From the NCBI GenBank assembly GCA_963790385.1, contig CAWBOG010000004.1, positions 11,945 to 75,944 of the forward strand: 64,000 nt of DNA, read 5' to 3'. This DNA is from an uncultured Ignavibacteriaceae bacterium (GTDB lineage Bacteria; Bacteroidota; Ignavibacteria; Ignavibacteriales; Ignavibacteriaceae). Every line of letters begins with the position of its first letter. The first letter of the stretch is position 1. Below the pieces are notes generated by a model, which saw only the letters and a program-made list of their open reading frames with translations, made no database searches and was not told the origin of the DNA. Position numbers and translations under genes: made by a program. Shown piece by piece: positions 1-64,000 of the stretch.

Positions 1-222
1 TGCAATCGCAGGGACACTCACTAAAACTATACCAACTGCAAACATTATTATAGAAAGATAAATTATTACCCAATAAGTAAAAGAAAGTTTCAGACGAAGT
101 TTTCCTAGTTCCTCGTTGCCATCCGTCATCATAGATTTAAGAAATTCTACTATAAAATCATTAGCTTTTTTTCGTTCTGCTTCGGTGAGTAACTTTTCCT
201 TTGCGGTTGTTTCGTCAGCCAT
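1..222 (-). CDS. small membrane protein, N-terminal part only (gene runs off the left edge)
   Basis: Reverse strand has ATG at 222..220 with AAGGAG 8 nt upstream. It stays open to position 1 (74 codons, MADETTAKEKLLTEAERKK...VGIVLVSVPAIA) and ends in a hydrophobic helix. It is absent from the ORF track because no stop lies in the window. Confidence 0.4.
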   Translation of the reverse strand, partial: MADETTAKEKLLTEAERKKANDFIVEFLKSMMTDGNEELGKLRLKLSFTYWVIIYLSIIMFAVGIVLVSVPAIA

Positions 223-357
223 CTGAATATCTCCTTAATTCTGTATCCAATTTGCGTGTGGATAATTGAAATTGCTTTGTTATTCTATTTACAAAATTAA
301 CCCGATTAAAAAAATATTATCGTGCATTTTTAACCTGCACTTACTTAAATTATCAGT

Positions 358-3300
358 ATGAAATTAAGGCGATTTTATCAATTCATTTTAGTATTGTTAT
401 TCTTTGATTTAGCTTCTCCCGTGATATTTCCACAAGAAGTTAAACTTTCTGGTTTACCGATAATTAGAAACTATCCTCCTTCAGTTCATGGCGGAACTCC
501 GCAAAACTGGGCGATTGTACAAGATCAAAGAGGGATTATGTACTTTGCCAATACTGGTGGGTTGCTTGAATATGATGGTTCTTCATGGAGAATAATTGAA
601 ATAGAAAATGAAGTTGCCAGAACAGTTGCAATTGATAGCAATGGAACTATTTTTGTTGGCGGAGTAGATCAGTTCGGATTGCTTGAGCCAGATCAATACG
701 GAAAATTAAAATACAGATCTTTAATTAATTATTTGCCAATTGAGTCAAGAAATTTCGGTGATATCTGGACGATCTGGCCTATCAAAGATGGTGTTTATTT
801 TCAGAGCACTTCACACATTTTCTTTTTTAAAAATTCAATTCTCTATTCATCATCTGGCGAAACTGATATCGTAAAGATTTGGGAAACCAATTCGATATTC
901 AGTCCTGCATTTTTTGTTAATGATCGATATTTTGTTTCTGAGATGCAAACCGGATTATGTGAAATAACTGATGGCTCGATTAAATTGGTCAACGATGGTG
1001 AGCGTTTTAAAAATTTAACAATCTATTCAATGCTTCCTTTTATAGAAGGATCAAATAGTAAAAAAAAGATTTTGATCGGAACGGAAAATGGATTCTTTCT
1101 CTATGATAGCTCTGGTATTTCAGTATTTAAAACTGAAGCTGATAATTACATAATTAATAATCAGCTTTATTTTCGAGGTGCAATTCTCAGAGATGGTTCT
1201 TATGCTTTCGGAACTCAGAATGGCGGACTAGTGATGCTCGATAAACGTGGTAAGTTGCTTAAGATTATAAATAAAACAACCGGATTAAATGATAACACTG
1301 TTTGGTTTGTTTATCCGAGTTTAACCGGTGAGTTATGGTTGGGTTTGAACAATGGCGTTGCAAGAATTAATTATCCAACGTCTTTAACAATACTGGATTC
1401 ACACTTTGGATTAGACGGAACTCTATATGCAGTGAACGAACATCGTGGCAAAATTTATGTGACTTCAGCAAATGGTGTTTATTTTGCAAATAAAACTGAG
1501 GATGCAGATTACAAGTCTACTTTTAAAAAAATAGATGGCATTAACTCTGAATCATGGCAAATACTTGACCTGGGAGATTTCCAATTTGTTGCAACAACTA
1601 ATGGTGTTTATAAAATAACCGGCACCAGAGCTGATCAAATCAAATCTTCGTGGAGATTTGCATATTCATTTTGCAGGTCAGAAGTTGATAAAAATATTAT
1701 TTATGTCGGATTGCATGATGGTCTTGCTGTTTTACAATTGGTGAATGGCGAATGGACAGACGGAGGCAAAATTCCAGGAATTTCGGAAATAGTTTATTAT
1801 ATCGTTGAAGCAAATGATGGCACCATTTGGCTTTCTACATTGAATAGAGGATTAATAAAAGTTATTCCAAATAAAAGTGGTCAAAATTCATCTTACGGCA
1901 TCTCTCGGTATGGAAAGGATCAGGGAATTTCTGATAAAGGATTAATTCCGCTGAAACAAAAAGAAAACATTCTTTTCGGAAATTCAAATGGTTTCCTGCT
2001 TTACAATAGGAATAAAAATACATTCGAACATGAAAATATTTTCGGCGACCATTTTACTATCGGTTATAGAATTGAAGATGTTAAAAAGGATATTGATGGA
2101 AATATCTGGATACTCGGAGGAAAGGATATAAATATTGAAATTTCTAAAATTATTTTTTTGGAGGAAGGTAAAACGAAGCGAGAATCATTCCCGATATTAA
2201 ATACAATTCTTGAAAACGATTTTTATTTTGTTCCTTACCGGATGTACCCTGATAAATATTCCTCAAATATATTATGGATAACCTCGGCTGATAAACTTTA
2301 TAGATTTGATGTTACGTCCTTCAACCAGAATGTCAACAAAGTAGTTTACAATGCACTTATCAGAGAAGTTAAAGCTGGAGGTGACTCTATCATTTACTAT
2401 GGTGGGTTTCAGCACAAAATGAACGATGATGAAATGGAATGGGAATTAGCTTCGAATTTAACATCAATTAACTTTGACTTTTCAGTTTCTTCATATATAA
2501 ATGAAGCAACACACAGATATCAGTACTATTTGGAGGATTTTGATGAAGGATGGTCGGATTGGACAAAAGATACCCGAAAAGAGTATACAAATCTTCCGCC
2601 AGGCAGTTTTGTTTTTCATGTTAGAGCCACGAATGCATTAGACGAATTAAGTAATGAAGCTTCATTCAGTTTTTATATTCCGACACCCTGGTATACATCA
2701 AGATGGGCATTGCTACTTTATACAATAATTTTTCTTTTTACTATATGGATGTTTATAAATTTTCGTTTGAAATTTCTTGAAAAGAAAACCATTGCACTGG
2801 AGGCCATAGTAAACGAAAGAACACGACTAGTCAGAGAACAAAAAGAAACACTTGAAGAGCAAGCAAAAAAATTAGTTGAGCTTGATCGATTAAAAACGAA
2901 TTTCTTCACAAATATCTCTCACGAATTTAGAACTCCACTAACGTTAGTAATGGGTCAAATAGAAAATATTCTTGACTCAACTGCTGAAGAAAAAGTCAAG
3001 ACAAAACTAAAGATGGCACTTTCAAATTCTAAAAGACTTCATTCACTAATCAATCAATTGCTTGAACTTTCACGGCTTGAAGCTGGTGAAATCAGACTCA
3101 AAGTTGCAAATGTTGAATTAATCAGCTTTCTCAAAAAAGTTTTCTCAGCGTTTGAATCTTATGCTGAAAGAAAAAATGTAAAATTGGAATTTAAATCCGA
3201 TCCGAAGACTCTTTACCTTTATTTTGATCGCGAGAAGCTGGAAGAGATTTTTAATAATTTGATTTCTAACGCAATAAAATTTACACCTGAAGGTGGATTA

Positions 3301-4455
3301 ATCTTGTTTAGAATTGTTGAAATAATGAATGATAATACGATAGAATTAACTGTTGAAGATTCAGGTGTTGGCATTAGTCAGGAAGCTTTGCCACACATAT
3401 TTGATCGCTTTTACCAGGCAGATAGTTCACAAACGAGAGAGTATGAAGGTACGGGAATCGGTTTAGCAATAGTAAAGGAACTTGTTGATCTTCATCAGGG
3501 AGAAATAAAGGTAGCAAGTATCACTGGTAAAGGAACTACGTTCAAAATTTATTTAAAGAAAGGCTCAACTCATTTTTTAAACAAATCATTTGTGGAAATT
3601 ATTGACAGATTAGAAAATCCAGTGGAGGAAACTCAGACTTTAACGACTTTTCAAAGCGATAAAGAAACTTTTACGGATGAGAATGAAGATATTGGAATAA
3701 AGGATAAAGATGTTGTTCTTGTTGTTGAAGATAATACTGAAATGCGTTTGTATATCCAGGAACAGTTAAATGAAAATTTTAATATTCTGTTAGCGAAAAA
3801 TGGGGAAGAAGGAGTTAAAAAAGCTTTCGAAAATATTCCCGATCTAATTATTACAGATGTAATGATGCCAATAATGAACGGATTTGATTTGACATTAAAA
3901 ATTAAAAATGATCGCAGAACCAGTCACATACCAATAATTATGTTAACAGCAAAAGCTGATGAAGAAAGTAAATTGAAAGGACTTGATTTAGGAGTGGATG
4001 ATTATCTTGTGAAGCCATTCAGCAGGAAAGAGCTTTATGCAAGAGTTGGAAATCTGATAAAGCTTAGATCACTTCTAAAGGAAAGATACAAAGAAGTTAG
4101 CGCTATTAGTCTGGATACGATTGAAGCAAAACCGCTTGATCAAGAATTTCTGGAAAAAGTGTTTACCATTATTAAATCACATCTTGAAGATCCACAATTC
4201 GGCGTAACATATCTTGCAAGTGAAATTGGCTTAAGTGTATCTCAGCTCAATAGAAAATTAAATGCACTAATTAATCAATCAGCAGGTAAATTGATAAGAG
4301 CTACCAGACTGGATTATGCGGCTCAATTATTGGAAAGCGGAGCTGGAAATATTTCAGAAATAGCCTATCGTATTGGGTTTAGTGATGTTCCTGGTTTTTC
4401 GCATAGTTTCAAAGAAAAATTTGGATACCCACCAAGTGAGCATTTAAAATCATAA
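358..4455 (+). CDS. hybrid two-component system protein (beta-propeller/Y_Y_Y periplasmic sensor, HisKA, HATPase, REC, AraC-type HTH)
   Basis: Intact 1365-aa ORF with N-terminal signal/TM and a second TM (WALLLYTIIFLFTIWMFINF). H-box FFTNISHEFRTPLT, N-box NLISNAIKFT, G-boxes DSGVGI and GTGIGLAIV. Receiver domain (VLVVEDN...DVMMP...LTAK) and C-terminal AraC HTH. Confidence 0.9.
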   Translation: MKLRRFYQFILVLLFFDLASPVIFPQEVKLSGLPIIRNYPPSVHGGTPQNWAIVQDQRGIMYFANTGGLLEYDGSSWRIIEIENEVARTVAIDSNGTIFVGGVDQFGLLEPDQYGKLKYRSLINYLPIESRNFGDIWTIWPIKDGVYFQSTSHIFFFKNSILYSSSGETDIVKIWETNSIFSPAFFVNDRYFVSEMQTGLCEITDGSIKLVNDGERFKNLTIYSMLPFIEGSNSKKKILIGTENGFFLYDSSGISVFKTEADNYIINNQLYFRGAILRDGSYAFGTQNGGLVMLDKRGKLLKIINKTTGLNDNTVWFVYPSLTGELWLGLNNGVARINYPTSLTILDSHFGLDGTLYAVNEHRGKIYVTSANGVYFANKTEDADYKSTFKKIDGINSESWQILDLGDFQFVATTNGVYKITGTRADQIKSSWRFAYSFCRSEVDKNIIYVGLHDGLAVLQLVNGEWTDGGKIPGISEIVYYIVEANDGTIWLSTLNRGLIKVIPNKSGQNSSYGISRYGKDQGISDKGLIPLKQKENILFGNSNGFLLYNRNKNTFEHENIFGDHFTIGYRIEDVKKDIDGNIWILGGKDINIEISKIIFLEEGKTKRESFPILNTILENDFYFVPYRMYPDKYSSNILWITSADKLYRFDVTSFNQNVNKVVYNALIREVKAGGDSIIYYGGFQHKMNDDEMEWELASNLTSINFDFSVSSYINEATHRYQYYLEDFDEGWSDWTKDTRKEYTNLPPGSFVFHVRATNALDELSNEASFSFYIPTPWYTSRWALLLYTIIFLFTIWMFINFRLKFLEKKTIALEAIVNERTRLVREQKETLEEQAKKLVELDRLKTNFFTNISHEFRTPLTLVMGQIENILDSTAEEKVKTKLKMALSNSKRLHSLINQLLELSRLEAGEIRLKVANVELISFLKKVFSAFESYAERKNVKLEFKSDPKTLYLYFDREKLEEIFNNLISNAIKFTPEGGLILFRIVEIMNDNTIELTVEDSGVGISQEALPHIFDRFYQADSSQTREYEGTGIGLAIVKELVDLHQGEIKVASITGKGTTFKIYLKKGSTHFLNKSFVEIIDRLENPVEETQTLTTFQSDKETFTDENEDIGIKDKDVVLVVEDNTEMRLYIQEQLNENFNILLAKNGEEGVKKAFENIPDLIITDVMMPIMNGFDLTLKIKNDRRTSHIPIIMLTAKADEESKLKGLDLGVDDYLVKPFSRKELYARVGNLIKLRSLLKERYKEVSAISLDTIEAKPLDQEFLEKVFTIIKSHLEDPQFGVTYLASEIGLSVSQLNRKLNALINQSAGKLIRATRLDYAAQLLESGAGNISEIAYRIGFSDVPGFSHSFKEKFGYPPSEHLKS

Positions 4456-4611
4456 AATAAGCCTGCTAAGATTCCTGCTGAAAAAATCCCTCATTTTTGA
4501 AGCATCTGCTCAATAATCACAAATCATTGCTCAGAAATCGTAACACAAAAAGGCAAATGAGAAATTAGCTTTGCAGCGTAAAATTTAAGTTAAAAGTTTA
4601 AGGAGTTTATC

Positions 4612-6219
4612 GTGCAAAAGTTTTTTACTTTTTCAATTCTATTCTTAGAATATTCAATTCTTATCTACTCTCAAAGTACTCCTGAATTCATTGATTTGGG
4701 CCTCGGTGGAGCTGCAAAAATCTCAAATAATGGTATTTATGTTGTTGGAAATAACTATCCGGCTCCAGCTTGGATATGGTCTGAATCCGAAGGGCGCACT
4801 AATCTTAACGTGTTTAACTATAGCGAAGCTTTTGGTGTCTCAGATAATGGAATTGTTGCAGGGTCATTCATAGATTCAAATTTAATTGCACCAAATGGAA
4901 ATCCAACACTTCGTGCAGGAATTAATCAAAATGGTGTGTGGGATTCGCTACCCGGATATCCCGGTTATCCTGTTCTCGATGAAATGTCTTACAATTATGG
5001 CTATGGAATTAGTGCAGATGGATCTATAGTGGTGGGAATGCATTGGCTTCCTACCTGGAAAGCTGAAGCTTGTTATTGGGATGTATCAGGAATTCATATG
5101 CTGGGAAGAACTGGTGGTGGTAGCAGCAGAGCGAATGATGTGGCTACAAATGGCAATGGATTTAGGATTGTTGGTTGGGATGGTGAAGCTGGCGGACCTG
5201 GCAGACGTGCATTTTATTGGGATCCTGTACCGCATTTTATGGGAGGGTATGATTCAACTTATCTGGATGGACAATGTGAAGGTTTGAATTCAGATGGAAG
5301 TAAAATAGTCGGCGGTTCTGTTGGTGCTCCGTTTGTGTGGAGTCAGGCAACCGGAATGGAATGGATTACACTCGATTATCTAAATTTTGCAAGCTATGCT
5401 AAGGACATTTCTGATAATGATATAATAGTAGGTTATGTAAGTATTGGTGTGGAAACTTTAATGCTTTCATCAAAAGACCTGAGTGGGATGATATATGTTC
5501 CTGAAGGATTATATGATAGATAGCTTGGAATTATAGGGATTTCTAATTGGTATTTTCCTTTCGCTAATTCTATATCGGCTGACGGTTTATCGATTGTTGG
5601 AACCGCCTATCCGCTTTCTGGAGGTCCGAATGCTTACTTGTTGAAATTGCCGGACACGGTGCCGGTTGAGTTGACTTCGTTTACTGCAAATTATTTTGGA
5701 AAATCAGTTGAGTTAAATTGGAGTACAGCCACCGAAACAAATAATAAAGGATTTTCAATTGAAAGAAAAACGAAAAACAATGATTGGACAGAAATAGGTT
5801 TTGTTAGTGGAAGAGGAACAACAACTGAACAAAGCTATTATGAGTTTGCCGATGATAATGTTTCGCCAAACACTTACTCATATCGTCTTAAGCAAATTGA
5901 TTTTGATGGCAGTTTTGAATACTCAACTATTGTAGAAATTGATGTTACATCTGTGTCCGAGTTTTCATTAAGCCAGAACTATCCCAATCCATTTAACCCA
6001 TCAACAACTATAGAATTCAATATTCCTGAACAAGGATTAGTTAATTTAAGTATTTTTAATATGCTTGGTGAAAAGGTTGGAACAATTGTAAATGAAGTAC
6101 TTTCCTCTGGAAATCATAAAATAGAATTTAATGCTTCACATCTTGCAAGTGGAATCTATCTTGTGAAAATGAGCTCTGGTTCGTTTTCAAAAGTTATAAA
6201 AATAAATCTTTTAAAGTAG
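4612..6219 (+). pseudogene. HAF-repeat-like secreted protein with T9SS C-terminal sorting domain; disrupted paralog of 6257..7855
   Basis: ORFs 4612..5523 and 5638..6219 are collinear with 6257..7855 (RAFYWDPxPHFMGG, NWYFPFA, VPVELxxFTAN, NYPNPFNPST). Between ~5450 and ~5530 the homologous residues (GNFNAFIKRPEWDDI, YMFLKDYMIDSL, LGIIGISNWYFPF) sit in three different frames, and a TAG lies at 5521. GTG start with AAGGAG RBS; signal peptide present. Confidence 0.7.
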
Positions 6220-6256
6220 TTAAATAATTAGTGCGTTTATTAAGGAGAAAATTTCA

Positions 6257-7855
6257 ATGAAAAAATTATTAACTCTACTATTTTGTTTTTCCGTTAACAT
6301 GTTTGCTCAATCAAATTCTGAATTAATTGACATTGGTGAGGGCGGAGTAAGCGGAATTTCAAATAGTGGTGAATTTGTTTGTGGGAGTAATTACCCCAAT
6401 CCTGCGTTTTTATGGTCTGAAGCAACAGGAAGAATTGAACTCGGAAGTTTAGTGGGTGAAGCGTTCAGCGTATCAAATAATGGTATAGTAGTAGGAAGGT
6501 TTCCTGATTCAACACTTTTAATCGGCGGTTCGCCTGTTGTTCGTGCTGGTTACTTTACTAATAATCAATGGTATAGTTTCGAAGGTATGCCTGGGGTTCC
6601 GCCACTTGATGCAATGTCCTTTACACACAGTTATGGAATTAATAGTGAAGGCAATAAAGCGGTTGGAATGGTTTGGCATCCTAACTGGAGAGTTGAAGCT
6701 TGCTACTGGTCAATCCCCGATACTGGTATAGGTTTATTGGGACAAACGGGTGCTTCGAATAGTCGTGCTAATGCAATTTCTAACGACGGTTCAATTATAG
6801 CTGGTTGGGATGGAATTGAAAACGGACCAGATAGAAGAGCATTTTATTGGGACCCAGCGCCACATTTTATGGGAGGTTTTGACCCAACTTATCTAGTTGG
6901 TGAATCACGTGGAATGAATTCAGATGGAAGTGTAATTGTCGGTGGATCAGTATGGCCTTTTGTATGGACAGAATCAACAGGTATGCAGCAAGTAGTTGCT
7001 GATACATCTCAGTATTGGAATGGTGATGCGATAGGAATTTCTGATGATGGAATAATTGTAGGATTTGTTGATCCGGGAGGTTTTAACTATCAGGCATTTA
7101 TTAAAAAACCAGGATGGACTGATATAAAGTATTTAAAAGATTTCATCATAGATAGTCTGGGAATTTCAGGATATCAAAACTGGTATTTTCCATTTGCACA
7201 AGGTATTTCAGCAGATGGAAATCGAATTGGAATTACGGCTTATCCCCCGGGTTCCGGCACTGCCCATGCACTTATCTTAACAATTGACACAACTGTACCT
7301 GTAGAATTATCAAACTTTACAGCAAATGTATCTTTTCAAACTGTTGAGCTTACCTGGTCAACAGCAACCGAAACGAATAACTCCGGATTTGAAGTTCAAA
7401 GAAAAAGTAATAAAAATGATTGGGAAGTTCTCGGATTTGTACCGGGTAGAGGAACGACCACTGAATTATCAAGTTATCGTTTTGTGGATGCTGTTAAGTT
7501 AGCAGGAAATTTTTTATACAGATTAAAACAAATTGATTTTGATGGCAGTTTTGAATATTCAGATGAAATTTTTGTTGAGGTCTCATTACCAGTAGAATTT
7601 AATCTTGCACAGAATTATCCAAACCCGTTTAATCCTTCAACGATAATTTCATTTTCTGTGCCTCAAATCTCGAATGTTACATTATCAGTCTTCAATATAA
7701 TCGGCGAAAAGGTAGCCACTCTTGTAAATGAAATGAAGGATGCAGGAACTCATCAGGTAGAATTTAATGCGACCAACCTTACGAGTGGAATTTACATTTA
7801 CAAATTAGAAGCAGGCAGCTTCAATAGCGTAAAGAAAATGATGCTTGTAAAGTAA
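6257..7855 (+). CDS. secreted HAF-repeat-like protein with Fn3-like domain and T9SS C-terminal sorting domain
   Basis: Intact 532-aa ORF with GGAGAA RBS and a signal peptide. Repeated G(I/V)SxxGxx(I/V)VG motifs. VPVELSNFTAN...YRLKQIDFDGSFEYS module followed by the QNYPNPFNPST...KKMMLVK tail. Confidence 0.8.
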   Translation: MKKLLTLLFCFSVNMFAQSNSELIDIGEGGVSGISNSGEFVCGSNYPNPAFLWSEATGRIELGSLVGEAFSVSNNGIVVGRFPDSTLLIGGSPVVRAGYFTNNQWYSFEGMPGVPPLDAMSFTHSYGINSEGNKAVGMVWHPNWRVEACYWSIPDTGIGLLGQTGASNSRANAISNDGSIIAGWDGIENGPDRRAFYWDPAPHFMGGFDPTYLVGESRGMNSDGSVIVGGSVWPFVWTESTGMQQVVADTSQYWNGDAIGISDDGIIVGFVDPGGFNYQAFIKKPGWTDIKYLKDFIIDSLGISGYQNWYFPFAQGISADGNRIGITAYPPGSGTAHALILTIDTTVPVELSNFTANVSFQTVELTWSTATETNNSGFEVQRKSNKNDWEVLGFVPGRGTTTELSSYRFVDAVKLAGNFLYRLKQIDFDGSFEYSDEIFVEVSLPVEFNLAQNYPNPFNPSTIISFSVPQISNVTLSVFNIIGEKVATLVNEMKDAGTHQVEFNATNLTSGIYIYKLEAGSFNSVKKMMLVK

Positions 7856-7935
7856 AAGCCCTTAAACAATGATAAAATTAGAAATCATTAAGATCGATCA
7901 TTTAAAATAATTCAAATAACTTCTTTAACAATATT

Positions 7936-10900
7936 ATGGAGTATTTAATGTTAAATAAAAATTCACTTTGGCTAGTCTTTGTGTTCGTGCTTGGCATTGG
8001 ATTCAGTAACTATGCTCAGACTGCCTATACTTTTGATGGTGCATTTTTCTCTTATGGAACAATTGACCTTACCACTGGTGCATTCACCACAATGAATTTT
8101 ACACCTCAGGGTAGTTCGTATTATCCTGCAACAGGAGATAACAATGCAACCGGTTCACAGTATGCAATAATGAGTGATTTCGCATTCCCGTCAAATTACT
8201 TTTTATGGAGTGTTGATTTTGTAGGAATGACTGGTGACAGTATTGCACCTGTAGGTCCACTTGCAAGCGGACAGAATGTACTAAAGGGAATGGCCTACAA
8301 TGTGTCACAGATACTGTGGTATGTAATAAGCGGAAATGATTTTGGAAGTGCAGCATATCTGTATACACTAGATATGTCAAACGGTGGACCTGACAGTTGT
8401 AGGACAAATTCAAAATGCAGATTTACCAGTAGGAATGGCAATAGATTGTAATGGAAACGCATATATAGTAAATGTTGAAATCGGGATATCATCAACAGCA
8501 GTATTAAACTCATTAGATCTTACAACAGCAGTAGCAACAGCAATAGGGACAGATTTAGGATTAGCAAATGTAAGCAGGATTCAGTCAGGATATGGATTTC
8601 AATCCGGACAACGGGAATTTGTATTGGTCAGGATACTGGTCAAGTGGATTTTTCAGTGAAGGCGGATCATTCAGATTAGTAGATGTAACAAACGGAACGT
8701 CGACAGAGATATCAACCTTCGGACAATTTGAAACAATTACTGGTTTCAATGTTAACGGAATTTGTCCACCACCACCACCAACTCCAGCAGAATCATATAC
8801 GTTTAATGGTGCATTCTTCTCATATGGAACAATCAATCTTACAACAGGTGCATTCACATCGATAAATTTCACACCACAGGGAAGTAGCTATTATCCACAA
8901 ACAGCAGACAATAAAGAAGTAGATGCACAATATGCAATAATGTCTGATTTCGGATTTCCAGCAACCTATTATTTATCGCACGTTAATTTCACAACATTGA
9001 CAGCAGATAGTATAGGAATAGTAGGTCCACTGGCATCAGGACAGAACGTACATAAAGGGAATGGCCTACAATGTAGTTAATGATATGTGGTATGTAGTAA
9101 GTGGAAATGATTTTGGAAGTGCAGCATATCTGTATACACTTGATATAACAACAGGTGGATTAACAGTAGTAGGACAGATACAAAATGCAGATTTACCAGT
9201 AGGAATGGCAATAGATTGTAATGGAAATGCATATATAGTAAATATTGAAATCGGTATATCAGCAACAGCAGTATTAAACTCATTAGATCTTACAACAGCA
9301 GAAGGAACAGCAATAGGGACAGATTTAGGGTTAGCAAATGTAAGCGCATTTAGTCAGGATATGGATTTCAATCCGGACAACGGGAATTTGTATTGGTCAG
9401 GTTACTGGTCAAGTGGATTTTTCAGTGAAGGCGGATCATTCAGATTAGTAGATGTAACAAACGGAACATCGACAGAGATATCAACCTTCGGACAATTTGA
9501 AACAATTACTGGTTTCAATGTTAACGGAATTTGTCCACCACCACCACCAACTCCAGCAGAATCATATACGTTTAATGGTGCATTTTTCTCATATGGAACA
9601 ATCAATCTTACAACAGGTGCATTCACCATCGATGAATTTCACACCACAGGGAAGTAGCTATTATCCAGCAAACAGCAGACAATAATAGAAGTAGATGCAC
9701 AGTATGCAATAATGTCTGATTTCGGATTTCCAGTCAACCTATTATTTATCGCACGTTAATTTCACAACATTGACAGCAGATAGTATAGGAATAGTAGGTC
9801 CACTGGCATCAGGACAGAATTACATAAAGGGAATGGCCTACAATGTAGTTAATGATACGTGGTATGTAGTAAGTGGAAATGATTTTGGAAGTGCAGCATA
9901 TCTGTATACACTTGATATAACAACAGGTGGATTAACAGTAGTAGGACAGATACAAAATGCAGATTTACCAGTAGGAATGGCAATAGATTGTAATGGAAAC
10001 GCATATATAGTAAATGTTGAAATCGGTATATCATCAACAGCAGTATTAAACTCATTAGATCTTACAACAGCAGAAGGAACAGCGATAGGGACAGATTTAG
10101 GGTTAGCCAATGTAACAGGCATTTAGTCAGGATATGGATTTCAATCCGGACAACGGGAATTTGTATTGGTCAGGTTACTGGTCAAGTGGATTCTTCAGTG
10201 AAGGCGGATCATTCAGATTAGTAGATGTAACAAACGGAACATCGACAGAGATATCAACATTCGGACAATTTGAAACCATTACTGGTTTTAATGTTAATGG
10301 AATATGCAGTCCCGCTGCAACATTTCAATTTTCAGTCAATGTAACAAACGGTTGGAATATGGTATCGGCACCGGGATTAAATACGCCAAATCAGAATGTA
10401 GGTACCTGGTGGCCAAACCTAACGGGCACAGTATGGGAATTCAACGGTACTATATACGAGGCAAGAACAGTTACCACACCAGGAGAAGGCTATTGGATGA
10501 AAAACGTAGGTGCTGAAACATACAGCTATACGGGAATAGAGATAGTAACTCACGATGCAATACCTGCAACAGCAGGCTGGAATTTGATAGGCGGATATGA
10601 GATAAGTGTAGCGACAAGCCGGATTAACAACAATCAATCCACGGGTCAGCAAACCGGAACAATCTGGGGATTTAATGGGACGATATATAAGCGGCAACTA
10701 CATTTGAACCAGGTAAAGGATATTGGGTAAAAACATTGTCAGCTTGTGATATAGTAATACCAGAAGTATTAGCAAAAGGCAGTGGAGAAGTGGTAGAGTT
10801 ATTCAAGTCAGACTGGGGCAAGATAATACTAACTGATGCAGCAGGTAAAAGTTATACACTGTATGCAGTAAAAGGAGAAGTAGATCTTGACCAGTATGAA

Positions 10901-11429
10901 ATGCCACCGGCAGTACCCGGGAGGAATGTTTGATATCAGGTTCTCAAGTGGAAGAATAGCAGAGGATATAAACAGTTCAATGCAGAGTATAGATATGAGT
11001 GGAATTACTTATCCATTGACGGTAAGTGTAGAGAATATGGATATAAGTTTGCAAGATGAATCAGGTGAAGCATTAAACGCTGAATTGAGGTCTGGTGATA
11101 GAATATCAATAGCAAATGCGTCGATTCACAAATTGTTTCTTAAATCAGGAGAAATTGCTACACCAGTTAATTACGACTTGGAACAGAATTATCCGAACCC
11201 ATTCAATCCTTCGACAACGATAAAATACTCAGTGCCGGCAGACGGCTTTGTAAATATAGCAGTTTACAACGTTCTCGGTGAAAAGATAGCTGACATAGTA
11301 AACAATATCCAGAAATCTGGTAACTATGAACTCACTTTCGATGCGAGGAATCTAGCAAGTGGAATGTATATCTATAGAATGGAATCAGGAAATTTTGTAT
11401 CAGTTAAGAAGATGATGATTCTTAAATAA
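7936..11429 (+). pseudogene. large tandem-repeat T9SS cargo protein, broken into at least 8 frame segments
   Basis: Collinear ORFs 7936..8451, 8384..8659, 8592..9080, 9061..9657, 9770..10126, 10134..10730, 10736..10933 and 10887..11429 together read as one protein. It has a signal peptide, three 257-aa repeats, a WN(M/L)(V/I)...GYW(M/V)K region, and a NYPNPFNPST tail at the end. Confidence 0.7.
8023..10306 (+). repeat. three tandem ~770-bp coding repeats (257-aa modules joined by ICPPPPPTPAES linkers)
   Basis: Unit starts (..YTF(D/N)GAFFSYGTI(D/N)LTTGAF..) lie at 8023, 8793 and 9562. Long near-identical stretches such as caaaatgcagatttaccagtaggaatggcaatagattgtaatgg recur in all three units. 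Confidence 0.85.
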
Positions 11430-11557
11430 TTTGCGCCTCCTTAAACGCAGTGGAAAGTCAACTTCATCCCCGGATGTTGGAGGCTTTCCAACTTTTTTCA
11501 CTATTCATAAGTGATGATAAATAGTTTTCGACTTGATTTATTGGAAGCTATTTTATT

Positions 11558-12028
11558 TTAAAAGAAAAACCAGCCGTGACTTCCCGCTGCAGCACCGATA
11601 ATTGTTGTTACACTTAGTAAAGAAGAAGAAGATGCATTTTATAAATCCTTCTATAAGTATCCTCCTGATCAATCTCAGCTTCCTCTCGCATTTTTTTAAA
11701 CGAGGGGTTCACGAACAAACAAGAGTAAAGTGAAAATCAACCATATTAAAACCATCAAATTCATCCACCAATATGAGAAATCAATAAATCGCTCCCACAT
11801 ATTCAATCTTACAACCATGTGGAAAACCCGTTAATCCAACCAATAAAGTTGTTATGTGGGCCTGTTTTGCAAACCTGTGTTCAGTTCTTTCAAAAAATCA
11901 ATTCGCTCTTCTTTAGATTTGAATTCCTTAACTGTGGGAAACAATACTGTCTTTGCAAATCCAACTCCTCCAATCCACAATACGACATCTACAATTTGTA
12001 AAATTCTTGCAATGGCTATTTCGTACAT
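11558..12028 (-). pseudogene. relic of a small multi-TM membrane protein gene (several frame breaks)
   Basis: Reverse strand has ATG at 12028 with GAAGGA upstream (MYEIAIARILQIVDVVLWIGGVGFAKTVLFP...), then a stop after ~59 codons. Hydrophobic coding-like segments continue in other frames (..MWERFIDFSYWWMNLMVLIWLIFTLLLF.., ..LLSVTTIIGAAAGSHGWFFF*). Confidence 0.3.
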
Positions 12029-12121
12029 ATTAAATCCTTCTCAATTATTAATTGGTTTTTAAAATTCTTTTAATATGAAAATACTAAAGGTTATATAGTT
12101 AAGATAAGTTTAAAATAAGCA

Positions 12122-12141
12122 GGCCACCTCAAAGGGTGGCC
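12122..12141 (-). terminator. hairpin terminator candidate downstream of 12166..14055
   Basis: GGCCACC-tcaaag-GGTGGCC perfect 7-bp GC-rich stem, 25 nt past the stop of the minus-strand gene. On the minus strand it is followed by gcttatttta. Confidence 0.5.
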
Positions 12142-12165
12142 CAACGGATACATTGTCAATTTAAT

Positions 12166-14055
12166 CTATTTTATTAAAATCATCTTCTTAGTTTCAACAT
12201 AGTTACCAGCTTCAATTCTGTAGAAGTAAATTCCTGAAGGATAGCTAGTCGCATCAAAAGTCACTTCATAATTTCCTATCTGAAGTTCCTGACTTACTAA
12301 TTGAGCGATTTCCTGTCCTATTGTGTTATAAACTTTGATCTTCACAAAAGATGTTTGTGGAACAGAATATTTAATATTTGTAGATGGATTAAACGGATTT
12401 GGATAATTTTGTGAAAGTGAATAATTAGCTGGAATTACTTCATCTTCTTCGACTGATACTGGGCCCGAACATCCATAGGCTGCAACTACATCAAATGGTC
12501 CAAAAAGAGAGTAGACAGCAAAGCAACTGTCATTATCTGAATACCTGAATCCTGGTTTAATTCCAACCAATCCTGAGATCGTACTCTGACCATTCATCAT
12601 AGATACATTTTGTGGCCAACTACCCTGACTGTTTGTGCCAATGAAGCGTAAAGAATCTGGCGTTCCATCAACCCGCCAAGCAAAATAATGTTTAGGTTGG
12701 TTTCTTACTCCTACAATATCAGGTTGGTTTGAACTGCTTGTCCCACTTCCTTGCAATGTAGATTGAAACATAGTAGTAAAATCTCCGAAATTAACAGTTC
12801 GGAAATATTTAATCCGCCAAATTGAATTAGTATTTTGTCTGAAGACACAAATAATACTTCCATTATCATTACCATTAGAGGATAACCGTGCAAATTGTTT
12901 ATGATCGGATGCTTCTGTGCCGCCTATAAATCCACCGGCTCCTGTTGCTGTACCCGGGCCATTGCTTATATCGCCCTTAGCAAAAAATATTTTTGTTGTA
13001 TCGGGTATGTTTGAATAAGATACAATAATCGAGTCACTGCTGTTTTGGAAATAAGCTATATCTGAATGAAGATCAACTATATAATTTGTTGAAGTATTCC
13101 ACCAGAACTTATCAGCTTTGTATTGAATTGTTGGAGTGGTAATGTAAGGATTTGTGCATCTCAAAGTTTTCTGTGAATTATATCTACCGGAACCTCCTGT
13201 TGATGAATCAAATGAAGCCACCATATAAACATATGCAAGGCTTGGATAGGTTGCATTATCAGATGTTATTCGTAATCTGTAATATCTTTTTGTGTCATCG
13301 TCTCCTGGCCAAGAAAGTCCAAAAAGGTTTCCGGCAAAAGTTGGAGTTTGTAACACAAAACCTCCGGTTCGCCATCTTCCTGAACTTGCATCGTTTCTAT
13401 ATCCGTAAACCATCCATACAAATTTTTCACCTGAAGTATTTTCAATTATCTCCATATCCATTTCATCATAATTGATTTGATCGGTTCCGCCCAACCAAGC
13501 ATATGCATAATAATTCCAATTCATACCCGCATTGTCAGAATAATATACGCGGATTGTATCTCGTTCACCTGTTGTCCTGAATGAAAAGGCTACCCACATT
13601 CTGCCAGCTGTTGTGCCTCTTTGTTCAGTTGCGGTTGCAATTGAAGAAACGAATTTAGTTCCTGAGTTGTAAATTTCTACATTACCAATTGCCTCTGGTA
13701 TAAATGAATGAATCTCATTGTACGCTGGTGCCACACCGCCATTATAATTTTCGGCAGGCTTAGAAAGGGAATTAGGATTCAGAGATTCTAGTTGCGCTTC
13801 GAGATTAAGAATCTGATTGAGTTTACTCCGATCGTTGGTTTGTCTGAGTTGCTGGATTTGATTGATAATTTGTTTTTCTTCCGCTGTTCTCTCAGATCTG
13901 ACTGGTAATCCGGAAACATCTTCCGGATCGTGTGAATTATTACCATTGTATTGCACATTAGTTTTAAATATACCAGTTTCCTGTGCAAGAGCTGTTTGTT
14001 TGGTTAATAAAAAGAGAAATGAAAAGAAAATTAATGAGAGTATGAAATATCTCAT
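12166..14055 (-). CDS. secreted protein of unknown function with T9SS C-terminal sorting domain
   Basis: Intact 629-aa ORF with GGAGGT RBS and a signal peptide (LFLLTKQTALAQE). C-terminal SQNYPNPFNPSTNIKYSV...KKMILIK. Confidence 0.75.
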   Translation of the reverse strand: MRYFILSLIFFSFLFLLTKQTALAQETGIFKTNVQYNGNNSHDPEDVSGLPVRSERTAEEKQIINQIQQLRQTNDRSKLNQILNLEAQLESLNPNSLSKPAENYNGGVAPAYNEIHSFIPEAIGNVEIYNSGTKFVSSIATATEQRGTTAGRMWVAFSFRTTGERDTIRVYYSDNAGMNWNYYAYAWLGGTDQINYDEMDMEIIENTSGEKFVWMVYGYRNDASSGRWRTGGFVLQTPTFAGNLFGLSWPGDDDTKRYYRLRITSDNATYPSLAYVYMVASFDSSTGGSGRYNSQKTLRCTNPYITTPTIQYKADKFWWNTSTNYIVDLHSDIAYFQNSSDSIIVSYSNIPDTTKIFFAKGDISNGPGTATGAGGFIGGTEASDHKQFARLSSNGNDNGSIICVFRQNTNSIWRIKYFRTVNFGDFTTMFQSTLQGSGTSSSNQPDIVGVRNQPKHYFAWRVDGTPDSLRFIGTNSQGSWPQNVSMMNGQSTISGLVGIKPGFRYSDNDSCFAVYSLFGPFDVVAAYGCSGPVSVEEDEVIPANYSLSQNYPNPFNPSTNIKYSVPQTSFVKIKVYNTIGQEIAQLVSQELQIGNYEVTFDATSYPSGIYFYRIEAGNYVETKKMILIK

Positions 14056-14414
14056 AAGTTACCTCCTTATAGATTGTGAATAAATTTGATTCTGGGTCAG
14101 AATTTTTGTGAAGATTCTAAAAAATCTTCAGGTTTTTTGAACATCATATTTTCAATATAATTATATCCTTCATTGTATTCAAACTTTTCCTAATAATAAA
14201 AAAATTATTAGACTATAACTTTAATTAAATAAAAATTACTTGATATAGATTAATGAAAGTCATCCAACAGTACAAAAAGGACTGAGAGTATTTTAATTGA
14301 GTTTGCAATTAAGGCTGAGGTATTGAAAAAAAATGTTAAATGAAAATTAATTTTGTATCTCTTACTCCGTGCCTGGTATCTTACAGTGTCCGATGAGCTT
14401 TGTTTAATATGATC

Positions 14415-14560
14415 ATCTATCGCATATACTATGCCATCTTCAATACGAGTATTATTTTAGAGTGAATGAATAGTTTTTCGACCACGAGGCCACTTTTGTT
14501 TTACTGAAGGTAAATGATATCGCCATTATTATCTTTCTTTTTTGCCATATCTGCCGTAAA
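14415..14560 (-). pseudogene. degenerate relic copy of the 3' end of the adjacent symporter gene
   Basis: About 70 percent identity by eye to 14885..15020 (for example ttttgccatatctgccgt is shared exactly). Translation contains multiple stops. Confidence 0.5.
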
Positions 14561-14808
14561 AATGATTAAAACTTCGAAGAAAATTATTTTGGTTTTCAAC
14601 TGAAAAATATAATTCAGACGGAATAAAGACTCAATTTTTACTGTAATTTTATTTTAGGGCAGGAGTAATAATGTGTATAAAGCGGCAAATTAGATTCTCT
14701 AAAACGCATGCGTTTTTTTTGAATTTAAAATAATAACATCATCCTCCATCTTAGTTTTAGGGGAAAAATGTATTTAGTTAAAACGTAAACATTGAAATAG
14801 TAGTTAGT

Positions 14809-16909
14809 TTACATTTCTTTCTCGGCAGTATGCATCTTACCTGCAACAAATTGCCCTTGATCGAGGTGATCTTTCGTCAAATAAACTATACCATCTTCGT
14901 TATGGGTTTCACCGAATATCGAATGAATTGATTTTAAACCACCAAGCCACTTTCGTTTATCTGAAAGGTAGATAAGATCCCCAATATTTGCTTTCATTTT
15001 TGCCATATCTGCCGTTGAAAAGTTAAGTGTATCATCATCACCAGATTTTAGTTTCAATCTGACTTCAACTTTTTTTCCCTCAGCATCATTTATTTTTCCA
15101 CCCTTAAAATATTTTTTTGTCTTGTCGAGTGACCAAACAGTTAAGCCATCCGTTTTTTCGATTTCGTTATATTCTATGAAATAGTCGGATGAAATTATTA
15201 CTGTAAATATCAAAAGAATAATTATTCCAAAGGACATGGTCAGAGATGTCAAATTAAAAACTATAATTGCTAAAAAAATCACAGCGAGAATCAGAATTCC
15301 AAACATTAGTGATCGGTGATTTGGCATTTTTCTAATATTAACGATAAGTTTTTGTTGCTGATTCTGAGTTATGGTAGCTAATACTGCAACAGCTATACAA
15401 ACAAAAAGATTGTATAGTGCACCTATATAAATGTAGGGGTGTTCTGGAATGTATTCAGTACCGTGCGCAAATATTTGAATTAATGGAACTGGATAATACA
15501 TCCCCAGAACCATCAATGCTACACCTCCAACAAAAGTTGAGATGACGGCAGTGTTGGTAAATTTTTTCCAGAAGATTCCAAAGAAAATTCCGACTACAAG
15601 TGGTGGAGTCAGATGTCGAATGAAAATATCCATGAGCTTCATATACAGTTGGGAAATAACTGAATGGAATTACAGCCAATACTCCCAAAATAGTAAATAT
15701 TGCTGTAGCAATTCTTGCAGACAAAAGTTCCTGCTTATCTTCTTCTTTCCACGTTAGTACTTTTTTAGATAACCATTTTTTTGCAGGGCGATGAACATCA
15801 TTAATGTAAATTGCTGCAATGGCATTTAGGAGCGTGTCTACTGTTGACATAAGTGCAGCCGTCAATGCAGCCATAATAAAACCAAATACTCCGGGATGTG
15901 AAATTACATTCGCCACTACCACAAAGATTGCATCAGGATCTGTATTTGGGCTAATAACTTCGAAGGATTTATTAGTGATATAGCTTTGCCAATCCATCCA
16001 GCATTTCCAACTACTATTGCCGAAATTGGTAACATAAACAGAATATTAAAAGTGGCAGCTTTTCTTCCTTCATCAACACTTTTGCATGACATAAATCGCA
16101 TTATCAAACCCATATTCATAAATAAAAATCCTATTGAACCGGCAACACCATCCTGCCAGAAAATTCCGACAAAGTTAAAACCGGGTGGTTCATTAAAATT
16201 TGCAAGAGGAAGTTTCCATTCGACTGGCAATAAATTCCAAAATATATCAAAACCACCCAGATAAGAAATACCTAAAAAGAAAACAAGTCCGCCTGCAAAT
16301 ATTAATATGAATCCCTGAGCCAGATCTGTGAAAATTACAGCAGTTTGACCCCCGTAAGTAATGTAAATACCAACGATCAAAGCAATGACACAAACCAAGA
16401 CCCATTAAAGTTATTTGAATATTAATACCGAATATTTCAAAGCTCGGCGGTAAAAGTGGAAGGATGGCTTTACCCATGGTTAACAATCCGATGCCGACAT
16501 AACCAATCATATAAAGCAGAAAAAGAATTGTTGCAAGAAATCGAGTAGCGGGAGAAAATCTTTTTTCAAAGTATTCAGGGATTGACCTGATTTTTGTATA
16601 GACTATTATTGGAAGCCAGCCGAAAATAAAAAATGGAAGAAAAAACCAGTCATTCATGTAAGTCATCGTGGATGATAGACCAGCTTCAAAACCTTTTGCA
16701 GAATATTTAATAAAACTATGACTTCCCACACCTGTAGCAACAATACTCATAGCAATAAGCCACCAGGCAAATCGCCTTCCACCAAAGAAAAAATCGTTTG
16801 TCGTTCGATTATATTTTCCAAAGTAGGAACCAAATAACATAATTCCGATAAAGTAAATAATCATTACTATCCAATCGGTTGAAGTGCCTATGCTATGATA
16901 TGTTTGCAT
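14809..16909 (-). pseudogene. sodium:solute symporter (SSS) family transporter with extra C-terminal soluble domain; three frame breaks
   Basis: Collinear ORFs 16247..16909, 15916..16398, 15455..15997 and 14809..15642 together give a ~13-TM SSS-like protein. It carries a ~110-aa hydrophilic tail (..KVEVRLKLKSGDDDTLNFSTADMAKMKANIGDLIYLSDKR..). Confidence 0.75.
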
Positions 16910-16923
16910 TTTTTAAAAAATTA

Positions 16924-17136
16924 TTAGAGATATAATGCAGCAATGATGAGAAATGCATGAATGATTAAATAATAAAAGAATCCAAAAATCAAAATCCGCC
17001 ACCAGTATTTATGTCGACTTTTATTGAAATCAACGCTTCCAGCCTTTTTTACCAGAATCATTCCGCTTAAAAAGAATATTCCTCCAACTCCGTAAAGGTA
17101 AATAAATGGTAGCCAGGACTGTTCGAATGTTGGCAT
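16924..17136 (-). CDS. 70-aa two-TM membrane protein (paralog A), possible transporter accessory subunit
   Basis: MPTFEQSWLPFIYLYGVGGIFF...IIHAFLIIAALYL. More than 55 percent identical to the adjacent 17153..17365 product; sits 15 nt upstream of the SSS gene. Confidence 0.6.
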   Translation of the reverse strand: MPTFEQSWLPFIYLYGVGGIFFLSGMILVKKAGSVDFNKSRHKYWWRILIFGFFYYLIIHAFLIIAALYL

Positions 17137-17152
17137 TATGTTTTCAATTTAA

Positions 17153-17365
17153 TTAGATGTAAAGTGCTGCAATTATTAGAAATGCATGAATAATTACAAA
17201 AAAGAAAAAGCCGCCAATGAGTACTGATAGCCATCTCCTGTGATATTTTTTTTGGAGATTTAAAGACCCACTTTTAACAATTATAAAAATGCCGAAGAAA
17301 AAAAATATACCACCAATTCCATACAAGTAAATAAATGGTAACCAACTATTAAAAAATGAAATCAT
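17153..17365 (-). CDS. 70-aa two-TM membrane protein (paralog B)
   Basis: MISFFNSWLPFIYLYGIGGIFF...IIHAFLIIAALYI. Tandem duplicate of 16924..17136. Confidence 0.6.
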   Translation of the reverse strand: MISFFNSWLPFIYLYGIGGIFFFFGIFIIVKSGSLNLQKKYHRRWLSVLIGGFFFFVIIHAFLIIAALYI

Positions 17366-17481
17366 GTATAAAGAAAATCAATTAAAATTTTGCGAATTTT
17401 CTGAAGAAAGTTAGTAATGGAGAGTTAAAGATTCAAATTAATTAAATATTAATTTATCTAAATGATTTGATTTAAAATTAA

Positions 17482-18057
17482 TCAGGTTAAAATTGACTCA
17501 AGACTTTTAAACATTAATTCTTTCATACTTACCTTTTTTCCTTCAGTATCGAATTCTTTTAATATATTACTGAACAGTAGTCCCCAGCTATGATGAACAA
17601 TAAAGTAGGGAAGAGACAAATTCATACTTTCTATTCGACCAGTATAAATGGAGCTTAGTATTAGACCAACAACTTCCGTTTCTTTTTGTAATAGGTCTTG
17701 AAGAATTTGTTTTTCTTTTTCAAGAGAATCATCTTTTAATAAAGCCAACATTAGGTCATATATTAATTTATACCGATGATTAGTTGTCTCCTTAAATGCA
17801 AAATATTCCAGCAATCTGGCACCAACTGGTAGTTCCTGATTATTAAATATAGATTTTATGTCTTCAATAAATTGTGAAGATTGGAAGTTTATCGAGCTGT
17901 AAAAAAGATCATCTTTTGATTTGAAGTAATGGTAGATTGTCGGTTTGCCGATGCGAACATCACGTGCAATTTCATCAAGTGTTGTTTTACCAAATCCATG
18001 CCTGCTAAAACGTTTTGATGCAGCACGAACAATTTCTTCCTGTCGCTGTTTAGCCAA
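17482..18057 (-). CDS. TetR/AcrR family transcriptional regulator
   Basis: 191 aa with an N-terminal TetR HTH (FSRHGFGKTTLDEIARDVRIGKPTIYHYFKSKDDLF). Confidence 0.85.
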   Translation of the reverse strand: MAKQRQEEIVRAASKRFSRHGFGKTTLDEIARDVRIGKPTIYHYFKSKDDLFYSSINFQSSQFIEDIKSIFNNQELPVGARLLEYFAFKETTNHRYKLIYDLMLALLKDDSLEKEKQILQDLLQKETEVVGLILSSIYTGRIESMNLSLPYFIVHHSWGLLFSNILKEFDTEGKKVSMKELMFKSLESILT

Positions 18058-18068
18058 GATATTTTTTT

Positions 18069-18329
18069 CTAATTAGTTCGGGAGAATAGCTCTTCAATTA
18101 TCCCAGCTTCTGTTTCTTTATCAATAGTGGTATCCTCATCAGTCTTAGTTTTCGCACTTGCTTCGAAAATATCATCAATACCTTCGTAGAATTTATTTTT
18201 ACGTTCACGTTTATTTTTATTGGTTTTGTTAAGGAATTTTGAACCAAAATATATAACTAGCCCTGTGCTAAGTATTCCCCCGATGATCAAACCATACAGT
18301 AGATAATTTGAATTGTTTTTCTTCATCAT
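18069..18329 (-). CDS. 86-aa membrane-anchored hypothetical protein
   Basis: Single N-terminal TM (YLLYGLIIGGILSTGLVIYF) followed by a charged tail. Lies on the same strand between the SSS and TetR genes. Confidence 0.5.
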   Translation of the reverse strand: MMKKNNSNYLLYGLIIGGILSTGLVIYFGSKFLNKTNKNKRERKNKFYEGIDDIFEASAKTKTDEDTTIDKETEAGIIEELFSRTN

Positions 18330-18399
18330 TCATCCTGAATATTATTTATATGTTCAATTGAAATATATAAATTCCTCATAAATATTCAACTAAAATAAA

Positions 18400-20091
18400 T
18401 CACATCGTTTGAGGTTTAATAAATTTACTTATAATAAATGCTCCTACAACTACTGTCAGACAGCCGACAACATTATACCAAAGAAAGGGAATTTCTGTAA
18501 AGATGTAACAATATAAAACCAATAATTCGGCAATTATTGCAGCAAGAAAAGTTGGTGTTCCGGAAACTTTTTTTAGATAAAAGGCAGTCAGAAAAATTCC
18601 CAAAATAGTTCCATAAACTAATGAACCAAGTATGTTTACTGCTTCGATAAGTGAACCAAGCTCTTTTGCGAGAAGTGCAAATAGGATTGCATATACACCC
18701 CAAAACATTGTAGCTAATTTTGAAATTTTCAGATATTGTCTGTCGTCCGCATCGTTTTTTATTAATCGTTTATAAAAATCTATTACGGTTGTTGATGCAA
18801 GAGCATTTAATTCTGCAGAGGTTGAAGACATCGAAGCCGATAGTATTGCAGCGATAAGTAATCCCACAAAACCGATCGGCAAAAAGTTTATAATGAAAGT
18901 GAGAAAAATAAAATTAGTGTCGTTGGAATCAGCATTCGGGTCATTATTTTTAATAATCTCAACAGCACTTTTTTTAAGTTCATCTGCTTCATTTTGTTTC
19001 TCAACAATGATTTGAGTTTGGGTTTCAATCGCTAATTTATCATCACTTTTAATTGAAGAGATAAGTGATTTTAATTCCTTCTGTTTCTCTTTATTTATTT
19101 CAGAATATTTATTTTCGATGGCTTCATATTCCGGGGCATAACTTCCTGATTTTACTTTAGCTTCTTCAACCGGATTGAAAAATAGTGGTGGAGTGACAAA
19201 CTGGAAAAAGACAAAAACCATAGCTCCGATAAATAAAATAATAAATTGCATTGGTATTTTGACTAACCCATTAGTAAGCAGTGCTAACCTGCTTTGTTTT
19301 ATGGAACTACCTGCAAGATATCTTTGAACCTGAGATTGATCAGTTCCGAAATATGAGAGCATTAAAAAAGTTCCACCGATAATTCCCGACCAAAAAGTAT
19401 AGCGATTATTTAAATCAAAAGTAAAATCAATTGCATTTAGTTTTCCCATTTTCCCCGCAATGTATACTGCATCAATTAATGATACTTCTTCCGGCAATTG
19501 AGAAATTAAAATAAAAAAAGCTGAAAACATTCCGACGGTAATTATCAACATTTGAAGAAAATGTGTTTTGTTTACTGCAACTGTTCCACCGACAGTAGTG
19601 TAAATTATGACCATAACACCAACAATGATAATTGTTATGTTCATTTCCCAACCAAGAATAACAGATAATATTAATGATGGAGCGTAGATCGTAAAGCCAG
19701 CCGCTAATCCTCTTTGTGTAAGAAACAATGCACTGCCGAGCATCCTGTTTTTTAAGTCGAGACGTTTTTCTAAATATTCGTAGGCTGTATAAACATTTAA
19801 CTTGTTATAGATGGGAACTGCTGTGATAGAAAGTATTATCATAGCGATAGGTAAGCCAAGATAAAATTGAACAAAGCGCATTCCGTCAACATAAGCTTGT
19901 CCCGGAGTTGAGAGGAATGTAATTGCACTTGCTTGCGTTGCCATAATTGATAACGCCACAAGCCACCATTTAGATGTTCTTCCTGCACGGAGATAAGTAT
20001 CAACATCAGCAGCATTTCTCGACTTCCAGGTTCCATAAATAACAACAAAACCGATGAAGCCTGACATCACAATCCAGTCGAGATTACTCAT
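18400..20091 (-). CDS. sodium:solute symporter (SSS) family transporter
   Basis: Intact 563-aa polytopic ORF with SSS-type N-terminus and a long hydrophilic loop (aa ~320-400). Confidence 0.8.
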   Translation of the reverse strand: MSNLDWIVMSGFIGFVVIYGTWKSRNAADVDTYLRAGRTSKWWLVALSIMATQASAITFLSTPGQAYVDGMRFVQFYLGLPIAMIILSITAVPIYNKLNVYTAYEYLEKRLDLKNRMLGSALFLTQRGLAAGFTIYAPSLILSVILGWEMNITIIIVGVMVIIYTTVGGTVAVNKTHFLQMLIITVGMFSAFFILISQLPEEVSLIDAVYIAGKMGKLNAIDFTFDLNNRYTFWSGIIGGTFLMLSYFGTDQSQVQRYLAGSSIKQSRLALLTNGLVKIPMQFIILFIGAMVFVFFQFVTPPLFFNPVEEAKVKSGSYAPEYEAIENKYSEINKEKQKELKSLISSIKSDDKLAIETQTQIIVEKQNEADELKKSAVEIIKNNDPNADSNDTNFIFLTFIINFLPIGFVGLLIAAILSASMSSTSAELNALASTTVIDFYKRLIKNDADDRQYLKISKLATMFWGVYAILFALLAKELGSLIEAVNILGSLVYGTILGIFLTAFYLKKVSGTPTFLAAIIAELLVLYCYIFTEIPFLWYNVVGCLTVVVGAFIISKFIKPQTM

Positions 20092-20234
20092 TCAAAAGCC
20101 TTTGTGAACACGTAGAAAATAAATACTAGTGCAACCAGCGTGAAGAATACAAATCCATATAGTTTATTCCAGCTGCCGAAGATTGGAGGTTTATCATCTT
20201 CGACAATTGTTTTTTCATCATCAACTTTATTCAT
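20088..20234 (-). CDS. 48-aa single-TM micro-protein translationally coupled to the SSS transporter
   Basis: Not in the ORF track because it is under 60 aa. MNKVDDEKTIVEDDKPPIFGSWNKLYGFVFFTLVALVFIFYVFTKAFE. Its ATG lies 8 nt inside the end of the upstream gene, and its TGA overlaps the SSS ATG (ATGA). Confidence 0.55.
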   Translation of the reverse strand: MNKVDDEKTIVEDDKPPIFGSWNKLYGFVFFTLVALVFIFYVFTKAFE

Positions 20235-22702
20235 CAATTCCTGCTGACAATAAATTTATAAAAAGTTTGTACGCACCCTCAACACCTTCTGGTAATTGTC
20301 GAAAAAATGAAATACCTGTGTAAATGAAGATTCCCTGACCATATTTTGCTATCAAGAGTGAGCCGTCTTTTGGTGTTTCGCCTGTGTCATTCATTTCAAG
20401 CAAGGGGATAAATTTATCATCCCATTCATTCGGGAAATATAAACCACGTTCTTGAACCCATCCATTGAACTCACCCAACGTTATTTTATAAGGATAGTTC
20501 ATTATTTTATTTTCAGAATCCAATATTACAACCGGAGAATCTTCTTCGGTTACACGATCTCTTGAAATCTTGAGGGAGTAAGGGGATGGGTCCGCAACTA
20601 AATCTCCCAAAGTATTGTATTGCACAATTAAAGTTCCACCATTTTCAACATAGTCTAAAATATTTTTTTGATCAGTTTTAAGCCGTTGATTAGTGTTGTA
20701 AGCACGAATACCAGCAATTACTACATCATAATTTTGCAGGAGTTCAGTGGTCAATGGTTCAGATGTGTAAATATCAACTGAAAAACCTAAGTCAATTAAT
20801 AATTCTGGAATTTTATCTCCTGAGCCCATTATATAAGCAATCTTTTTTATGGTCTTTTTTTGAAAATCAAGTTTAAGAATTTTCGATTCTGCATTAAATA
20901 ATACAGTTTGTGGTTGAATATGGGGGTAATCAATCGTTACAAGACTTTTGAATATTTTCTTTCCATCAACATCCAGTTCTGCTTTTATCAATACAGATGG
21001 ATTGTTGTTAGTTGAGTTTATTCTAAATTTAAATTCTTGCTCCTGTCCTTTATCTGAAAAACTAAATTCATAATTTGCTGGCGAAATATTCCATCCTTCA
21101 GCAGTTGATAATTTTATTGAACCGGTTAGGATTCCTTTTATACTTCTAACGAAAACATTTATTTCTTTCTCATCATTATTCTTTACGAGGTATAAACTTT
21201 TATCAAAATTCACTACAGCTTCGGGAACAATTTCAATCCCTTTGTAAACTTCTCCGTTCACTGGGTCGTTATCCCTATAAAATACCGGGATATTGAAAAT
21301 AATTTCGGTTCCATAGATTTCGGTAATAAATTTTGTATAAAGTGGGTAATCTGTTTTTGGCTGTCCTATAAGATTTTGATCTTCAACTATGTAAATATCT
21401 TTGTGATTTCCTTCTTCAAGCCAGTATGGCTGGCTATAATTTGCATCTTCCGGTATTAAAATTGTTCTTTCAACCGAAACCATTTCTCCTTGAACCAAGA
21501 TTTGAATTCAGAGTTGAATCGCTTTGCTGATAATCAACCTGAACCGATTTTAGAATTATTGGAATATCAGTACGAACAACAAAACCTGTAGTAATTTTTG
21601 TCTTGCTTCCAGGTGAAAGAAGATTTTCATCTGTGACTGCTTCAGCCCAAATGCCTGCACAAGATTTTATCACGTTGATCAATTCTTTTGATTTTATTCC
21701 CACCCAATACTTATCGTCAAGTTTTTGTAATTCGAAATATGCATCTGTCAGAAGGGGTAGAATAGTTGAAGGATTTTCAAAATCAAATTCTTCTTCAGCT
21801 TTATTCAGTAGTTCAGAAACTTTCTGACTTCCTTTAACTCTGTTCCAGCTAAGATCAATATCATCGAATAAATTATGATTTGCAGGTTCACCCTCGAGCA
21901 GAAGGAAATAGTTGTAAATATTTTCCCTTCTTCCTGATGCACCAAAACCCTGACTCTTATGCATTGTTCTGCTCTCAGCAGAAATCTCAGTGTACGATCT
22001 GCCAAGCAAATTGTTGTAATCACCTAAATTAATTTTGATTAAAGTATCGGGGTTAATTCCCATTGTATTAAGTGCTGGAGGCCAGGCATTCCAGAAAATT
22101 CTCTTTGCCTGCCAGGGCTGAACATATTTTAATTGTTCGGCGAATGCGTTTGCGTCACTTGATAGATTGAATGCTTCGATCGCAAGCAATGCAGAAGCAG
22201 TATGATGACCGTGAGTTCCAAGACCATCGGGGGGAAATCTAGTAACTATCACGTCTGGTTTAAATTTTCGGATTACCCAAACTATATCCGAAAGAATTTT
22301 TTCTTTTCCCCATTTCTCTAACGTCTCATCAGGAGTTTTTGAATAGCCAAAATCAACTGCTCGGGTAAAAAATTGTTCGGCTCCATCTATATTCCTTGCT
22401 TGAAGAAGTTCCTGTGTACGGATTACACCAAGAAGATCACCTTGTTCATCACCTATTAAATTTTGTCCGCCATCGCCTCTTGTAAGAGCAAGATATCCTG
22501 TCCGTAAATGTTCAGCATAGTTATAGTAAGCCAGAAATGCAGTGTTTTCATCATCAGGGTGGGCAGCTATATACAGAACCGAACCAAGTATATTTAATCT
22601 TTGTAATGCAATTTTTATTTCAGAGGAATTAAGTGATTCAACTGGTTGACAAAAAAGTATCGAGGAAGTAACTATTAGAAGGAGTAAAATTTTTTTGAGC
22701 AT
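20227..22702 (-). pseudogene. large PIG-L/LmbE family deacetylase (about 825 aa), one frame break near 21480
   Basis: ORF 21470..22702 has a signal peptide and the LmbE motif (AAHPDDEN...TRGDGGQN...HGHH). ORF 20227..21498 continues collinearly; deleting one base in cttggtt restores ..NSNLVQGEMVSV... Confidence 0.75.
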
Positions 22703-22870
22703 ATCAGGTTCTTCTTTTGAGTTAAATTATTATGATGTAAATATTGTATTCTTTGAGATAAACCAATGTAAAAATTTTTCAGAGGTATTTTAAGATAACA
22801 AAATGAAAGCAAAAAAATCCTATAATTTCTTATATTTACACATTATTATAGTAATTAATTACGTAGAGTT

Positions 22871-23683
22871 ATGATCGATATAAAAAATGTTAAGATCGGG
22901 TCAAATCTTCCGTTCGTTCTTATTGCCGGACCTTGTATAGTTGAGAACGAAAAAATTACTTTTAACACTGCCGAACAAATAAAAAAAATAACTACTAAAC
23001 TTGGCATCCAGTTTATATTCAAATCTAGTTATAAAAAAGCAAACCGGACGAGCCTAAAATCATTTAAAGGTATCGGTGATTCCGAAGCCATAAAAATTTT
23101 GAGCAAAGTTAAAAAGGACTTTGACCTGCCACTTTTAACAGATGTTCATTCGATTGAAGAAATTTCAATGCTTTCAGAATCTGTTGATGTTCTTCAGATA
23201 CCAGCATTCTTATGTCGACAAACTGAATTACTAATTGCGGCAGGTGAAACCGGAAAAGCAATTAATGTTAAGAAAGGTCAGTTTCTTGCGCCGGAAGATA
23301 TGAAACATGCGATTGAGAAAATTGAATCTACTGGAAATAAAAAAATACTGCTTACAGAACGAGGTTCAACATTTGGATATCATAACCTTGTTGTTGATAT
23401 GAGATCGCTCGTTATTATGAAAGAGTTTGGTTACCCCATTGTAATGGATGCAACACACTCTGTTCAGCTACCCGGAATTGGCGGTAAAACAGGTGGGCAA
23501 CCAAAGTTTATTAAACCACTTGCTAAAGCAGCAGCAGCTATTGGAATAGATGCTCTTTTTTTGGAAGTTCATCCTGATCCTGTTAATGCTTTGAGTGATG
23601 CCGAGAGTCAATTGCCATTAGGTGAGTTGGAGAAGCTGTTAATTGAAATTCAACAAATCGACACTCTTGTTAAAAAGTTGTAA
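22871..23683 (+). CDS. kdsA: 3-deoxy-8-phosphooctulonate (KDO8P) synthase
   Basis: 270 aa with family-typical blocks (FKSSYKKANRTS, QIPAFLCRQTELL, ERGSTFGY, DATHSVQLPG). Heads the kds/lpt operon. Confidence 0.85.
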   Translation: MIDIKNVKIGSNLPFVLIAGPCIVENEKITFNTAEQIKKITTKLGIQFIFKSSYKKANRTSLKSFKGIGDSEAIKILSKVKKDFDLPLLTDVHSIEEISMLSESVDVLQIPAFLCRQTELLIAAGETGKAINVKKGQFLAPEDMKHAIEKIESTGNKKILLTERGSTFGYHNLVVDMRSLVIMKEFGYPIVMDATHSVQLPGIGGKTGGQPKFIKPLAKAAAAIGIDALFLEVHPDPVNALSDAESQLPLGELEKLLIEIQQIDTLVKKL

Positions 23684-23724
23684 TCACAAATTCAATTCTT
23701 TAATAATATTGAAGAGGAATAAAT

Positions 23725-24702
23725 TTGACTGATAATGAAATAATAAAAACTGGTAAGAATGTAATTCGAATTGAAGCCGATGCGATTGCACATCTTGAAG
23801 AAAGCATAAATAAAGATTTTGTTGAAGCAGTTGAAACAATTTATAAAGCCAATGGTAGAGTTGTATTGACTGGAATGGGTAAGTCAGGATTAATAGCACG
23901 CAAAGTTGTTGCTACATTAAACTCAACCGGTACTGCAGCAATATATATGCATCCAACTGATGCACTTCACGGGGATCTTGGAATGGTACGGAAAGAAGAC
24001 GTTGTAATAATTATTTCCAAGAGTGGAGCAACTGATGAAATTTCAAAACTCCTTCCAATGTTTAAAAGATTGGGTGTGAAATTAATTGCTATGTCGGGTA
24101 ATCCCGATTCATCGTTGGTAAAAGAGAGTGATATTTTTCTTAACATAAGTGTTAAGGAAGAAGCCTGTCCTCACGATCTTGCACCAACTTCATCAACAAC
24201 TGCAACTGCAGTGATGGGGGATGCACTTTCAGTTGCATTACTAAAAAAAAGAGGATTCACAGCAGAAGACTTTGCACTACTTCATCCCGGTGGAAGTCTT
24301 GGTAAAAGGCTTTCACTTAAAATTGAAGAGATAATGACTAAGGGCGATGGAGTACCGATTGTTCATGAAAATTCTTCTATTAAAGATATCATTTTGGAAA
24401 TGACCAGTAAAAGATTAGGCACAACTTGCGTAGTGAATAAAGCAGGAAAGTTAGCAGGTGTAATAACCGATGGAGATTTAAGAAGACTTCTTGAGAAAAC
24501 TATGGATGTAAAAAATCTTGTTGCCACAGATATAATGTCAAAAAATCCAAAAGTAACAGATAAAGATTACCTTGCTTCATTTGCACTTCAGATAATGGAA
24601 AGTCACAAAATCACATCTCTGATTGTTGCTGACCAAGAAAAAAAACCAATCGGCATTTTACATCTGCATGATCTTCTTAAACTCGGACTTCAGAGAAGAT
24701 GA
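23725..24702 (+). CDS. kdsD: arabinose-5-phosphate isomerase (SIS + tandem CBS domains)
   Basis: 325 aa with the SIS motif VLTGMGKSG and two C-terminal CBS domains. TTG start in the track; its stop overlaps the next start. Confidence 0.85.
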   Translation: MTDNEIIKTGKNVIRIEADAIAHLEESINKDFVEAVETIYKANGRVVLTGMGKSGLIARKVVATLNSTGTAAIYMHPTDALHGDLGMVRKEDVVIIISKSGATDEISKLLPMFKRLGVKLIAMSGNPDSSLVKESDIFLNISVKEEACPHDLAPTSSTTATAVMGDALSVALLKKRGFTAEDFALLHPGGSLGKRLSLKIEEIMTKGDGVPIVHENSSIKDIILEMTSKRLGTTCVVNKAGKLAGVITDGDLRRLLEKTMDVKNLVATDIMSKNPKVTDKDYLASFALQIMESHKITSLIVADQEKKPIGILHLHDLLKLGLQRR

Positions 24703-25235
24703 AATATCTCTTATCTGCTTTCCTTATATTACTACTAATTAATTGTGCTGGTAAAGATGTAAAACCAAAAGTAGATTCTTCTTTTATTGTTGAAGAATTA
24801 CCTGCACAAGAAAGCTGGAACTCAAAAATATTTTTTACTGACTCAGGTAAAACAAAGGCAATACTTTACACAGGTCATTTGCAGGTTTTCAACAATAGGA
24901 AGGAAACAATACTGGAAGATGGAGTCAAAGTTGAATTTTTTAACTCATTCGAGATAAAAACAACAACACTTACTTCAAAAAGAGGTAGAGTTGATGAGAA
25001 AACTAATGATCTTTATGCAATTGACAGTGTAGTTGCAGTTAATGATAGTGGGATTGTAGTAAAAACTGATGAGCTCAAATGGCGGGACAAAGATAAAAAA
25101 ATATTTTCTGATAAATTTGTTATCATCGACTCACCTGATGAACATATTGAAGGTTACGGATTTGAGTCTGACCAACATCTTAGAAATTATGTTATTTATA
25201 ACATCACTTATATCACCAAAGCAAAAAAAGAGTGA
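24699..25235 (+). CDS. lptC: LptC-like LPS export protein (lipoprotein-type signal)
   Basis: 178 aa with LLLINCAG lipobox-like N-terminus. The assignment rests on position between kdsD and the OstA-like gene and on size typical of LptC; start and stop codons overlap both neighbours. Confidence 0.55.
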   Translation: MKYLLSAFLILLLINCAGKDVKPKVDSSFIVEELPAQESWNSKIFFTDSGKTKAILYTGHLQVFNNRKETILEDGVKVEFFNSFEIKTTTLTSKRGRVDEKTNDLYAIDSVVAVNDSGIVVKTDELKWRDKDKKIFSDKFVIIDSPDEHIEGYGFESDQHLRNYVIYNITYITKAKKE

Positions 25236-26629
25236 TGATTAGAGTTTCACTTCTACTAATTTATATTTTCATCATCAGCACTTTGCTTTATTCACAGAGT
25301 GAAGATGAAAGAATTACAGTAATTGGTGACAGCCTTGTTGGGAAAGTTGTAGATGGTGAATCCATTCGGGAAGTTATCGGTAATGTAAGATTGAAACAGG
25401 GTAATGTCACTGTAACTTGCTCCAAAGCAATTCAATATTTGGCTCGAAATGAAGCTGAGTTGATTGGAAATGTAATTGCAAAGCAAGATAGTCTTACTCT
25501 AAAAACAGAAAGGGGTTTTTATTACGGCAACTTAAAAAAAACTAAAAGCACTGCCGGAATTGTTTTGGACGACACGAAAGTCATACTCACAGCAGATAGT
25601 GGTGAGTATTTCTTCGACGAAGCTCTAGCTTTCTTTCAAACAAATGTTAAGCTAGTAGATTCTATCACAACATTAATTTCTGATGAACTGACTTATTATC
25701 AAAACCTGGATAAATCGGTTGCAGTAGGTAATGTTAATATTGATGATGGATTGAATGTAATTTATGCTGACACTCTTACTCATCTTAGAAAGAGAATGTT
25801 TAGTATAGCTGATGGTAATGTCAGTATAAAAAATATCAGAGATAATTTAACAATCTTTGGTGACCATCTTGAGGATGATGGTGAATTGAAATATACTCTT
25901 ATCAATAAAAATCCGGTATTAATACAGATTGATACTTCAGTAACTCGTGATGATAGTTTACGGGTTATTGTTTCAATTGATACGCTTATGATAAAAAGTA
26001 TAGTCATGGAAAGTTTTCGCAGCGGAACGAATGTCTTTAAAGCGACTGATTCTGTAAAAATATTAAGAGGAGGTTTTGCATCAGTCAACGATCTTACTAC
26101 TTATTATCGTGATCAGGAGAAAATTATTACAGATAAAATTAATGAAAGTGCACCCCGACCTGTTTTGTGGTATGAAAATTCTCAGTTAACCGGAGATTCG
26201 ATTACAATCTTTCTCGAAGATGGTCAGATAAAAAATCTTACAGTTAGTAACAATTCTTTTATGTTATCACAGAACAAAATGTATTTACAACGGTTTGATC
26301 AGACATCTTCTGATAGTGTACATCTTTATTTTTTAGAAAACCGATTGCAACGAGCTGAGTTTGCCGGAAAAGTTCAATCAATATATTTTTTGTTGGATGA
26401 TGATGTTCCGAATGGACTGGTTAAATCAACCGCACATCAGGCGGTTATAGTCTTTAAGGATAATCAAATTGATCAGGTAAGATTGTATGGTTCGCCAACA
26501 AGTGAATATTATCCCGAATCAAAAGTAGAAGGCTTAGAAAGAACATTTACTTTACCTAAATTTGTTTTGAAGGAAAATCGTCCACTAAAAAAAGATTTTT
26601 TAATGATGATGCAAGAAGAGAATGAGTAA
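25232..26629 (+). CDS. OstA/LptA-like periplasmic LPS transport protein (long form)
   Basis: 465 aa with a signal peptide and repeated beta-jellyroll-like segments (..GNV.L.QGN..v.C..A...). Lies immediately upstream of lptB and overlaps it. Confidence 0.5.
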   Translation: MMIRVSLLLIYIFIISTLLYSQSEDERITVIGDSLVGKVVDGESIREVIGNVRLKQGNVTVTCSKAIQYLARNEAELIGNVIAKQDSLTLKTERGFYYGNLKKTKSTAGIVLDDTKVILTADSGEYFFDEALAFFQTNVKLVDSITTLISDELTYYQNLDKSVAVGNVNIDDGLNVIYADTLTHLRKRMFSIADGNVSIKNIRDNLTIFGDHLEDDGELKYTLINKNPVLIQIDTSVTRDDSLRVIVSIDTLMIKSIVMESFRSGTNVFKATDSVKILRGGFASVNDLTTYYRDQEKIITDKINESAPRPVLWYENSQLTGDSITIFLEDGQIKNLTVSNNSFMLSQNKMYLQRFDQTSSDSVHLYFLENRLQRAEFAGKVQSIYFLLDDDVPNGLVKSTAHQAVIVFKDNQIDQVRLYGSPTSEYYPESKVEGLERTFTLPKFVLKENRPLKKDFLMMMQEENE

Positions 26630-27359
26630 TACTCTAAGAAGCGATTCGCTTGTAAAAATTTACAAAAAAAGAAAAGTTGTTAACAAAGCTTCCGTGCAAG
26701 TTTCAAAGGGAGAAATTGTCGGGCTGCTTGGCCCAAATGGTGCCGGCAAAACAACGACATTTTATATGATTACTGGTATGATAAAACCAGACGCCGGTAA
26801 AGTTTTTCTTGATGATGATGAAATAACAAAAATTCCAATGTACAAACGTGCACGTATGGGCATTGGATATCTGCCACAGGAAGCTTCGATTTTCAGAAGA
26901 CTCACCGTGGAAGAAAATATTCTTGCAGTTCTAGAAATGACAAATCTTAATAAAGAAGCTCGCAAAAAAAAATGTGATTCTCTTTTGGATGAATTATCAA
27001 TAAACAATATCAGGAAAAGTAAAGGGTTTCAATTAAGTGGGGGAGAGAGAAGAAGGACAGAAATTGCACGTGCTCTGGCAACTGATCCGAGTTTTATTTT
27101 ATTGGATGAACCATTTGCCGGAATTGATCCGATTGCGGTTGAAGATATTATGAACATCGTTGCAAATCTGAAGAACAGGGGAATTGGAATTCTTATCACG
27201 GATCATAATGTTCACGAGACTTTGAGTATAGTTGATAAAGCTTACATATTAATCGATGGAGTGATTTTCAAACAAGGTGGCGCTGATGACCTTGCAAATG
27301 ATGAGGAAGTTAAGAAATTGTATCTCGGTGAAAAATTCAGACTTGATAGGTATTCCTGA
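26622..27359 (+). CDS. lptB: LPS export ABC transporter ATP-binding protein
   Basis: Walker A GPNGAGKTT, signature LSGGERRR, Walker B ILLDEPFAGIDP, H-loop; 245 aa. Confidence 0.85.
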   Translation: MSNTLRSDSLVKIYKKRKVVNKASVQVSKGEIVGLLGPNGAGKTTTFYMITGMIKPDAGKVFLDDDEITKIPMYKRARMGIGYLPQEASIFRRLTVEENILAVLEMTNLNKEARKKKCDSLLDELSINNIRKSKGFQLSGGERRRTEIARALATDPSFILLDEPFAGIDPIAVEDIMNIVANLKNRGIGILITDHNVHETLSIVDKAYILIDGVIFKQGGADDLANDEEVKKLYLGEKFRLDRYS

Positions 27360-28081
27360 ACCTGTCAAATAATTTATCTGCCTCACTCAGGTTTTCAATC
27401 TTTCCTAAATCCATCCATTCATCTTTATCGTGATTGTAACCAACTATTTTTTCCTTTTTCGCAGCAGAGAGATAAAGTTGAACAAGGGAGAAAACATCTG
27501 TGTCAGGAAAGTATTCGAATATTTTCGGAGAGATCATTTGAATTCCGCTGAATGCATAAGAATTAAGTTCATTCTCACTAGATCTTGAAATAATCCGTTC
27601 ACCTGTATTTTCATTCATCCAACCGCACAGGATCATATTTTTATCAAACAAAAATCTTCGAGAGGACTTTCTATCCTGAACGGCAAGAGTTGCAACTGAT
27701 GAAGACGAAAGATGAAATTCCATAAATTTTTTCAGATTGATGTTTGAAAGAATATCAACATTATAAACCAGAAATGGCTCCCCATCAGAAAAAAAATGAG
27801 CAGCTTTCTTCAAACCTCCGCCGGTGTCGAGAATTTTTTCGCTTTCATCGGATATCTCAATTAAACAATTGAAAAAATTATTTTGCTCCAGATATTTTTT
27901 GATTAAATCACTGAAATGATGAACATTTACAATTATTTCTTCAAATCCCTTCAGCCTTAAGTTTTTTGATTTGCAGTTCCAGCAGAGTATGATTCTTAAT
28001 TTTAATTAGTGCCTTTGGAATTGTATCGGTAAGTGGTTTTAGCCTCGTTCCCAATCCGGCTGCAAGAATCATCGCACGCAT
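27337..28081 (-). pseudogene. MurU-like sugar-1-phosphate nucleotidyltransferase, one frame break near 27940
   Basis: Reverse strand from ATG at 28081 reads [28 protein letters not shown]... (nucleotidyltransferase G-loop), then stops. It continues in another frame (..EEIIVNVHHFSDLIKKYL..ILDTGGGLKKAAHFF) into ORF 27337..27813. Confidence 0.7.
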
Positions 28082-29533
28082 TAGAATAAATCCTCTTTAC
28101 TAATATTGGTATGATTTACAGAGACTAAAACATCAAATTTATCTTTTATATGTTTCGCAAGATTCTCTGCACAATAAACAGAACGATGCTGTCCGCCGGT
28201 ACAGCCGAAGTTTATCATCAGGTTCTTAAAATTTCTCTCGCGGTACTTCTGGATAGATTCATCAACGATTGAATAAACAGAATTCAGAAATTCTTTTACA
28301 TCATTTCGATCTTTTAAGAATCGAATTACGTTTTCATCCAATCCAGTGTTTTGACATATATTCAGTAAATCTACCCGGATTTTCAAGTGATCTGCAATCG
28401 AAAACAAATCCTCCTCCATTTCCTGATAAATCTGTTGGTATTCCTTCCTTGTATGAAAAACTATTGATGGAAACTTTTAATTTTTCGGATGAGGATTTTA
28501 GATTGAGATTTTTTAATTCTTCATTTTCTAGAATGGAGACCATTGCACGATTTAATTCAGGAAGTTTTTTTGGTAAATGATTATTCTCTAAAAGCCAATG
28601 CAGATTATTCAATGCGTAAGGAATGCTCAGCAAAAAATGTGATTTGTTCTCAAAATAACCTCTGTATCCGTATGCACCAAGTGTCTGCAACAATCTGATC
28701 AACACATAATTATAATAATGTTTAAGAAATGTTTGACGATTTACTTTTGAATTATTACGAAGTTCATTTAAATAAAATTCGAGCAGCCTATTTCTAATCT
28801 CTGGAGATAAATTAATTTTGGCTTGAAAAAGTAATGATGCCACATCATATTGCAATGCGCCTTTTCTTCCTCCCTGGTAATCAATAAAGTATAGTTGATC
28901 ATTTTTGATTAAAATATTTCTCGATTGAAAGTCCCGGTACATAAAATATTTGGTATCTGTTGATAGAAGCAGTTTTGCAAATGAGTTGAAATCATCTTCC
29001 AGTTTCTGCTCATCGAATGGAATTTTAGCCAGCTTGAGAAAATAGTATTTGAAGTAATTAAGATCCCATACTATTGATTGCCTGTCAAATTTATCTCGTG
29101 GATAACAGACCGAATAATCTAATCCCTTTCCGCCAACTAATTGAAATCGAACTAAATGACTTAACGATTTTTCATAGTATTTCAGCATCTTCTCTGAAAT
29201 TGAACCTATTTTATTCTCCTTTTCAATCAGCGAATAGAGAGTTGTATTGCCGAGATCTTCGAGTAAATAGATATTATCTTTTAATTGATGCGAGTAAATG
29301 CGGGGAACATTCAATTCTTTTTTGATAAAATGTTTTGTGAATGAAATGAAAGCTGCGTTTTCTTTTTTATCAGGATTGAAAACTCCTATTGCCGTTTTTT
29401 CTTTACCTGTTAGTCTGAAATATTTTCTGTTCGAACCAGACTGAGCTATTTGATTTATTTGTACAGCTTCTTCCTTTGCCCAACCTTCATAAAGTTTATA
29501 TAATTGAGTAGTTATTTTGTTCATCTTATGCAA
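28081..29533 (-). pseudogene. APH/AmgK-like sugar kinase fused to a RapZ C-terminal domain, one frame break near 28340-28420
   Basis: ORF 28334..29533 has an APH-fold kinase (..HRDFQSRNILI..IDYQGG..). It then reads LKVSINSFSYKEGIPTD..FVFDCRSLENPGR. ORF 28081..28419 continues with TGLDENVIRFL...INFGCTGGQHRSVYCAENLA, which aligns by eye with E. coli RapZ residues ~165-280. Confidence 0.7.
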
Positions 29534-29616
29534 TAAATTTTATTATTTCAAGAAAGAAAATCACTATTAGAAATATTGATGTTACAAAAGTAAGAAAAAA
29601 TTAGAGAGGAATTATT

Positions 29617-30573
29617 TTACCAATTCCCGTCAGGTCCGCCGTAAGAACCCTGATCATTTCTTGAACCATCCGTATCATTGAATTCTGGTGAAGGATTACC
29701 GGCGTCTTTGCAAGGAGAGTTTGTTTGTAAATGAAAGTCAGTTGATGAAATAAATAATGGATTTAAACTATCAGGTTCTAAATAATTATATTGTTGGACG
29801 ATATTTGTACTGTCACCTGAAACAAGATACACAGTAGGATTAGCTCGATACGAAAAATTATTATAAAATATATTGTTTTGAATATCTTCGGATATTGGAT
29901 CGACAAGAGTAATAGCACCACCAAAATTAAGGCAGAAGTTACTGTAAAATGTGTTATTGATAATTTTGTTAGAAGAATTTTGAGAAAGTATAGCTCCACC
30001 ATAGTCCAGACACTCGTTGTCGTCAAAAATGTTGTTCGAGATTTCTGAATTACAAAAAGAAATTGCCAACGCTCCTCCATTTTTTGCATAGTTATAATTG
30101 AAGTAGCAATTCTTTACAACCAGGTTTGCGTTTGAAATGTCCACACCACCATAGTCAATGTCACTTCCAATCGGAAGAAATACTTCCAGGATGTTACAGA
30201 ATTTAAATATTAAGCTGTCAGTTGGATTATCTGAATGAATTCCTTCCCACGCATTTCCGAATCCCTGAAAAACTATTGGCATTTCTTTTGTACCAATTGC
30301 CCGTAATCCTCCATCAATATAAAATCCAGCGTTTGCCTTAAAGAAAATCAAGGTACCGGATTCGATTGTTAAATTATTTCCAGCGGGAATTAAAATATTT
30401 TCTGAAGCATAATAAGGTGATTTACTTTTTAAAAGAGTTCCTGAGATTTCACCTGAAATTGTAGTGAAAACTCCTCCTAATCCCGGATCGTTTGGATCAG
30501 TAAAAAGTGATCTGTCGGAACATCCTGACAAAAGCAGTGCTATAATTATTATTTTTAAATGTTTTGACTTCAA
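29617..30573 (-). CDS. lipoprotein with right-handed parallel beta-helix repeats
   Basis: 318 aa with LLLSGCS lipobox. Repeated N(N/C)xFxxNxxxxxGGA(I/L) beta-helix rungs. Confidence 0.65.
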   Translation of the reverse strand: MKSKHLKIIIIALLLSGCSDRSLFTDPNDPGLGGVFTTISGEISGTLLKSKSPYYASENILIPAGNNLTIESGTLIFFKANAGFYIDGGLRAIGTKEMPIVFQGFGNAWEGIHSDNPTDSLIFKFCNILEVFLPIGSDIDYGGVDISNANLVVKNCYFNYNYAKNGGALAISFCNSEISNNIFDDNECLDYGGAILSQNSSNKIINNTFYSNFCLNFGGAITLVDPISEDIQNNIFYNNFSYRANPTVYLVSGDSTNIVQQYNYLEPDSLNPLFISSTDFHLQTNSPCKDAGNPSPEFNDTDGSRNDQGSYGGPDGNW

Positions 30574-30647
30574 TTATTTTATAAATTTATACGAACAAGA
30601 ATAAAATATTATTATGACAAATATCTATCTATTCTATTAAAATTTAT

Positions 30648-31808
30648 ATGAAAAAATATTTACTCATTTTTGCTTTTTCTTTGCTGATTGCGTTCAATTT
30701 CTGTTCAAATAATAACGTAAATCTTAATGTCGTAATAACAGCAGATAATTTACCTGATGAATCAACAATTTTCATTACTGGTAACGATGAACAACTTGGG
30801 AATTGGCAGCCTGATTCCATTCAACTTGAAAAGAATGAAAATGGGACGTGGACAAAGAGTTTTTCATTTGAAAAAGGAAAAAAAATAGAGTTTAAAATTA
30901 CTCGCGGTAGTTGGGAAACTGAAGCACTAAATGATGATGGTTCAGTTCCTGAAAATTATTTGCTAGAACTTATGAATGACACAACTATTCAAATCAAAAT
31001 AAATCTTTGGGCTGATCAGGTTGAAAAAGCAATTGAAGGTCAGATTACGGGAACAGTAATGTATCATAAGAATTTTCAAGGGATGGGAATCAAACCGAGA
31101 GATATATTTGTTTGGCTTCCACCTGGATACGAATCAGATTTAACTAGAAAGTATCCTGTTCTTTATATGCACGATGGTCAAAATATTATCGATCCGAGTA
31201 CATCTTCATTTCATGTTGATTGGCAAATTGATGAAGCTGCAGATAGTTTGATTCGCCAGGGACTTATTGAACCGATAATCATTGTTGGCATTTACAATAC
31301 ATCAGACAGAAACGAAGAGTATTCAGAAGAACCGCTTGGATTAGCTTACATGAAGTTTATCATTGACTCTCTTAAACCATTTGTGGATCGAAATTATCGG
31401 ACACTTCCGGGAAGGGAAAATACAGCAAACGGGGGAGCTTCTTTAGGCGGACTAATTCCATTTATTTTAGCATGGGAACATCCTGAAGTTTTTTCCAAAG
31501 CAATTTGTTTTTCTCCAGCGTTTAAAATCGATAATTATGATTTTGTTGATAATGTAAGAAATTATAATGGTGAGAAAAAAAACATAAAGGTTTATATAAA
31601 CAATGGTGACAATGAACTCGATTCCCAGCTACAACCCGGTGTAGATGAAATGATAGCTGCATTGATCAAACAAAGATATAATCAAGGGAAAGATTTTTAT
31701 TTCTTTAAAAGCCAAAATTCACAACACGGTGAAAGAGATTGGGCAAGAAGTATTTGGCGAGCTTTAATTTTTATGTTTGGAACTGAAAAGGGAAACAGTT
31801 TACTTTAA
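30648..31808 (+). CDS. esterase-family alpha/beta hydrolase with N-terminal carbohydrate-binding (CBM20/48-like) domain
   Basis: 386 aa with a signal peptide. ITGNDEQLGNWQPD..W..F starch-binding-like module, then esterase blocks (PVLYMHDGQN, GGASLGG). Confidence 0.65.
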   Translation: MKKYLLIFAFSLLIAFNFCSNNNVNLNVVITADNLPDESTIFITGNDEQLGNWQPDSIQLEKNENGTWTKSFSFEKGKKIEFKITRGSWETEALNDDGSVPENYLLELMNDTTIQIKINLWADQVEKAIEGQITGTVMYHKNFQGMGIKPRDIFVWLPPGYESDLTRKYPVLYMHDGQNIIDPSTSSFHVDWQIDEAADSLIRQGLIEPIIIVGIYNTSDRNEEYSEEPLGLAYMKFIIDSLKPFVDRNYRTLPGRENTANGGASLGGLIPFILAWEHPEVFSKAICFSPAFKIDNYDFVDNVRNYNGEKKNIKVYINNGDNELDSQLQPGVDEMIAALIKQRYNQGKDFYFFKSQNSQHGERDWARSIWRALIFMFGTEKGNSLL

Positions 31809-32462
31809 TTTTTTCTCGAAATGCTGGTAATCTTTAAGACTTTTCCAATCACCACCCCATTGCCAATCTTTCTTTTTGAATTCTTTAACAAGATCTGATT
31901 CAGTAAATATTGTCCCGGCTTTTGTAGTATCATAAATACAATTCACAGGTAAACTGTTTCCGTTTTTTATGTAGGGATTGAGTTTTGGATTTATATCAAT
32001 TGCTAATCCTGAAGCATGATTGGAAATAACTCTCGTTCCGGAAATATACCTGTAATTAAATGCTGAGGTGTTGTTATCCTGCATTGATTTGTCATCTGAC
32101 CAGTCGTACTTGCTGATTGGAATTACTTTGTTAATTGGAAAACGGGTTTCTCTGATGAACTCAAAAATTTCAATTATATCCAGAACAACTTCTTTGTTAA
32201 CCACAAGCTGACCTTTATGAAGTTTCTCATCGAATCCGTAATAATAAACATCAACAATCCGGAGATTTTCTATAATGCTTTGTGGAATATTTTTACCGGA
32301 GACTGCTTGTTCAAAATCTATATTTGAATCAATTACATATCCGGTTTCTTCATTAGCGCTTTGAGTATAATTCTTTGTAAATCCGACGATTATGAAAATA
32401 ATCAGAAAAAAGATGCTCGGGAAAATGGTTTTGATTTTAAGCATGAGATTAAATATTGACAA
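31800..32462 (-). CDS. M15 family (VanX/VanY-like) D-Ala-D-Ala metallopeptidase
   Basis: 220 aa with an N-terminal TM/signal. HASGLAIDINP and WGGDW..DYQHFE zinc-ligand motifs. Confidence 0.7.
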   Translation of the reverse strand: MSIFNLMLKIKTIFPSIFFLIIFIIVGFTKNYTQSANEETGYVIDSNIDFEQAVSGKNIPQSIIENLRIVDVYYYGFDEKLHKGQLVVNKEVVLDIIEIFEFIRETRFPINKVIPISKYDWSDDKSMQDNNTSAFNYRYISGTRVISNHASGLAIDINPKLNPYIKNGNSLPVNCIYDTTKAGTIFTESDLVKEFKKKDWQWGGDWKSLKDYQHFEKKLK

Positions 32463-32594
32463 TAAATTGTACGATAATTATGATGAAAAGTAAAATTAGA
32501 ATTCCTTAAATCATAGGAAAAAATTTATACGCTTATAAAAGATGATGAATATTTTGAATATATTTCGCCTTCAAAAAAACTAAAAAGGATTAAA

Positions 32595-33431
32595 ATGAAA
32601 AAAGTATTGCTGGTCTTTGTTGTTATTATCACTGCTCTTTTTTTCGGCTGCAACAAAGGCCCTGAAGTTGTAACTCTTGAATCCGGATTGAAATATATGG
32701 ATGACTCACTGGGCACGGGCAGAGAAGCAAAAGATGGTGACCTTGTCTCAATTCATTTCAGAGGGTGGATGATACCAAAAGATAGTACCGGCGAATTATT
32801 CTCTGACTGGTCTACCGACCAAAGTAAGAATATGCTTTCTCTTGGCGATTCTAAAACAAGAAACCAACCGATTAAATTTGTTTTGAATTCAAGTTCATTC
32901 ATTAAAGGTTCTGATGAGGGAATTGTAGGAATGAAGACAGGTGGAATCAGAACAATAATAATTCCAGCTAGCCTTGCATACGGTGAAGCAGGAATTGGTT
33001 TCATACCTCCGAGCACTGATTTAAAAGTTGTGGTAGATCTTCTTGAAGTGAAAGATAAAGTGGTTGCAGAAATGTGGAAGGTTGATACAACTTTATATAA
33101 AACTACTGCCAGTGGAGTAAAATACGTTATCATCAGTAATGGTGATGGTCCAGCAGTTGAAGCAGGTAAAGTGATTACAGTTAGTTATTCTGGATATCTT
33201 TTAGACGGAACATTGTTTGACAGTTCAGTTGAAAGAGATGAACCAATTCAGTTCGCAGTCGGTCAGGGTCAGGTTATTCCCGGCTGGGACGAAGGATTGC
33301 TTCTCCTGAAAAAAGGTGATAAGGCAAGATTTATAATTCCACCTCAACTAGGCTATGGCGAGATGCAGCTTGAAAAAATACCTGCAAATTCTACTCTGAT
33401 ATTTGATACAGAAATAGTTGAAGTTCAATAG
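32595..33431 (+). CDS. FKBP-type peptidyl-prolyl cis-trans isomerase (two FKBP domains), lipoprotein
   Basis: 278 aa with LFFGCN lipobox and two FKBP cores (..V.V.Y.G.L.DGT.FDSS......F.vG.G.VI.GWDEG..MK.G....IP..LGYG). Confidence 0.85.
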   Translation: MKKVLLVFVVIITALFFGCNKGPEVVTLESGLKYMDDSLGTGREAKDGDLVSIHFRGWMIPKDSTGELFSDWSTDQSKNMLSLGDSKTRNQPIKFVLNSSSFIKGSDEGIVGMKTGGIRTIIIPASLAYGEAGIGFIPPSTDLKVVVDLLEVKDKVVAEMWKVDTTLYKTTASGVKYVIISNGDGPAVEAGKVITVSYSGYLLDGTLFDSSVERDEPIQFAVGQGQVIPGWDEGLLLLKKGDKARFIIPPQLGYGEMQLEKIPANSTLIFDTEIVEVQ

Positions 33432-33527
33432 ATAAAGAAATATAAGTATTCGATTTCATACGATCATACATTCATACAACCTTGACGGTTGTGTGGGTGT
33501 ATGTTTGTATGATTACAGTCGCTTCAT

Positions 33528-34271
33528 TCACTTCTTATTTTGTAATTCCCACAGCTTAATGTAATTCATCATTGTGCTCACGGAATGGAGAAACGAAATA
33601 ATTAATCCATGAACTCCGTCTTTAAATCCTCTTTTCATGAAATAGAAAGTAAAAAAAGCAGAAACTGTGTGTGAAAATATTGTCCATCCACCAATATTAT
33701 TCTTCTTTGTTAAAAGTTCTTGAGCTTTTAGGCTGGTGTAATAGTTAATTTTAGTCAGGTATTCAGTGAATGATGTAAATGTATAATGAAGCATGGGATT
33801 TTTAAGTGTAGCAACACTTCCATCAATAATAAATTTTTCGTGTACTAATCTATCGCTTAAGCTTACTTTATCTTTTTTTAACAGTCTTAACTGATAATCC
33901 TTTTCCCATCCGCAGCTTGTAATTTCCTTTTTGAGAAGAAAGTTTTTTCTGCGGATTTTAAAACCTGAATATACACCGGGATCCAGATTTAGAATCTCAT
34001 CTTTTAATTCAGGAGTAATTCTTTCATCTGCATCAACGCTTAATACCCAATCATTTTTTGCGAGGCTAAGTGCATATTTTTTTTGAGGAACATACCCTTC
34101 CCATTTTCGAGTGAAAACTTTATCAGTAAACTTTTTTACTAATTCGATTGTTTTATCTGAACTTTCAGAATCAATAACAATTATTTCGTCTGCCCACTCA
34201 ACACTTTTAAGGCATTCAGAAATATTTTTCTCTTCATTTTTGGTAATAATTATTATGGATATTTTATTCAT
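33528..34271 (-). CDS. family 2 glycosyltransferase (LPS-core WaaE/KdtX-like)
   Basis: 247 aa. ISIIIITKNEE...IIVIDSESSDKT...SVDADE (DxD) GT2 signature. Confidence 0.8.
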   Translation of the reverse strand: MNKISIIIITKNEEKNISECLKSVEWADEIIVIDSESSDKTIELVKKFTDKVFTRKWEGYVPQKKYALSLAKNDWVLSVDADERITPELKDEILNLDPGVYSGFKIRRKNFLLKKEITSCGWEKDYQLRLLKKDKVSLSDRLVHEKFIIDGSVATLKNPMLHYTFTSFTEYLTKINYYTSLKAQELLTKKNNIGGWTIFSHTVSAFFTFYFMKRGFKDGVHGLIISFLHSVSTMMNYIKLWELQNKK

Positions 34272-34296
34272 CTGAACATTCTTTGATTTGAATACC

Positions 34297-35168
34297 CTAA
34301 ATATAAAACTTTATAATGCTCAAAGCCTGTGTATAGTAGCTTCCTCCAAATAAGTTCAAATGATTAAGAATATGATATAGCTTGTAAATATTTTCTCTAT
34401 ACTCATATCCATCCTCAAGTGGAAATTCATCCTGGTAGGCTGAATAAAATTCGGGACTAAATCCTCCGAATAATTTAGTCATTCCAAGATCAGCTTCGCG
34501 ATGACCATAGTAGACAGCCGGATCAATTAAAATTACCGAACCATTTTCATTAGCCATATAATTCCCACTCCAAAGATCGCCGTGCAATAATGATGGCTTT
34601 TCATTTGAATCACCGATTATTTGCTGAATTTTACTTTCAAGTTTTGATATTCCTTTTCTCAATTCTTCAGTTGAATTGTTTAGCTTCTCAGTTAACTTAA
34701 GTTGAAATAAAATTCTTTTGTTGAAATAGAAATCAATCCAGCTAATCTTTTCCTTTTCATCGGGAATATTTTTCTGCGGATTTGAACCGATAAAATTATC
34801 TTCGTAAAATCCAAAGCTTTCAGAAGTAAATTTGTGCAACTTTGCAAAACATCTTCCGAATTCTTCGAAAAAATTTTTCTTTTTATTTCCGGGGACAATA
34901 TATTCAAGCAAGATATAATCTTCCTCAAATCCTAAAACTTCAGGAACTCTGATAGAATTTGATTTAGCCAGCTCCTTCAAACCGTTTGCTTCTTTAAGAA
35001 ACATATCATTTGATATAGATGGATTATATTTAAGAAAAAATTCTGACTTATCATTTGTTGTAATTTTATAAGTATCACTTATGCATCCACCTGACAGCGA
35101 ATTGAAGTTTTTAATTTTACTACGAGCTTTTCTTCAATTCTTGCTTTTATTTTCTCTTCTGATATCAT
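34297..35168 (-). pseudogene. fructosamine/ketosamine-3-kinase family protein, one frame break near 35085
   Basis: ORF 34297..35004 carries LLHGDLWSGN...IDPAVYYGHREADL. The N-terminus (MISEEKIKARIEEKL.. from ATG 35168, then ..SGGCISDTYKITTNDKSEFFLKYN..) lies in two further frames. Confidence 0.7.
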
Positions 35169-35637
35169 CTTCAATTTTGTTAAGTAATCCTTCGACTGAA
35201 TCTTCCAGAATATCAAGAACAAATTCAAATCCATCACTTCCGCTGTAGTAAGGATCTGGAACTTCATTTACTATTTGTTTTTTCGAAAAGCTAACCATCT
35301 TAAAAACTTTATCTTCGTAAAGATTTTTCAAATCGAGAGAAGTTATTTCAGAGTAATTGTTATCATCCATAGTTACGATGTAATCGAAATATTCAAAATC
35401 TTTATTGGGATTGAATTGTCGTGCCCGACTATCAAGTGTGTAACCTCTTTTAGCGGCATGCCTAATCATTCTTGAATCAGGTAATTCACCAGTGTGGTAT
35501 TTAAGTGTGCCTGCAGAATCAATTTCAATAATTCCGCTTAATCCTTTTTTCTCGGTTAGTTTTTTTGCGATTCCTTCAGCAGCAGGTGATCTGCAAATGT
35601 TTCCCATACAAACGAAAAGTATTTTTTTCTTTATCAT
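35134..35637 (-). CDS. low-molecular-weight protein tyrosine phosphatase
   Basis: 167 aa with P-loop CMGNICRSPAAE (CX5R) and the DPYY Asp-loop. Confidence 0.9.
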   Translation of the reverse strand: MIKKKILFVCMGNICRSPAAEGIAKKLTEKKGLSGIIEIDSAGTLKYHTGELPDSRMIRHAAKRGYTLDSRARQFNPNKDFEYFDYIVTMDDNNYSEITSLDLKNLYEDKVFKMVSFSKKQIVNEVPDPYYSGSDGFEFVLDILEDSVEGLLNKIEDDIRRENKSKN

Positions 35638-36065
35638 ATTATCTCTTCCCCAAATATTGTTACAACAATTTTTCTGCTACCAGAATGATTACGATGTTCA
35701 CAAAGATAAATTCCTTGCCACGTCCCAAGATTTAGCTTTCCTTCAGTTATTGGAATTGTCAATGAATTACCAATCAATGTTGATTTAATATGTGCCGGCA
35801 TATCATCTGATCCTTCAGAGTTGTGTTCGTACCATGGTTCATTTTCTTTTACAGTACAATTGAAGAATTTTTCCATATCAGATCGAACATCCGGATCAAA
35901 ATTTTCATTAAGTGTAATTGAAGCTGAAGTATGCTTAATCAAAATGTGCATTAAACCGATTTTAATGTTTACAATTTCCGGTAATTGACTCACCACTTCT
36001 TCAGTTACCAGATGAAAACCTCGTTCTCTTTGTTTTAATGATATTTCTTTCTGATACCAACTCAT
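35634..36065 (-). CDS. YjbQ/UPF0047 family (secondary thiamine-phosphate synthase-like) protein
   Basis: 143 aa. GL.HI.IKHTSASITLNEN.DPDV..D...F......HN.EG.DDMPAHIKS.L.G.S..IPI..G.L.LGTWQGIYL.EHR is typical of the family. Confidence 0.8.
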   Translation of the reverse strand: MSWYQKEISLKQRERGFHLVTEEVVSQLPEIVNIKIGLMHILIKHTSASITLNENFDPDVRSDMEKFFNCTVKENEPWYEHNSEGSDDMPAHIKSTLIGNSLTIPITEGKLNLGTWQGIYLCEHRNHSGSRKIVVTIFGEEII

Positions 36066-36472
36066 TTTATTTGTTCAACTTCAATATAAATACTGTTGGG
36101 AAACTTTAAATCTTTTATGCCTAAACATTTACCGTAAATAGTGACAGGTATGCCAACCGTTATTGTTGAGGCTTTCGCTTCTGTTTCCTTATTCATCAAT
36201 ATGCAGTAGAGTTTTAGTCGATCATTTATTGTTCTCAGTTCAAGCAGACTCTTATCAGTTTCGAATTGAAGGAATGATTTTATTTCTCCAGTTAGTTCTA
36301 TTTCTTTGTTAAGAAACTTTTTATCTGAAGCGGAAACTTCCGAGATATAACTGTTGACCAGCTCATCAGCGCTGACTTTTATAATTTTATCCTGGAGAAC
36401 AATAAAGAAAAGAACGAAAAGAATAAGCAGTAGCATAATAACGTTTGCATATTTCTTTTTCTTCTTTCTCAA
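36062..36472 (-). CDS. membrane-anchored OB-fold (tRNA_anti-like) protein
   Basis: 136 aa with basic N-terminus plus TM, then ..FLNKEIELTGEIKS......LYCIL....V.IYGKC.G pattern. Confidence 0.5.
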   Translation of the reverse strand: MRKKKKKYANVIMLLLILFVLFFIVLQDKIIKVSADELVNSYISEVSASDKKFLNKEIELTGEIKSFLQFETDKSLLELRTINDRLKLYCILMNKETEAKASTITVGIPVTIYGKCLGIKDLKFPNSIYIEVEQIK

Positions 36473-36523
36473 TTCTTTACAAAGTTTTTTTTTATGAAGA
36501 TTAAATTAATCCTTTAAATCAGA

Positions 36524-36549
36524 AAAGGCGAATCAATTGATTCGCCTTT
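36524..36549 (-). terminator. perfect 26-nt palindrome terminator downstream of 36598 gene
   Basis: aaaggcgaatcaattgattcgccttt. On the minus strand it is followed by tctgatttaaagg; lies 49 nt past the stop at 36598. Confidence 0.6.
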
Positions 36550-36597
36550 AAATTATCTAACTCGCTTCGTATTCAGGAAAGGTTAGGATTGCGTTTT

Positions 36598-39360
36598 CTA
36601 CTTCAACAGCAACATCTTCTTCGTGCTCATAAAATCTCCTGCTTTTAATTGATAAAAATAAACTCCGCTCGGTAGGGATACTGCGTTGAACTCTACTTCA
36701 TATCTTCCTGCTTGTTTATATTCATCTACAAGTGTTAGTATCTCACTTCCAAGAACATCATAAATTTTTAAAGTTTGCCAACTGCCTACTGGAGACTGCC
36801 AGCTGATTTTTGTACTTGGATTGAATGGATTTGGGTAGTTCTGCTCAAGTGCAAATTCTGTTGGCAAAGTTGTTTCATCTTCAACACCTACAGGTATTCC
36901 ATTAAACTCATCCGCTCCGATATCGGGAGTTGTTAGGTGCCTTGTCTGTCCATCAAAATCAAAGTTGATATCTGTAATTGGAATGCCTCTTGATTCTAAC
37001 AACGTTTCCTCGTTCTCTGCTATATGAAGATAAGGATCAACAAAGTTTGGCATTTCAGTAACGCTGTTTGAATCTATACCTGTTGCCTGCCAATCTGCGA
37101 GTGTGTTGTACTTAGTGCTTCCAATTCTTACCAGACAATTATTTGGATTTGCATTGTCATAGTACAGATCATTATAATCTGATGTGAGGTTTGTAGTTGA
37201 GTAATCATAAATTGCAGATGCACAGTAAGGTGATTCATCTCTGGTGTTTACAAGTATATTGTTTTTTATATCGGCATCTGTTACTCCGGCATAAATATAT
37301 AGTGCAGCTGAACCAAGTTGGTTTGCTCCGGTTCCCGATAGGTAAATTGAGTTATAATAGACTTTGGGATTATTTTGATATTGTATCTGTATTCCAGCTA
37401 CTCTGCTATTAGACTGATTTGATGTGCTATGAATATCGTATATCATGTTGTTATAAACATAGTTATCATTCCCGGGACTACCCGCTACACCGTAGACAAC
37501 TATTCCCGAACTCGTAAAACCTGAAATCCCCCTAAGATTGTGTATAACATTATTTCTGATAATAGTGCCCGAACAAACACTCGAGACTATTCCTGCTGTT
37601 AAGTTATCTGTTCCACTTATTGTTACTTTCAAATTCTGAATGATATTATTTTCAATAATGGTATTTTCACCCTGATAAACCTGTATACCATACGAAACTA
37701 AGCTATCTGCCGCTGAACCTATTTGATTTCCTCTAACGATATTCCCCTTAGCTTTTATTATCGATGAAGGAGATACTATAAAAATTGCAACACCCGCCTT
37801 CTTTACAAAGTTGTTTTGAATTAAATTACTGTCTGGTGCAAATGAGCCTGTCTGATTATACCAGAAACCGAAACCACTTGCTCTTGAATTATCTTCTATG
37901 ATGAAGTTAATATTCTGAATTATGTTATGGTCTGAATTATTTATGAAGTCTAAAGCATCATTATAAACAAAGCCTGCGTTTTGCTGTGCATGAATGGTTA
38001 AAGTGGTTGGACCTGTTATATTAACCCCATCAAACGTTACATAGCTGGTATTTAATAAATAAAGTACACCTTCTTATTTCCTTCAATTACTACATTCTTG
38101 TTCTCTGCAGGTTTAATAGTTACTCTGCTGTTTGGTCCTGCACCAGGAATTGGTCCATTAAGTTGAAAACCGAATTGAACTGTTGATGTTGTGTAAAGCT
38201 CATCAATCAGTTCAAGGGTAACATTTCCAGCAACTCCATCGGTGCTAAGTTTATCAAATGCTTCCTGAATTGTTGCGAAGTTACCACCGTTACCGACTGT
38301 GTAAGTTCCGGGTAATAGAGGGGGACTAAATAAAGATGTTGCCAGACCTATTCGCCATAAAGAGCCGTTATAACCGCTGGTAACCACATAGAAAGTGAGT
38401 CATCCTTAAATAAGACTGAATCACAGGCAAGTTGGTAATCATCCCACCCGGTTGAAGAAGCAACGAGTACCGGATTGCTTGAAGATTTAGTCCAATCAAT
38501 TCCATTGACCGATGTGGCTAATCCAACTTTGAAAGCTCCCCAAATGTCAGTTGTGCCTGTATACCACATATAGTAAGCATTATCTAGAAGTAAAATGCTT
38601 GGCATTAAAATCCAGGTATCATCCCATTGACCTAAAGCACCGGGTTCAAAGGACAGGATTTTTAGGATGATCTTTTTGCCATGAGATACCATCAACTGAT
38701 GTTGCATATCCAAGTGACAAGGCACCGTTAGTCCATGCCGTAGTATAGCCGGTATACCACATTTTGTATCCTCCGGTAATTGGCATCACACTGCAAAACA
38801 TTACCCCGCCAGCTTCCCAGGGATCAGTTCCAGCCGACAGAATAGGATTTGAGGGATATCTTTAGTCCAGTTAATTCCATCAGGTGAAGTTGCATAACCG
38901 ATAGCTTCTGGGTTTATCATCTCCGCCAGAATACCACATTTTGTATGAACCTCCCTACGTATTACAACTGGTTTTTCTACAGTGTGCGAATCCCAATTTC
39001 CCGGATGAACCTGGAGTTAAAACCGGATTAGGATTAACAGTCCAGGAAATTCCGTCATTAGACTAGGCGTAATCCAATTTTATATGGTCTCAACGAATTG
39101 CCCTGATGATTTATCGGATGCACCAGAACCACATTTCATATCCAATAGAATCTGAATTGTATACAACAAACGGCGTAAATACTTGTCTGTTCCACGAACC
39201 ACTTGGACCTCACTGTAAGATACTGGATTACCCTGGATACTTTGTCCAGTTTACCTGGGCAAGTAAATCACTATTGCTCAAAACCAAACACTGTAATGAG
39301 CAACAACAGTTTGAAAGTGAACTTTTTTCCCGCTTTGCGGGATTTCGTAAGACTCAACAT
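36598..39360 (-). pseudogene. decayed paralog of 41702..44421 (beta-propeller + beta-helix + T9SS sorting domain)
   Basis: The C-terminal ~480 codons (36598 to ~38040) are open and collinear with the paralog. Upstream pieces 38052..38387 and 38348..38725, and the 38725..39360 stretch, match paralog segments (..WDDT.I..PSI..DN.YYMWYTGT.., ..QVNWTKY.GNP..) but lie in shifting frames with stops. Confidence 0.7.
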
Positions 39361-39415
39361 AAGAACCTCCTAGTTATGGTTGTTAAATAATTAATTAAAT
39401 ATTTATCCTGGCTTT

Positions 39416-39462
39416 AACCTTCAAGGTTGCTGGTTGTAAAACTTTCTTTAACCTTGAAGGTT
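39416..39462. promoter_or_regulatory. two copies of a 13-bp perfect palindrome AACCTT(C/G)AAGGTT, candidate operator pair
   Basis: Copies at 39416..39428 and 39450..39462, each embedded in TTTAACCTTSAAGGTTGC, 34 bp centre to centre. They lie 56-102 bp upstream of the 39360 start. Confidence 0.35.
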
Positions 39463-39534
39463 GCACACACTGAATTTTTTGTTTGTCCTCATAACTCCTC
39501 CTTTAAAAATTATTTTACAGAACCCCTCCTTTGT

Positions 39535-39557
39535 CCTCCCCTTTATTAAAGGGGAGG
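39535..39557 (-). terminator. 10-bp-stem hairpin just downstream of the 39576 stop (REP-like/terminator)
   Basis: CCTCCCCTTT-att-AAAGGGGAGG. No clear T-tract follows on the minus strand. Confidence 0.35.
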
Positions 39558-39575
39558 AACGAGGTAGGGTTCCTT

Positions 39576-41586
39576 TTATTTGAGCAAAATCATTTTCTTC
39601 GTATTGATGTAGTCTCCAGCTCTCAATTGATAGAAATAAACTCCGCTTGGTAATGCCGACGCATTAAACTCTACGGTATGATATCCTGAATTCTTATCTT
39701 CATTTACCAGCACTGCTACTTCTTCTCCAATTGAATTGAGAACTGTAATCTTAACGTTGTTCTTTTCTTTAATTCCGTATCCGATTTTTGTTGTTGGATT
39801 GAAAGGATTAGGATAATTCTGTTCAAGCATATAGGAATTGAATATTCTTAACTCAATTTCAATGATATCTGAATATTCATATCTGCCCAGATAATCAATC
39901 TGCTTCAGGCGGTAAGCGAATTTACCATCAGAAAGAATTTTATCTTTGAATGTGTAATCTTGTCTTTCGGTTGTTGTTCCTTTTCCATTAACAAAACCAA
40001 CTGAAGCGAAATCACTTCCTTCAAAACTTCTTTGCACTTCGAACAACTGGTTATTTAGCTCTGTTGCAGTGGACCAGTTAAGAATCACTTCTTTACCATT
40101 TGAAGTTGCAGTAAAAGATAGTAACTCCACGGGAACCATACTTGTATCGGTGATAAAGCTGTAATAAACATCCTGCTCACCATTGAAAGTAGCTGCCCAG
40201 GCCAGATGAACACCGTTATTGATGGATTCCATATCGAAGTAATCACCCATCTTATTCTGGTTAGGCCAGCCCACGTGAGGATCGAAATAATCAGAAAGTC
40301 TTTTATTTGGCAACCAGGTTACTCCTCCGTCCGCTGAATTTGAGTAATATAGAGCTGACAAATAAGCTCCTGGATTATCACGTGTATCTAACCAAATAAC
40401 ATCTATCCTCCCATTCGGAGCAACTGACATAGTGCCGAACCATTGATAAGCTGAAGTATCGACATCATCATTAATTCTAATCGGTGAACTCCAACTTTCA
40501 CCACCATCAGGTACTACGGGCAAACATCACATCAAGGGGATCAGGATTAGAATATCTCGTAACTGAACATAGCAGATAAATATTTCCGTGATAAGGACCG
40601 TTTGAAGTATCAACAGCTATTATTGTTTGACCAAGTAAGCCTCCGGGATTTGGCCCAATACTGAATGCAATTGAACCATCCAGATCTACAACTGTATTCA
40701 TATCCCAGTCTACAATTTGAGAGGGATCTTGTGCATTTAAAGATTTTGCAAAAAGAAAAATCCATCCTAGCGATCCACCGATGTACAGCTCGCCTTCGGG
40801 ACCAGCAACAAGAGTACCCCAGTAAGGGTCATTCGGGATTGTGACACAATCCTCAAAGCTTAAACCATTATCAATCGATCGTGTAAAAAAACCTGGATAA
40901 CAAATGCTGAAATTCACATTCCAGTAAGAATAGATATGCCCTGTTCCGGTACCATTCGTTTTATCAATTGTCATCCATTGCTTATCTCCTCCCTGAGCAA
41001 AAGTTCCATTATCCCAGGAGAATCCTCCGGTACTTGATTTGAATACATGGCACCAATAATTACCGCTACCTGATGTTAAACTGTTATAATAAAAATTTCC
41101 ATAAATATCATTATCCAGTACGGGATCAGATCTGAAAACACCTGGCTCAATCACTCCTGGAAATGTCCAACTCTGTCCACCGTTTGTTGTATAACCATAT
41201 CCTGCTTGTCTAAAATTGCTCGCGATTGTATTAAACTGTCTCCAACCTATAGCCATTCTGTTCGGATCGTTGCGATCAATGGCAATCGATGGCTCATTAG
41301 CAGCATCACCTACTATATTTTGTCCGTTTGCATCTACATTAACTTGAGTAGTGGTGATACTATTCATTGAATAATTATAAGCAGGTGATCTTCCCTGACT
41401 ATCCCTTAAATTCGGTACATAATTATCATCCTTAAATTCATGATGAGAAGTCGGATCAGTTGTGTTATTTTTTTTCTGGTTTGATTGGGAGTATATCAAA
41501 CCAGGGACAATGAGTAGAAAAATAAAAAGAAAGAGGAATGATCGTAAATACCAATACGATCTGTTTAATCTAATTATTTGATTCAT
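39576..41586 (-). pseudogene. BNR/Asp-box (sialidase-like) beta-propeller protein with Fn3-like domain and T9SS sorting domain; one frame break near 40515
   Basis: ORF 40507..41586 has a signal peptide and Asp-boxes (TTNGGQSW, SSTGGFSW, SIDNGLSF). ORF 39576..40523 continues with SADGGVTW, VPVELLSFTAT...YRLKQIDYLGRYEYS and NYPNPFNPTT...KKMILLK. Confidence 0.75.
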
Positions 41587-41628
41587 TTTATATTCTCCTA
41601 GTTACAGATGATTAAAAACTTTTATTTC

Positions 41629-41692
41629 GGGCGAGACAACGTCTCGCCCCTACATTCTTTCTTCAACTAAGATCCTGAAACGAGTTCAGGAT
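41629..41692 (-). terminator. two hairpins downstream of 41702 gene (terminator / REP-like elements)
   Basis: GGGCGAGAC-aac-GTCTCGCCC (41629..41649) is followed on the minus strand by gaaataaaagttttt. ATCCTGAA-acgag-TTCAGGAT lies at 41672..41692. Confidence 0.45.
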
Positions 41693-41701
41693 GACCTTCG
41701 G

Positions 41702-44421
41702 TCACTTTAAAAAAATCATCTTTTTTGTATTTACAAATTCACCCGCCCTCAGTTGATAGAAATAAACTCCGCTTGGAAGTGCTGAAGCGTTGAATTCAAT
41801 TTCATATCTTCCAACGGGTTTGAATTCGTCAACAAGAGTTGCAACTTCATTTCCCAGAATGTCATATATCTTCAAAGTTTGCTGACTAACTACTGGCGAC
41901 TGCCAACTGATCTTTGTACTTGGGTTGAAAGGATTTGGGTAGTTTTGCTCAAGTGCGAATTTAGTTGGTAAAGGTGTCTCTTCTCCAACATCATTTATAA
42001 TACCATCGAATTCATCAGCACCTATATCAGGAGTAACTGCATTTCTGAGATTTCCATCAAAGTCGATTTCTATTCCGGCAATTGGAGTCCCTCCTGATTC
42101 AAGGTGATTGGGTATAGCCTCATCTATGTGCAAGTACGGAGCAATAAAATCAGGCAACTCAGTCACACTATTTGAATCTTTACCCGTTGCCTGCCAGTCT
42201 GCAAGTGTGTTGTACTCTGTGCTTCCAATCCTTACCAGACAATTATTTGCATTCGTATTGTCGTAAAAAAGATCATTATAATCTGAAGTTAGGTTAGCAG
42301 AACTGTAAATTGCAGAAGCACAATATGGTGATTCATCTCTTGTATTAACAAAGATATTGTTTTTTAATTCGGTATTGCTACTCCCAGGTCCAAAAATATA
42401 GAAGGCTCCGGAACCCTGTCGATTGGCTCCTGTACCAGATAAGTAAACTGAGTTATAATATACTTTGGTATTGTTCTGATACTCCAAATGAATTCCGCCA
42501 ATGTTACTATATGATTCATTTGAGGAACTATTAATATCATACACCATATTATTGTAAACAAGATTTCCATTACCAACATTGCTACCATAACCAATTAACG
42601 CTATACCCATACTACCACCGGTGTAACTTGTATTAACATTATGAACAATATTATTCCGAATTGTAGATTCCAGGCAACCCCAGCAACCAATTCCGTGTGC
42701 TATAACAAAATCATTGCTAGTACCCTGTAATGCCCTCGATAACATTATCTTCAATAATAGCATTTTGATTTCTTTCAACTTGAATTCCCCAGCTAATCAG
42801 GGTATCAGTTTCCGACCCAATAATGTTTTTTCTGATAATATTACCATTAGCAGTTGCCGGATTAGTGGAATAATATGCAGAAACATAAATTCCTATTCCT
42901 GCTTGTTTTATAAAATTGGATTGAATCAGATTACTATCGGGGGTTGCCGTTGTATATGATAGACTGGATACTCCAAGCGCGGGACTCCTTCTCAAAATAT
43001 CATCATTTATAAAAATGCTATTCTGAATTGTATTATGGTCTGAATTATCAATAAAGAAAAGCCCAAGATTATATGCAAATTGATTGTTTTCATAGGCGTG
43101 GACTGTTAGTGTAGTTGAACCCGTGATTGAAACACCATCAAACGTAACATAGCTTGTATTTATGAAGTATAGAACTGATAATCCATTTCCTTCAATAATA
43201 ACATTCTTATTTTCAGCAGGTTTAATAGTTACTCTGCTGTTTTCTCCTGCTCCAGGAATTGGACCGACTAACTTAAAACCAAATGAATCTGTTGGTGCAG
43301 TGTAAAGTTCATCAATCAATTCAAGAGTAACATTGCCAGCAACTCCATCTGTTTCAAGCTTGTTAAATGCTTCCTGAATCGTTGCGAAGTTGCCGCCTGT
43401 ACCGATTGTGTATGTTCCAGGAAGTAAAGGCGGTGAGTAGAGAGATTTAGCAAGCCCAATTTGCCATATAAAATTAATTGGTGGGCTACCATCGTAATAC
43501 ATAAACAATGTATCTCCAACTAATATTACGTTGCCGGATTCAACTTCACCCCTATCCCAACCGCTAGGTGATGGCGTTAAAACCGGATTGTCAGGATATT
43601 TGATCCAATTATTATTACCATTCGGTGATGTTGCGAGTCCAATTCTGAATTGACTGTAGTAGCCGCCAGTTCCGGTATACCACATATAGTATATATTATC
43701 TTTGAATATAATACTTGGCTTAAATATAAACGTATCATCCCATTCTCCAGGATTTCCCGGCTCCAGAATAGGATTATTTAATGTATCTTTTTGCCATAAT
43801 ATACCATCTCCAGATGTTGCATACCCAATGCATGGTATAGTGACACTAGCATTATATCCTGTGTACCACATTTTATATCCCCCAGTTACAGGCAAAACGT
43901 AACAAGCTTCTACACCACCAGCTTCCCAAGCATCTGTGCCTGGTCCTAAAACCGGATTTGATGGATGTTTTGTCCAGTTAATTCCATCCGGTGAAGTAGC
44001 ATATCCGATTTTGTATTGTGTAGTATTAGGCCCACCGGTGTACCACATCTTGTATGCTCCATTTTCATATATAACAAAGGCTGTTTCTACAGTGTAAGAA
44101 TCCCACTCTCCGGGGGATGGGGTTAAAACTGGTGTTGGTGCGTACTTGCCAGGATAAGCCATCATTTGAATAGGCAAGACCGACCCGGCAAGGTCTTCCA
44201 CCACTTGCAGTAGCTGAACCTGTAAAAAACATTTCATATCTGGTTGAATCCGCGTTATACAGAACACAAGGTGCAAATGCGCCGGCTGTACCAGGAGCAC
44301 CTGGTACAGTTATTACCGGATTACCCTGATACTTCGTCCAGTTTACCTGGGCAAGTATATCAACACTGCTCATAATCAGCACAGTAACGAGCAACAACAG
44401 TTTGAAAGTGAACGATTTCAT
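41702..44421 (-). pseudogene. secreted five-bladed beta-propeller (GH43/GH130-like) + parallel beta-helix protein with T9SS sorting domain; two frame breaks (~44150, ~42722)
   Basis: ORFs 44065..44421 (signal peptide), 42717..44300 (five Y(K/Y)MWYTG...(I/V)G(Y/L)A(T/Y)S.(D/N)G..W blades, then beta-helix) and 41702..42778 (beta-helix plus EQNYPNPFNPSTKISWQSPV tail). In each case, deleting one base restores continuity. Confidence 0.75.
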
Positions 44422-44480
44422 AGTAACCTCCTAGTTATGGATTGTTAAATAATTAATTAGAGAACCATTTCATTTACATA

Positions 44481-44558
44481 GAACAAAACGTAACCCTGTC
44501 TCCTTCTCCTTTCTCGAACAAAGAACAAAACCTCACCCTGTCTCCCTCTCCTTCCTTC
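44481..44558. repeat. two direct ~35-bp repeats (gaacaaaac.t.accctgtctcc.tctcc.t.c.tc) in the intergenic region
   Basis: Copies at 44481..44515 and 44523..44558, about 80 percent identical. They are followed by gacaagctcaggatgac, a half-site of the CTGAA..TTCAGGATGAC repeat family. Confidence 0.6.
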
Positions 44559-44610
44559 GACAAGCTCAGGATGACGGAGAGTGACTAAGGGAGGGTTTTT
44601 ATTTATTCAA

Positions 44611-45120
44611 TTAGTTGGAGTCTCCCGGTGAAGTCCAGGTCAAACCATCATCAGTTGATTTTGCAAGAAGCACACATTGGAATTCAACAAATTGACTCAA
44701 ACCACAGAAGACAATCCCTTCTGGACTTACTGTAATTCCACTTGGGGAACAAGGGGGGAACCAAGTTGAGTCTGATAACTGTTCCAAAATATTCACCCAA
44801 ATCCAGGTCTCCCCACTATCAAGGGAATAATACAAATCCCCAACTAAAAAAACACTATAAGAAGTATCCTTAACCATGAATACTTTTCCAGTTGGTGATA
44901 GGGCAACATCAAGTGCACCAGAGTCAACAATTATTGTCCAATTATTGCCGTTATTAAGAGAGCGGTAAACGCTACTATCTGAAGTAACAGCAAATATATT
45001 TGAGTTTTGCACAGCGATGTCTTTAATGCTTTGATTGTTAAGTCCAACCTGCGTCCACTGCGCAAAACTTATTTGCGTTACGAGTAAAAAGAAAAACAAG
45101 GTTTGTATTAAAGTTTTCAT
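44611..45120 (-). CDS. truncated paralog of 45140..46456 (Asp-box beta-propeller N-terminal part, no sorting domain)
   Basis: 169 aa with a signal peptide. Collinear with the first ~185 aa of the neighbour (IKDIAVQNS.IFAVT, SPTGKVF.VKD, STDDGLTW..PG), then stops. Confidence 0.65.
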   Translation of the reverse strand: MKTLIQTLFFFLLVTQISFAQWTQVGLNNQSIKDIAVQNSNIFAVTSDSSVYRSLNNGNNWTIIVDSGALDVALSPTGKVFMVKDTSYSVFLVGDLYYSLDSGETWIWVNILEQLSDSTWFPPCSPSGITVSPEGIVFCGLSQFVEFQCVLLAKSTDDGLTWTSPGDSN

Positions 45121-45139
45121 AAAGCCTCCAATATTTTTT

Positions 45140-46456
45140 TTACTTTATTAAAATCATTTTTTTAGTATCGATAAAGTCACCTGCCTTTAGTTGATAGAAA
45201 TAAACTCCACTCGGAAGGTTCACTGCATTCCACGTCAATTCATAAGTTCCTGCCGGTTTTTCATCGTTGACTAATGTTTCTATCTCATTACCTAAAGCAT
45301 CGAAGACTTTAATCTGAACTTGAGAAGATTGAGGAACGGAATATTTAATTTTTGTACTTGGGTTAAAGGGATTGGGGTAGTTTTGAGAAAGAATATAACT
45401 CGATGGAATTTCTATTTGATTTTCTTCTACTGGAGTAACCTCGGTTAACAGTCTTCTCCAAATACCATTCTCAGTGCCGGCATATACGTAACCATTGTTA
45501 TCGAGTGTAAGTGCTTGAATATTTAAGTTTGTTAAACCCTCATTTCTTGAACCTAAACTGTCGCCTTCATCGGAGAAAAGAAATACACCCAAGCTATCTG
45601 TACCGATTAACATTCCTTCCGTTGAACCGCTTGAATATGATAAACCAACTTGGCTATTAAGTGATGATATTTTTGTCCAGGTACTGCACATATCAATAGT
45701 AATGAAAAGCTCAAAGCCACTTTTCATAATTATATTACCATTTGTAAAAAGGCCAAGCACATTTCCAGCCCACTCCATATTACTTTCCAATAAACTCCAG
45801 CTAATTCCATAATCTGATGATAGGTGAACAATGCTAAAACTAGAAAGAAAAATATACCATCGTCCAGCTGTCAAGACAAAATTGTTTCTAAAATCAAAAA
45901 TTTCTCCTCCATTTACATCATAACCAGGTGTTGACCAAGTTAGACCATCATCTGTTGATCTGGCTAATAAATGAACAGTGCCCCAGTTGCAATCAGATGC
46001 ATTTATATCACAATAAATAATACCTGTTGGACTAATTGTGATTTTTTCTGGCCACCTAAAACATGTAATTGAATCTAACAATTGTTCTCTTAAGTTCGAC
46101 CAAATCCAGGTGTCGCCATTATCTACTGAATAAAAAGCATGACGTAGATATGGACCAATTATTAGACTATCTTTGACCAGAAATACTTTCCCCGTTGGTG
46201 ATATTTCCACATCACGAGCGCACGAGTCAACTATCATTATCCAATTAGTTCCGCTGTCAGGAGAGCGATACACTTTTCCGCTATCCAAAGTAACAGCAAA
46301 GATTGTAGAGTTCTGAACAGCGATGTCTTTGATGACTTCATCATTAAGCCCAACTTGCACCCACTGTCCAAAACAAATTTGTGTTGTAAGCAAAAAGAAA
46401 AACAAAGTTTGTATTAACATTTTTCCCGCTGTGCGGGATTTCGTAGAACTCAACAT
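45140..46456 (-). CDS. secreted Asp-box (BNR/sortilin-like) beta-propeller protein with T9SS sorting domain
   Basis: 438 aa with Asp-boxes (SPDSGTNW, SVDNGDTW, STDDGLTW, SSDYGISW) and the SQNYPNPFNPSTKIKYSV...KKMILIK tail. The true start may be the internal ATG at 46420 (MLIQTLFFFLL signal peptide). Confidence 0.75.
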   Translation of the reverse strand: MLSSTKSRTAGKMLIQTLFFFLLTTQICFGQWVQVGLNDEVIKDIAVQNSTIFAVTLDSGKVYRSPDSGTNWIMIVDSCARDVEISPTGKVFLVKDSLIIGPYLRHAFYSVDNGDTWIWSNLREQLLDSITCFRWPEKITISPTGIIYCDINASDCNWGTVHLLARSTDDGLTWSTPGYDVNGGEIFDFRNNFVLTAGRWYIFLSSFSIVHLSSDYGISWSLLESNMEWAGNVLGLFTNGNIIMKSGFELFITIDMCSTWTKISSLNSQVGLSYSSGSTEGMLIGTDSLGVFLFSDEGDSLGSRNEGLTNLNIQALTLDNNGYVYAGTENGIWRRLLTEVTPVEENQIEIPSSYILSQNYPNPFNPSTKIKYSVPQSSQVQIKVFDALGNEIETLVNDEKPAGTYELTWNAVNLPSGVYFYQLKAGDFIDTKKMILIK

Positions 46457-46504
46457 TGTAACCTCCTTTATAAATTATTTTTGTAATACCTGTCCTCCGA
46501 AGCT

Positions 46505-46828
46505 TCAGCGTAGGAGGAACATTTTCTTTTCACTCTTATAATCACCGGCTTCAAGACGATAATAGTAAGTCTTACTTGATTTCACAGGACGGGAGTCCTG
46601 TGCTACACAGAACTCAATTTCATAAGTGCCGGGATTTTGTTCTTCATCGACAAGTTTTTCTATTTCTTTACCTTCAGCATTATAGATTGTCAACATCACT
46701 CTTGTTCTATCAGCCACACAATATTTTATTACCGTTCTTTCCTTAAACGGATTTGGGTAATTCTGGCTCAGAAAAAACTCTGATGGTTCATATTCGTTCA
46801 TAAATGAATTATTTAAATGACCGTACAT
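46505..46828 (-). CDS. orphan T9SS sorting-domain-only ORF (107 aa), probable gene remnant
   Basis: MYGHLNNSFMNEYEPSEFFLSQNYPNPFKERTVIKYCV...KKMFLLR. Consists almost entirely of a divergent sorting domain, with no signal peptide and no cargo domain. Confidence 0.45.
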   Translation of the reverse strand: MYGHLNNSFMNEYEPSEFFLSQNYPNPFKERTVIKYCVADRTRVMLTIYNAEGKEIEKLVDEEQNPGTYEIEFCVAQDSRPVKSSKTYYYRLEAGDYKSEKKMFLLR

Positions 46829-47157
46829 TGAAATCCTGTTTTAGGCTTTCAGAAACCTGTAAATAAAAAGTTTATCTTGGGTTATATTATAATACTTGAG
46901 GGAGGGGTTTGTCTACCAGAAATCTCCATAAAACTTACACTTTTCTGTAATTCGTATAGAAAAGAATTTAGTGATTGGCAACTGTTAGTAATTTTTAGGT
47001 AGAAATTACATTGTTGACGATCTGGAATGTTTGTTGACGGCGAGGATAAAAAATTTTATTACAATGATCACACAGGTCCAAAATAAATGAACTCACTCTG
47101 CCAAAGGCTTTGGGGTCGCGTAAAAAATCAAAAACAGTAAAATAACTCACCCTAAAT

Positions 47158-47226
47158 CCCTCTCTTAAAAAGAGAGGGACTTTGAAGACAAAGAGAAATC
47201 ACCCCTTCTCTTAGTAAGAGAAGGGG
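47158..47226 (-). repeat. two GC-rich hairpins (REP-like / terminators) downstream of the 47260 stop
   Basis: CCCTCTCT-taaaa-AGAGAGGG (47158..47178) and CCCCTTCTCTTA-g-TAAGAGAAGGGG (47202..47226). Confidence 0.5.
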
Positions 47227-47259
47227 GCGGGGGATGAGTTCCCAGCAAATCTACTATAT

Positions 47260-50200
47260 CTACGATGTTTTATTATTCCGAAGATATTGTGAAGGTGGGA
47301 CACCAAATTGTTTCTTGAAACATTCTGAAAAGTATGCCGGGTTGCTGAACCCAACTTCCAGTGCTATCTCGGAGAGATTTCCAAATTTATTTTCAATCAT
47401 ACTTGCTGCTTTGTTTAGCCTTATTCTTCTTATAATTTCAACCGGTGGTTCACCTGTTAAAGAAACGATTTTCTTATGAAGAAGTGACTTACTCACAGAT
47501 AAATTCTCTGCAAATACTTCCACACCGAATGATTCATTTGAAATATTCTGAGATATGATACTAAATGCTTGCTGTAAAAACTTTTTATCCGCTGAAGTGA
47601 TTTTCACTTCGTTTAATTCAATCAATCCTTCTTTCTGGAAATGCTGGTGAAGTCTCTTTCTTTGTTCGATTAGATTTTTTATCCTCGCTCTTAGTTCATC
47701 CGGTTCAAACGGTTTCATCAGATATTCATCTGCACCTGTTTCATAGCCAGTCAGTTTATCTTCCTTCGCTGCTTTTGCTGTTAGAAGAATTACAGGAATA
47801 TGACTTGTTCTTTCATCAGTCTTTAGTTTTTCACATAACTTAAATCCATCCATCTTTGGCATCATTACGTCGCTTACTATCAAGTCAGGCATTTGCTCAA
47901 TTGATTTATTATAGCCATCTTCACCATCTGCTGCTTCCAGAACTCTGTAATCTGTTTTTAAGTTATCTTTAATATAATTTCTTACATCTGAGTTATCCTC
48001 AACTATCAGCAGCAGTGGAAGTTCTTCTTTTCCAAAGAACTCTATGCCAACCTTTTGTTCAGCTTTGTTTTCAGTTTCCTCGTAGTAATCCTCTCTTTCT
48101 TTCTCTTTCCCATACTCTTGCTCTTTATCTGCTTCACTTATCTCTTCAGGTTTTAAGTGTTCTTTGCCCAAACGAATTTTCACTGAAACGGTTGTCCCTT
48201 TACCTTCCTCGCTTTCTACTTCAATTTTTCCTTTGTGCAGCTCAACCAATTCTTTTGTAAGAGATAACCCGATACCAGTTCCTTCCTGTTCTCTTGTATG
48301 ACTTCCATCCACCTGGTAGAAACGATCAAATATCTTTGACATTTTTTCTTTTGAAATCCCGATTCCGGTATCGCTTATTAATATCTCAACAAATTCTTGA
48401 TTGTCAAGCTGAACTTGTTTCAGCTTCTTTGATTCACTGGGAGATCCTGAAACAAGCCTGCCTGATGGCAAGACAGGTTCAGGATGACGTATCACAGCCA
48501 CTTCAATCCTCCCGCCAACTGCGGTAAACTTAAATGCATTTGAAAGAATGTTGGTAATTATCTTCTCAATCTTATCTTTATCAAGGTAAACAATTATTTC
48601 ATTCTCAACTGGATTGAACTTCAAAGTAATTCTTTTTCTCTCAGCATAGGAAGTGAATGACAGTACCAACGTCTTCAATAAGGATACTATGTTTTGAGGA
48701 TTTGTCTGAAGCTTCATATTTCCTGATTCAAGCTTAGATATGTCAAGCAGCTGATTGACTAGCTCAAGAAGTTTTCTTGCATTCCTGTGAATCAGGCCTA
48801 GTTCAGATTTAATTTTTTCATCTTTTACTTTTTCAAAAATTTGTTTTGCTGGTCCAAGAATCAGAGTTAGCGGAGTTCTGAATTCGTGAGAGATATTAGT
48901 AAAGAATCGAGATTTCAACTCATCGACATCGTGCAGTTTTTGTGCTTCGAATCTGCTCATTTCATATTCGTGTTTGTTTTTTATTCTTTTAATCTGTGCT
49001 TTCCAGGTGAAATAGATTATGCTTATGATTAAAAGAGAATAAATTAAGTATGCTAGCATTGTCTGGTACCAGGGAGGAAGAATAATAATTTTTATTGACG
49101 CGCCTACTTCATTCCACACTCCATCATTATTAGAACCCTTGACTCTAAATACATAATCACCGGGATCTAAATTGGTATATGTTGCTAAGTTCCTGCTTGC
49201 ATCAGTGTATGTCCAGTTCTTATCAAATCCTTCCATTTTGTATACGTATTTATTTTTCATTGGTGCCTGAAAATCTAACGCAGCAAACTCAAATGAAAAT
49301 ACTTTATCATTATAATTTAGCTCAATCTCTTCGCAATCAATTATGGATTTGTTGAGAATTGTTCTTCTGCTGAGACTATCATAACCTATTGGAACCGGTT
49401 TATTAAATAATTGAAAGTCAGTAATGTAAACCGGTGGAATATGAGTGTTATCCTTTATGTTGTCAGGATAAAACATATTAAATCCATTAGTGCCGCCAAA
49501 TATCAATTCACCGGTTTTACTTTTACAACAAGCTAACAGTTCTTCAAATTCGTTGCCTTGAAGTCCATCTTCAACATCATAATTTCTAAAAGATTCTGTA
49601 TTAGGATTAAATTTCGATAAACCATTAGTAGTACTTAACCATAGATTACCACGATCATCCTCCAGAATACCCGTTACAAAAACGCTCGGCAAACCGTCTT
49701 TCATTTTAAAATGTCTAAACTTACCGTTTACCCTATCAAATTTATTTAATCCACCTTCCTGAGTTCCAACCCATATGGTACCTGTTTTATCTTCGTATAT
49801 TGAAGAGATTTTATTATTACTTAGACTATTTAAATCACTCGGATCATTTTTATAATTAAAAAATTTCTCCTTTTGTAAATCCAAAGCATCTAATCCTCCT
49901 CCTTGTTTTGTTCCAATCCAAAGAATTCCGGAATTATCAATAAATAGTGCATGAACGTCCGTTGAACTTATACCGTTTGGATTATCAGGATAATATGTAA
50001 AATGGTTAAACCTTTCACTATCCTTTTCAAATTTATTTAATCCACCATACATTGTTCCGATCCAAAGTATACCTGATTCATCTTCAGCAATTGACAAAAT
50101 GTTATTGTCACTAATACTTTGGGGATTTGAAGGGTCGTGTTTATAATGATAGAATTTTTCGGTCCGTTTATCAAATTTATTCAATCCACCGTTCCAGGTT

Positions 50201-51549
50201 CCAATCCATAAAGTGCCAGTCTTATCTTCATAAATTACTGAGACCGTATTATCACTCAAGCTTTTGGGATCATTTGGATTGTTTTTATAATGAGAGAATT
50301 TATTTGTTGTTCTATCCATTTTATTTAGTCCGCCATCCCAATTACCGATCCATAAAGTTCCCGATCTATCTTCAAGTACTGACAAAACTGCATTGGCACT
50401 AAGAGAGAAGGGATCACCTGGCTTGTGTTTGAAATGTTTAAACTGCTTCTGTTTTGTGTTAAATAAATCTAACCCTCCTCCCCAGGTTGCAATCCAAAAT
50501 AGTCCGGAGTTATCCAGATAGATATGACGTATATTATTAATACTCAGACTGGTTAGATCAACTGGATCATGCTTATACGAAATAAATGAGACTCGAGAAT
50601 ATTTATCGATTATAGAAATCGTTCTGCTTAAACCTCCTCCCCATGTTCCGAGCCACATAATATTATTTGAATCTATGTACATAGATGTAATATTATTATT
50701 ATTTAAGCTGGTAGGATCATTTGGATTAGATATAAAATGTGCAAAAAAAGGTGGATGCTTCTCATCATTATTAATCAACTTATTAAGTCCACCCCCCGAA
50801 GTAGATATCCAGATATCACCAGAATTGTCTTCACAAATTCCGGTAATACTATGCTTGCTCAGGCTATGAAGGTTATTTGGATTATGGAGATAATCTGTAA
50901 AAGTTTTATTGTTATTGAATTTATTTAAGCTCCCACTTCTTGTTCCAATCCATAGATTACTTTTTGAATCCTCGTAAATGAAACTGACAGTATTACTAAT
51001 TAAAATCGTTGAGTCTTCCCGGATATTTTTATAACGGGTAAATTGTTCATTTTCACGATTAAAAATATTCAATCCAAAATTAGTTCCAATCCAGAGAGTA
51101 CCAGATTTATCTTCGTAAATTAACGTAACATAATTTGAATTTATACTTGTCGTATCTTCAGGATTGTAAACATATCTGGTAAAATTCTCTTGTTCTGCAT
51201 TGTACCTGTTTAATCCACCTCCACCTGTTCCAACCCATAGAGTTTCCAATTTATCTTCATATAATGTATATACACTGTTAGTACCCAAACTGTTGGGATC
51301 TTCAGGCGAATGCTTAAAGGCTTTAAACTTCTGTCCATCATATCTAATTAGTCCCTCTTGTGAACCAATCCATAAAAATCCTTTATGATCTTGAATTACG
51401 CGCCAGATAAAATTTTCTGGGAAACCTTCTTCCTTAGTAAAATGTTTGAATTTAATTTTTTCGGGAACATGAGTTTGTGGAAATGTCTGGTGAGACCAGA
51501 TTAAAATCAAGAATAAGAGCAAGAAACAATATTTGTTTGGATCCCGCAT
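47260..51549 (-). CDS. hybrid two-component system protein (beta-propeller/Y_Y_Y sensor, HisKA, HATPase, REC, AraC-type HTH), second copy
   Basis: Intact 1429-aa ORF with the same architecture as 358..4455. H-box FFTNISHEFRTPLT, N-box NILSNAFKFT, G-boxes DTGIGI and GTGIGLSLT; REC and AraC HTH at the C-terminus. Confidence 0.9.
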   Translation of the reverse strand: MRDPNKYCFLLLFLILIWSHQTFPQTHVPEKIKFKHFTKEEGFPENFIWRVIQDHKGFLWIGSQEGLIRYDGQKFKAFKHSPEDPNSLGTNSVYTLYEDKLETLWVGTGGGGLNRYNAEQENFTRYVYNPEDTTSINSNYVTLIYEDKSGTLWIGTNFGLNIFNRENEQFTRYKNIREDSTILISNTVSFIYEDSKSNLWIGTRSGSLNKFNNNKTFTDYLHNPNNLHSLSKHSITGICEDNSGDIWISTSGGGLNKLINNDEKHPPFFAHFISNPNDPTSLNNNNITSMYIDSNNIMWLGTWGGGLSRTISIIDKYSRVSFISYKHDPVDLTSLSINNIRHIYLDNSGLFWIATWGGGLDLFNTKQKQFKHFKHKPGDPFSLSANAVLSVLEDRSGTLWIGNWDGGLNKMDRTTNKFSHYKNNPNDPKSLSDNTVSVIYEDKTGTLWIGTWNGGLNKFDKRTEKFYHYKHDPSNPQSISDNNILSIAEDESGILWIGTMYGGLNKFEKDSERFNHFTYYPDNPNGISSTDVHALFIDNSGILWIGTKQGGGLDALDLQKEKFFNYKNDPSDLNSLSNNKISSIYEDKTGTIWVGTQEGGLNKFDRVNGKFRHFKMKDGLPSVFVTGILEDDRGNLWLSTTNGLSKFNPNTESFRNYDVEDGLQGNEFEELLACCKSKTGELIFGGTNGFNMFYPDNIKDNTHIPPVYITDFQLFNKPVPIGYDSLSRRTILNKSIIDCEEIELNYNDKVFSFEFAALDFQAPMKNKYVYKMEGFDKNWTYTDASRNLATYTNLDPGDYVFRVKGSNNDGVWNEVGASIKIIILPPWYQTMLAYLIYSLLIISIIYFTWKAQIKRIKNKHEYEMSRFEAQKLHDVDELKSRFFTNISHEFRTPLTLILGPAKQIFEKVKDEKIKSELGLIHRNARKLLELVNQLLDISKLESGNMKLQTNPQNIVSLLKTLVLSFTSYAERKRITLKFNPVENEIIVYLDKDKIEKIITNILSNAFKFTAVGGRIEVAVIRHPEPVLPSGRLVSGSPSESKKLKQVQLDNQEFVEILISDTGIGISKEKMSKIFDRFYQVDGSHTREQEGTGIGLSLTKELVELHKGKIEVESEEGKGTTVSVKIRLGKEHLKPEEISEADKEQEYGKEKEREDYYEETENKAEQKVGIEFFGKEELPLLLIVEDNSDVRNYIKDNLKTDYRVLEAADGEDGYNKSIEQMPDLIVSDVMMPKMDGFKLCEKLKTDERTSHIPVILLTAKAAKEDKLTGYETGADEYLMKPFEPDELRARIKNLIEQRKRLHQHFQKEGLIELNEVKITSADKKFLQQAFSIISQNISNESFGVEVFAENLSVSKSLLHKKIVSLTGEPPVEIIRRIRLNKAASMIENKFGNLSEIALEVGFSNPAYFSECFKKQFGVPPSQYLRNNKTS
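48397..48489 (-). repeat. in-frame ~93-nt hairpin-repeat-like insertion inside the HATPase domain
   Basis: Encodes RHPEPVLPSGRLVSGSPSESKKLKQVQLDNQ between the N-box and G1-box, with no counterpart in 358..4455. The DNA contains ATCCTGAA...TTCAGGATGAC (48444..48488) and AGCTGAA-cttgt-TTCAGCT (48407..48425), resembling the intergenic element at 41672..41695. Confidence 0.5.
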
Positions 51550-51641
51550 TTGAGTAATGTTTATTTACTTCATATGTAACTTCTTAAGAATAAATTAAAG
51601 TTGCAAGAGAGGTAAATTTGATGATTGACGAGAAAACAAAA

Positions 51642-51664
51642 AAGCGACCCATTTGGGGTCGCTT
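51642..51664 (-). terminator. rho-independent terminator of the M28 peptidase gene
   Basis: AAGCGACCC-atttg-GGGTCGCTT, followed on the minus strand by ttttgttttct; about 55 nt past the stop at 51720. Confidence 0.7.
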
Positions 51665-51719
51665 GAATACTCAAGTAATGTTTGTCAGAATATAAAGGTA
51701 TTCTAATGAAATACCTCAA

Positions 51720-53525
51720 TTATTTAGTTGCTAACTTAACCTTAAATGTAATTTCCTCTTCACCTCGTTTTACTATTACATCAACTACATCGCCGGGCAC
51801 AAAATCACCAAGAGCGTAAGTAAAGTCATAAATGTTTGAAATTGTCTTTCCACCAAATGAAATGATTATATCTCCACCCTGTAAGCCCGCTTGTTGTGCA
51901 GGACTTCCTTCAGAAACTCCGCTTATTTTATAACCGTCAACATTGCTTGCAAAATCCGGAATTGTTCCAACATAAACTTTCCTGGTAAACATTTGTCCGG
52001 ATTCTTTTTTCTCTACTAACAAATAATCCGGTCTTTCAGAATTATTATCTATATCCGTTGCAACATTGTAAACATATTCAAGAATTTCTCTTTCACCATC
52101 GACATTAATTTTATCAACATCGTCAGACGGTTTGTGATAATCTTCGTGAGTTCCCGTAAAGAAAAATAAAACAGGAATTTTCTTACCATAAAAAGATGAA
52201 TGATCGCTTGGACCAAAACCTTCATCATTAAATGTTAATTTAAATCCATAGATGTTATCCTGATTAAGAAGTTCTTTCCAATTTGAGGAGGTACCGGTTC
52301 CATAAACGATCAAAGAGCTATCTTTTAATCTCCCGATCATATCCATATTTATCATTGTTATCGCATTTTCAACAGGGAAGGGTAGATGATTTACAAGATA
52401 ATCGGAGCCGAGCAAACCTAGTTCTTCACCAGAAAAAGTAAAGAAAGCGATATTTCTTTTTAACTGATTCTTTACCGAAGCAAACTTTTCAGCAAGTTCC
52501 AGGACTCCTGTTGTTCCTGATGCATTGTCATCAGCACCATTATGAATTTGAGGTTCCTTACCACGATATAGTGAACCTTCACCACCCATACCAAGATGAT
52601 CGAAATGGGCGCCAATTATCAGCCACTCATTTTTTAATGATGGGTCATTTCCTTCAAGGAATCCACCGACGTTCCAGCTTGTGGCTTCAACTTCTTTTAC
52701 TTCAGTTGAAATTTTTGCAGAAACATTTTTTAATTCAAATGAAGATGGTTTTTTAGTTTCAAGAATATCATCGTAGATATCTTTAAGATTTATTCCTTCA
52801 TCTTTAAGAATTGATTCAATAAAATTTCTTTTTATACTTACAACTGAGAAACCGGTGACTGAACCTCCTCTGTCAAAATTAAATTCAACGAGATCATCTG
52901 AAATTTTATTTTCATCATAAGGATTTATGAAGATGATAGCGGCTGCTCCTTTATCTCTGGCGACAGATGCTTTTTTCCTTAAAGGAGAATATTTGTCAAA
53001 TTCAGAATGAGGAACATTTGGCTCAGGAGTATTTCTGAAAACAATGACGATTTTGTCCCTGACATCTACACCTTCATAATCATCATAGTTTAGATCAGTG
53101 GCCGAAATCCCGAAACCTGTAAAGACAAGTTTTGCATCTATATTTGCGTTACCGGAGAAGGGAACGGTTACATATTCTTCCCAAAGTTTTGGAGTGATCT
53201 GATTTTCATTCTCTGTAAAAATCAAATTGTTATTATCTGTCAACTCGATGGATTTAATAAATGAAAATTCCTGAAAGTAATCGCCATCAAAAGCAGGTTT
53301 TAATCCATATTCTGCAAATTCATCAGCAATATATTCTGCTGCTTCAAATATCTCTTCACTTCCACTATCTCGGCCTTTTAATTCATCTGAAGCTAAGTAA
53401 TTAATATGTGATTTAATTTCCTGATCGGTGATTTCCGGATTCGAAATATTTTGTGCGTAAGATGAAATGGAAAATAGAAGAGTTAATAATGAAAAATTGA
53501 ATAGTGTGAATTTTAGACCAGTCAT
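51720..53525 (-). CDS. M28 family aminopeptidase with PA domain and C-terminal PDZ domain
   Basis: 601 aa with a signal peptide. M28 zinc-site blocks (GAHFDHLG, GADDNASG, SGEELGLLGS, NMDMIG, DYHKPSD). C-terminal PDZ-like GSPAQQAGLQGGDIIISFGG. Confidence 0.85.
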   Translation of the reverse strand: MTGLKFTLFNFSLLTLLFSISSYAQNISNPEITDQEIKSHINYLASDELKGRDSGSEEIFEAAEYIADEFAEYGLKPAFDGDYFQEFSFIKSIELTDNNNLIFTENENQITPKLWEEYVTVPFSGNANIDAKLVFTGFGISATDLNYDDYEGVDVRDKIVIVFRNTPEPNVPHSEFDKYSPLRKKASVARDKGAAAIIFINPYDENKISDDLVEFNFDRGGSVTGFSVVSIKRNFIESILKDEGINLKDIYDDILETKKPSSFELKNVSAKISTEVKEVEATSWNVGGFLEGNDPSLKNEWLIIGAHFDHLGMGGEGSLYRGKEPQIHNGADDNASGTTGVLELAEKFASVKNQLKRNIAFFTFSGEELGLLGSDYLVNHLPFPVENAITMINMDMIGRLKDSSLIVYGTGTSSNWKELLNQDNIYGFKLTFNDEGFGPSDHSSFYGKKIPVLFFFTGTHEDYHKPSDDVDKINVDGEREILEYVYNVATDIDNNSERPDYLLVEKKESGQMFTRKVYVGTIPDFASNVDGYKISGVSEGSPAQQAGLQGGDIIISFGGKTISNIYDFTYALGDFVPGDVVDVIVKRGEEEITFKVKLATK

Positions 53526-53614
53526 TTTTGTTTCTCCCTTTGAGTAATTATTTCTAAGATTCTAAATTCTGCTTTAAAATACTATGCGTAAAAATTTGCT
53601 ACTGATATTATAAT

Positions 53615-54664
53615 TTACTCGACCCAATCAGCAATGAAAACATTTGTGTCGCCTTCTTTTTTATTAAACCTGTTTGAACAAAAGACGAGTTGTTTGCCAT
53701 CTTTTGTAAACATTGGAAATCCATCAAAAGTTTCATTAAATGTTATTTGTTCAAAACCAGATCCATCAATATTTATCATATACAGATCAAAGTTTCTTCC
53801 ATTCTCACTATTAACATTTGATGAAAAAATTATTTTCTCTCCATCTGGAAAAAAGAATGGAGCGAAGCTTGCTTTTCCAAAATTTGTAATTTGTTTAATG
53901 TTTGAGCCATCCGAATCCATTGTATAAATTTCTAAAGTTGTTGGGCGAAACAATCCCTTGTCTGCAAGTTCTTCGTAGTCGGAAAGTTCTTCTTCAGTCT
54001 TTGGTCGGCTTGCACGGAACACTATTTTCATTCCGTCTTGTGAAAAGAAAGCGCCACCATCATATCCTTTTTGAAATGTTAGTCTTGTTTGATTGGAACC
54101 ATTAATATCCATCACATAAATTTCAGGGTCTCCATCCCGTGTCGATGTGAAAACAATTTTATCGCCTTTTGGAGAAACAGTAGCTTCAGCATCATAACCT
54201 TGTGAAAAAGTAAGTTGAGTTAAATCCGTTCCATCTGCATTAGCAGAAAAAATATCAAATGAATTATACAATTCCCAAACATAACCTTTGGAGCGATCAG
54301 GAGGAGGAGGGCAATCATCTCCTGCTATCTGAGTTGAAGCATAAATAATTTTTGTATCATCAGGTAAAAAATATGAACATGTAGTTCGACCCTTTCCCGT
54401 TGATACCATTTGCTTATCATTGCCGTCTAATTTCATTGTAAATATCTGATCGCATTGCAAATCACCAACGGTTGATTGATAAATTAATTTTGTCTCATCA
54501 AAAGAAAGATAAGCTTCTGCATTTTCACCTCCATCAGTGAGCATCCTGATATTTGTGAGATGATTTTCACCTTCAATTATAAAACTATCATCTTGTGCAA
54601 ATGATGAAATAGGTGACAAATTCAAAATTGAAATTAAAAACAGGGAATGCTTAAATCTTTTCAT
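53615..54664 (-). CDS. TolB-like PD40/WD40-like beta-propeller protein
   Basis: 349 aa with a signal peptide. Repeated ..SPDG.KI.F.S.R.G...IY.M..DGS...QLT.. PD40 units. Confidence 0.75.
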   Translation of the reverse strand: MKRFKHSLFLISILNLSPISSFAQDDSFIIEGENHLTNIRMLTDGGENAEAYLSFDETKLIYQSTVGDLQCDQIFTMKLDGNDKQMVSTGKGRTTCSYFLPDDTKIIYASTQIAGDDCPPPPDRSKGYVWELYNSFDIFSANADGTDLTQLTFSQGYDAEATVSPKGDKIVFTSTRDGDPEIYVMDINGSNQTRLTFQKGYDGGAFFSQDGMKIVFRASRPKTEEELSDYEELADKGLFRPTTLEIYTMDSDGSNIKQITNFGKASFAPFFFPDGEKIIFSSNVNSENGRNFDLYMINIDGSGFEQITFNETFDGFPMFTKDGKQLVFCSNRFNKKEGDTNVFIADWVE

Positions 54665-54677
54665 ATTAATCCTGAAA

Positions 54678-55387
54678 TTATTCGGGAACGTGGACTAAGA
54701 AATATTTTTTTGCTGATTTACCAATTGCTACAGCTTCTTTCATTGTCATGTGCATATCATCGGGAGTTTCTTCATCATGTCCGGCTTCCAGAATAGCCAG
54801 ATCAGCATTACGCGCATGACTTACAATTGCTTCACAATAAGCTGTATCTCCTCCGTAACAAATAGTCTTACTATCAAAAACAAAGTTATATCCCAGCGCT
54901 GGTACCTGACGGGTTTTACCGGAGGCTAAATTTTCTTTATGTACCACTGGAAACGGTTTTACAGTTATGTTGCTTGAAGAAAAACCACTTGTTTTTTTGA
55001 TTGCTTTCAAATTAATCTTGTATGTAATACTTTTTGATACACTTTTTTAAAAGCATTATAAATACTTTCGATCTCAACACAACCTTCCGGGTAGTGGATT
55101 GTAAGTGGAGATGTTTTTTGCATTACCCGGAGATAGGTAAGAAGTGACCACACACCACCAACATGATCGTGATGACCATGAGTTATAAATACATCTGAAA
55201 TATTCAGAAGATTTTTTACTCCAATCTCTTTGTTCAAATCTCGTAGTATTCCGTCACCAGGATCAATTATGAAATGGGAATTTCCTGCTTTTAATAAAAT
55301 TCCGGTGGCAATGTTAGGGATTGAACAGAAAATTTTTATTGAAAAATTTTTTTTCTTCCAATGTAAGGGGTATTTTCGGTTTGTCAT
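54678..55387 (-). pseudogene. MBL-fold metallo-hydrolase, one frame break at ~55010
   Basis: ORF 55007..55387 carries ITHGHHDHVGG and ORF 54678..55010 carries the C-terminal half (..GDTAYCE..EAGHDEE..). Adding one T to the run at 55009..55011 (minus-strand TTT) restores ..TRLILKAIKK... Confidence 0.7.
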
Positions 55388-55839
55388 TATCCTCCGGATT
55401 GTTTACATTTTTTAGGGTCTTTGCATCGCCCAAAAATATTAAATGAGTAACTTTCAAAATTAAATCCCAATTCTTCACTTATTTGTTGTGGAAGTTGCTT
55501 GATCTTTGCATCAGCGAACTCAACTATCTTTCCGCAATCAACACAAATAAGATGATCGTGCCCCTGTCTTTTAAAACTGCTTTCAAAACGGTTTGTATTA
55601 TCTCCAAAATTTCTTTTTGAAAGTAGCTCACATTGTGCAAGCAACTCCAACGTTTTATAAACTGTTGCTCTGGATACTCTCGAATTTGAATTTTTCATTA
55701 GTACGTAAAGATCATCCGCATTGAAATGACCATCGTATTCAAGAGCTGCTTCAAGTACTTCAAATCTCTCAGGCGTAATTCTGTTCTTACCTGATTTAAG
55801 AAAATTTCTGAATATTTCTTCGGCTTGTTTGTTTTTCAA
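55387..55839 (-). CDS. fur: Fur family transcriptional repressor
   Basis: 150 aa with winged-helix N-terminus (RITPERFEVLEA...SRATVYKTLELL), HDHLIC.DCGK..EF and a C-terminal Cys pair. Adjacent to feoAB. Confidence 0.85.
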   Translation of the reverse strand: MKNKQAEEIFRNFLKSGKNRITPERFEVLEAALEYDGHFNADDLYVLMKNSNSRVSRATVYKTLELLAQCELLSKRNFGDNTNRFESSFKRQGHDHLICVDCGKIVEFADAKIKQLPQQISEELGFNFESYSFNIFGRCKDPKKCKQSGG

Positions 55840-55923
55840 TTATAGTCGATTCTGTTAATCTTAATATTCATATTATATAATCTATTCGGCAAAATAACGA
55901 TTTTTATCAAGTAAATAAACGTT

Positions 55924-57960
55924 TCATTGAATTCCTAGAAGTCTAAGTCCGTTGACGGTTACGAACGTAAGGACATAAGCCAGTGTTGTAAATATTACGA
56001 CCTGTAGGATAGGAATTTTCCACCCGCCAGTTTCTTTTTTTGAAACTGCAACTGTTGAAAGACATTGCAGCGCAAACATAAAAAAAACTATGAGTCCAAT
56101 GGATGTTGCAACCGTAAAAAGTTTGGCGCCAGTTGATTCAACTTTTGCACTTCTGAGTGAATTAAGCAAAGTGTTTTGATCATCACTATTTTCAGTAGTG
56201 ACTTTAAATGTAAGAGCTAATGAAGACACAAAAACTTCTCTTGCTGCAAATGCTGATATTAAAGAGACACCAATTCTCCAATCCATTCCAATTGGAGTCA
56301 TAAATGGCTGAATAATTTTTCCCAAATCAGAAGCATAAGAATGTTCAAGTCTTTCCGCGCGTTCAAGATTTTGAGTTTGTTCAGTAGTCAACCCGGTTTT
56401 CTCAACTTCCGGATTGATATTCGGAAAAAATGTTAAGAACCACAGAATAAGTGAAAATCCTAGAATAATTGGACCTGCTCTTAAAATATATTGTTTAGAA
56501 TTATTGTAAGTGTTGGTTATTACTGAACTTAATTTTGGGATTCGATAAGATGGCAATTCCAGAATAAAAGAGGACGTCTCATCTGCATTAAACAATTTTT
56601 TTGTGAATTTATTCATCACAGCTGCAACTATAATTGAACTGATCATACTGAAGAGATAAATTCCGCCCAATAATATTCCTCCCATCCATGCGTTTTCCTG
56701 TGGGATCAGATACGCAATTAGCAATGCATAAACAGGTAGTCTTGCACTGCAACTCATCAATGGAATTATGAAAATAGTAAATAATCTTTCTCTTCGATTT
56801 GGGATTGTTCGTGCGGCAATTATTGCAGGAATTGCGCATGCAAATCCTGAGAGCATTGGTACAAATGATCTTCCATTTAAACCTATTTTTGATAAAGGTT
56901 TATCAATCAACATTGCTCCACGAGCGAGGTAACCTGAATCTTCAAGCAAACCCAGAATGAGAAATAAAATGAGAATCTGAGGAACAAATACTAACACTGA
57001 ACCAGTGCCTGAAATAATTCCGTCCGAAACTAAAAAAGTGAACCAGCCCGAATCAAAATTTTCTACCACAAGCGAATTTAGATTCGTGAATAAACCATCC
57101 ACTAAATTCATCAGTGGCTGAGCAAGCCAGAAAATGCTTGTGAAGGTGATTCCCATAACAATAAGAAAAATCAGAAATCCCCAAATCCGATGAAGTAAAA
57201 CACTATCAATTTTAAGAGTAATTTCATCAGGAGAAAATCCATTATTATTTATATCTGCATCAAGAATTTTTAGTTCGTTATTAGCTGAAGTTAAATTAAT
57301 TTTTTCATTGCTGGCTAAAGATTCATAAACATCCTTGACAATGTCTTCTATTTTTTGAAAGCTATCCACTAAATCGTTTTTAGTATGCAGATAAGTATAT
57401 GGGATAATATTTTTTTGCTCTGTTCCATTATACTTAGATAGATTGGAGTTAATTGCATCTATTAATTTATCAATGCCTTGTTTTGTTCTTCCATTTATAA
57501 TAACGACATCACAGTTGAGTGCCTTACTTAATTTTTTTTCAGAAACCTTTAATCCACGCTTGGCAAGAATATCGTTCATCGTAACAACAAGTATGATATT
57601 AAATCCGGAATTAATTAATTGTTTTGGAAGCAACAAATGTCTAGATAGTTGACAGGAATCGACTGTACTAATAAGTAAATCTGGTGTACCTAATTTCGGA
57701 TGGGAGTACAATGATTCAACCGATATTTTTTCATCAATTGATTCGGGTAGTAAACTAACTATTCCAGGTGAATCTAAAAGTTCAGCATTGAGATTATATT
57801 TGGAAAGGAAACGGCTGGTATAATACTCTACCGTTGAGCCAGGGTAGTTGGAAGTCTTGTAATTTTTTCCACTTAATATATTAAATAAGGTAGTTTTTCC
57901 TGAGTTAGGAGGTCCGACCAAAGTTATGAGTGGGGTCTTGAGAGTTGTTTCACTTCTCAT
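55924..57960 (-). CDS. feoB: ferrous iron transporter FeoB
   Basis: 678 aa with N-terminal G-domain GPPNSGKTTLFN, DSPG, TMND, followed by a polytopic membrane domain. ATGA overlap with feoA. Confidence 0.9.
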   Translation of the reverse strand: MRSETTLKTPLITLVGPPNSGKTTLFNILSGKNYKTSNYPGSTVEYYTSRFLSKYNLNAELLDSPGIVSLLPESIDEKISVESLYSHPKLGTPDLLISTVDSCQLSRHLLLPKQLINSGFNIILVVTMNDILAKRGLKVSEKKLSKALNCDVVIINGRTKQGIDKLIDAINSNLSKYNGTEQKNIIPYTYLHTKNDLVDSFQKIEDIVKDVYESLASNEKINLTSANNELKILDADINNNGFSPDEITLKIDSVLLHRIWGFLIFLIVMGITFTSIFWLAQPLMNLVDGLFTNLNSLVVENFDSGWFTFLVSDGIISGTGSVLVFVPQILILFLILGLLEDSGYLARGAMLIDKPLSKIGLNGRSFVPMLSGFACAIPAIIAARTIPNRRERLFTIFIIPLMSCSARLPVYALLIAYLIPQENAWMGGILLGGIYLFSMISSIIVAAVMNKFTKKLFNADETSSFILELPSYRIPKLSSVITNTYNNSKQYILRAGPIILGFSLILWFLTFFPNINPEVEKTGLTTEQTQNLERAERLEHSYASDLGKIIQPFMTPIGMDWRIGVSLISAFAAREVFVSSLALTFKVTTENSDDQNTLLNSLRSAKVESTGAKLFTVATSIGLIVFFMFALQCLSTVAVSKKETGGWKIPILQVVIFTTLAYVLTFVTVNGLRLLGIQ

Positions 57961-58178
57961 TTCAACTTAATACAATCGGCTTCACTTTTTCTTAAAGCTA
58001 TAAGAGTTCCTCTAATTGACACTGCAATTGGATCATTAAAAAGTGATTGGTTTACTAATTCTATGATCTGACCAGGGGTAAATCCGTGTTCTATAATTCT
58101 TTTGCTAGAAGGATGTGAAACATCAATTTCCGAGATAATTCCGCATTCTTTAAGCTTTAATTCTGCAGCAGTTCTCAT
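57957..58178 (-). CDS. feoA: FeoA family iron transport protein
   Basis: 73-aa SH3-like FeoA pattern (..I.EI....S...R..E.GF.PG..IE......F.DPIAV.IRG..IALRK.EA..I.L). Confidence 0.85.
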   Translation of the reverse strand: MRTAAELKLKECGIISEIDVSHPSSKRIIEHGFTPGQIIELVNQSLFNDPIAVSIRGTLIALRKSEADCIKLK

Positions 58179-58231
58179 TCTTTTTCACTTTACAAATTAT
58201 TAAGATTTAATCTACATAAAAATAGTAACTG

Positions 58232-58247
58232 TTGACTTGAATGTCAA
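58232..58247. promoter_or_regulatory. TTGAC-n6-GTCAA palindrome in the feoA promoter region (candidate operator)
   Basis: ttgacttgaatgtcaa lies 54-69 bp upstream of the feoA start, flanked by AT-rich aatagtaac / taattac. Assigning it to Fur is inference only. Confidence 0.25.
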
Positions 58248-58381
58248 TAATTACATTGAGTTGAAGTAACATTTCCCCAGGAATAATATCTGTTTAGCTT
58301 CTATTCTAGATTAAAACTTTAGTTATCGGCATAAAAATTGAACTTTTCGCAATCTAATTTCATAACAAGAAAAGTGACAAA

Positions 58382-60025
58382 TTGAACGAGATCGAAACAA
58401 AAGCCACAGAAAATCACATCAAAACAGTTTCCGCAAATTTTCCAGCGATAAATTCTGATCAAGTATTTTATGATTACGATTGTCAAACCCAAAATTATAA
58501 GTTCATTACTCCAGGCGTAAGCAAATTGTTGGGTTATAACATTACGGAACTAAATGAGTTAAAATTTGAAAAATTAATTATTAGCCATTACGACGAGTAT
58601 AAAACTAAATATCCTCTTAATGGAAAATCTGATGGACCTCAAATCGAAGAAAAGTTAACTGTCTATCAAATTGAAACTAAAAATGGCGAACGTAAATGGA
58701 TCGAGGATAATTCGATTACACTTTATGATACGAATAATCTAAAAACCACTCGAATGGGTTTGTTTTGTGATGTCGGTGAAATGTTGCGCGAGGAAAAATT
58801 AAAACAGATAATTTTAGAGATCCTTGAAGCAGCCAATTCTGAGAAAAATTTAAGTGAGTTATTCAAGTTCATCCACACCTGTATAAAAAAATTAATGAAG
58901 GCAGATAATTTCTATATCGCTTATTACAAGCGTGACTCTGATCTTCTCACATTCCCATATTTTGTAGATGAAATTGATAATGATTCATCATCAAAAAAAC
59001 TTGGTAAAGGACTTACTGAATTTGTACTGAGAACAGGTAAATCTGCATTAGTAGATTTACTTAAAGACGAAGAGCTTAGAAAAAAAGGTGAAATAGAATT
59101 AATTGGGCCGCAGTCACCAATCTGGCTTGGAGTTCCTCTAAAAATAAAAGAAAAAACAATTGGTGTTTTGGTTGTTCAGGATTATAATGATCCCAGCACA
59201 TATACACCTGCTCATCAACAAATTCTGGATGTAATATCTTATCCTATCTCAAGAGCTATCGAAAGAAAAATTGTTGAAGAAGAACGAAAAGAGATGATTG
59301 TCAAACTGAAAGAAATGAATACGTCAAAAGATAGATTGTTTTCATTAATTTCACACGACCTTAGATCACCCTTTAATTCATTACTCGGTTTTGCTGAAAT
59401 TCTTAGAACAGATTTTGAGAATTTAACACACAGAGACATAAAAGAATATATCAATGTTATAAATGATTCCTCGAATACACTCTATGAGATGACAAACAAC
59501 CTTCTTCATTATTCCAAGCTACAGTTGAATAAATATGATTACATCCCCAAAAAATTGCTGGTCAATGAAATCATAAACGAAGCAATAGATTCACTAAAGT
59601 ACAGAATTAATAAAAAAAATATTTCTGTCAGGGTGGATTTAAAACAAAATTATTACATCGTAGCTGACGATGAGATGCTTGTTACTATTTTTAGAAATAT
59701 TATTTCGAATGCATTAAAATTTTCAGAACCACAAAGCACTATAAATATTCTTGCTGAAGAGTCAATTGACAATAGTACAAATGCTCCTGCAATCCAAATA
59801 AGTGTAACCGATGAAGGTATCGGAATCCCGGAAGAGAATCAGGTTCAGATTAAATCTGAAGTCATGTTTTCAACTCAGGGAACCGAGAGGGAACCGGGTT
59901 CCGGATTAGGATTATTACTCACAAAAAAATATGTTGATCTTAACAAAGGTAAGTTTGAAGTTATGAGTTTTACCGGGCAGGGGACTACTGTTGTTATCAC
60001 TTTTCCAGGATTGAAATTGACGTAG
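58382..60025 (+). CDS. PAS-GAF sensor histidine kinase (cytoplasmic)
   Basis: 547 aa with PAS-like N-terminus and a GAF-like middle. H-box LISHDLRSPFNS, N-box NIISNALKFS, G-boxes TDEGIGI and GSGLGLLLTK. The TTG start in the track makes the exact start uncertain. Confidence 0.8.
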   Translation: MNEIETKATENHIKTVSANFPAINSDQVFYDYDCQTQNYKFITPGVSKLLGYNITELNELKFEKLIISHYDEYKTKYPLNGKSDGPQIEEKLTVYQIETKNGERKWIEDNSITLYDTNNLKTTRMGLFCDVGEMLREEKLKQIILEILEAANSEKNLSELFKFIHTCIKKLMKADNFYIAYYKRDSDLLTFPYFVDEIDNDSSSKKLGKGLTEFVLRTGKSALVDLLKDEELRKKGEIELIGPQSPIWLGVPLKIKEKTIGVLVVQDYNDPSTYTPAHQQILDVISYPISRAIERKIVEEERKEMIVKLKEMNTSKDRLFSLISHDLRSPFNSLLGFAEILRTDFENLTHRDIKEYINVINDSSNTLYEMTNNLLHYSKLQLNKYDYIPKKLLVNEIINEAIDSLKYRINKKNISVRVDLKQNYYIVADDEMLVTIFRNIISNALKFSEPQSTINILAEESIDNSTNAPAIQISVTDEGIGIPEENQVQIKSEVMFSTQGTEREPGSGLGLLLTKKYVDLNKGKFEVMSFTGQGTTVVITFPGLKLT

Positions 60026-60405
60026 TATTGTGTCTTGAATATAAATCACTAACGAAATTTATCTGGATTTATTTATTACGATTACGGTAAATATTACCAA
60101 TATTTCCCTAATTTATATGTAAAAGATTTACCCGAGAATTTTTACTTTTTAATTTCAGCAAGCCTAATATCGTCAAAAATATTATGCAGCCGAGCCTCAT
60201 TCTTCCTTAATAAAATATCTTCCTTTCCTAAATCTCATTTTTCAAATCTTTTTTTCATATTTGACTTAGAATAATTCGCTGAACTTAACCGGCTACCTCT
60301 TAAAAATTGTTAAGGCTTAAGCCTGGAAATTGGCGACAAAAGTGGCATTGAATATGTTAAATAAGGGCGGTTGAGTTCATTTATTAATCATTTTGGAGTT
60401 CTATA

Positions 60406-60939
60406 ATGGAAATTGCAAAGATTGCATTCTTGGAAACATATACTTCAGAAGAGAGTGGTGGAATAATTGGGGCTATTCTCGTAACTGATGCAGAAACTAA
60501 ACCACTTGAGTTTAGAGTAACTTCTCCGATCAAACCAACAGGATTTCAAAAAACACTTTACGGAGATGTACTTCTTGAACATATTTTAGTTGAATTAATA
60601 TCAGTTCCATTGTTGAGTGCAATTAATGAGCATATTGATTTAATTATTGTAAAAGATCCTTTCTTTCTTGGGGCTAATAATAAACAGGGAATAAGAGTAG
60701 TAAGAGTTTTTAATGAAGCTGATGGAAAATCCCGTGCAAGTACAAAAGCCGAAGCGATTGCATTCCCGACAGCAGGTGGTGGAAAAATGATGATTGAAAC
60801 TTCCAAAAAATTCGAGACTGAATTGGCACCGATTAAAGATCAACTAAACAAATTAGCTGAACATAGGAATCTGCTTGAACCTTTCGAAAGACTGAAACTC
60901 GCATGCGAGCAGGTACAACAACAAAAGTCAATTGACTAA
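60406..60939 (+). CDS. 177-aa hypothetical protein, partner of the SNF2-like/Mrr-like gene
   Basis: ATG with GGAG 8 nt upstream. No TM or signal peptide and no family I can name. C-terminal predicted helix (ELAPIKDQLNKLAEHRNLLEPFERLKLACEQVQQQ). Its stop lies 5 nt before the next start. Confidence 0.6.
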   Translation: MEIAKIAFLETYTSEESGGIIGAILVTDAETKPLEFRVTSPIKPTGFQKTLYGDVLLEHILVELISVPLLSAINEHIDLIIVKDPFFLGANNKQGIRVVRVFNEADGKSRASTKAEAIAFPTAGGGKMMIETSKKFETELAPIKDQLNKLAEHRNLLEPFERLKLACEQVQQQKSID

Positions 60940-60944
60940 ATTAA

Positions 60945-63641
60945 ATGATTCAAAAAGTTCGTAGTAAAGTTGCCTCAAGAATTTCAAAAATTAAAGAGGT
61001 AGAAGATTTTAACTTTTCTAACTGGCTAAAAAAACCGGCTCAACACGACCATCCCCTGGAAGAATTAACCTCTCACGTAAGTAATCTGGAAGTCCAGATT
61101 GAATTCATACCTGCGGAATTTTTTAAATATAAAATCGGTATGATAGAACCGGATGTTACCGATGAATTAAAGAATTGTGAGTTTCCAAAAGTCAGAAGCA
61201 ATGCTATATTTTTTATGATTGCTCTTCCTGAAGAAAAAGGTGTCGTTTATTCGGAAGTTGAGCTTAAACCTAAAAGCTTTTCCAGCAAAAAAGTCAAGTT
61301 TCTACTTAATAATCCTGCTATTAAAAAAGGCAAAGTTCAGTTCGATATTAAACCACCACAAAATTATGAGTGCCAAATTGAACTACCGACAACTGTAAAT
61401 TATCTCAGTAATTTAATTCCTGAAATTTTCAAAATCGATTTGCTTGATTTTGAAGATCTGGTTTCTTCAGCTAAAAAAGTAAAAGTTCAGAATATAGGAC
61501 TGGAAAAATTTAAAAAAGCTAAAGTTGAAAAGCATAGTTTACCGGTTTTACCTGAACCAAAGAAAATTTTTCGAATTAAAATTCCCTCAATTGGTGTCTT
61601 TAAACTCACGGAACAAAAAATATCACTGTCACCTTTTACTCAACCATCAGTTTCCGAAGCTTCTGCATTCCAACTTTCAAAAGTTAAATCCTGGTATGCT
61701 AATTTTAACATCACAAAACCAGATACCACTTTATTTTACAGGTCGACATCAACAAAACGTGTCTCTAAAACTGATCAAAAATCTGAAGAACCAAATGTCC
61801 CTTCGAACATTCAAGAGCAATTGGGATTTATACTTAGCAACATCAGAAAAGTTGATTGGGAAAAATCAGGTAAATATACAACCAAGCTGAAATCGTTCGA
61901 AGAAGCGAGTGCAAAATTTTTAATTGAAAATGATTTTGCATTGTTGCAAGATGAATTCGGGATAGACATTCAAAAGGAAGCAATAGCAGCTTTAAAGTTA
62001 TTGTTTACTAACAGGGTCGTCAAATCTGCATTGATAATAACTGATGATACGAGTATCGGAAATCCAAAGTTTGCAAAACATTTAAACATAGAAATTGGAT
62101 GGAGCGATAAGATTAAGAAGTATTGTCCTGAGCTTTCACTGCAATTCATTGGAGGGAATAATGATGAAAGGGCGGACTTATGGATTAAATCGAAGTCAAT
62201 TATAATTGCGGATATCGATACGGCATTAAATGATTACCGATTAAAAATTCTTGAAGATAAAAGCTTGGAAAAATTTGATTGCATCATTCTTGATTCTGTT
62301 GATCAGCTTTTGTTGAGGAAAGAAACAAGAGAAGAACTACTATCTGCCATTCATCCAAAAATTCTATGGGCGACTACTTCTGTCCTGGATAAAAATCTTT
62401 ACCAGGAATTAAATACCCTTCTTAATTCTTCCGTTAAAATTGAAAAGGTTAAAGCGAGAAGCAAACAGTCGATGTCGGAAATATTACCTAAATTTTTATT
62501 GAATGAATTTTGGTGTGATGCTGATGAGAAGCAAGTGGGAGAATTTAAAACTGCACTTGTTGAATCTAAGAAGGATTTGAGAAGAGTTCTGGAGTCAGGC
62601 AATCCTTTAAGATTCTATGCGAATATTTTTACACTCTATCATAAGCTAAATCAAATTGCAAACTTCGCGTCGGGAAAATCTAAAAGCCCGAAGTCTGATT
62701 TACTATTTCATCATTTAGGTTTGATAAAAGAAAATGGCAAAAAAGTTCTTATCCTATCACAGTATGAAAAGCTTGGCATAAAGAAAATAAGTGAAATACT
62801 TACCAACGAAGGGATAAAGCACATAATTGCTCCGAATGCACTTTCTGTTGAAGATATGCAGAAAGCAATTTCAATGTTTCAATCGCAATCAGATATTGTG
62901 GCATTTGTTTCCGATGCAAAAATATCCAGATTAAAATTTTCTAACTTCGTTGTACCTTATTTAATAAAATTTGATCAATGGTGGAATCCGATATCCAATT
63001 GGGAATTAGAAGATCTTTTTGTAAAAGACGGTGATGAATCTTTAAAAGAAATTGTAAACATCTGTAATTATTATTCGAGTGAATCTTTGGATCAGAGAAT
63101 AAGAGAACTTCTGCTCGAAACCGATTTACTGAATAAAAATATTTTTGAGTTAATGCAGCCGAAGATATACGAAGAATTAATTCTGGTTGATGAATGGCTG
63201 CGCATATTTGGAATGCCCGTCAGCACTGAATCTAAAAATGAACAATCACCTGAGTCTGTTCAAACAGTTCTGAAAAAAATTACTATCGATGCGTTCAGAA
63301 AAATTCTTTCCAAGCTATTTACAATACTCGGATATTCTGAAGTCGATATTTTTGAACTACCAAACTCAAACTCTTTTAATATGGTTGGTAAATCTCAGAG
63401 AAATAACAGAGCTTTTTATCTTAATGCCCGTGTTTTTGTCGAAAGCAAAATAGATAAAAAAACTATTGAAAATATTCTATCAGAAACTTCTAAATCTAAC
63501 CAAGATAAAATATTCATTATAACAAGAGAAAGTTTCCCGGAAATAAGTACTGACAAGCTACGTGAAAATGTAACAATGTTAGATGGTCTTGCACTTTCCA
63601 AATTGCTCATCAGAGTAGGCATATTACCGACAGCTCCTTAG
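60945..63641 (+). CDS. 898-aa SNF2-like helicase-fold / Mrr-like endonuclease-fold fusion with substituted catalytic motifs
   Basis: Lys-rich N-terminal ~330 aa of unknown fold. The SNF2 N-lobe scaffold is present (LLQDEFGIDIQKEAIAAL in place of ADEMGLGKTIQAIA, FDCIILDSVDQLL in place of DEAH). C-lobe KVLILSQYEKLG...KFDQWWNP, then ELEDLFVKDGD instead of QAxDRxxRIGQ. C-terminal Mrr_cat-like FRKILSKLFTILGYSEV...NSFNM...LNARVF...IFIITRESF...MLDGLALSKLL. Confidence 0.65.
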   Translation: MIQKVRSKVASRISKIKEVEDFNFSNWLKKPAQHDHPLEELTSHVSNLEVQIEFIPAEFFKYKIGMIEPDVTDELKNCEFPKVRSNAIFFMIALPEEKGVVYSEVELKPKSFSSKKVKFLLNNPAIKKGKVQFDIKPPQNYECQIELPTTVNYLSNLIPEIFKIDLLDFEDLVSSAKKVKVQNIGLEKFKKAKVEKHSLPVLPEPKKIFRIKIPSIGVFKLTEQKISLSPFTQPSVSEASAFQLSKVKSWYANFNITKPDTTLFYRSTSTKRVSKTDQKSEEPNVPSNIQEQLGFILSNIRKVDWEKSGKYTTKLKSFEEASAKFLIENDFALLQDEFGIDIQKEAIAALKLLFTNRVVKSALIITDDTSIGNPKFAKHLNIEIGWSDKIKKYCPELSLQFIGGNNDERADLWIKSKSIIIADIDTALNDYRLKILEDKSLEKFDCIILDSVDQLLLRKETREELLSAIHPKILWATTSVLDKNLYQELNTLLNSSVKIEKVKARSKQSMSEILPKFLLNEFWCDADEKQVGEFKTALVESKKDLRRVLESGNPLRFYANIFTLYHKLNQIANFASGKSKSPKSDLLFHHLGLIKENGKKVLILSQYEKLGIKKISEILTNEGIKHIIAPNALSVEDMQKAISMFQSQSDIVAFVSDAKISRLKFSNFVVPYLIKFDQWWNPISNWELEDLFVKDGDESLKEIVNICNYYSSESLDQRIRELLLETDLLNKNIFELMQPKIYEELILVDEWLRIFGMPVSTESKNEQSPESVQTVLKKITIDAFRKILSKLFTILGYSEVDIFELPNSNSFNMVGKSQRNNRAFYLNARVFVESKIDKKTIENILSETSKSNQDKIFIITRESFPEISTDKLRENVTMLDGLALSKLLIRVGILPTAP

Positions 63642-63682
63642 CATGAATTTATCTGAGTATAAATTCTTCTCTCTTAGTAAAA

Positions 63683-64000
63683 TTAAAATTGCTCATCATA
63701 CTTCGTCCACAAAAACTCGCTTAATCCCCATGCTTGCTCAACAATTTCTGCTTGTAATTCCAAACAATAGTTTGTTAATATTTCCTTAGCTCTTTCTCTA
63801 TCAAGACTCCAGAACTCAAGAGCTTCAGCTTCAATTGCTTTTTGATTTGCAAATAGTTGTGCTTGCCATGGATCCCAAACCGCTCTAACATCGTATCTCA
63901 TATCTCCCCATCGTTGAGCTGCTAAAGTTCCAAGTTGATTAAAGGCCCACCACGCAGAGTTTCTTGAAAATCCCGTCACTCTTCCATCGGTAGAAGAAGT
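63683..64000 (-). CDS. C69-family dipeptidase-like protein, C-terminal part only (gene runs off the right edge)
   Basis: Open on the minus strand from the window edge (..TSSTDGRVTGFSRNSAWWAFNQLG..RWGDMRYDV...) to the stop at 63683. The family call rests on the by-eye WWAFN / RY..M..D pattern. Confidence 0.45.
   Translation of the reverse strand, partial: TSSTDGRVTGFSRNSAWWAFNQLGTLAAQRWGDMRYDVRAVWDPWQAQLFANQKAIEAEALEFWSLDRERAKEILTNYCLELQAEIVEQAWGLSEFLWTKYDEQF

What the first reader, a model, noticed from the sequence alone, without database searches (positions are those of the whole stretch)
60406..63641. Two-gene module: unknown 177-aa protein plus a catalytically 'dead' SNF2-like / Mrr-like fusion
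The 898-aa ORF keeps recognisable scaffolds of an SNF2 ATPase (N-lobe and C-lobe) and of a C-terminal Mrr-type endonuclease fold, but every catalytic position I can align by eye is substituted. Walker A GLGKT becomes GIDIQ, DEAH becomes DSVD, motif VI QAxDRxxRIGQ becomes ELEDLFVKDGD, the Mrr GGID Asp becomes Asn (SFNM), and QxK becomes NxR. It follows, 5 nt downstream, a 177-aa ORF with no family I can name, behind a 380-bp non-coding leader. It also has a ~330-aa Lys-rich N-terminal extension. Active SNF2+Mrr-like combinations are, to my recollection, seen in defence proteins such as ZorD, but no ZorABC-like genes are present here. The gene is intact in a window where many genes are frame-broken, which argues for a functional pseudo-enzyme (sensor, scaffold or decoy) rather than decay.
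Basis: partly seen in the sequence, partly recalled or inferred. Interest (0 to 1): 0.78.

Follow-up and report, generated by a model that had tools for sequence, protein, structure and literature searches.

The report
Dead SNF2–Mrr protein with conserved partner
Ignavibacteria carry a two-gene operon that pairs a very conserved small protein with an Endonuclease-V-like fold and a large relative of SNF2 motor/Mrr nuclease enzymes; the large protein has lost its catalytic residues yet is kept by selection, whereas the same undescribed pair in other bacteria is enzymatically intact.

Summary
Both ORFs (60406-60939 and 60945-63641) exist, 5 nt apart, behind a 380-nt leader.

- **Large protein.** It folds as an SNF2 two-lobe core plus an Mrr-like domain. 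Walker A (GIDIQKE), motif II (DSVD), motif VI (WELEDLF, no Arg) and the Mrr D…QxK site are all replaced, and the replacements are conserved across about 60 relatives.
- **Selection.** Both genes are under purifying selection: ω≈0.1 for the large protein in every domain, and 0.002-0.03 for the small one.
- **Pairing.** The pair is present in all Ignavibacteria species loci that have enough sequence, and in 49 of 52 metagenomic loci from other lineages. In those other lineages the partner carries canonical GxGKT/DExQ/TGTP motifs, with RDGGxD…QCK wherever the Mrr domain is present.
- **Decay series.** Catalytic death is therefore a derived state specific to Ignavibacteria, with a graded series of decay inside the class.
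- **Small protein.** It has no described family. It folds like Endonuclease V/PIWI and keeps its full family signature.
- **Locus.** In most Ignavibacteria the operon sits beside feoAB-fur behind a conserved σ54-like element.

Best reading: this is a domesticated, non-enzymatic derivative of an undescribed sensor + motor + nuclease module. It is not Zorya, DISARM, Dpd or Hma. The function remains inferred.

The parts
60343..60356 (+). σ54-like -24/-12 element TGGCATTGAATATG (consensus here TGGCA[CT]-N5-[AT]TG), 63 nt upstream of the small gene's ATG
   Evidence: Present within 130 nt upstream of the small gene in 72 of 79 Ignavibacteria species loci, against a background of 0.0012 per window. 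Its position is mostly fixed at -61 to -69. The function is inferred from resemblance to TGGCAC-N5-TTGC. The -12 C is not conserved.
60368..60377 (+). Conserved 5'-leader block CGGTTGAGTT (window clade only); unexplained
   Evidence: Invariant in window, L001 and L002, and in most loci from L011 to L034.
60395..60398 (+). GGAG Shine-Dalgarno of the small gene
   Evidence: GGAG lies 7-10 nt before the ATG in essentially all Ignavibacteria loci. No comparable site precedes the large gene.
60406..60939 (+). Small subunit, 177 aa: undescribed family with an Endonuclease V/PIWI-type RNase H-like fold. Family signature: D28, P33, E35-F36-R37, T39, Q48, Y52-G53, E158-P159-F160-x-R162
   Evidence: No Pfam, NCBIfam, PADLOC, PHROG or PDB-sequence hit. 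The family has 902 clusters at 50% identity. AF2 pLDDT is 88.6. Foldseek gives EndoV at E 1.6e-6, probability 1.0, and EndoV is also the top viral hit. Signature conservation was measured over 176 diverse representatives. ω = 0.002-0.03.
60945..63641 (+). Large subunit, 898 aa: lineage-specific N-terminal domain + degenerate SNF2 N-lobe and C-lobe + degenerate Mrr-like domain
   Evidence: ω ≈ 0.08-0.10.
60945..61874 (+). N-terminal domain (aa 1-310), Lys-rich, specific to Ignavibacteria versions; fold unresolved
   Evidence: An HMM of this region finds all Ignavibacteria versions (E 1e-19 to 1e-34) but not the 177-236-aa N-termini of active outgroups. AF2 pLDDT is below 50. ω = 0.09-0.18.
61875..62444 (+). 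Degenerate SNF2 N-lobe (aa 311-500), with ex-Walker A GIDIQKE (aa 339-345, nt 61959-61979) and ex-motif II DSVD (aa 450-453, nt 62292-62303)
   Evidence: High-confidence RecA-like lobe. ω = 0.05-0.08.
62445..63179 (+). Degenerate SNF2 C-lobe (aa 501-745), with retained motif IV LSQY and the FDQWWNP block, and ex-motif VI WELEDLFVKDGD (aa 686-697, nt 63000-63035) lacking both arginines
   Evidence: (residue-level alignment to SsoRad54).
63273..63608 (+). Degenerate Mrr_cat domain (aa 777-888): catalytic Asp replaced by N812 (nt 63378-63380), Q-x-K replaced by R829-V-F831
   Evidence: Pfam PF04471, 25.5 bits against a cut-off of 21. Alignment to the active relatives L008 (GDGGMDV…AQCK) and L010 (HDEGIDV…AQCK).

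Best explanation
The locus is a σ54-type-promoter-driven, two-gene operon inherited vertically throughout Ignavibacteria.

It descends from a widespread, so far undescribed prokaryotic module with two genes. The first encodes a small protein (about 175-200 aa) with an Endonuclease V/PIWI-type RNase H-like fold. The second, immediately downstream, encodes an SNF2 ATPase that in about half of lineages carries a C-terminal Mrr-type PD-(D/E)xK nuclease.

By analogy with other combinations of an RNase-H-fold recogniser, an SF2 motor and a restriction-endonuclease-fold nuclease, the ancestral module most likely works as follows. The small subunit recognises a nucleic-acid feature, and the large subunit translocates on DNA and cuts it. 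This step is inferred.

In Ignavibacteria the large subunit lost the motif VI arginines and the Mrr Q-x-K, then Walker A and DExx. It also carries a 310-350-aa N-terminal domain not detectable in the active outgroups. The small subunit kept every signature residue and is under extreme constraint.

The large protein here is therefore a pseudo-enzyme. It is a folded scaffold that cannot hydrolyse ATP or cleave DNA, probably still binds DNA, and partners the small subunit, which carries the conserved function. The complex probably acts by binding rather than cutting, as a regulated nucleic-acid-binding or regulatory factor, not as a restriction-like enzyme.

Shown: the anatomy, homology, motif loss, selection, pairing, synteny and promoter-like element. 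Inferred: complex formation, DNA binding, and the non-catalytic mode of action.
For: 1. **Pairing.** A large ORF of about 900 aa follows the small gene at -1 to +27 nt in every Ignavibacteria species locus with enough downstream DNA. The same holds in 9 individually inspected loci outside Ignavibacteria or at its margin and in 49 of 52 metagenomic loci.
2. **Catalysis elsewhere.** Outside Ignavibacteria the partner is canonical: GxGKT or QTGKT, DE.Q, [ST][GA]TP, R..R.GQ, and RDGG[IV]DV…QCK where an Mrr domain is present.
3. **Graded decay inside the class.** Deep lineages keep GTGKT/GMGKT, intermediates have G[YSI]DK..Q, and the window clade has GIDIQKE and DSVD.
4. **Replacement motifs are conserved**. 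Scaffold residues are invariant across dead and live members, including R505, K507, S581, K583, Y607, W680 and P682, with Q606 nearly invariant.
5. **Purifying selection** acts on every domain.
6. **Fold.** The SNF2 and Mrr regions are predicted confidently, and the best PDB match is SsoRad54.
7. **Asymmetric divergence.** The small subunit stays 66-99% identical while the large one falls to 24-27%. The small subunit keeps the pan-family signature.
8. **Core locus.** feoA, feoB and fur are adjacent in 60 of 80 loci. No copies were found on plasmids or phages.
9. **Promoter-like element.** A σ54-like element lies upstream in 72 of 79 loci, against 0.0012 expected.
10. **Operon structure.** There is no promoter-like or terminator-like site between the genes, and the gap is 5 nt.
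Against: - No direct evidence that the two proteins bind each other.
- The N-terminal 300 aa could not be modelled.
- The EndoV link rests on fold only, with moderate TM-scores (0.5-0.63). Profile comparison with E. coli EndoV was not significant.
- The small protein lacks the canonical β1 acidic residue, so whether it is catalytic is open.
- dS is near saturation (about 1-2), so the ω values are approximate.
- The -12 part of the σ54-like element is imperfect, and rpoN and an activator were not located.
- The function of even the active module is unknown. Its neighbourhoods are mostly housekeeping, with only occasional defence-type genes.
Confidence: 0.6

Rival explanations
1. It is still an anti-phage or anti-plasmid defence system, in which the dead SNF2-Mrr subunit works as a sensor, decoy or scaffold that triggers the small subunit or another effector.
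For: The nearest PADLOC families of the active relatives are ZorD, DpdE and DrmD. One active locus (L010) lies beside DO-GTPase, GAP1-N1 and PNP_UDP_1 conflict genes. A few methylase and PDC hits occur among the neighbours. The large subunit diverges quickly. Snf2 + PD-(D/E)xK fusions do defend, as in HmaA (PMC11232893) and ZorD (PMC11946911).
Against: In Ignavibacteria the pair is single-locus, syntenic and present in every species sampled. That is unlike the patchy, island-borne distribution of defence genes. The small subunit is as conserved as a housekeeping protein (ω 0.002-0.03). ω for the large subunit is about 0.1, with no sign of an arms race. No PADLOC hit was found for either window protein beyond a weak DpdE C-lobe match. 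No plasmid or phage copies were found. Most neighbourhoods of the active module are housekeeping.
Confidence: 0.17
2. The small subunit is the real enzyme, an atypical RNase-H-fold nuclease that uses D28, E35, E63 and E158. On this view the motor and Mrr nuclease became dispensable in Ignavibacteria, so the operon is still catalytic through the small protein and the large protein only targets it.
For: E35 and E158 are about 95% conserved and D28 about 84% across 176 diverse representatives. About half of the active partners lack an Mrr domain altogether, so Mrr is dispensable for the module. The fold family (EndoV, PIWI, NurA) is mostly made of nucleases.
Against: There is no conserved acidic residue on β1, where all RNase H-like enzymes place the first catalytic Asp. 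The conserved residues pair with arginines (E-F-R and E-P-F-x-R), which looks more like a binding or structural constellation. There is no sequence-level match to EndoV.
Confidence: 0.15
3. The large protein retains cryptic ATPase or nuclease activity through non-canonical residues, so it is not really dead.
For: Deep Ignavibacteria lineages keep Walker A, DE.., and in some the first motif VI Arg (QAEER). Intermediates keep the Walker Lys (G.DK). A conserved K344-E345 follows the ex-P-loop.
Against: In the window clade several things are true at once. The P-loop Gly is replaced by Asp, the Lys and Thr are gone, the DExx Glu is Ser, TGTP is lost, both motif VI arginines are lost, and Mrr D/Q/K are all replaced. 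The ex-Lys position in Mrr varies freely across the family.
Confidence: 0.05
4. It is a decaying relic or pseudogene, or the motif 'loss' is an alignment artefact.
For: The window contains at least one frame-broken gene. Pfam fails to detect SNF2 domains in the window protein.
Against: Intact ORFs of about 900 aa occur in about 70 species. ω is about 0.1 in all domains. The replacement motifs are conserved. The alignment is anchored by flanking invariant blocks, by HMMER alignment to SsoRad54, and by structure.
Confidence: 0.02

Closest known systems
SNF2/Rad54-type ATPase core (Sulfolobus SsoRad54cd, PDB 1z63; Pfam SNF2-rel_dom + Helicase_C)
   Same: Two RecA-like lobes with SNF2-specific insertions. 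It is the best structural and profile match. Motif IV and the FDxWWNP block are retained.
   Different: Walker A, DExx, TGTP and the motif VI arginines are all replaced in the window protein. Pfam thresholds are not reached by the window protein itself.
ZorD of type I Zorya (also DpdE and DrmD): defence SNF2 proteins
   Same: These are the nearest PADLOC families to the active relatives of the large subunit (E about 1e-75, SNF2 region). ZorD is a Snf2-domain protein with nuclease activity that depends on its DEAQ box (PMC11946911).
   Different: No ZorA, ZorB or ZorC (nor Dpd or Drm partners) lie nearby. The match covers only the SNF2 domain. The window protein itself gives no ZorD hit. The partner here is a small EndoV-fold protein unknown in those systems.
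HmaA (Hma system): Snf2 helicase with a C-terminal PD-(D/E)xK nickase (PMC11232893)
   Same: The same architectural idea as the active relatives: an SNF2 motor fused to a C-terminal restriction-endonuclease-fold nuclease.
   Different: The HmaA nuclease is DUF3883, not Mrr_cat. Its partners are HmaB (methyltransferase) and HmaC (ATPase). It resides in defence islands. PADLOC HmaA hits to the active relatives are weak and cover only the C-lobe.
Mrr-type restriction endonuclease domain (Pfam PF04471)
   Same: The C-terminal domain matches above the Pfam cut-off and has the αβββαβ core. Active relatives have GDGGxD…QCK.
   Different: The catalytic D, Q and K are all substituted in every Ignavibacteria version.
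Endonuclease V / PIWI / NurA branch of the RNase H-like fold
   Same: Best structural matches of the small subunit.
   Different: No sequence-level similarity. It is shorter (177 aa against about 225). The canonical catalytic residues are not conserved.
pPIWI-RE triads (REase + DinG helicase + PIWI-RE; Burroughs et al. 2013, PMC3702460)
   Same: Functional analogue: an RNase-H-fold recognition module encoded with an SF2 helicase and a restriction-endonuclease-fold nuclease in a tight operon. It offers a model for how the ancestral active module could work.
   Different: Different families (DinG rather than SNF2; a large MID-PIWI protein rather than a 177-aa protein). It has three genes in a different order, and it is active rather than degenerate.

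Membership tests
SNF2 family ATPase | Two-lobe RecA-like SNF2 fold and detectable sequence homology | tested here: met
   Family profile against PDB 1z63, E 1e-37. Window C-lobe against 1z5z, E 3e-4. Model against 1z63, E 1.5e-19, TMt 0.67. Relative P0052 passes the Pfam SNF2-rel_dom and Helicase_C cut-offs. The window protein itself gets no Pfam SNF2 hit.
SNF2 family ATPase | Walker A GxGK[TS] (motif I) | tested here: not met
   G339-IDIQKE, conserved as G[IL]Dxx[KR]E in the window clade.
SNF2 family ATPase | Motif II DExx (DEAH/DEAQ) | tested here: not met
   D450-SVD. There is a gradient DEAQ > DEVH > DDAH > DSVD across the family.
SNF2 family ATPase | Motif VI arginine fingers (DRxxRxGQ) | tested here: not met
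   WELEDLFVKDGD. No Arg at either position in any group A member.
Mrr_cat restriction endonuclease (PF04471) | Profile match above the curated cut-off | tested here: met
   25.5 bits against a cut-off of 21, aa 777-888.
Mrr_cat restriction endonuclease (PF04471) | Catalytic D … (Q/E)xK | tested here: not met
   The Asp is replaced by N812. Q and K are replaced by R829 and F831. The position is variable across the family.
Zorya type I | ZorA/ZorB (MotAB-like) and ZorC genes adjacent to ZorD | tested here: not met
   The neighbours are feoAB, fur, a GAF histidine kinase, peptidase C69, a tRNA synthetase and nuo genes. The window protein has no PADLOC ZorD hit.
DISARM / Dpd / Hma | Partner genes (DrmA/B/C/MI; DpdA-K; HmaB/HmaC) in the locus | tested here: not met
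   None appear among the called genes of L001-L010, L091 or L092. The only hit is a weak DpdE C-lobe match, E 0.007.
Endonuclease V (small subunit) | EndoV-type RNase H-like fold | tested here: met
   Foldseek 6ozj, E 1.6e-6, probability 1.0, TMq 0.53; 3ga2, TMq 0.63. The top BFVD hit is EndoV.
Endonuclease V (small subunit) | Sequence-profile membership (Pfam Endonuclease_5) and the catalytic D/E/D(H) set | tested here: not met
   No Pfam or PDB sequence hit. hhalign against E. coli Nfi (sequence recalled from memory) gave probability 1.5%. There is no conserved acid on β1.
pPIWI-RE triad | DinG-type helicase + separate REase gene + MID-PIWI-RE protein | tested here: not met
   The helicase here is SNF2, the nuclease is fused to it, and the small protein is 177 aa without a MID domain. 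The family definition is taken from PMC3702460.
σ54-dependent promoter | -24 GG and -12 GC elements at fixed spacing (TGGCAC-N5-TTGC), plus rpoN and an activator in the genome | tested here: inconclusive
   TGGCA[CT]-N5-[AT]TG is found in 72 of 79 loci at a fixed distance. The -12 C is present in only some loci (the window has TGT). No activator lies in the window. rpoN could not be searched for.

The most novel reading that the evidence does not exclude
The small EndoV/PIWI-fold protein plus SNF2 (± Mrr) pair may be a previously unrecognised, phylogenetically broad prokaryotic nucleic-acid surveillance or repair system, with at least 900 clusters at 50% identity. On this reading, Ignavibacteria preserve a class-wide exaptation of it. 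The motor-nuclease subunit was converted stepwise into a non-enzymatic, DNA-binding scaffold under σ54 control, while the recogniser subunit was frozen by selection. That would be a bacterial example of a remodeller-type ATPase becoming a dedicated pseudo-enzyme with a regulatory or chromosome-associated housekeeping role.
Probability: 0.3. Interest if true: 0.8.

Novelty: new variant of a known kind. Interest (0 to 1): 0.62.

Why it matters
- **An undescribed module.** It exposes an unannotated two-gene module that is widespread in bacteria. Every member is named 'hypothetical protein', and the small subunit has no Pfam, NCBIfam, PADLOC or PHROG family.
- **A natural dissection series.** The series runs from fully canonical forms, through Walker A-only and Lys-only forms, to the fully dead form. 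It could be used to separate what the small subunit does from what the motor and nuclease do.
- **A rare kind of pseudo-enzyme.** To my knowledge, pseudo-enzymes derived from SNF2 ATPases have not been described in bacteria. One that is conserved across a whole class, under purifying selection and behind a conserved regulated promoter, argues for a real non-catalytic function.
- **A caution for annotation.** Defence-system annotation by domain architecture alone (SNF2 + Mrr) would mislabel this locus.

Tried and rejected
- **Family searches on the small protein.** Pfam, NCBIfam, PADLOC, PHROGs and PDB-sequence searches found nothing.
- **EndoV at sequence level.** hhalign of the small-protein family against E. 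coli EndoV (sequence from memory) was not significant. The EndoV relation is kept as fold-level only.
- **Mobile elements.** tblastn of two active-type small proteins against plasmids, and of one of them against phages, gave no match.
- **RNA elements.** Rfam over 59500-64000 found nothing, and there was no σ70-like promoter in the leader.
- **Automatic locus retrieval.** The search for related loci with a very diverse alignment failed because no stretch was conserved enough. I replaced it with a hand-built degenerate DNA pattern.
- **Taxon names.** Cluster-member look-up returned only 'hypothetical protein'.
- **σ54 support.** A literature search for σ54 in Ignavibacterium found nothing. A search for a σ54 activator among window ORFs found none.
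- **N-terminal domain.** There is no significant similarity to the N-termini of active outgroups, and the AF2 model is unresolved there.
- **Systems considered and rejected.** Zorya, DISARM, Dpd, Hma and pPIWI-RE membership were rejected because the defining partner genes are absent.
- **Pseudogene decay.** Rejected on dN/dS and on ORF integrity across species.
- **Fur box.** A Fur-box reading of the upstream motif was rejected, because it is not AT-palindromic and it matches the σ54 -24 element.

Full report
**1. The observation**

They are separated by 5 nt, ATTAA, and follow a 380-nt intergenic leader. No promoter-like or terminator-like site lies between them.

Pfam finds only Mrr_cat in the large protein (aa 777-888, 25.5 bits against a cut-off of 21). 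It finds nothing in the small one. PADLOC and NCBIfam give only faint C-lobe helicase matches.

**2. Homology and motif states of the large protein**

A database search returned about 64 full-length relatives of roughly 900 aa at 40-99% identity, all from Ignavibacteria-type MAGs. It also returned three distant relatives that have normal SNF2 Pfam domains.

| Motif | Canonical relatives | Window protein |
|---|---|---|
| Walker A (I) | GTGKT / GLGKT | G339-IDIQKE |
| Motif II | DEAQ / DEAH | D450-SVD |
| Motif III | TGTP | TTSV |
| Motif VI | AEDRxHRxGQ | W686-ELEDLFVKDGD |

Two relatives from other lineages carry textbook Mrr sites: L008 has GDGGMDV…IAQCK and L010 has HDEGIDV…IAQCK. Aligned to them, the window has SFN812MVG…NA-R829-V-F831. 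The Asp is Asn, and neither Q nor K survives.

The replacements are themselves conserved (G[IL]Dxx[KR]E and WE[LVI]ED[MIL]F), while the former Mrr Lys position varies freely. Several lines show SNF2 descent:
- The family profile matches SNF2 structures (1z63, E 1e-37).
- The window C-lobe alone matches SsoRad54 (E 3e-4), with FDQWWNP aligned to FDRWWNP.
- The AF2 model is confident from residue ~310 to 898 and matches 1z63 at E 1.5e-19, TMt 0.67.

The first ~300 residues could not be modelled.

**3. Dead but maintained**

I ran Nei-Gojobori comparisons with six related species. The small gene gives ω = 0.002-0.03 and the large gene gives ω = 0.08-0.10. Each region of the large gene lies between 0.05 and 0.18: the N-terminal domain, N-lobe, C-lobe and Mrr-like domain. 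dS is about 1-2, so these values are approximate.

The large ORF is intact in about 70 species-level genomes. Residues invariant across both dead and live members include R505, K507, S581, K583, Y607, W680 and P682, and Q606 is nearly invariant. From what is known of SNF2 structures, these are scaffold or DNA-contact positions rather than ATP-site residues. This pattern is that of a pseudo-enzyme, not of a decaying gene.

**4. The small protein**

It matches no family in Pfam, NCBIfam, PADLOC or PHROGs and no PDB sequence. All source names are 'hypothetical protein'. It is nevertheless a large family, with 902 clusters at 50% identity at E ≤ 1e-3.

The AF2 model (pLDDT 88.6, pTM 0.86) has β-β-β-α-β-α-β topology plus two C-terminal helices. 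Its best structural matches are Endonuclease V (E 1.6e-6, probability 1.0, TMq up to 0.63), then Argonaute PIWI domains and NurA. In the viral library the top hit is again an Endonuclease V. Profile comparison with E. coli EndoV, whose sequence I recalled from memory, was not significant.

Over 176 diverse representatives (median 32% identity to the window protein) the conserved signature is F8, G22, L25, T27, D28, P33, E35-F36-R37, T39, P44, Q48, L51-Y52-G53 and E158-P159-F160-x-R162. There is no conserved acid on β1. The canonical RNase H/EndoV catalytic set is therefore not evident. The window copy keeps every signature residue.

**5. The pair is ancient, and elsewhere it is enzymatically intact**

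The same gene order and near-abutting spacing appear next to several distant relatives:
- the intermediate relative P0065;
- cyanobacterial P0066 and a Microcoleus genome;
- five other diverse lineages.

Their small proteins are 32-49% identical to the window's, and often exactly 177-178 aa long.

I then scanned metagenomes with a degenerate DNA pattern for the small-protein signature. Of the 52 loci with at least 600 nt downstream, 49 have an SNF2-family ORF directly after the small gene. Their motifs are canonical: GxGKT or QTGKT, DE.Q, [ST][GA]TP, and mostly R..R.GQ. In 16 of them the Mrr site reads RDGG[IV]DVIA…QCK, and about half lack an Mrr domain. The active partners' best PADLOC matches are ZorD, then DpdE and DrmD, over the SNF2 region only.

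**6. A decay series inside Ignavibacteria**

A scan of one genome per species found 173 genomes with the signature. The best 80 are all Ignavibacteria, including Ignavibacterium album. Every locus with enough sequence carries the pair. The small protein stays 66-99% identical while the large one drops to 24-27%. The motif table shows three stages:

| Stage | Loci | Walker A | Motif II | Motif VI |
|---|---|---|---|---|
| Deep lineages | L077, L082-L090 | GTGKT / GMGKT retained | DE.. | first Arg sometimes retained |
| Intermediate (Ignavibacterium-type) | L042, L044-L076, L078-L080 | G[YSI]DK..Q | DEL / DEF | arginines lost |
| Window clade | window, L001, L011-L016 | GIDIQKE | DSVD | arginines lost |

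The remaining group A lineages (L002, L017-L043) fall between the last two stages. The Mrr QxK site is lost in all of them.

All Ignavibacteria versions share a 310-350-aa N-terminal domain (E 1e-19 to 1e-34). It is not detectable in the 177-236-aa N-termini of the active outgroups.

**7. Genomic setting and regulation**

In 60 of 80 Ignavibacteria loci, feoA, feoB and fur lie just upstream. That is every group A locus with enough flanking sequence. The deep Walker A-retaining lineages sit elsewhere. The GAF histidine kinase between feoA and the pair is limited to the window's wider clade.

The leader is otherwise unconserved. The exception is TGGCA[CT]-N5-[AT]TG about 61-69 nt before the ATG (window 60343-60356), found in 72 of 79 loci against 0.0012 expected per window. 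The seven loci without it are all Walker A-retaining lineages. The element resembles a σ54 -24/-12 promoter, but the -12 C is not conserved, and I could not locate rpoN or an activator. The σ54 reading is therefore an inference.

The small gene has a conserved GGAG and the large gene has none. This suggests translational coupling, or lower output of the large subunit.

**8. Is it defence?**

The evidence for defence is limited:
- The active SNF2 partners resemble ZorD, DpdE and DrmD.
- One active locus abuts DO-GTPase, GAP1-N1 and PNP_UDP_1 genes.
- Among 60 neighbour ORFs from 12 active loci there are a few methylase or candidate-system hits.

The evidence against is stronger:
- Most neighbours are housekeeping genes: rpoBC, secA and rpsO; rsfS and gdh; radA, dus and msrA; glycosidases.
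- No plasmid or phage copies were found.
- The Ignavibacteria version is a fixed core locus with a near-invariant small subunit.
- None of the defining partners of Zorya, DISARM, Dpd or Hma is present (PMC11946911, PMC11232893).

The pPIWI-RE triads (REase + DinG + PIWI-fold protein; PMC3702460) are the best functional analogue of the ancestral module. They combine the same three kinds of parts from different families.

**9. Conclusion**

The larger picture is as follows:
- The pair is an undescribed, widespread module of a recogniser, a motor and often a nuclease.
- Ignavibacteria carry a domesticated version whose large subunit has become a selected pseudo-enzyme behind a conserved σ54-like element.
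- The small subunit retains the ancestral signature under extreme constraint.
- The mode of action, a non-catalytic nucleic-acid-binding complex with the large subunit as scaffold, is inferred and needs biochemistry.

Noticed in passing
window 60343-60356 (and about -61 to -69 upstream of the small gene in L011-L080): A conserved TGGCA[CT]-N5-[AT]TG element resembling a σ54 -24/-12 promoter occurs in 72 of 79 Ignavibacteria loci. It is missing from exactly those lineages whose large subunit keeps an intact Walker A (L077, L082-L086, L088).
   Followed up: yes
window 60368-60377: A second conserved leader block, CGGTTGAGTT, lies between the σ54-like element and the GGAG site. It is invariant in the window's wider clade and unexplained.
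   Followed up: no
window 14809-16909 (-): A sodium:solute symporter (SSF) gene is split into at least three overlapping-frame ORFs that match consecutive parts of the Pfam model. An intact SSF paralogue lies at 18400-20091. It is either a genuine pseudogene or long-read indel errors. Related MAG contigs (L002) also show split nuo genes.
   Followed up: partly
window 60395-60398 versus 60925-60944: The small gene has a conserved GGAG Shine-Dalgarno, while the large gene, 5 nt after the small gene's stop, has none. This suggests translational coupling or unequal stoichiometry.
   Followed up: partly
L097, L101, L108, L120, L125, L127, L153 (metagenome loci): A soil or peat clade of partners of about 830-900 aa has a variant Walker A (VQTGKT) and a motif VI with a single Arg (GRILGIGQ), but a canonical Mrr site (RDGG[IV]DVIA…QCK). 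It may be a second, partial departure from the canonical ATPase.
   Followed up: no
L010:157-5294: DO-GTPase1/2, GAP1-N1 and PNP_UDP_1 genes, a predicted conflict system, lie immediately upstream of an active small + SNF2-Mrr pair. This is the only clear defence-type neighbourhood seen.
   Followed up: no
L025 (JAHIYS010000144.1): A contig labelled 'Gammaproteobacteria bacterium' carries an Ignavibacteria-type small protein (82% identical), and the downstream ORF is cut to 422 aa. The contig is probably mis-binned and has a frameshift.
   Followed up: no
window 6257-7855, 12166-14055, 45140-46456: Three proteins have type IX secretion C-terminal sorting domains (Por_Secre_tail), consistent with an origin in the FCB group / Ignavibacteria.
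   Followed up: no
window 55387-58178 and 58382-60025: A feoA-feoB-fur cluster is divergently oriented to the pair in most Ignavibacteria. In the window's clade a GAF-HisKA-HATPase histidine kinase is inserted between them. A possible link to iron or oxidative stress was not tested.
   Followed up: partly
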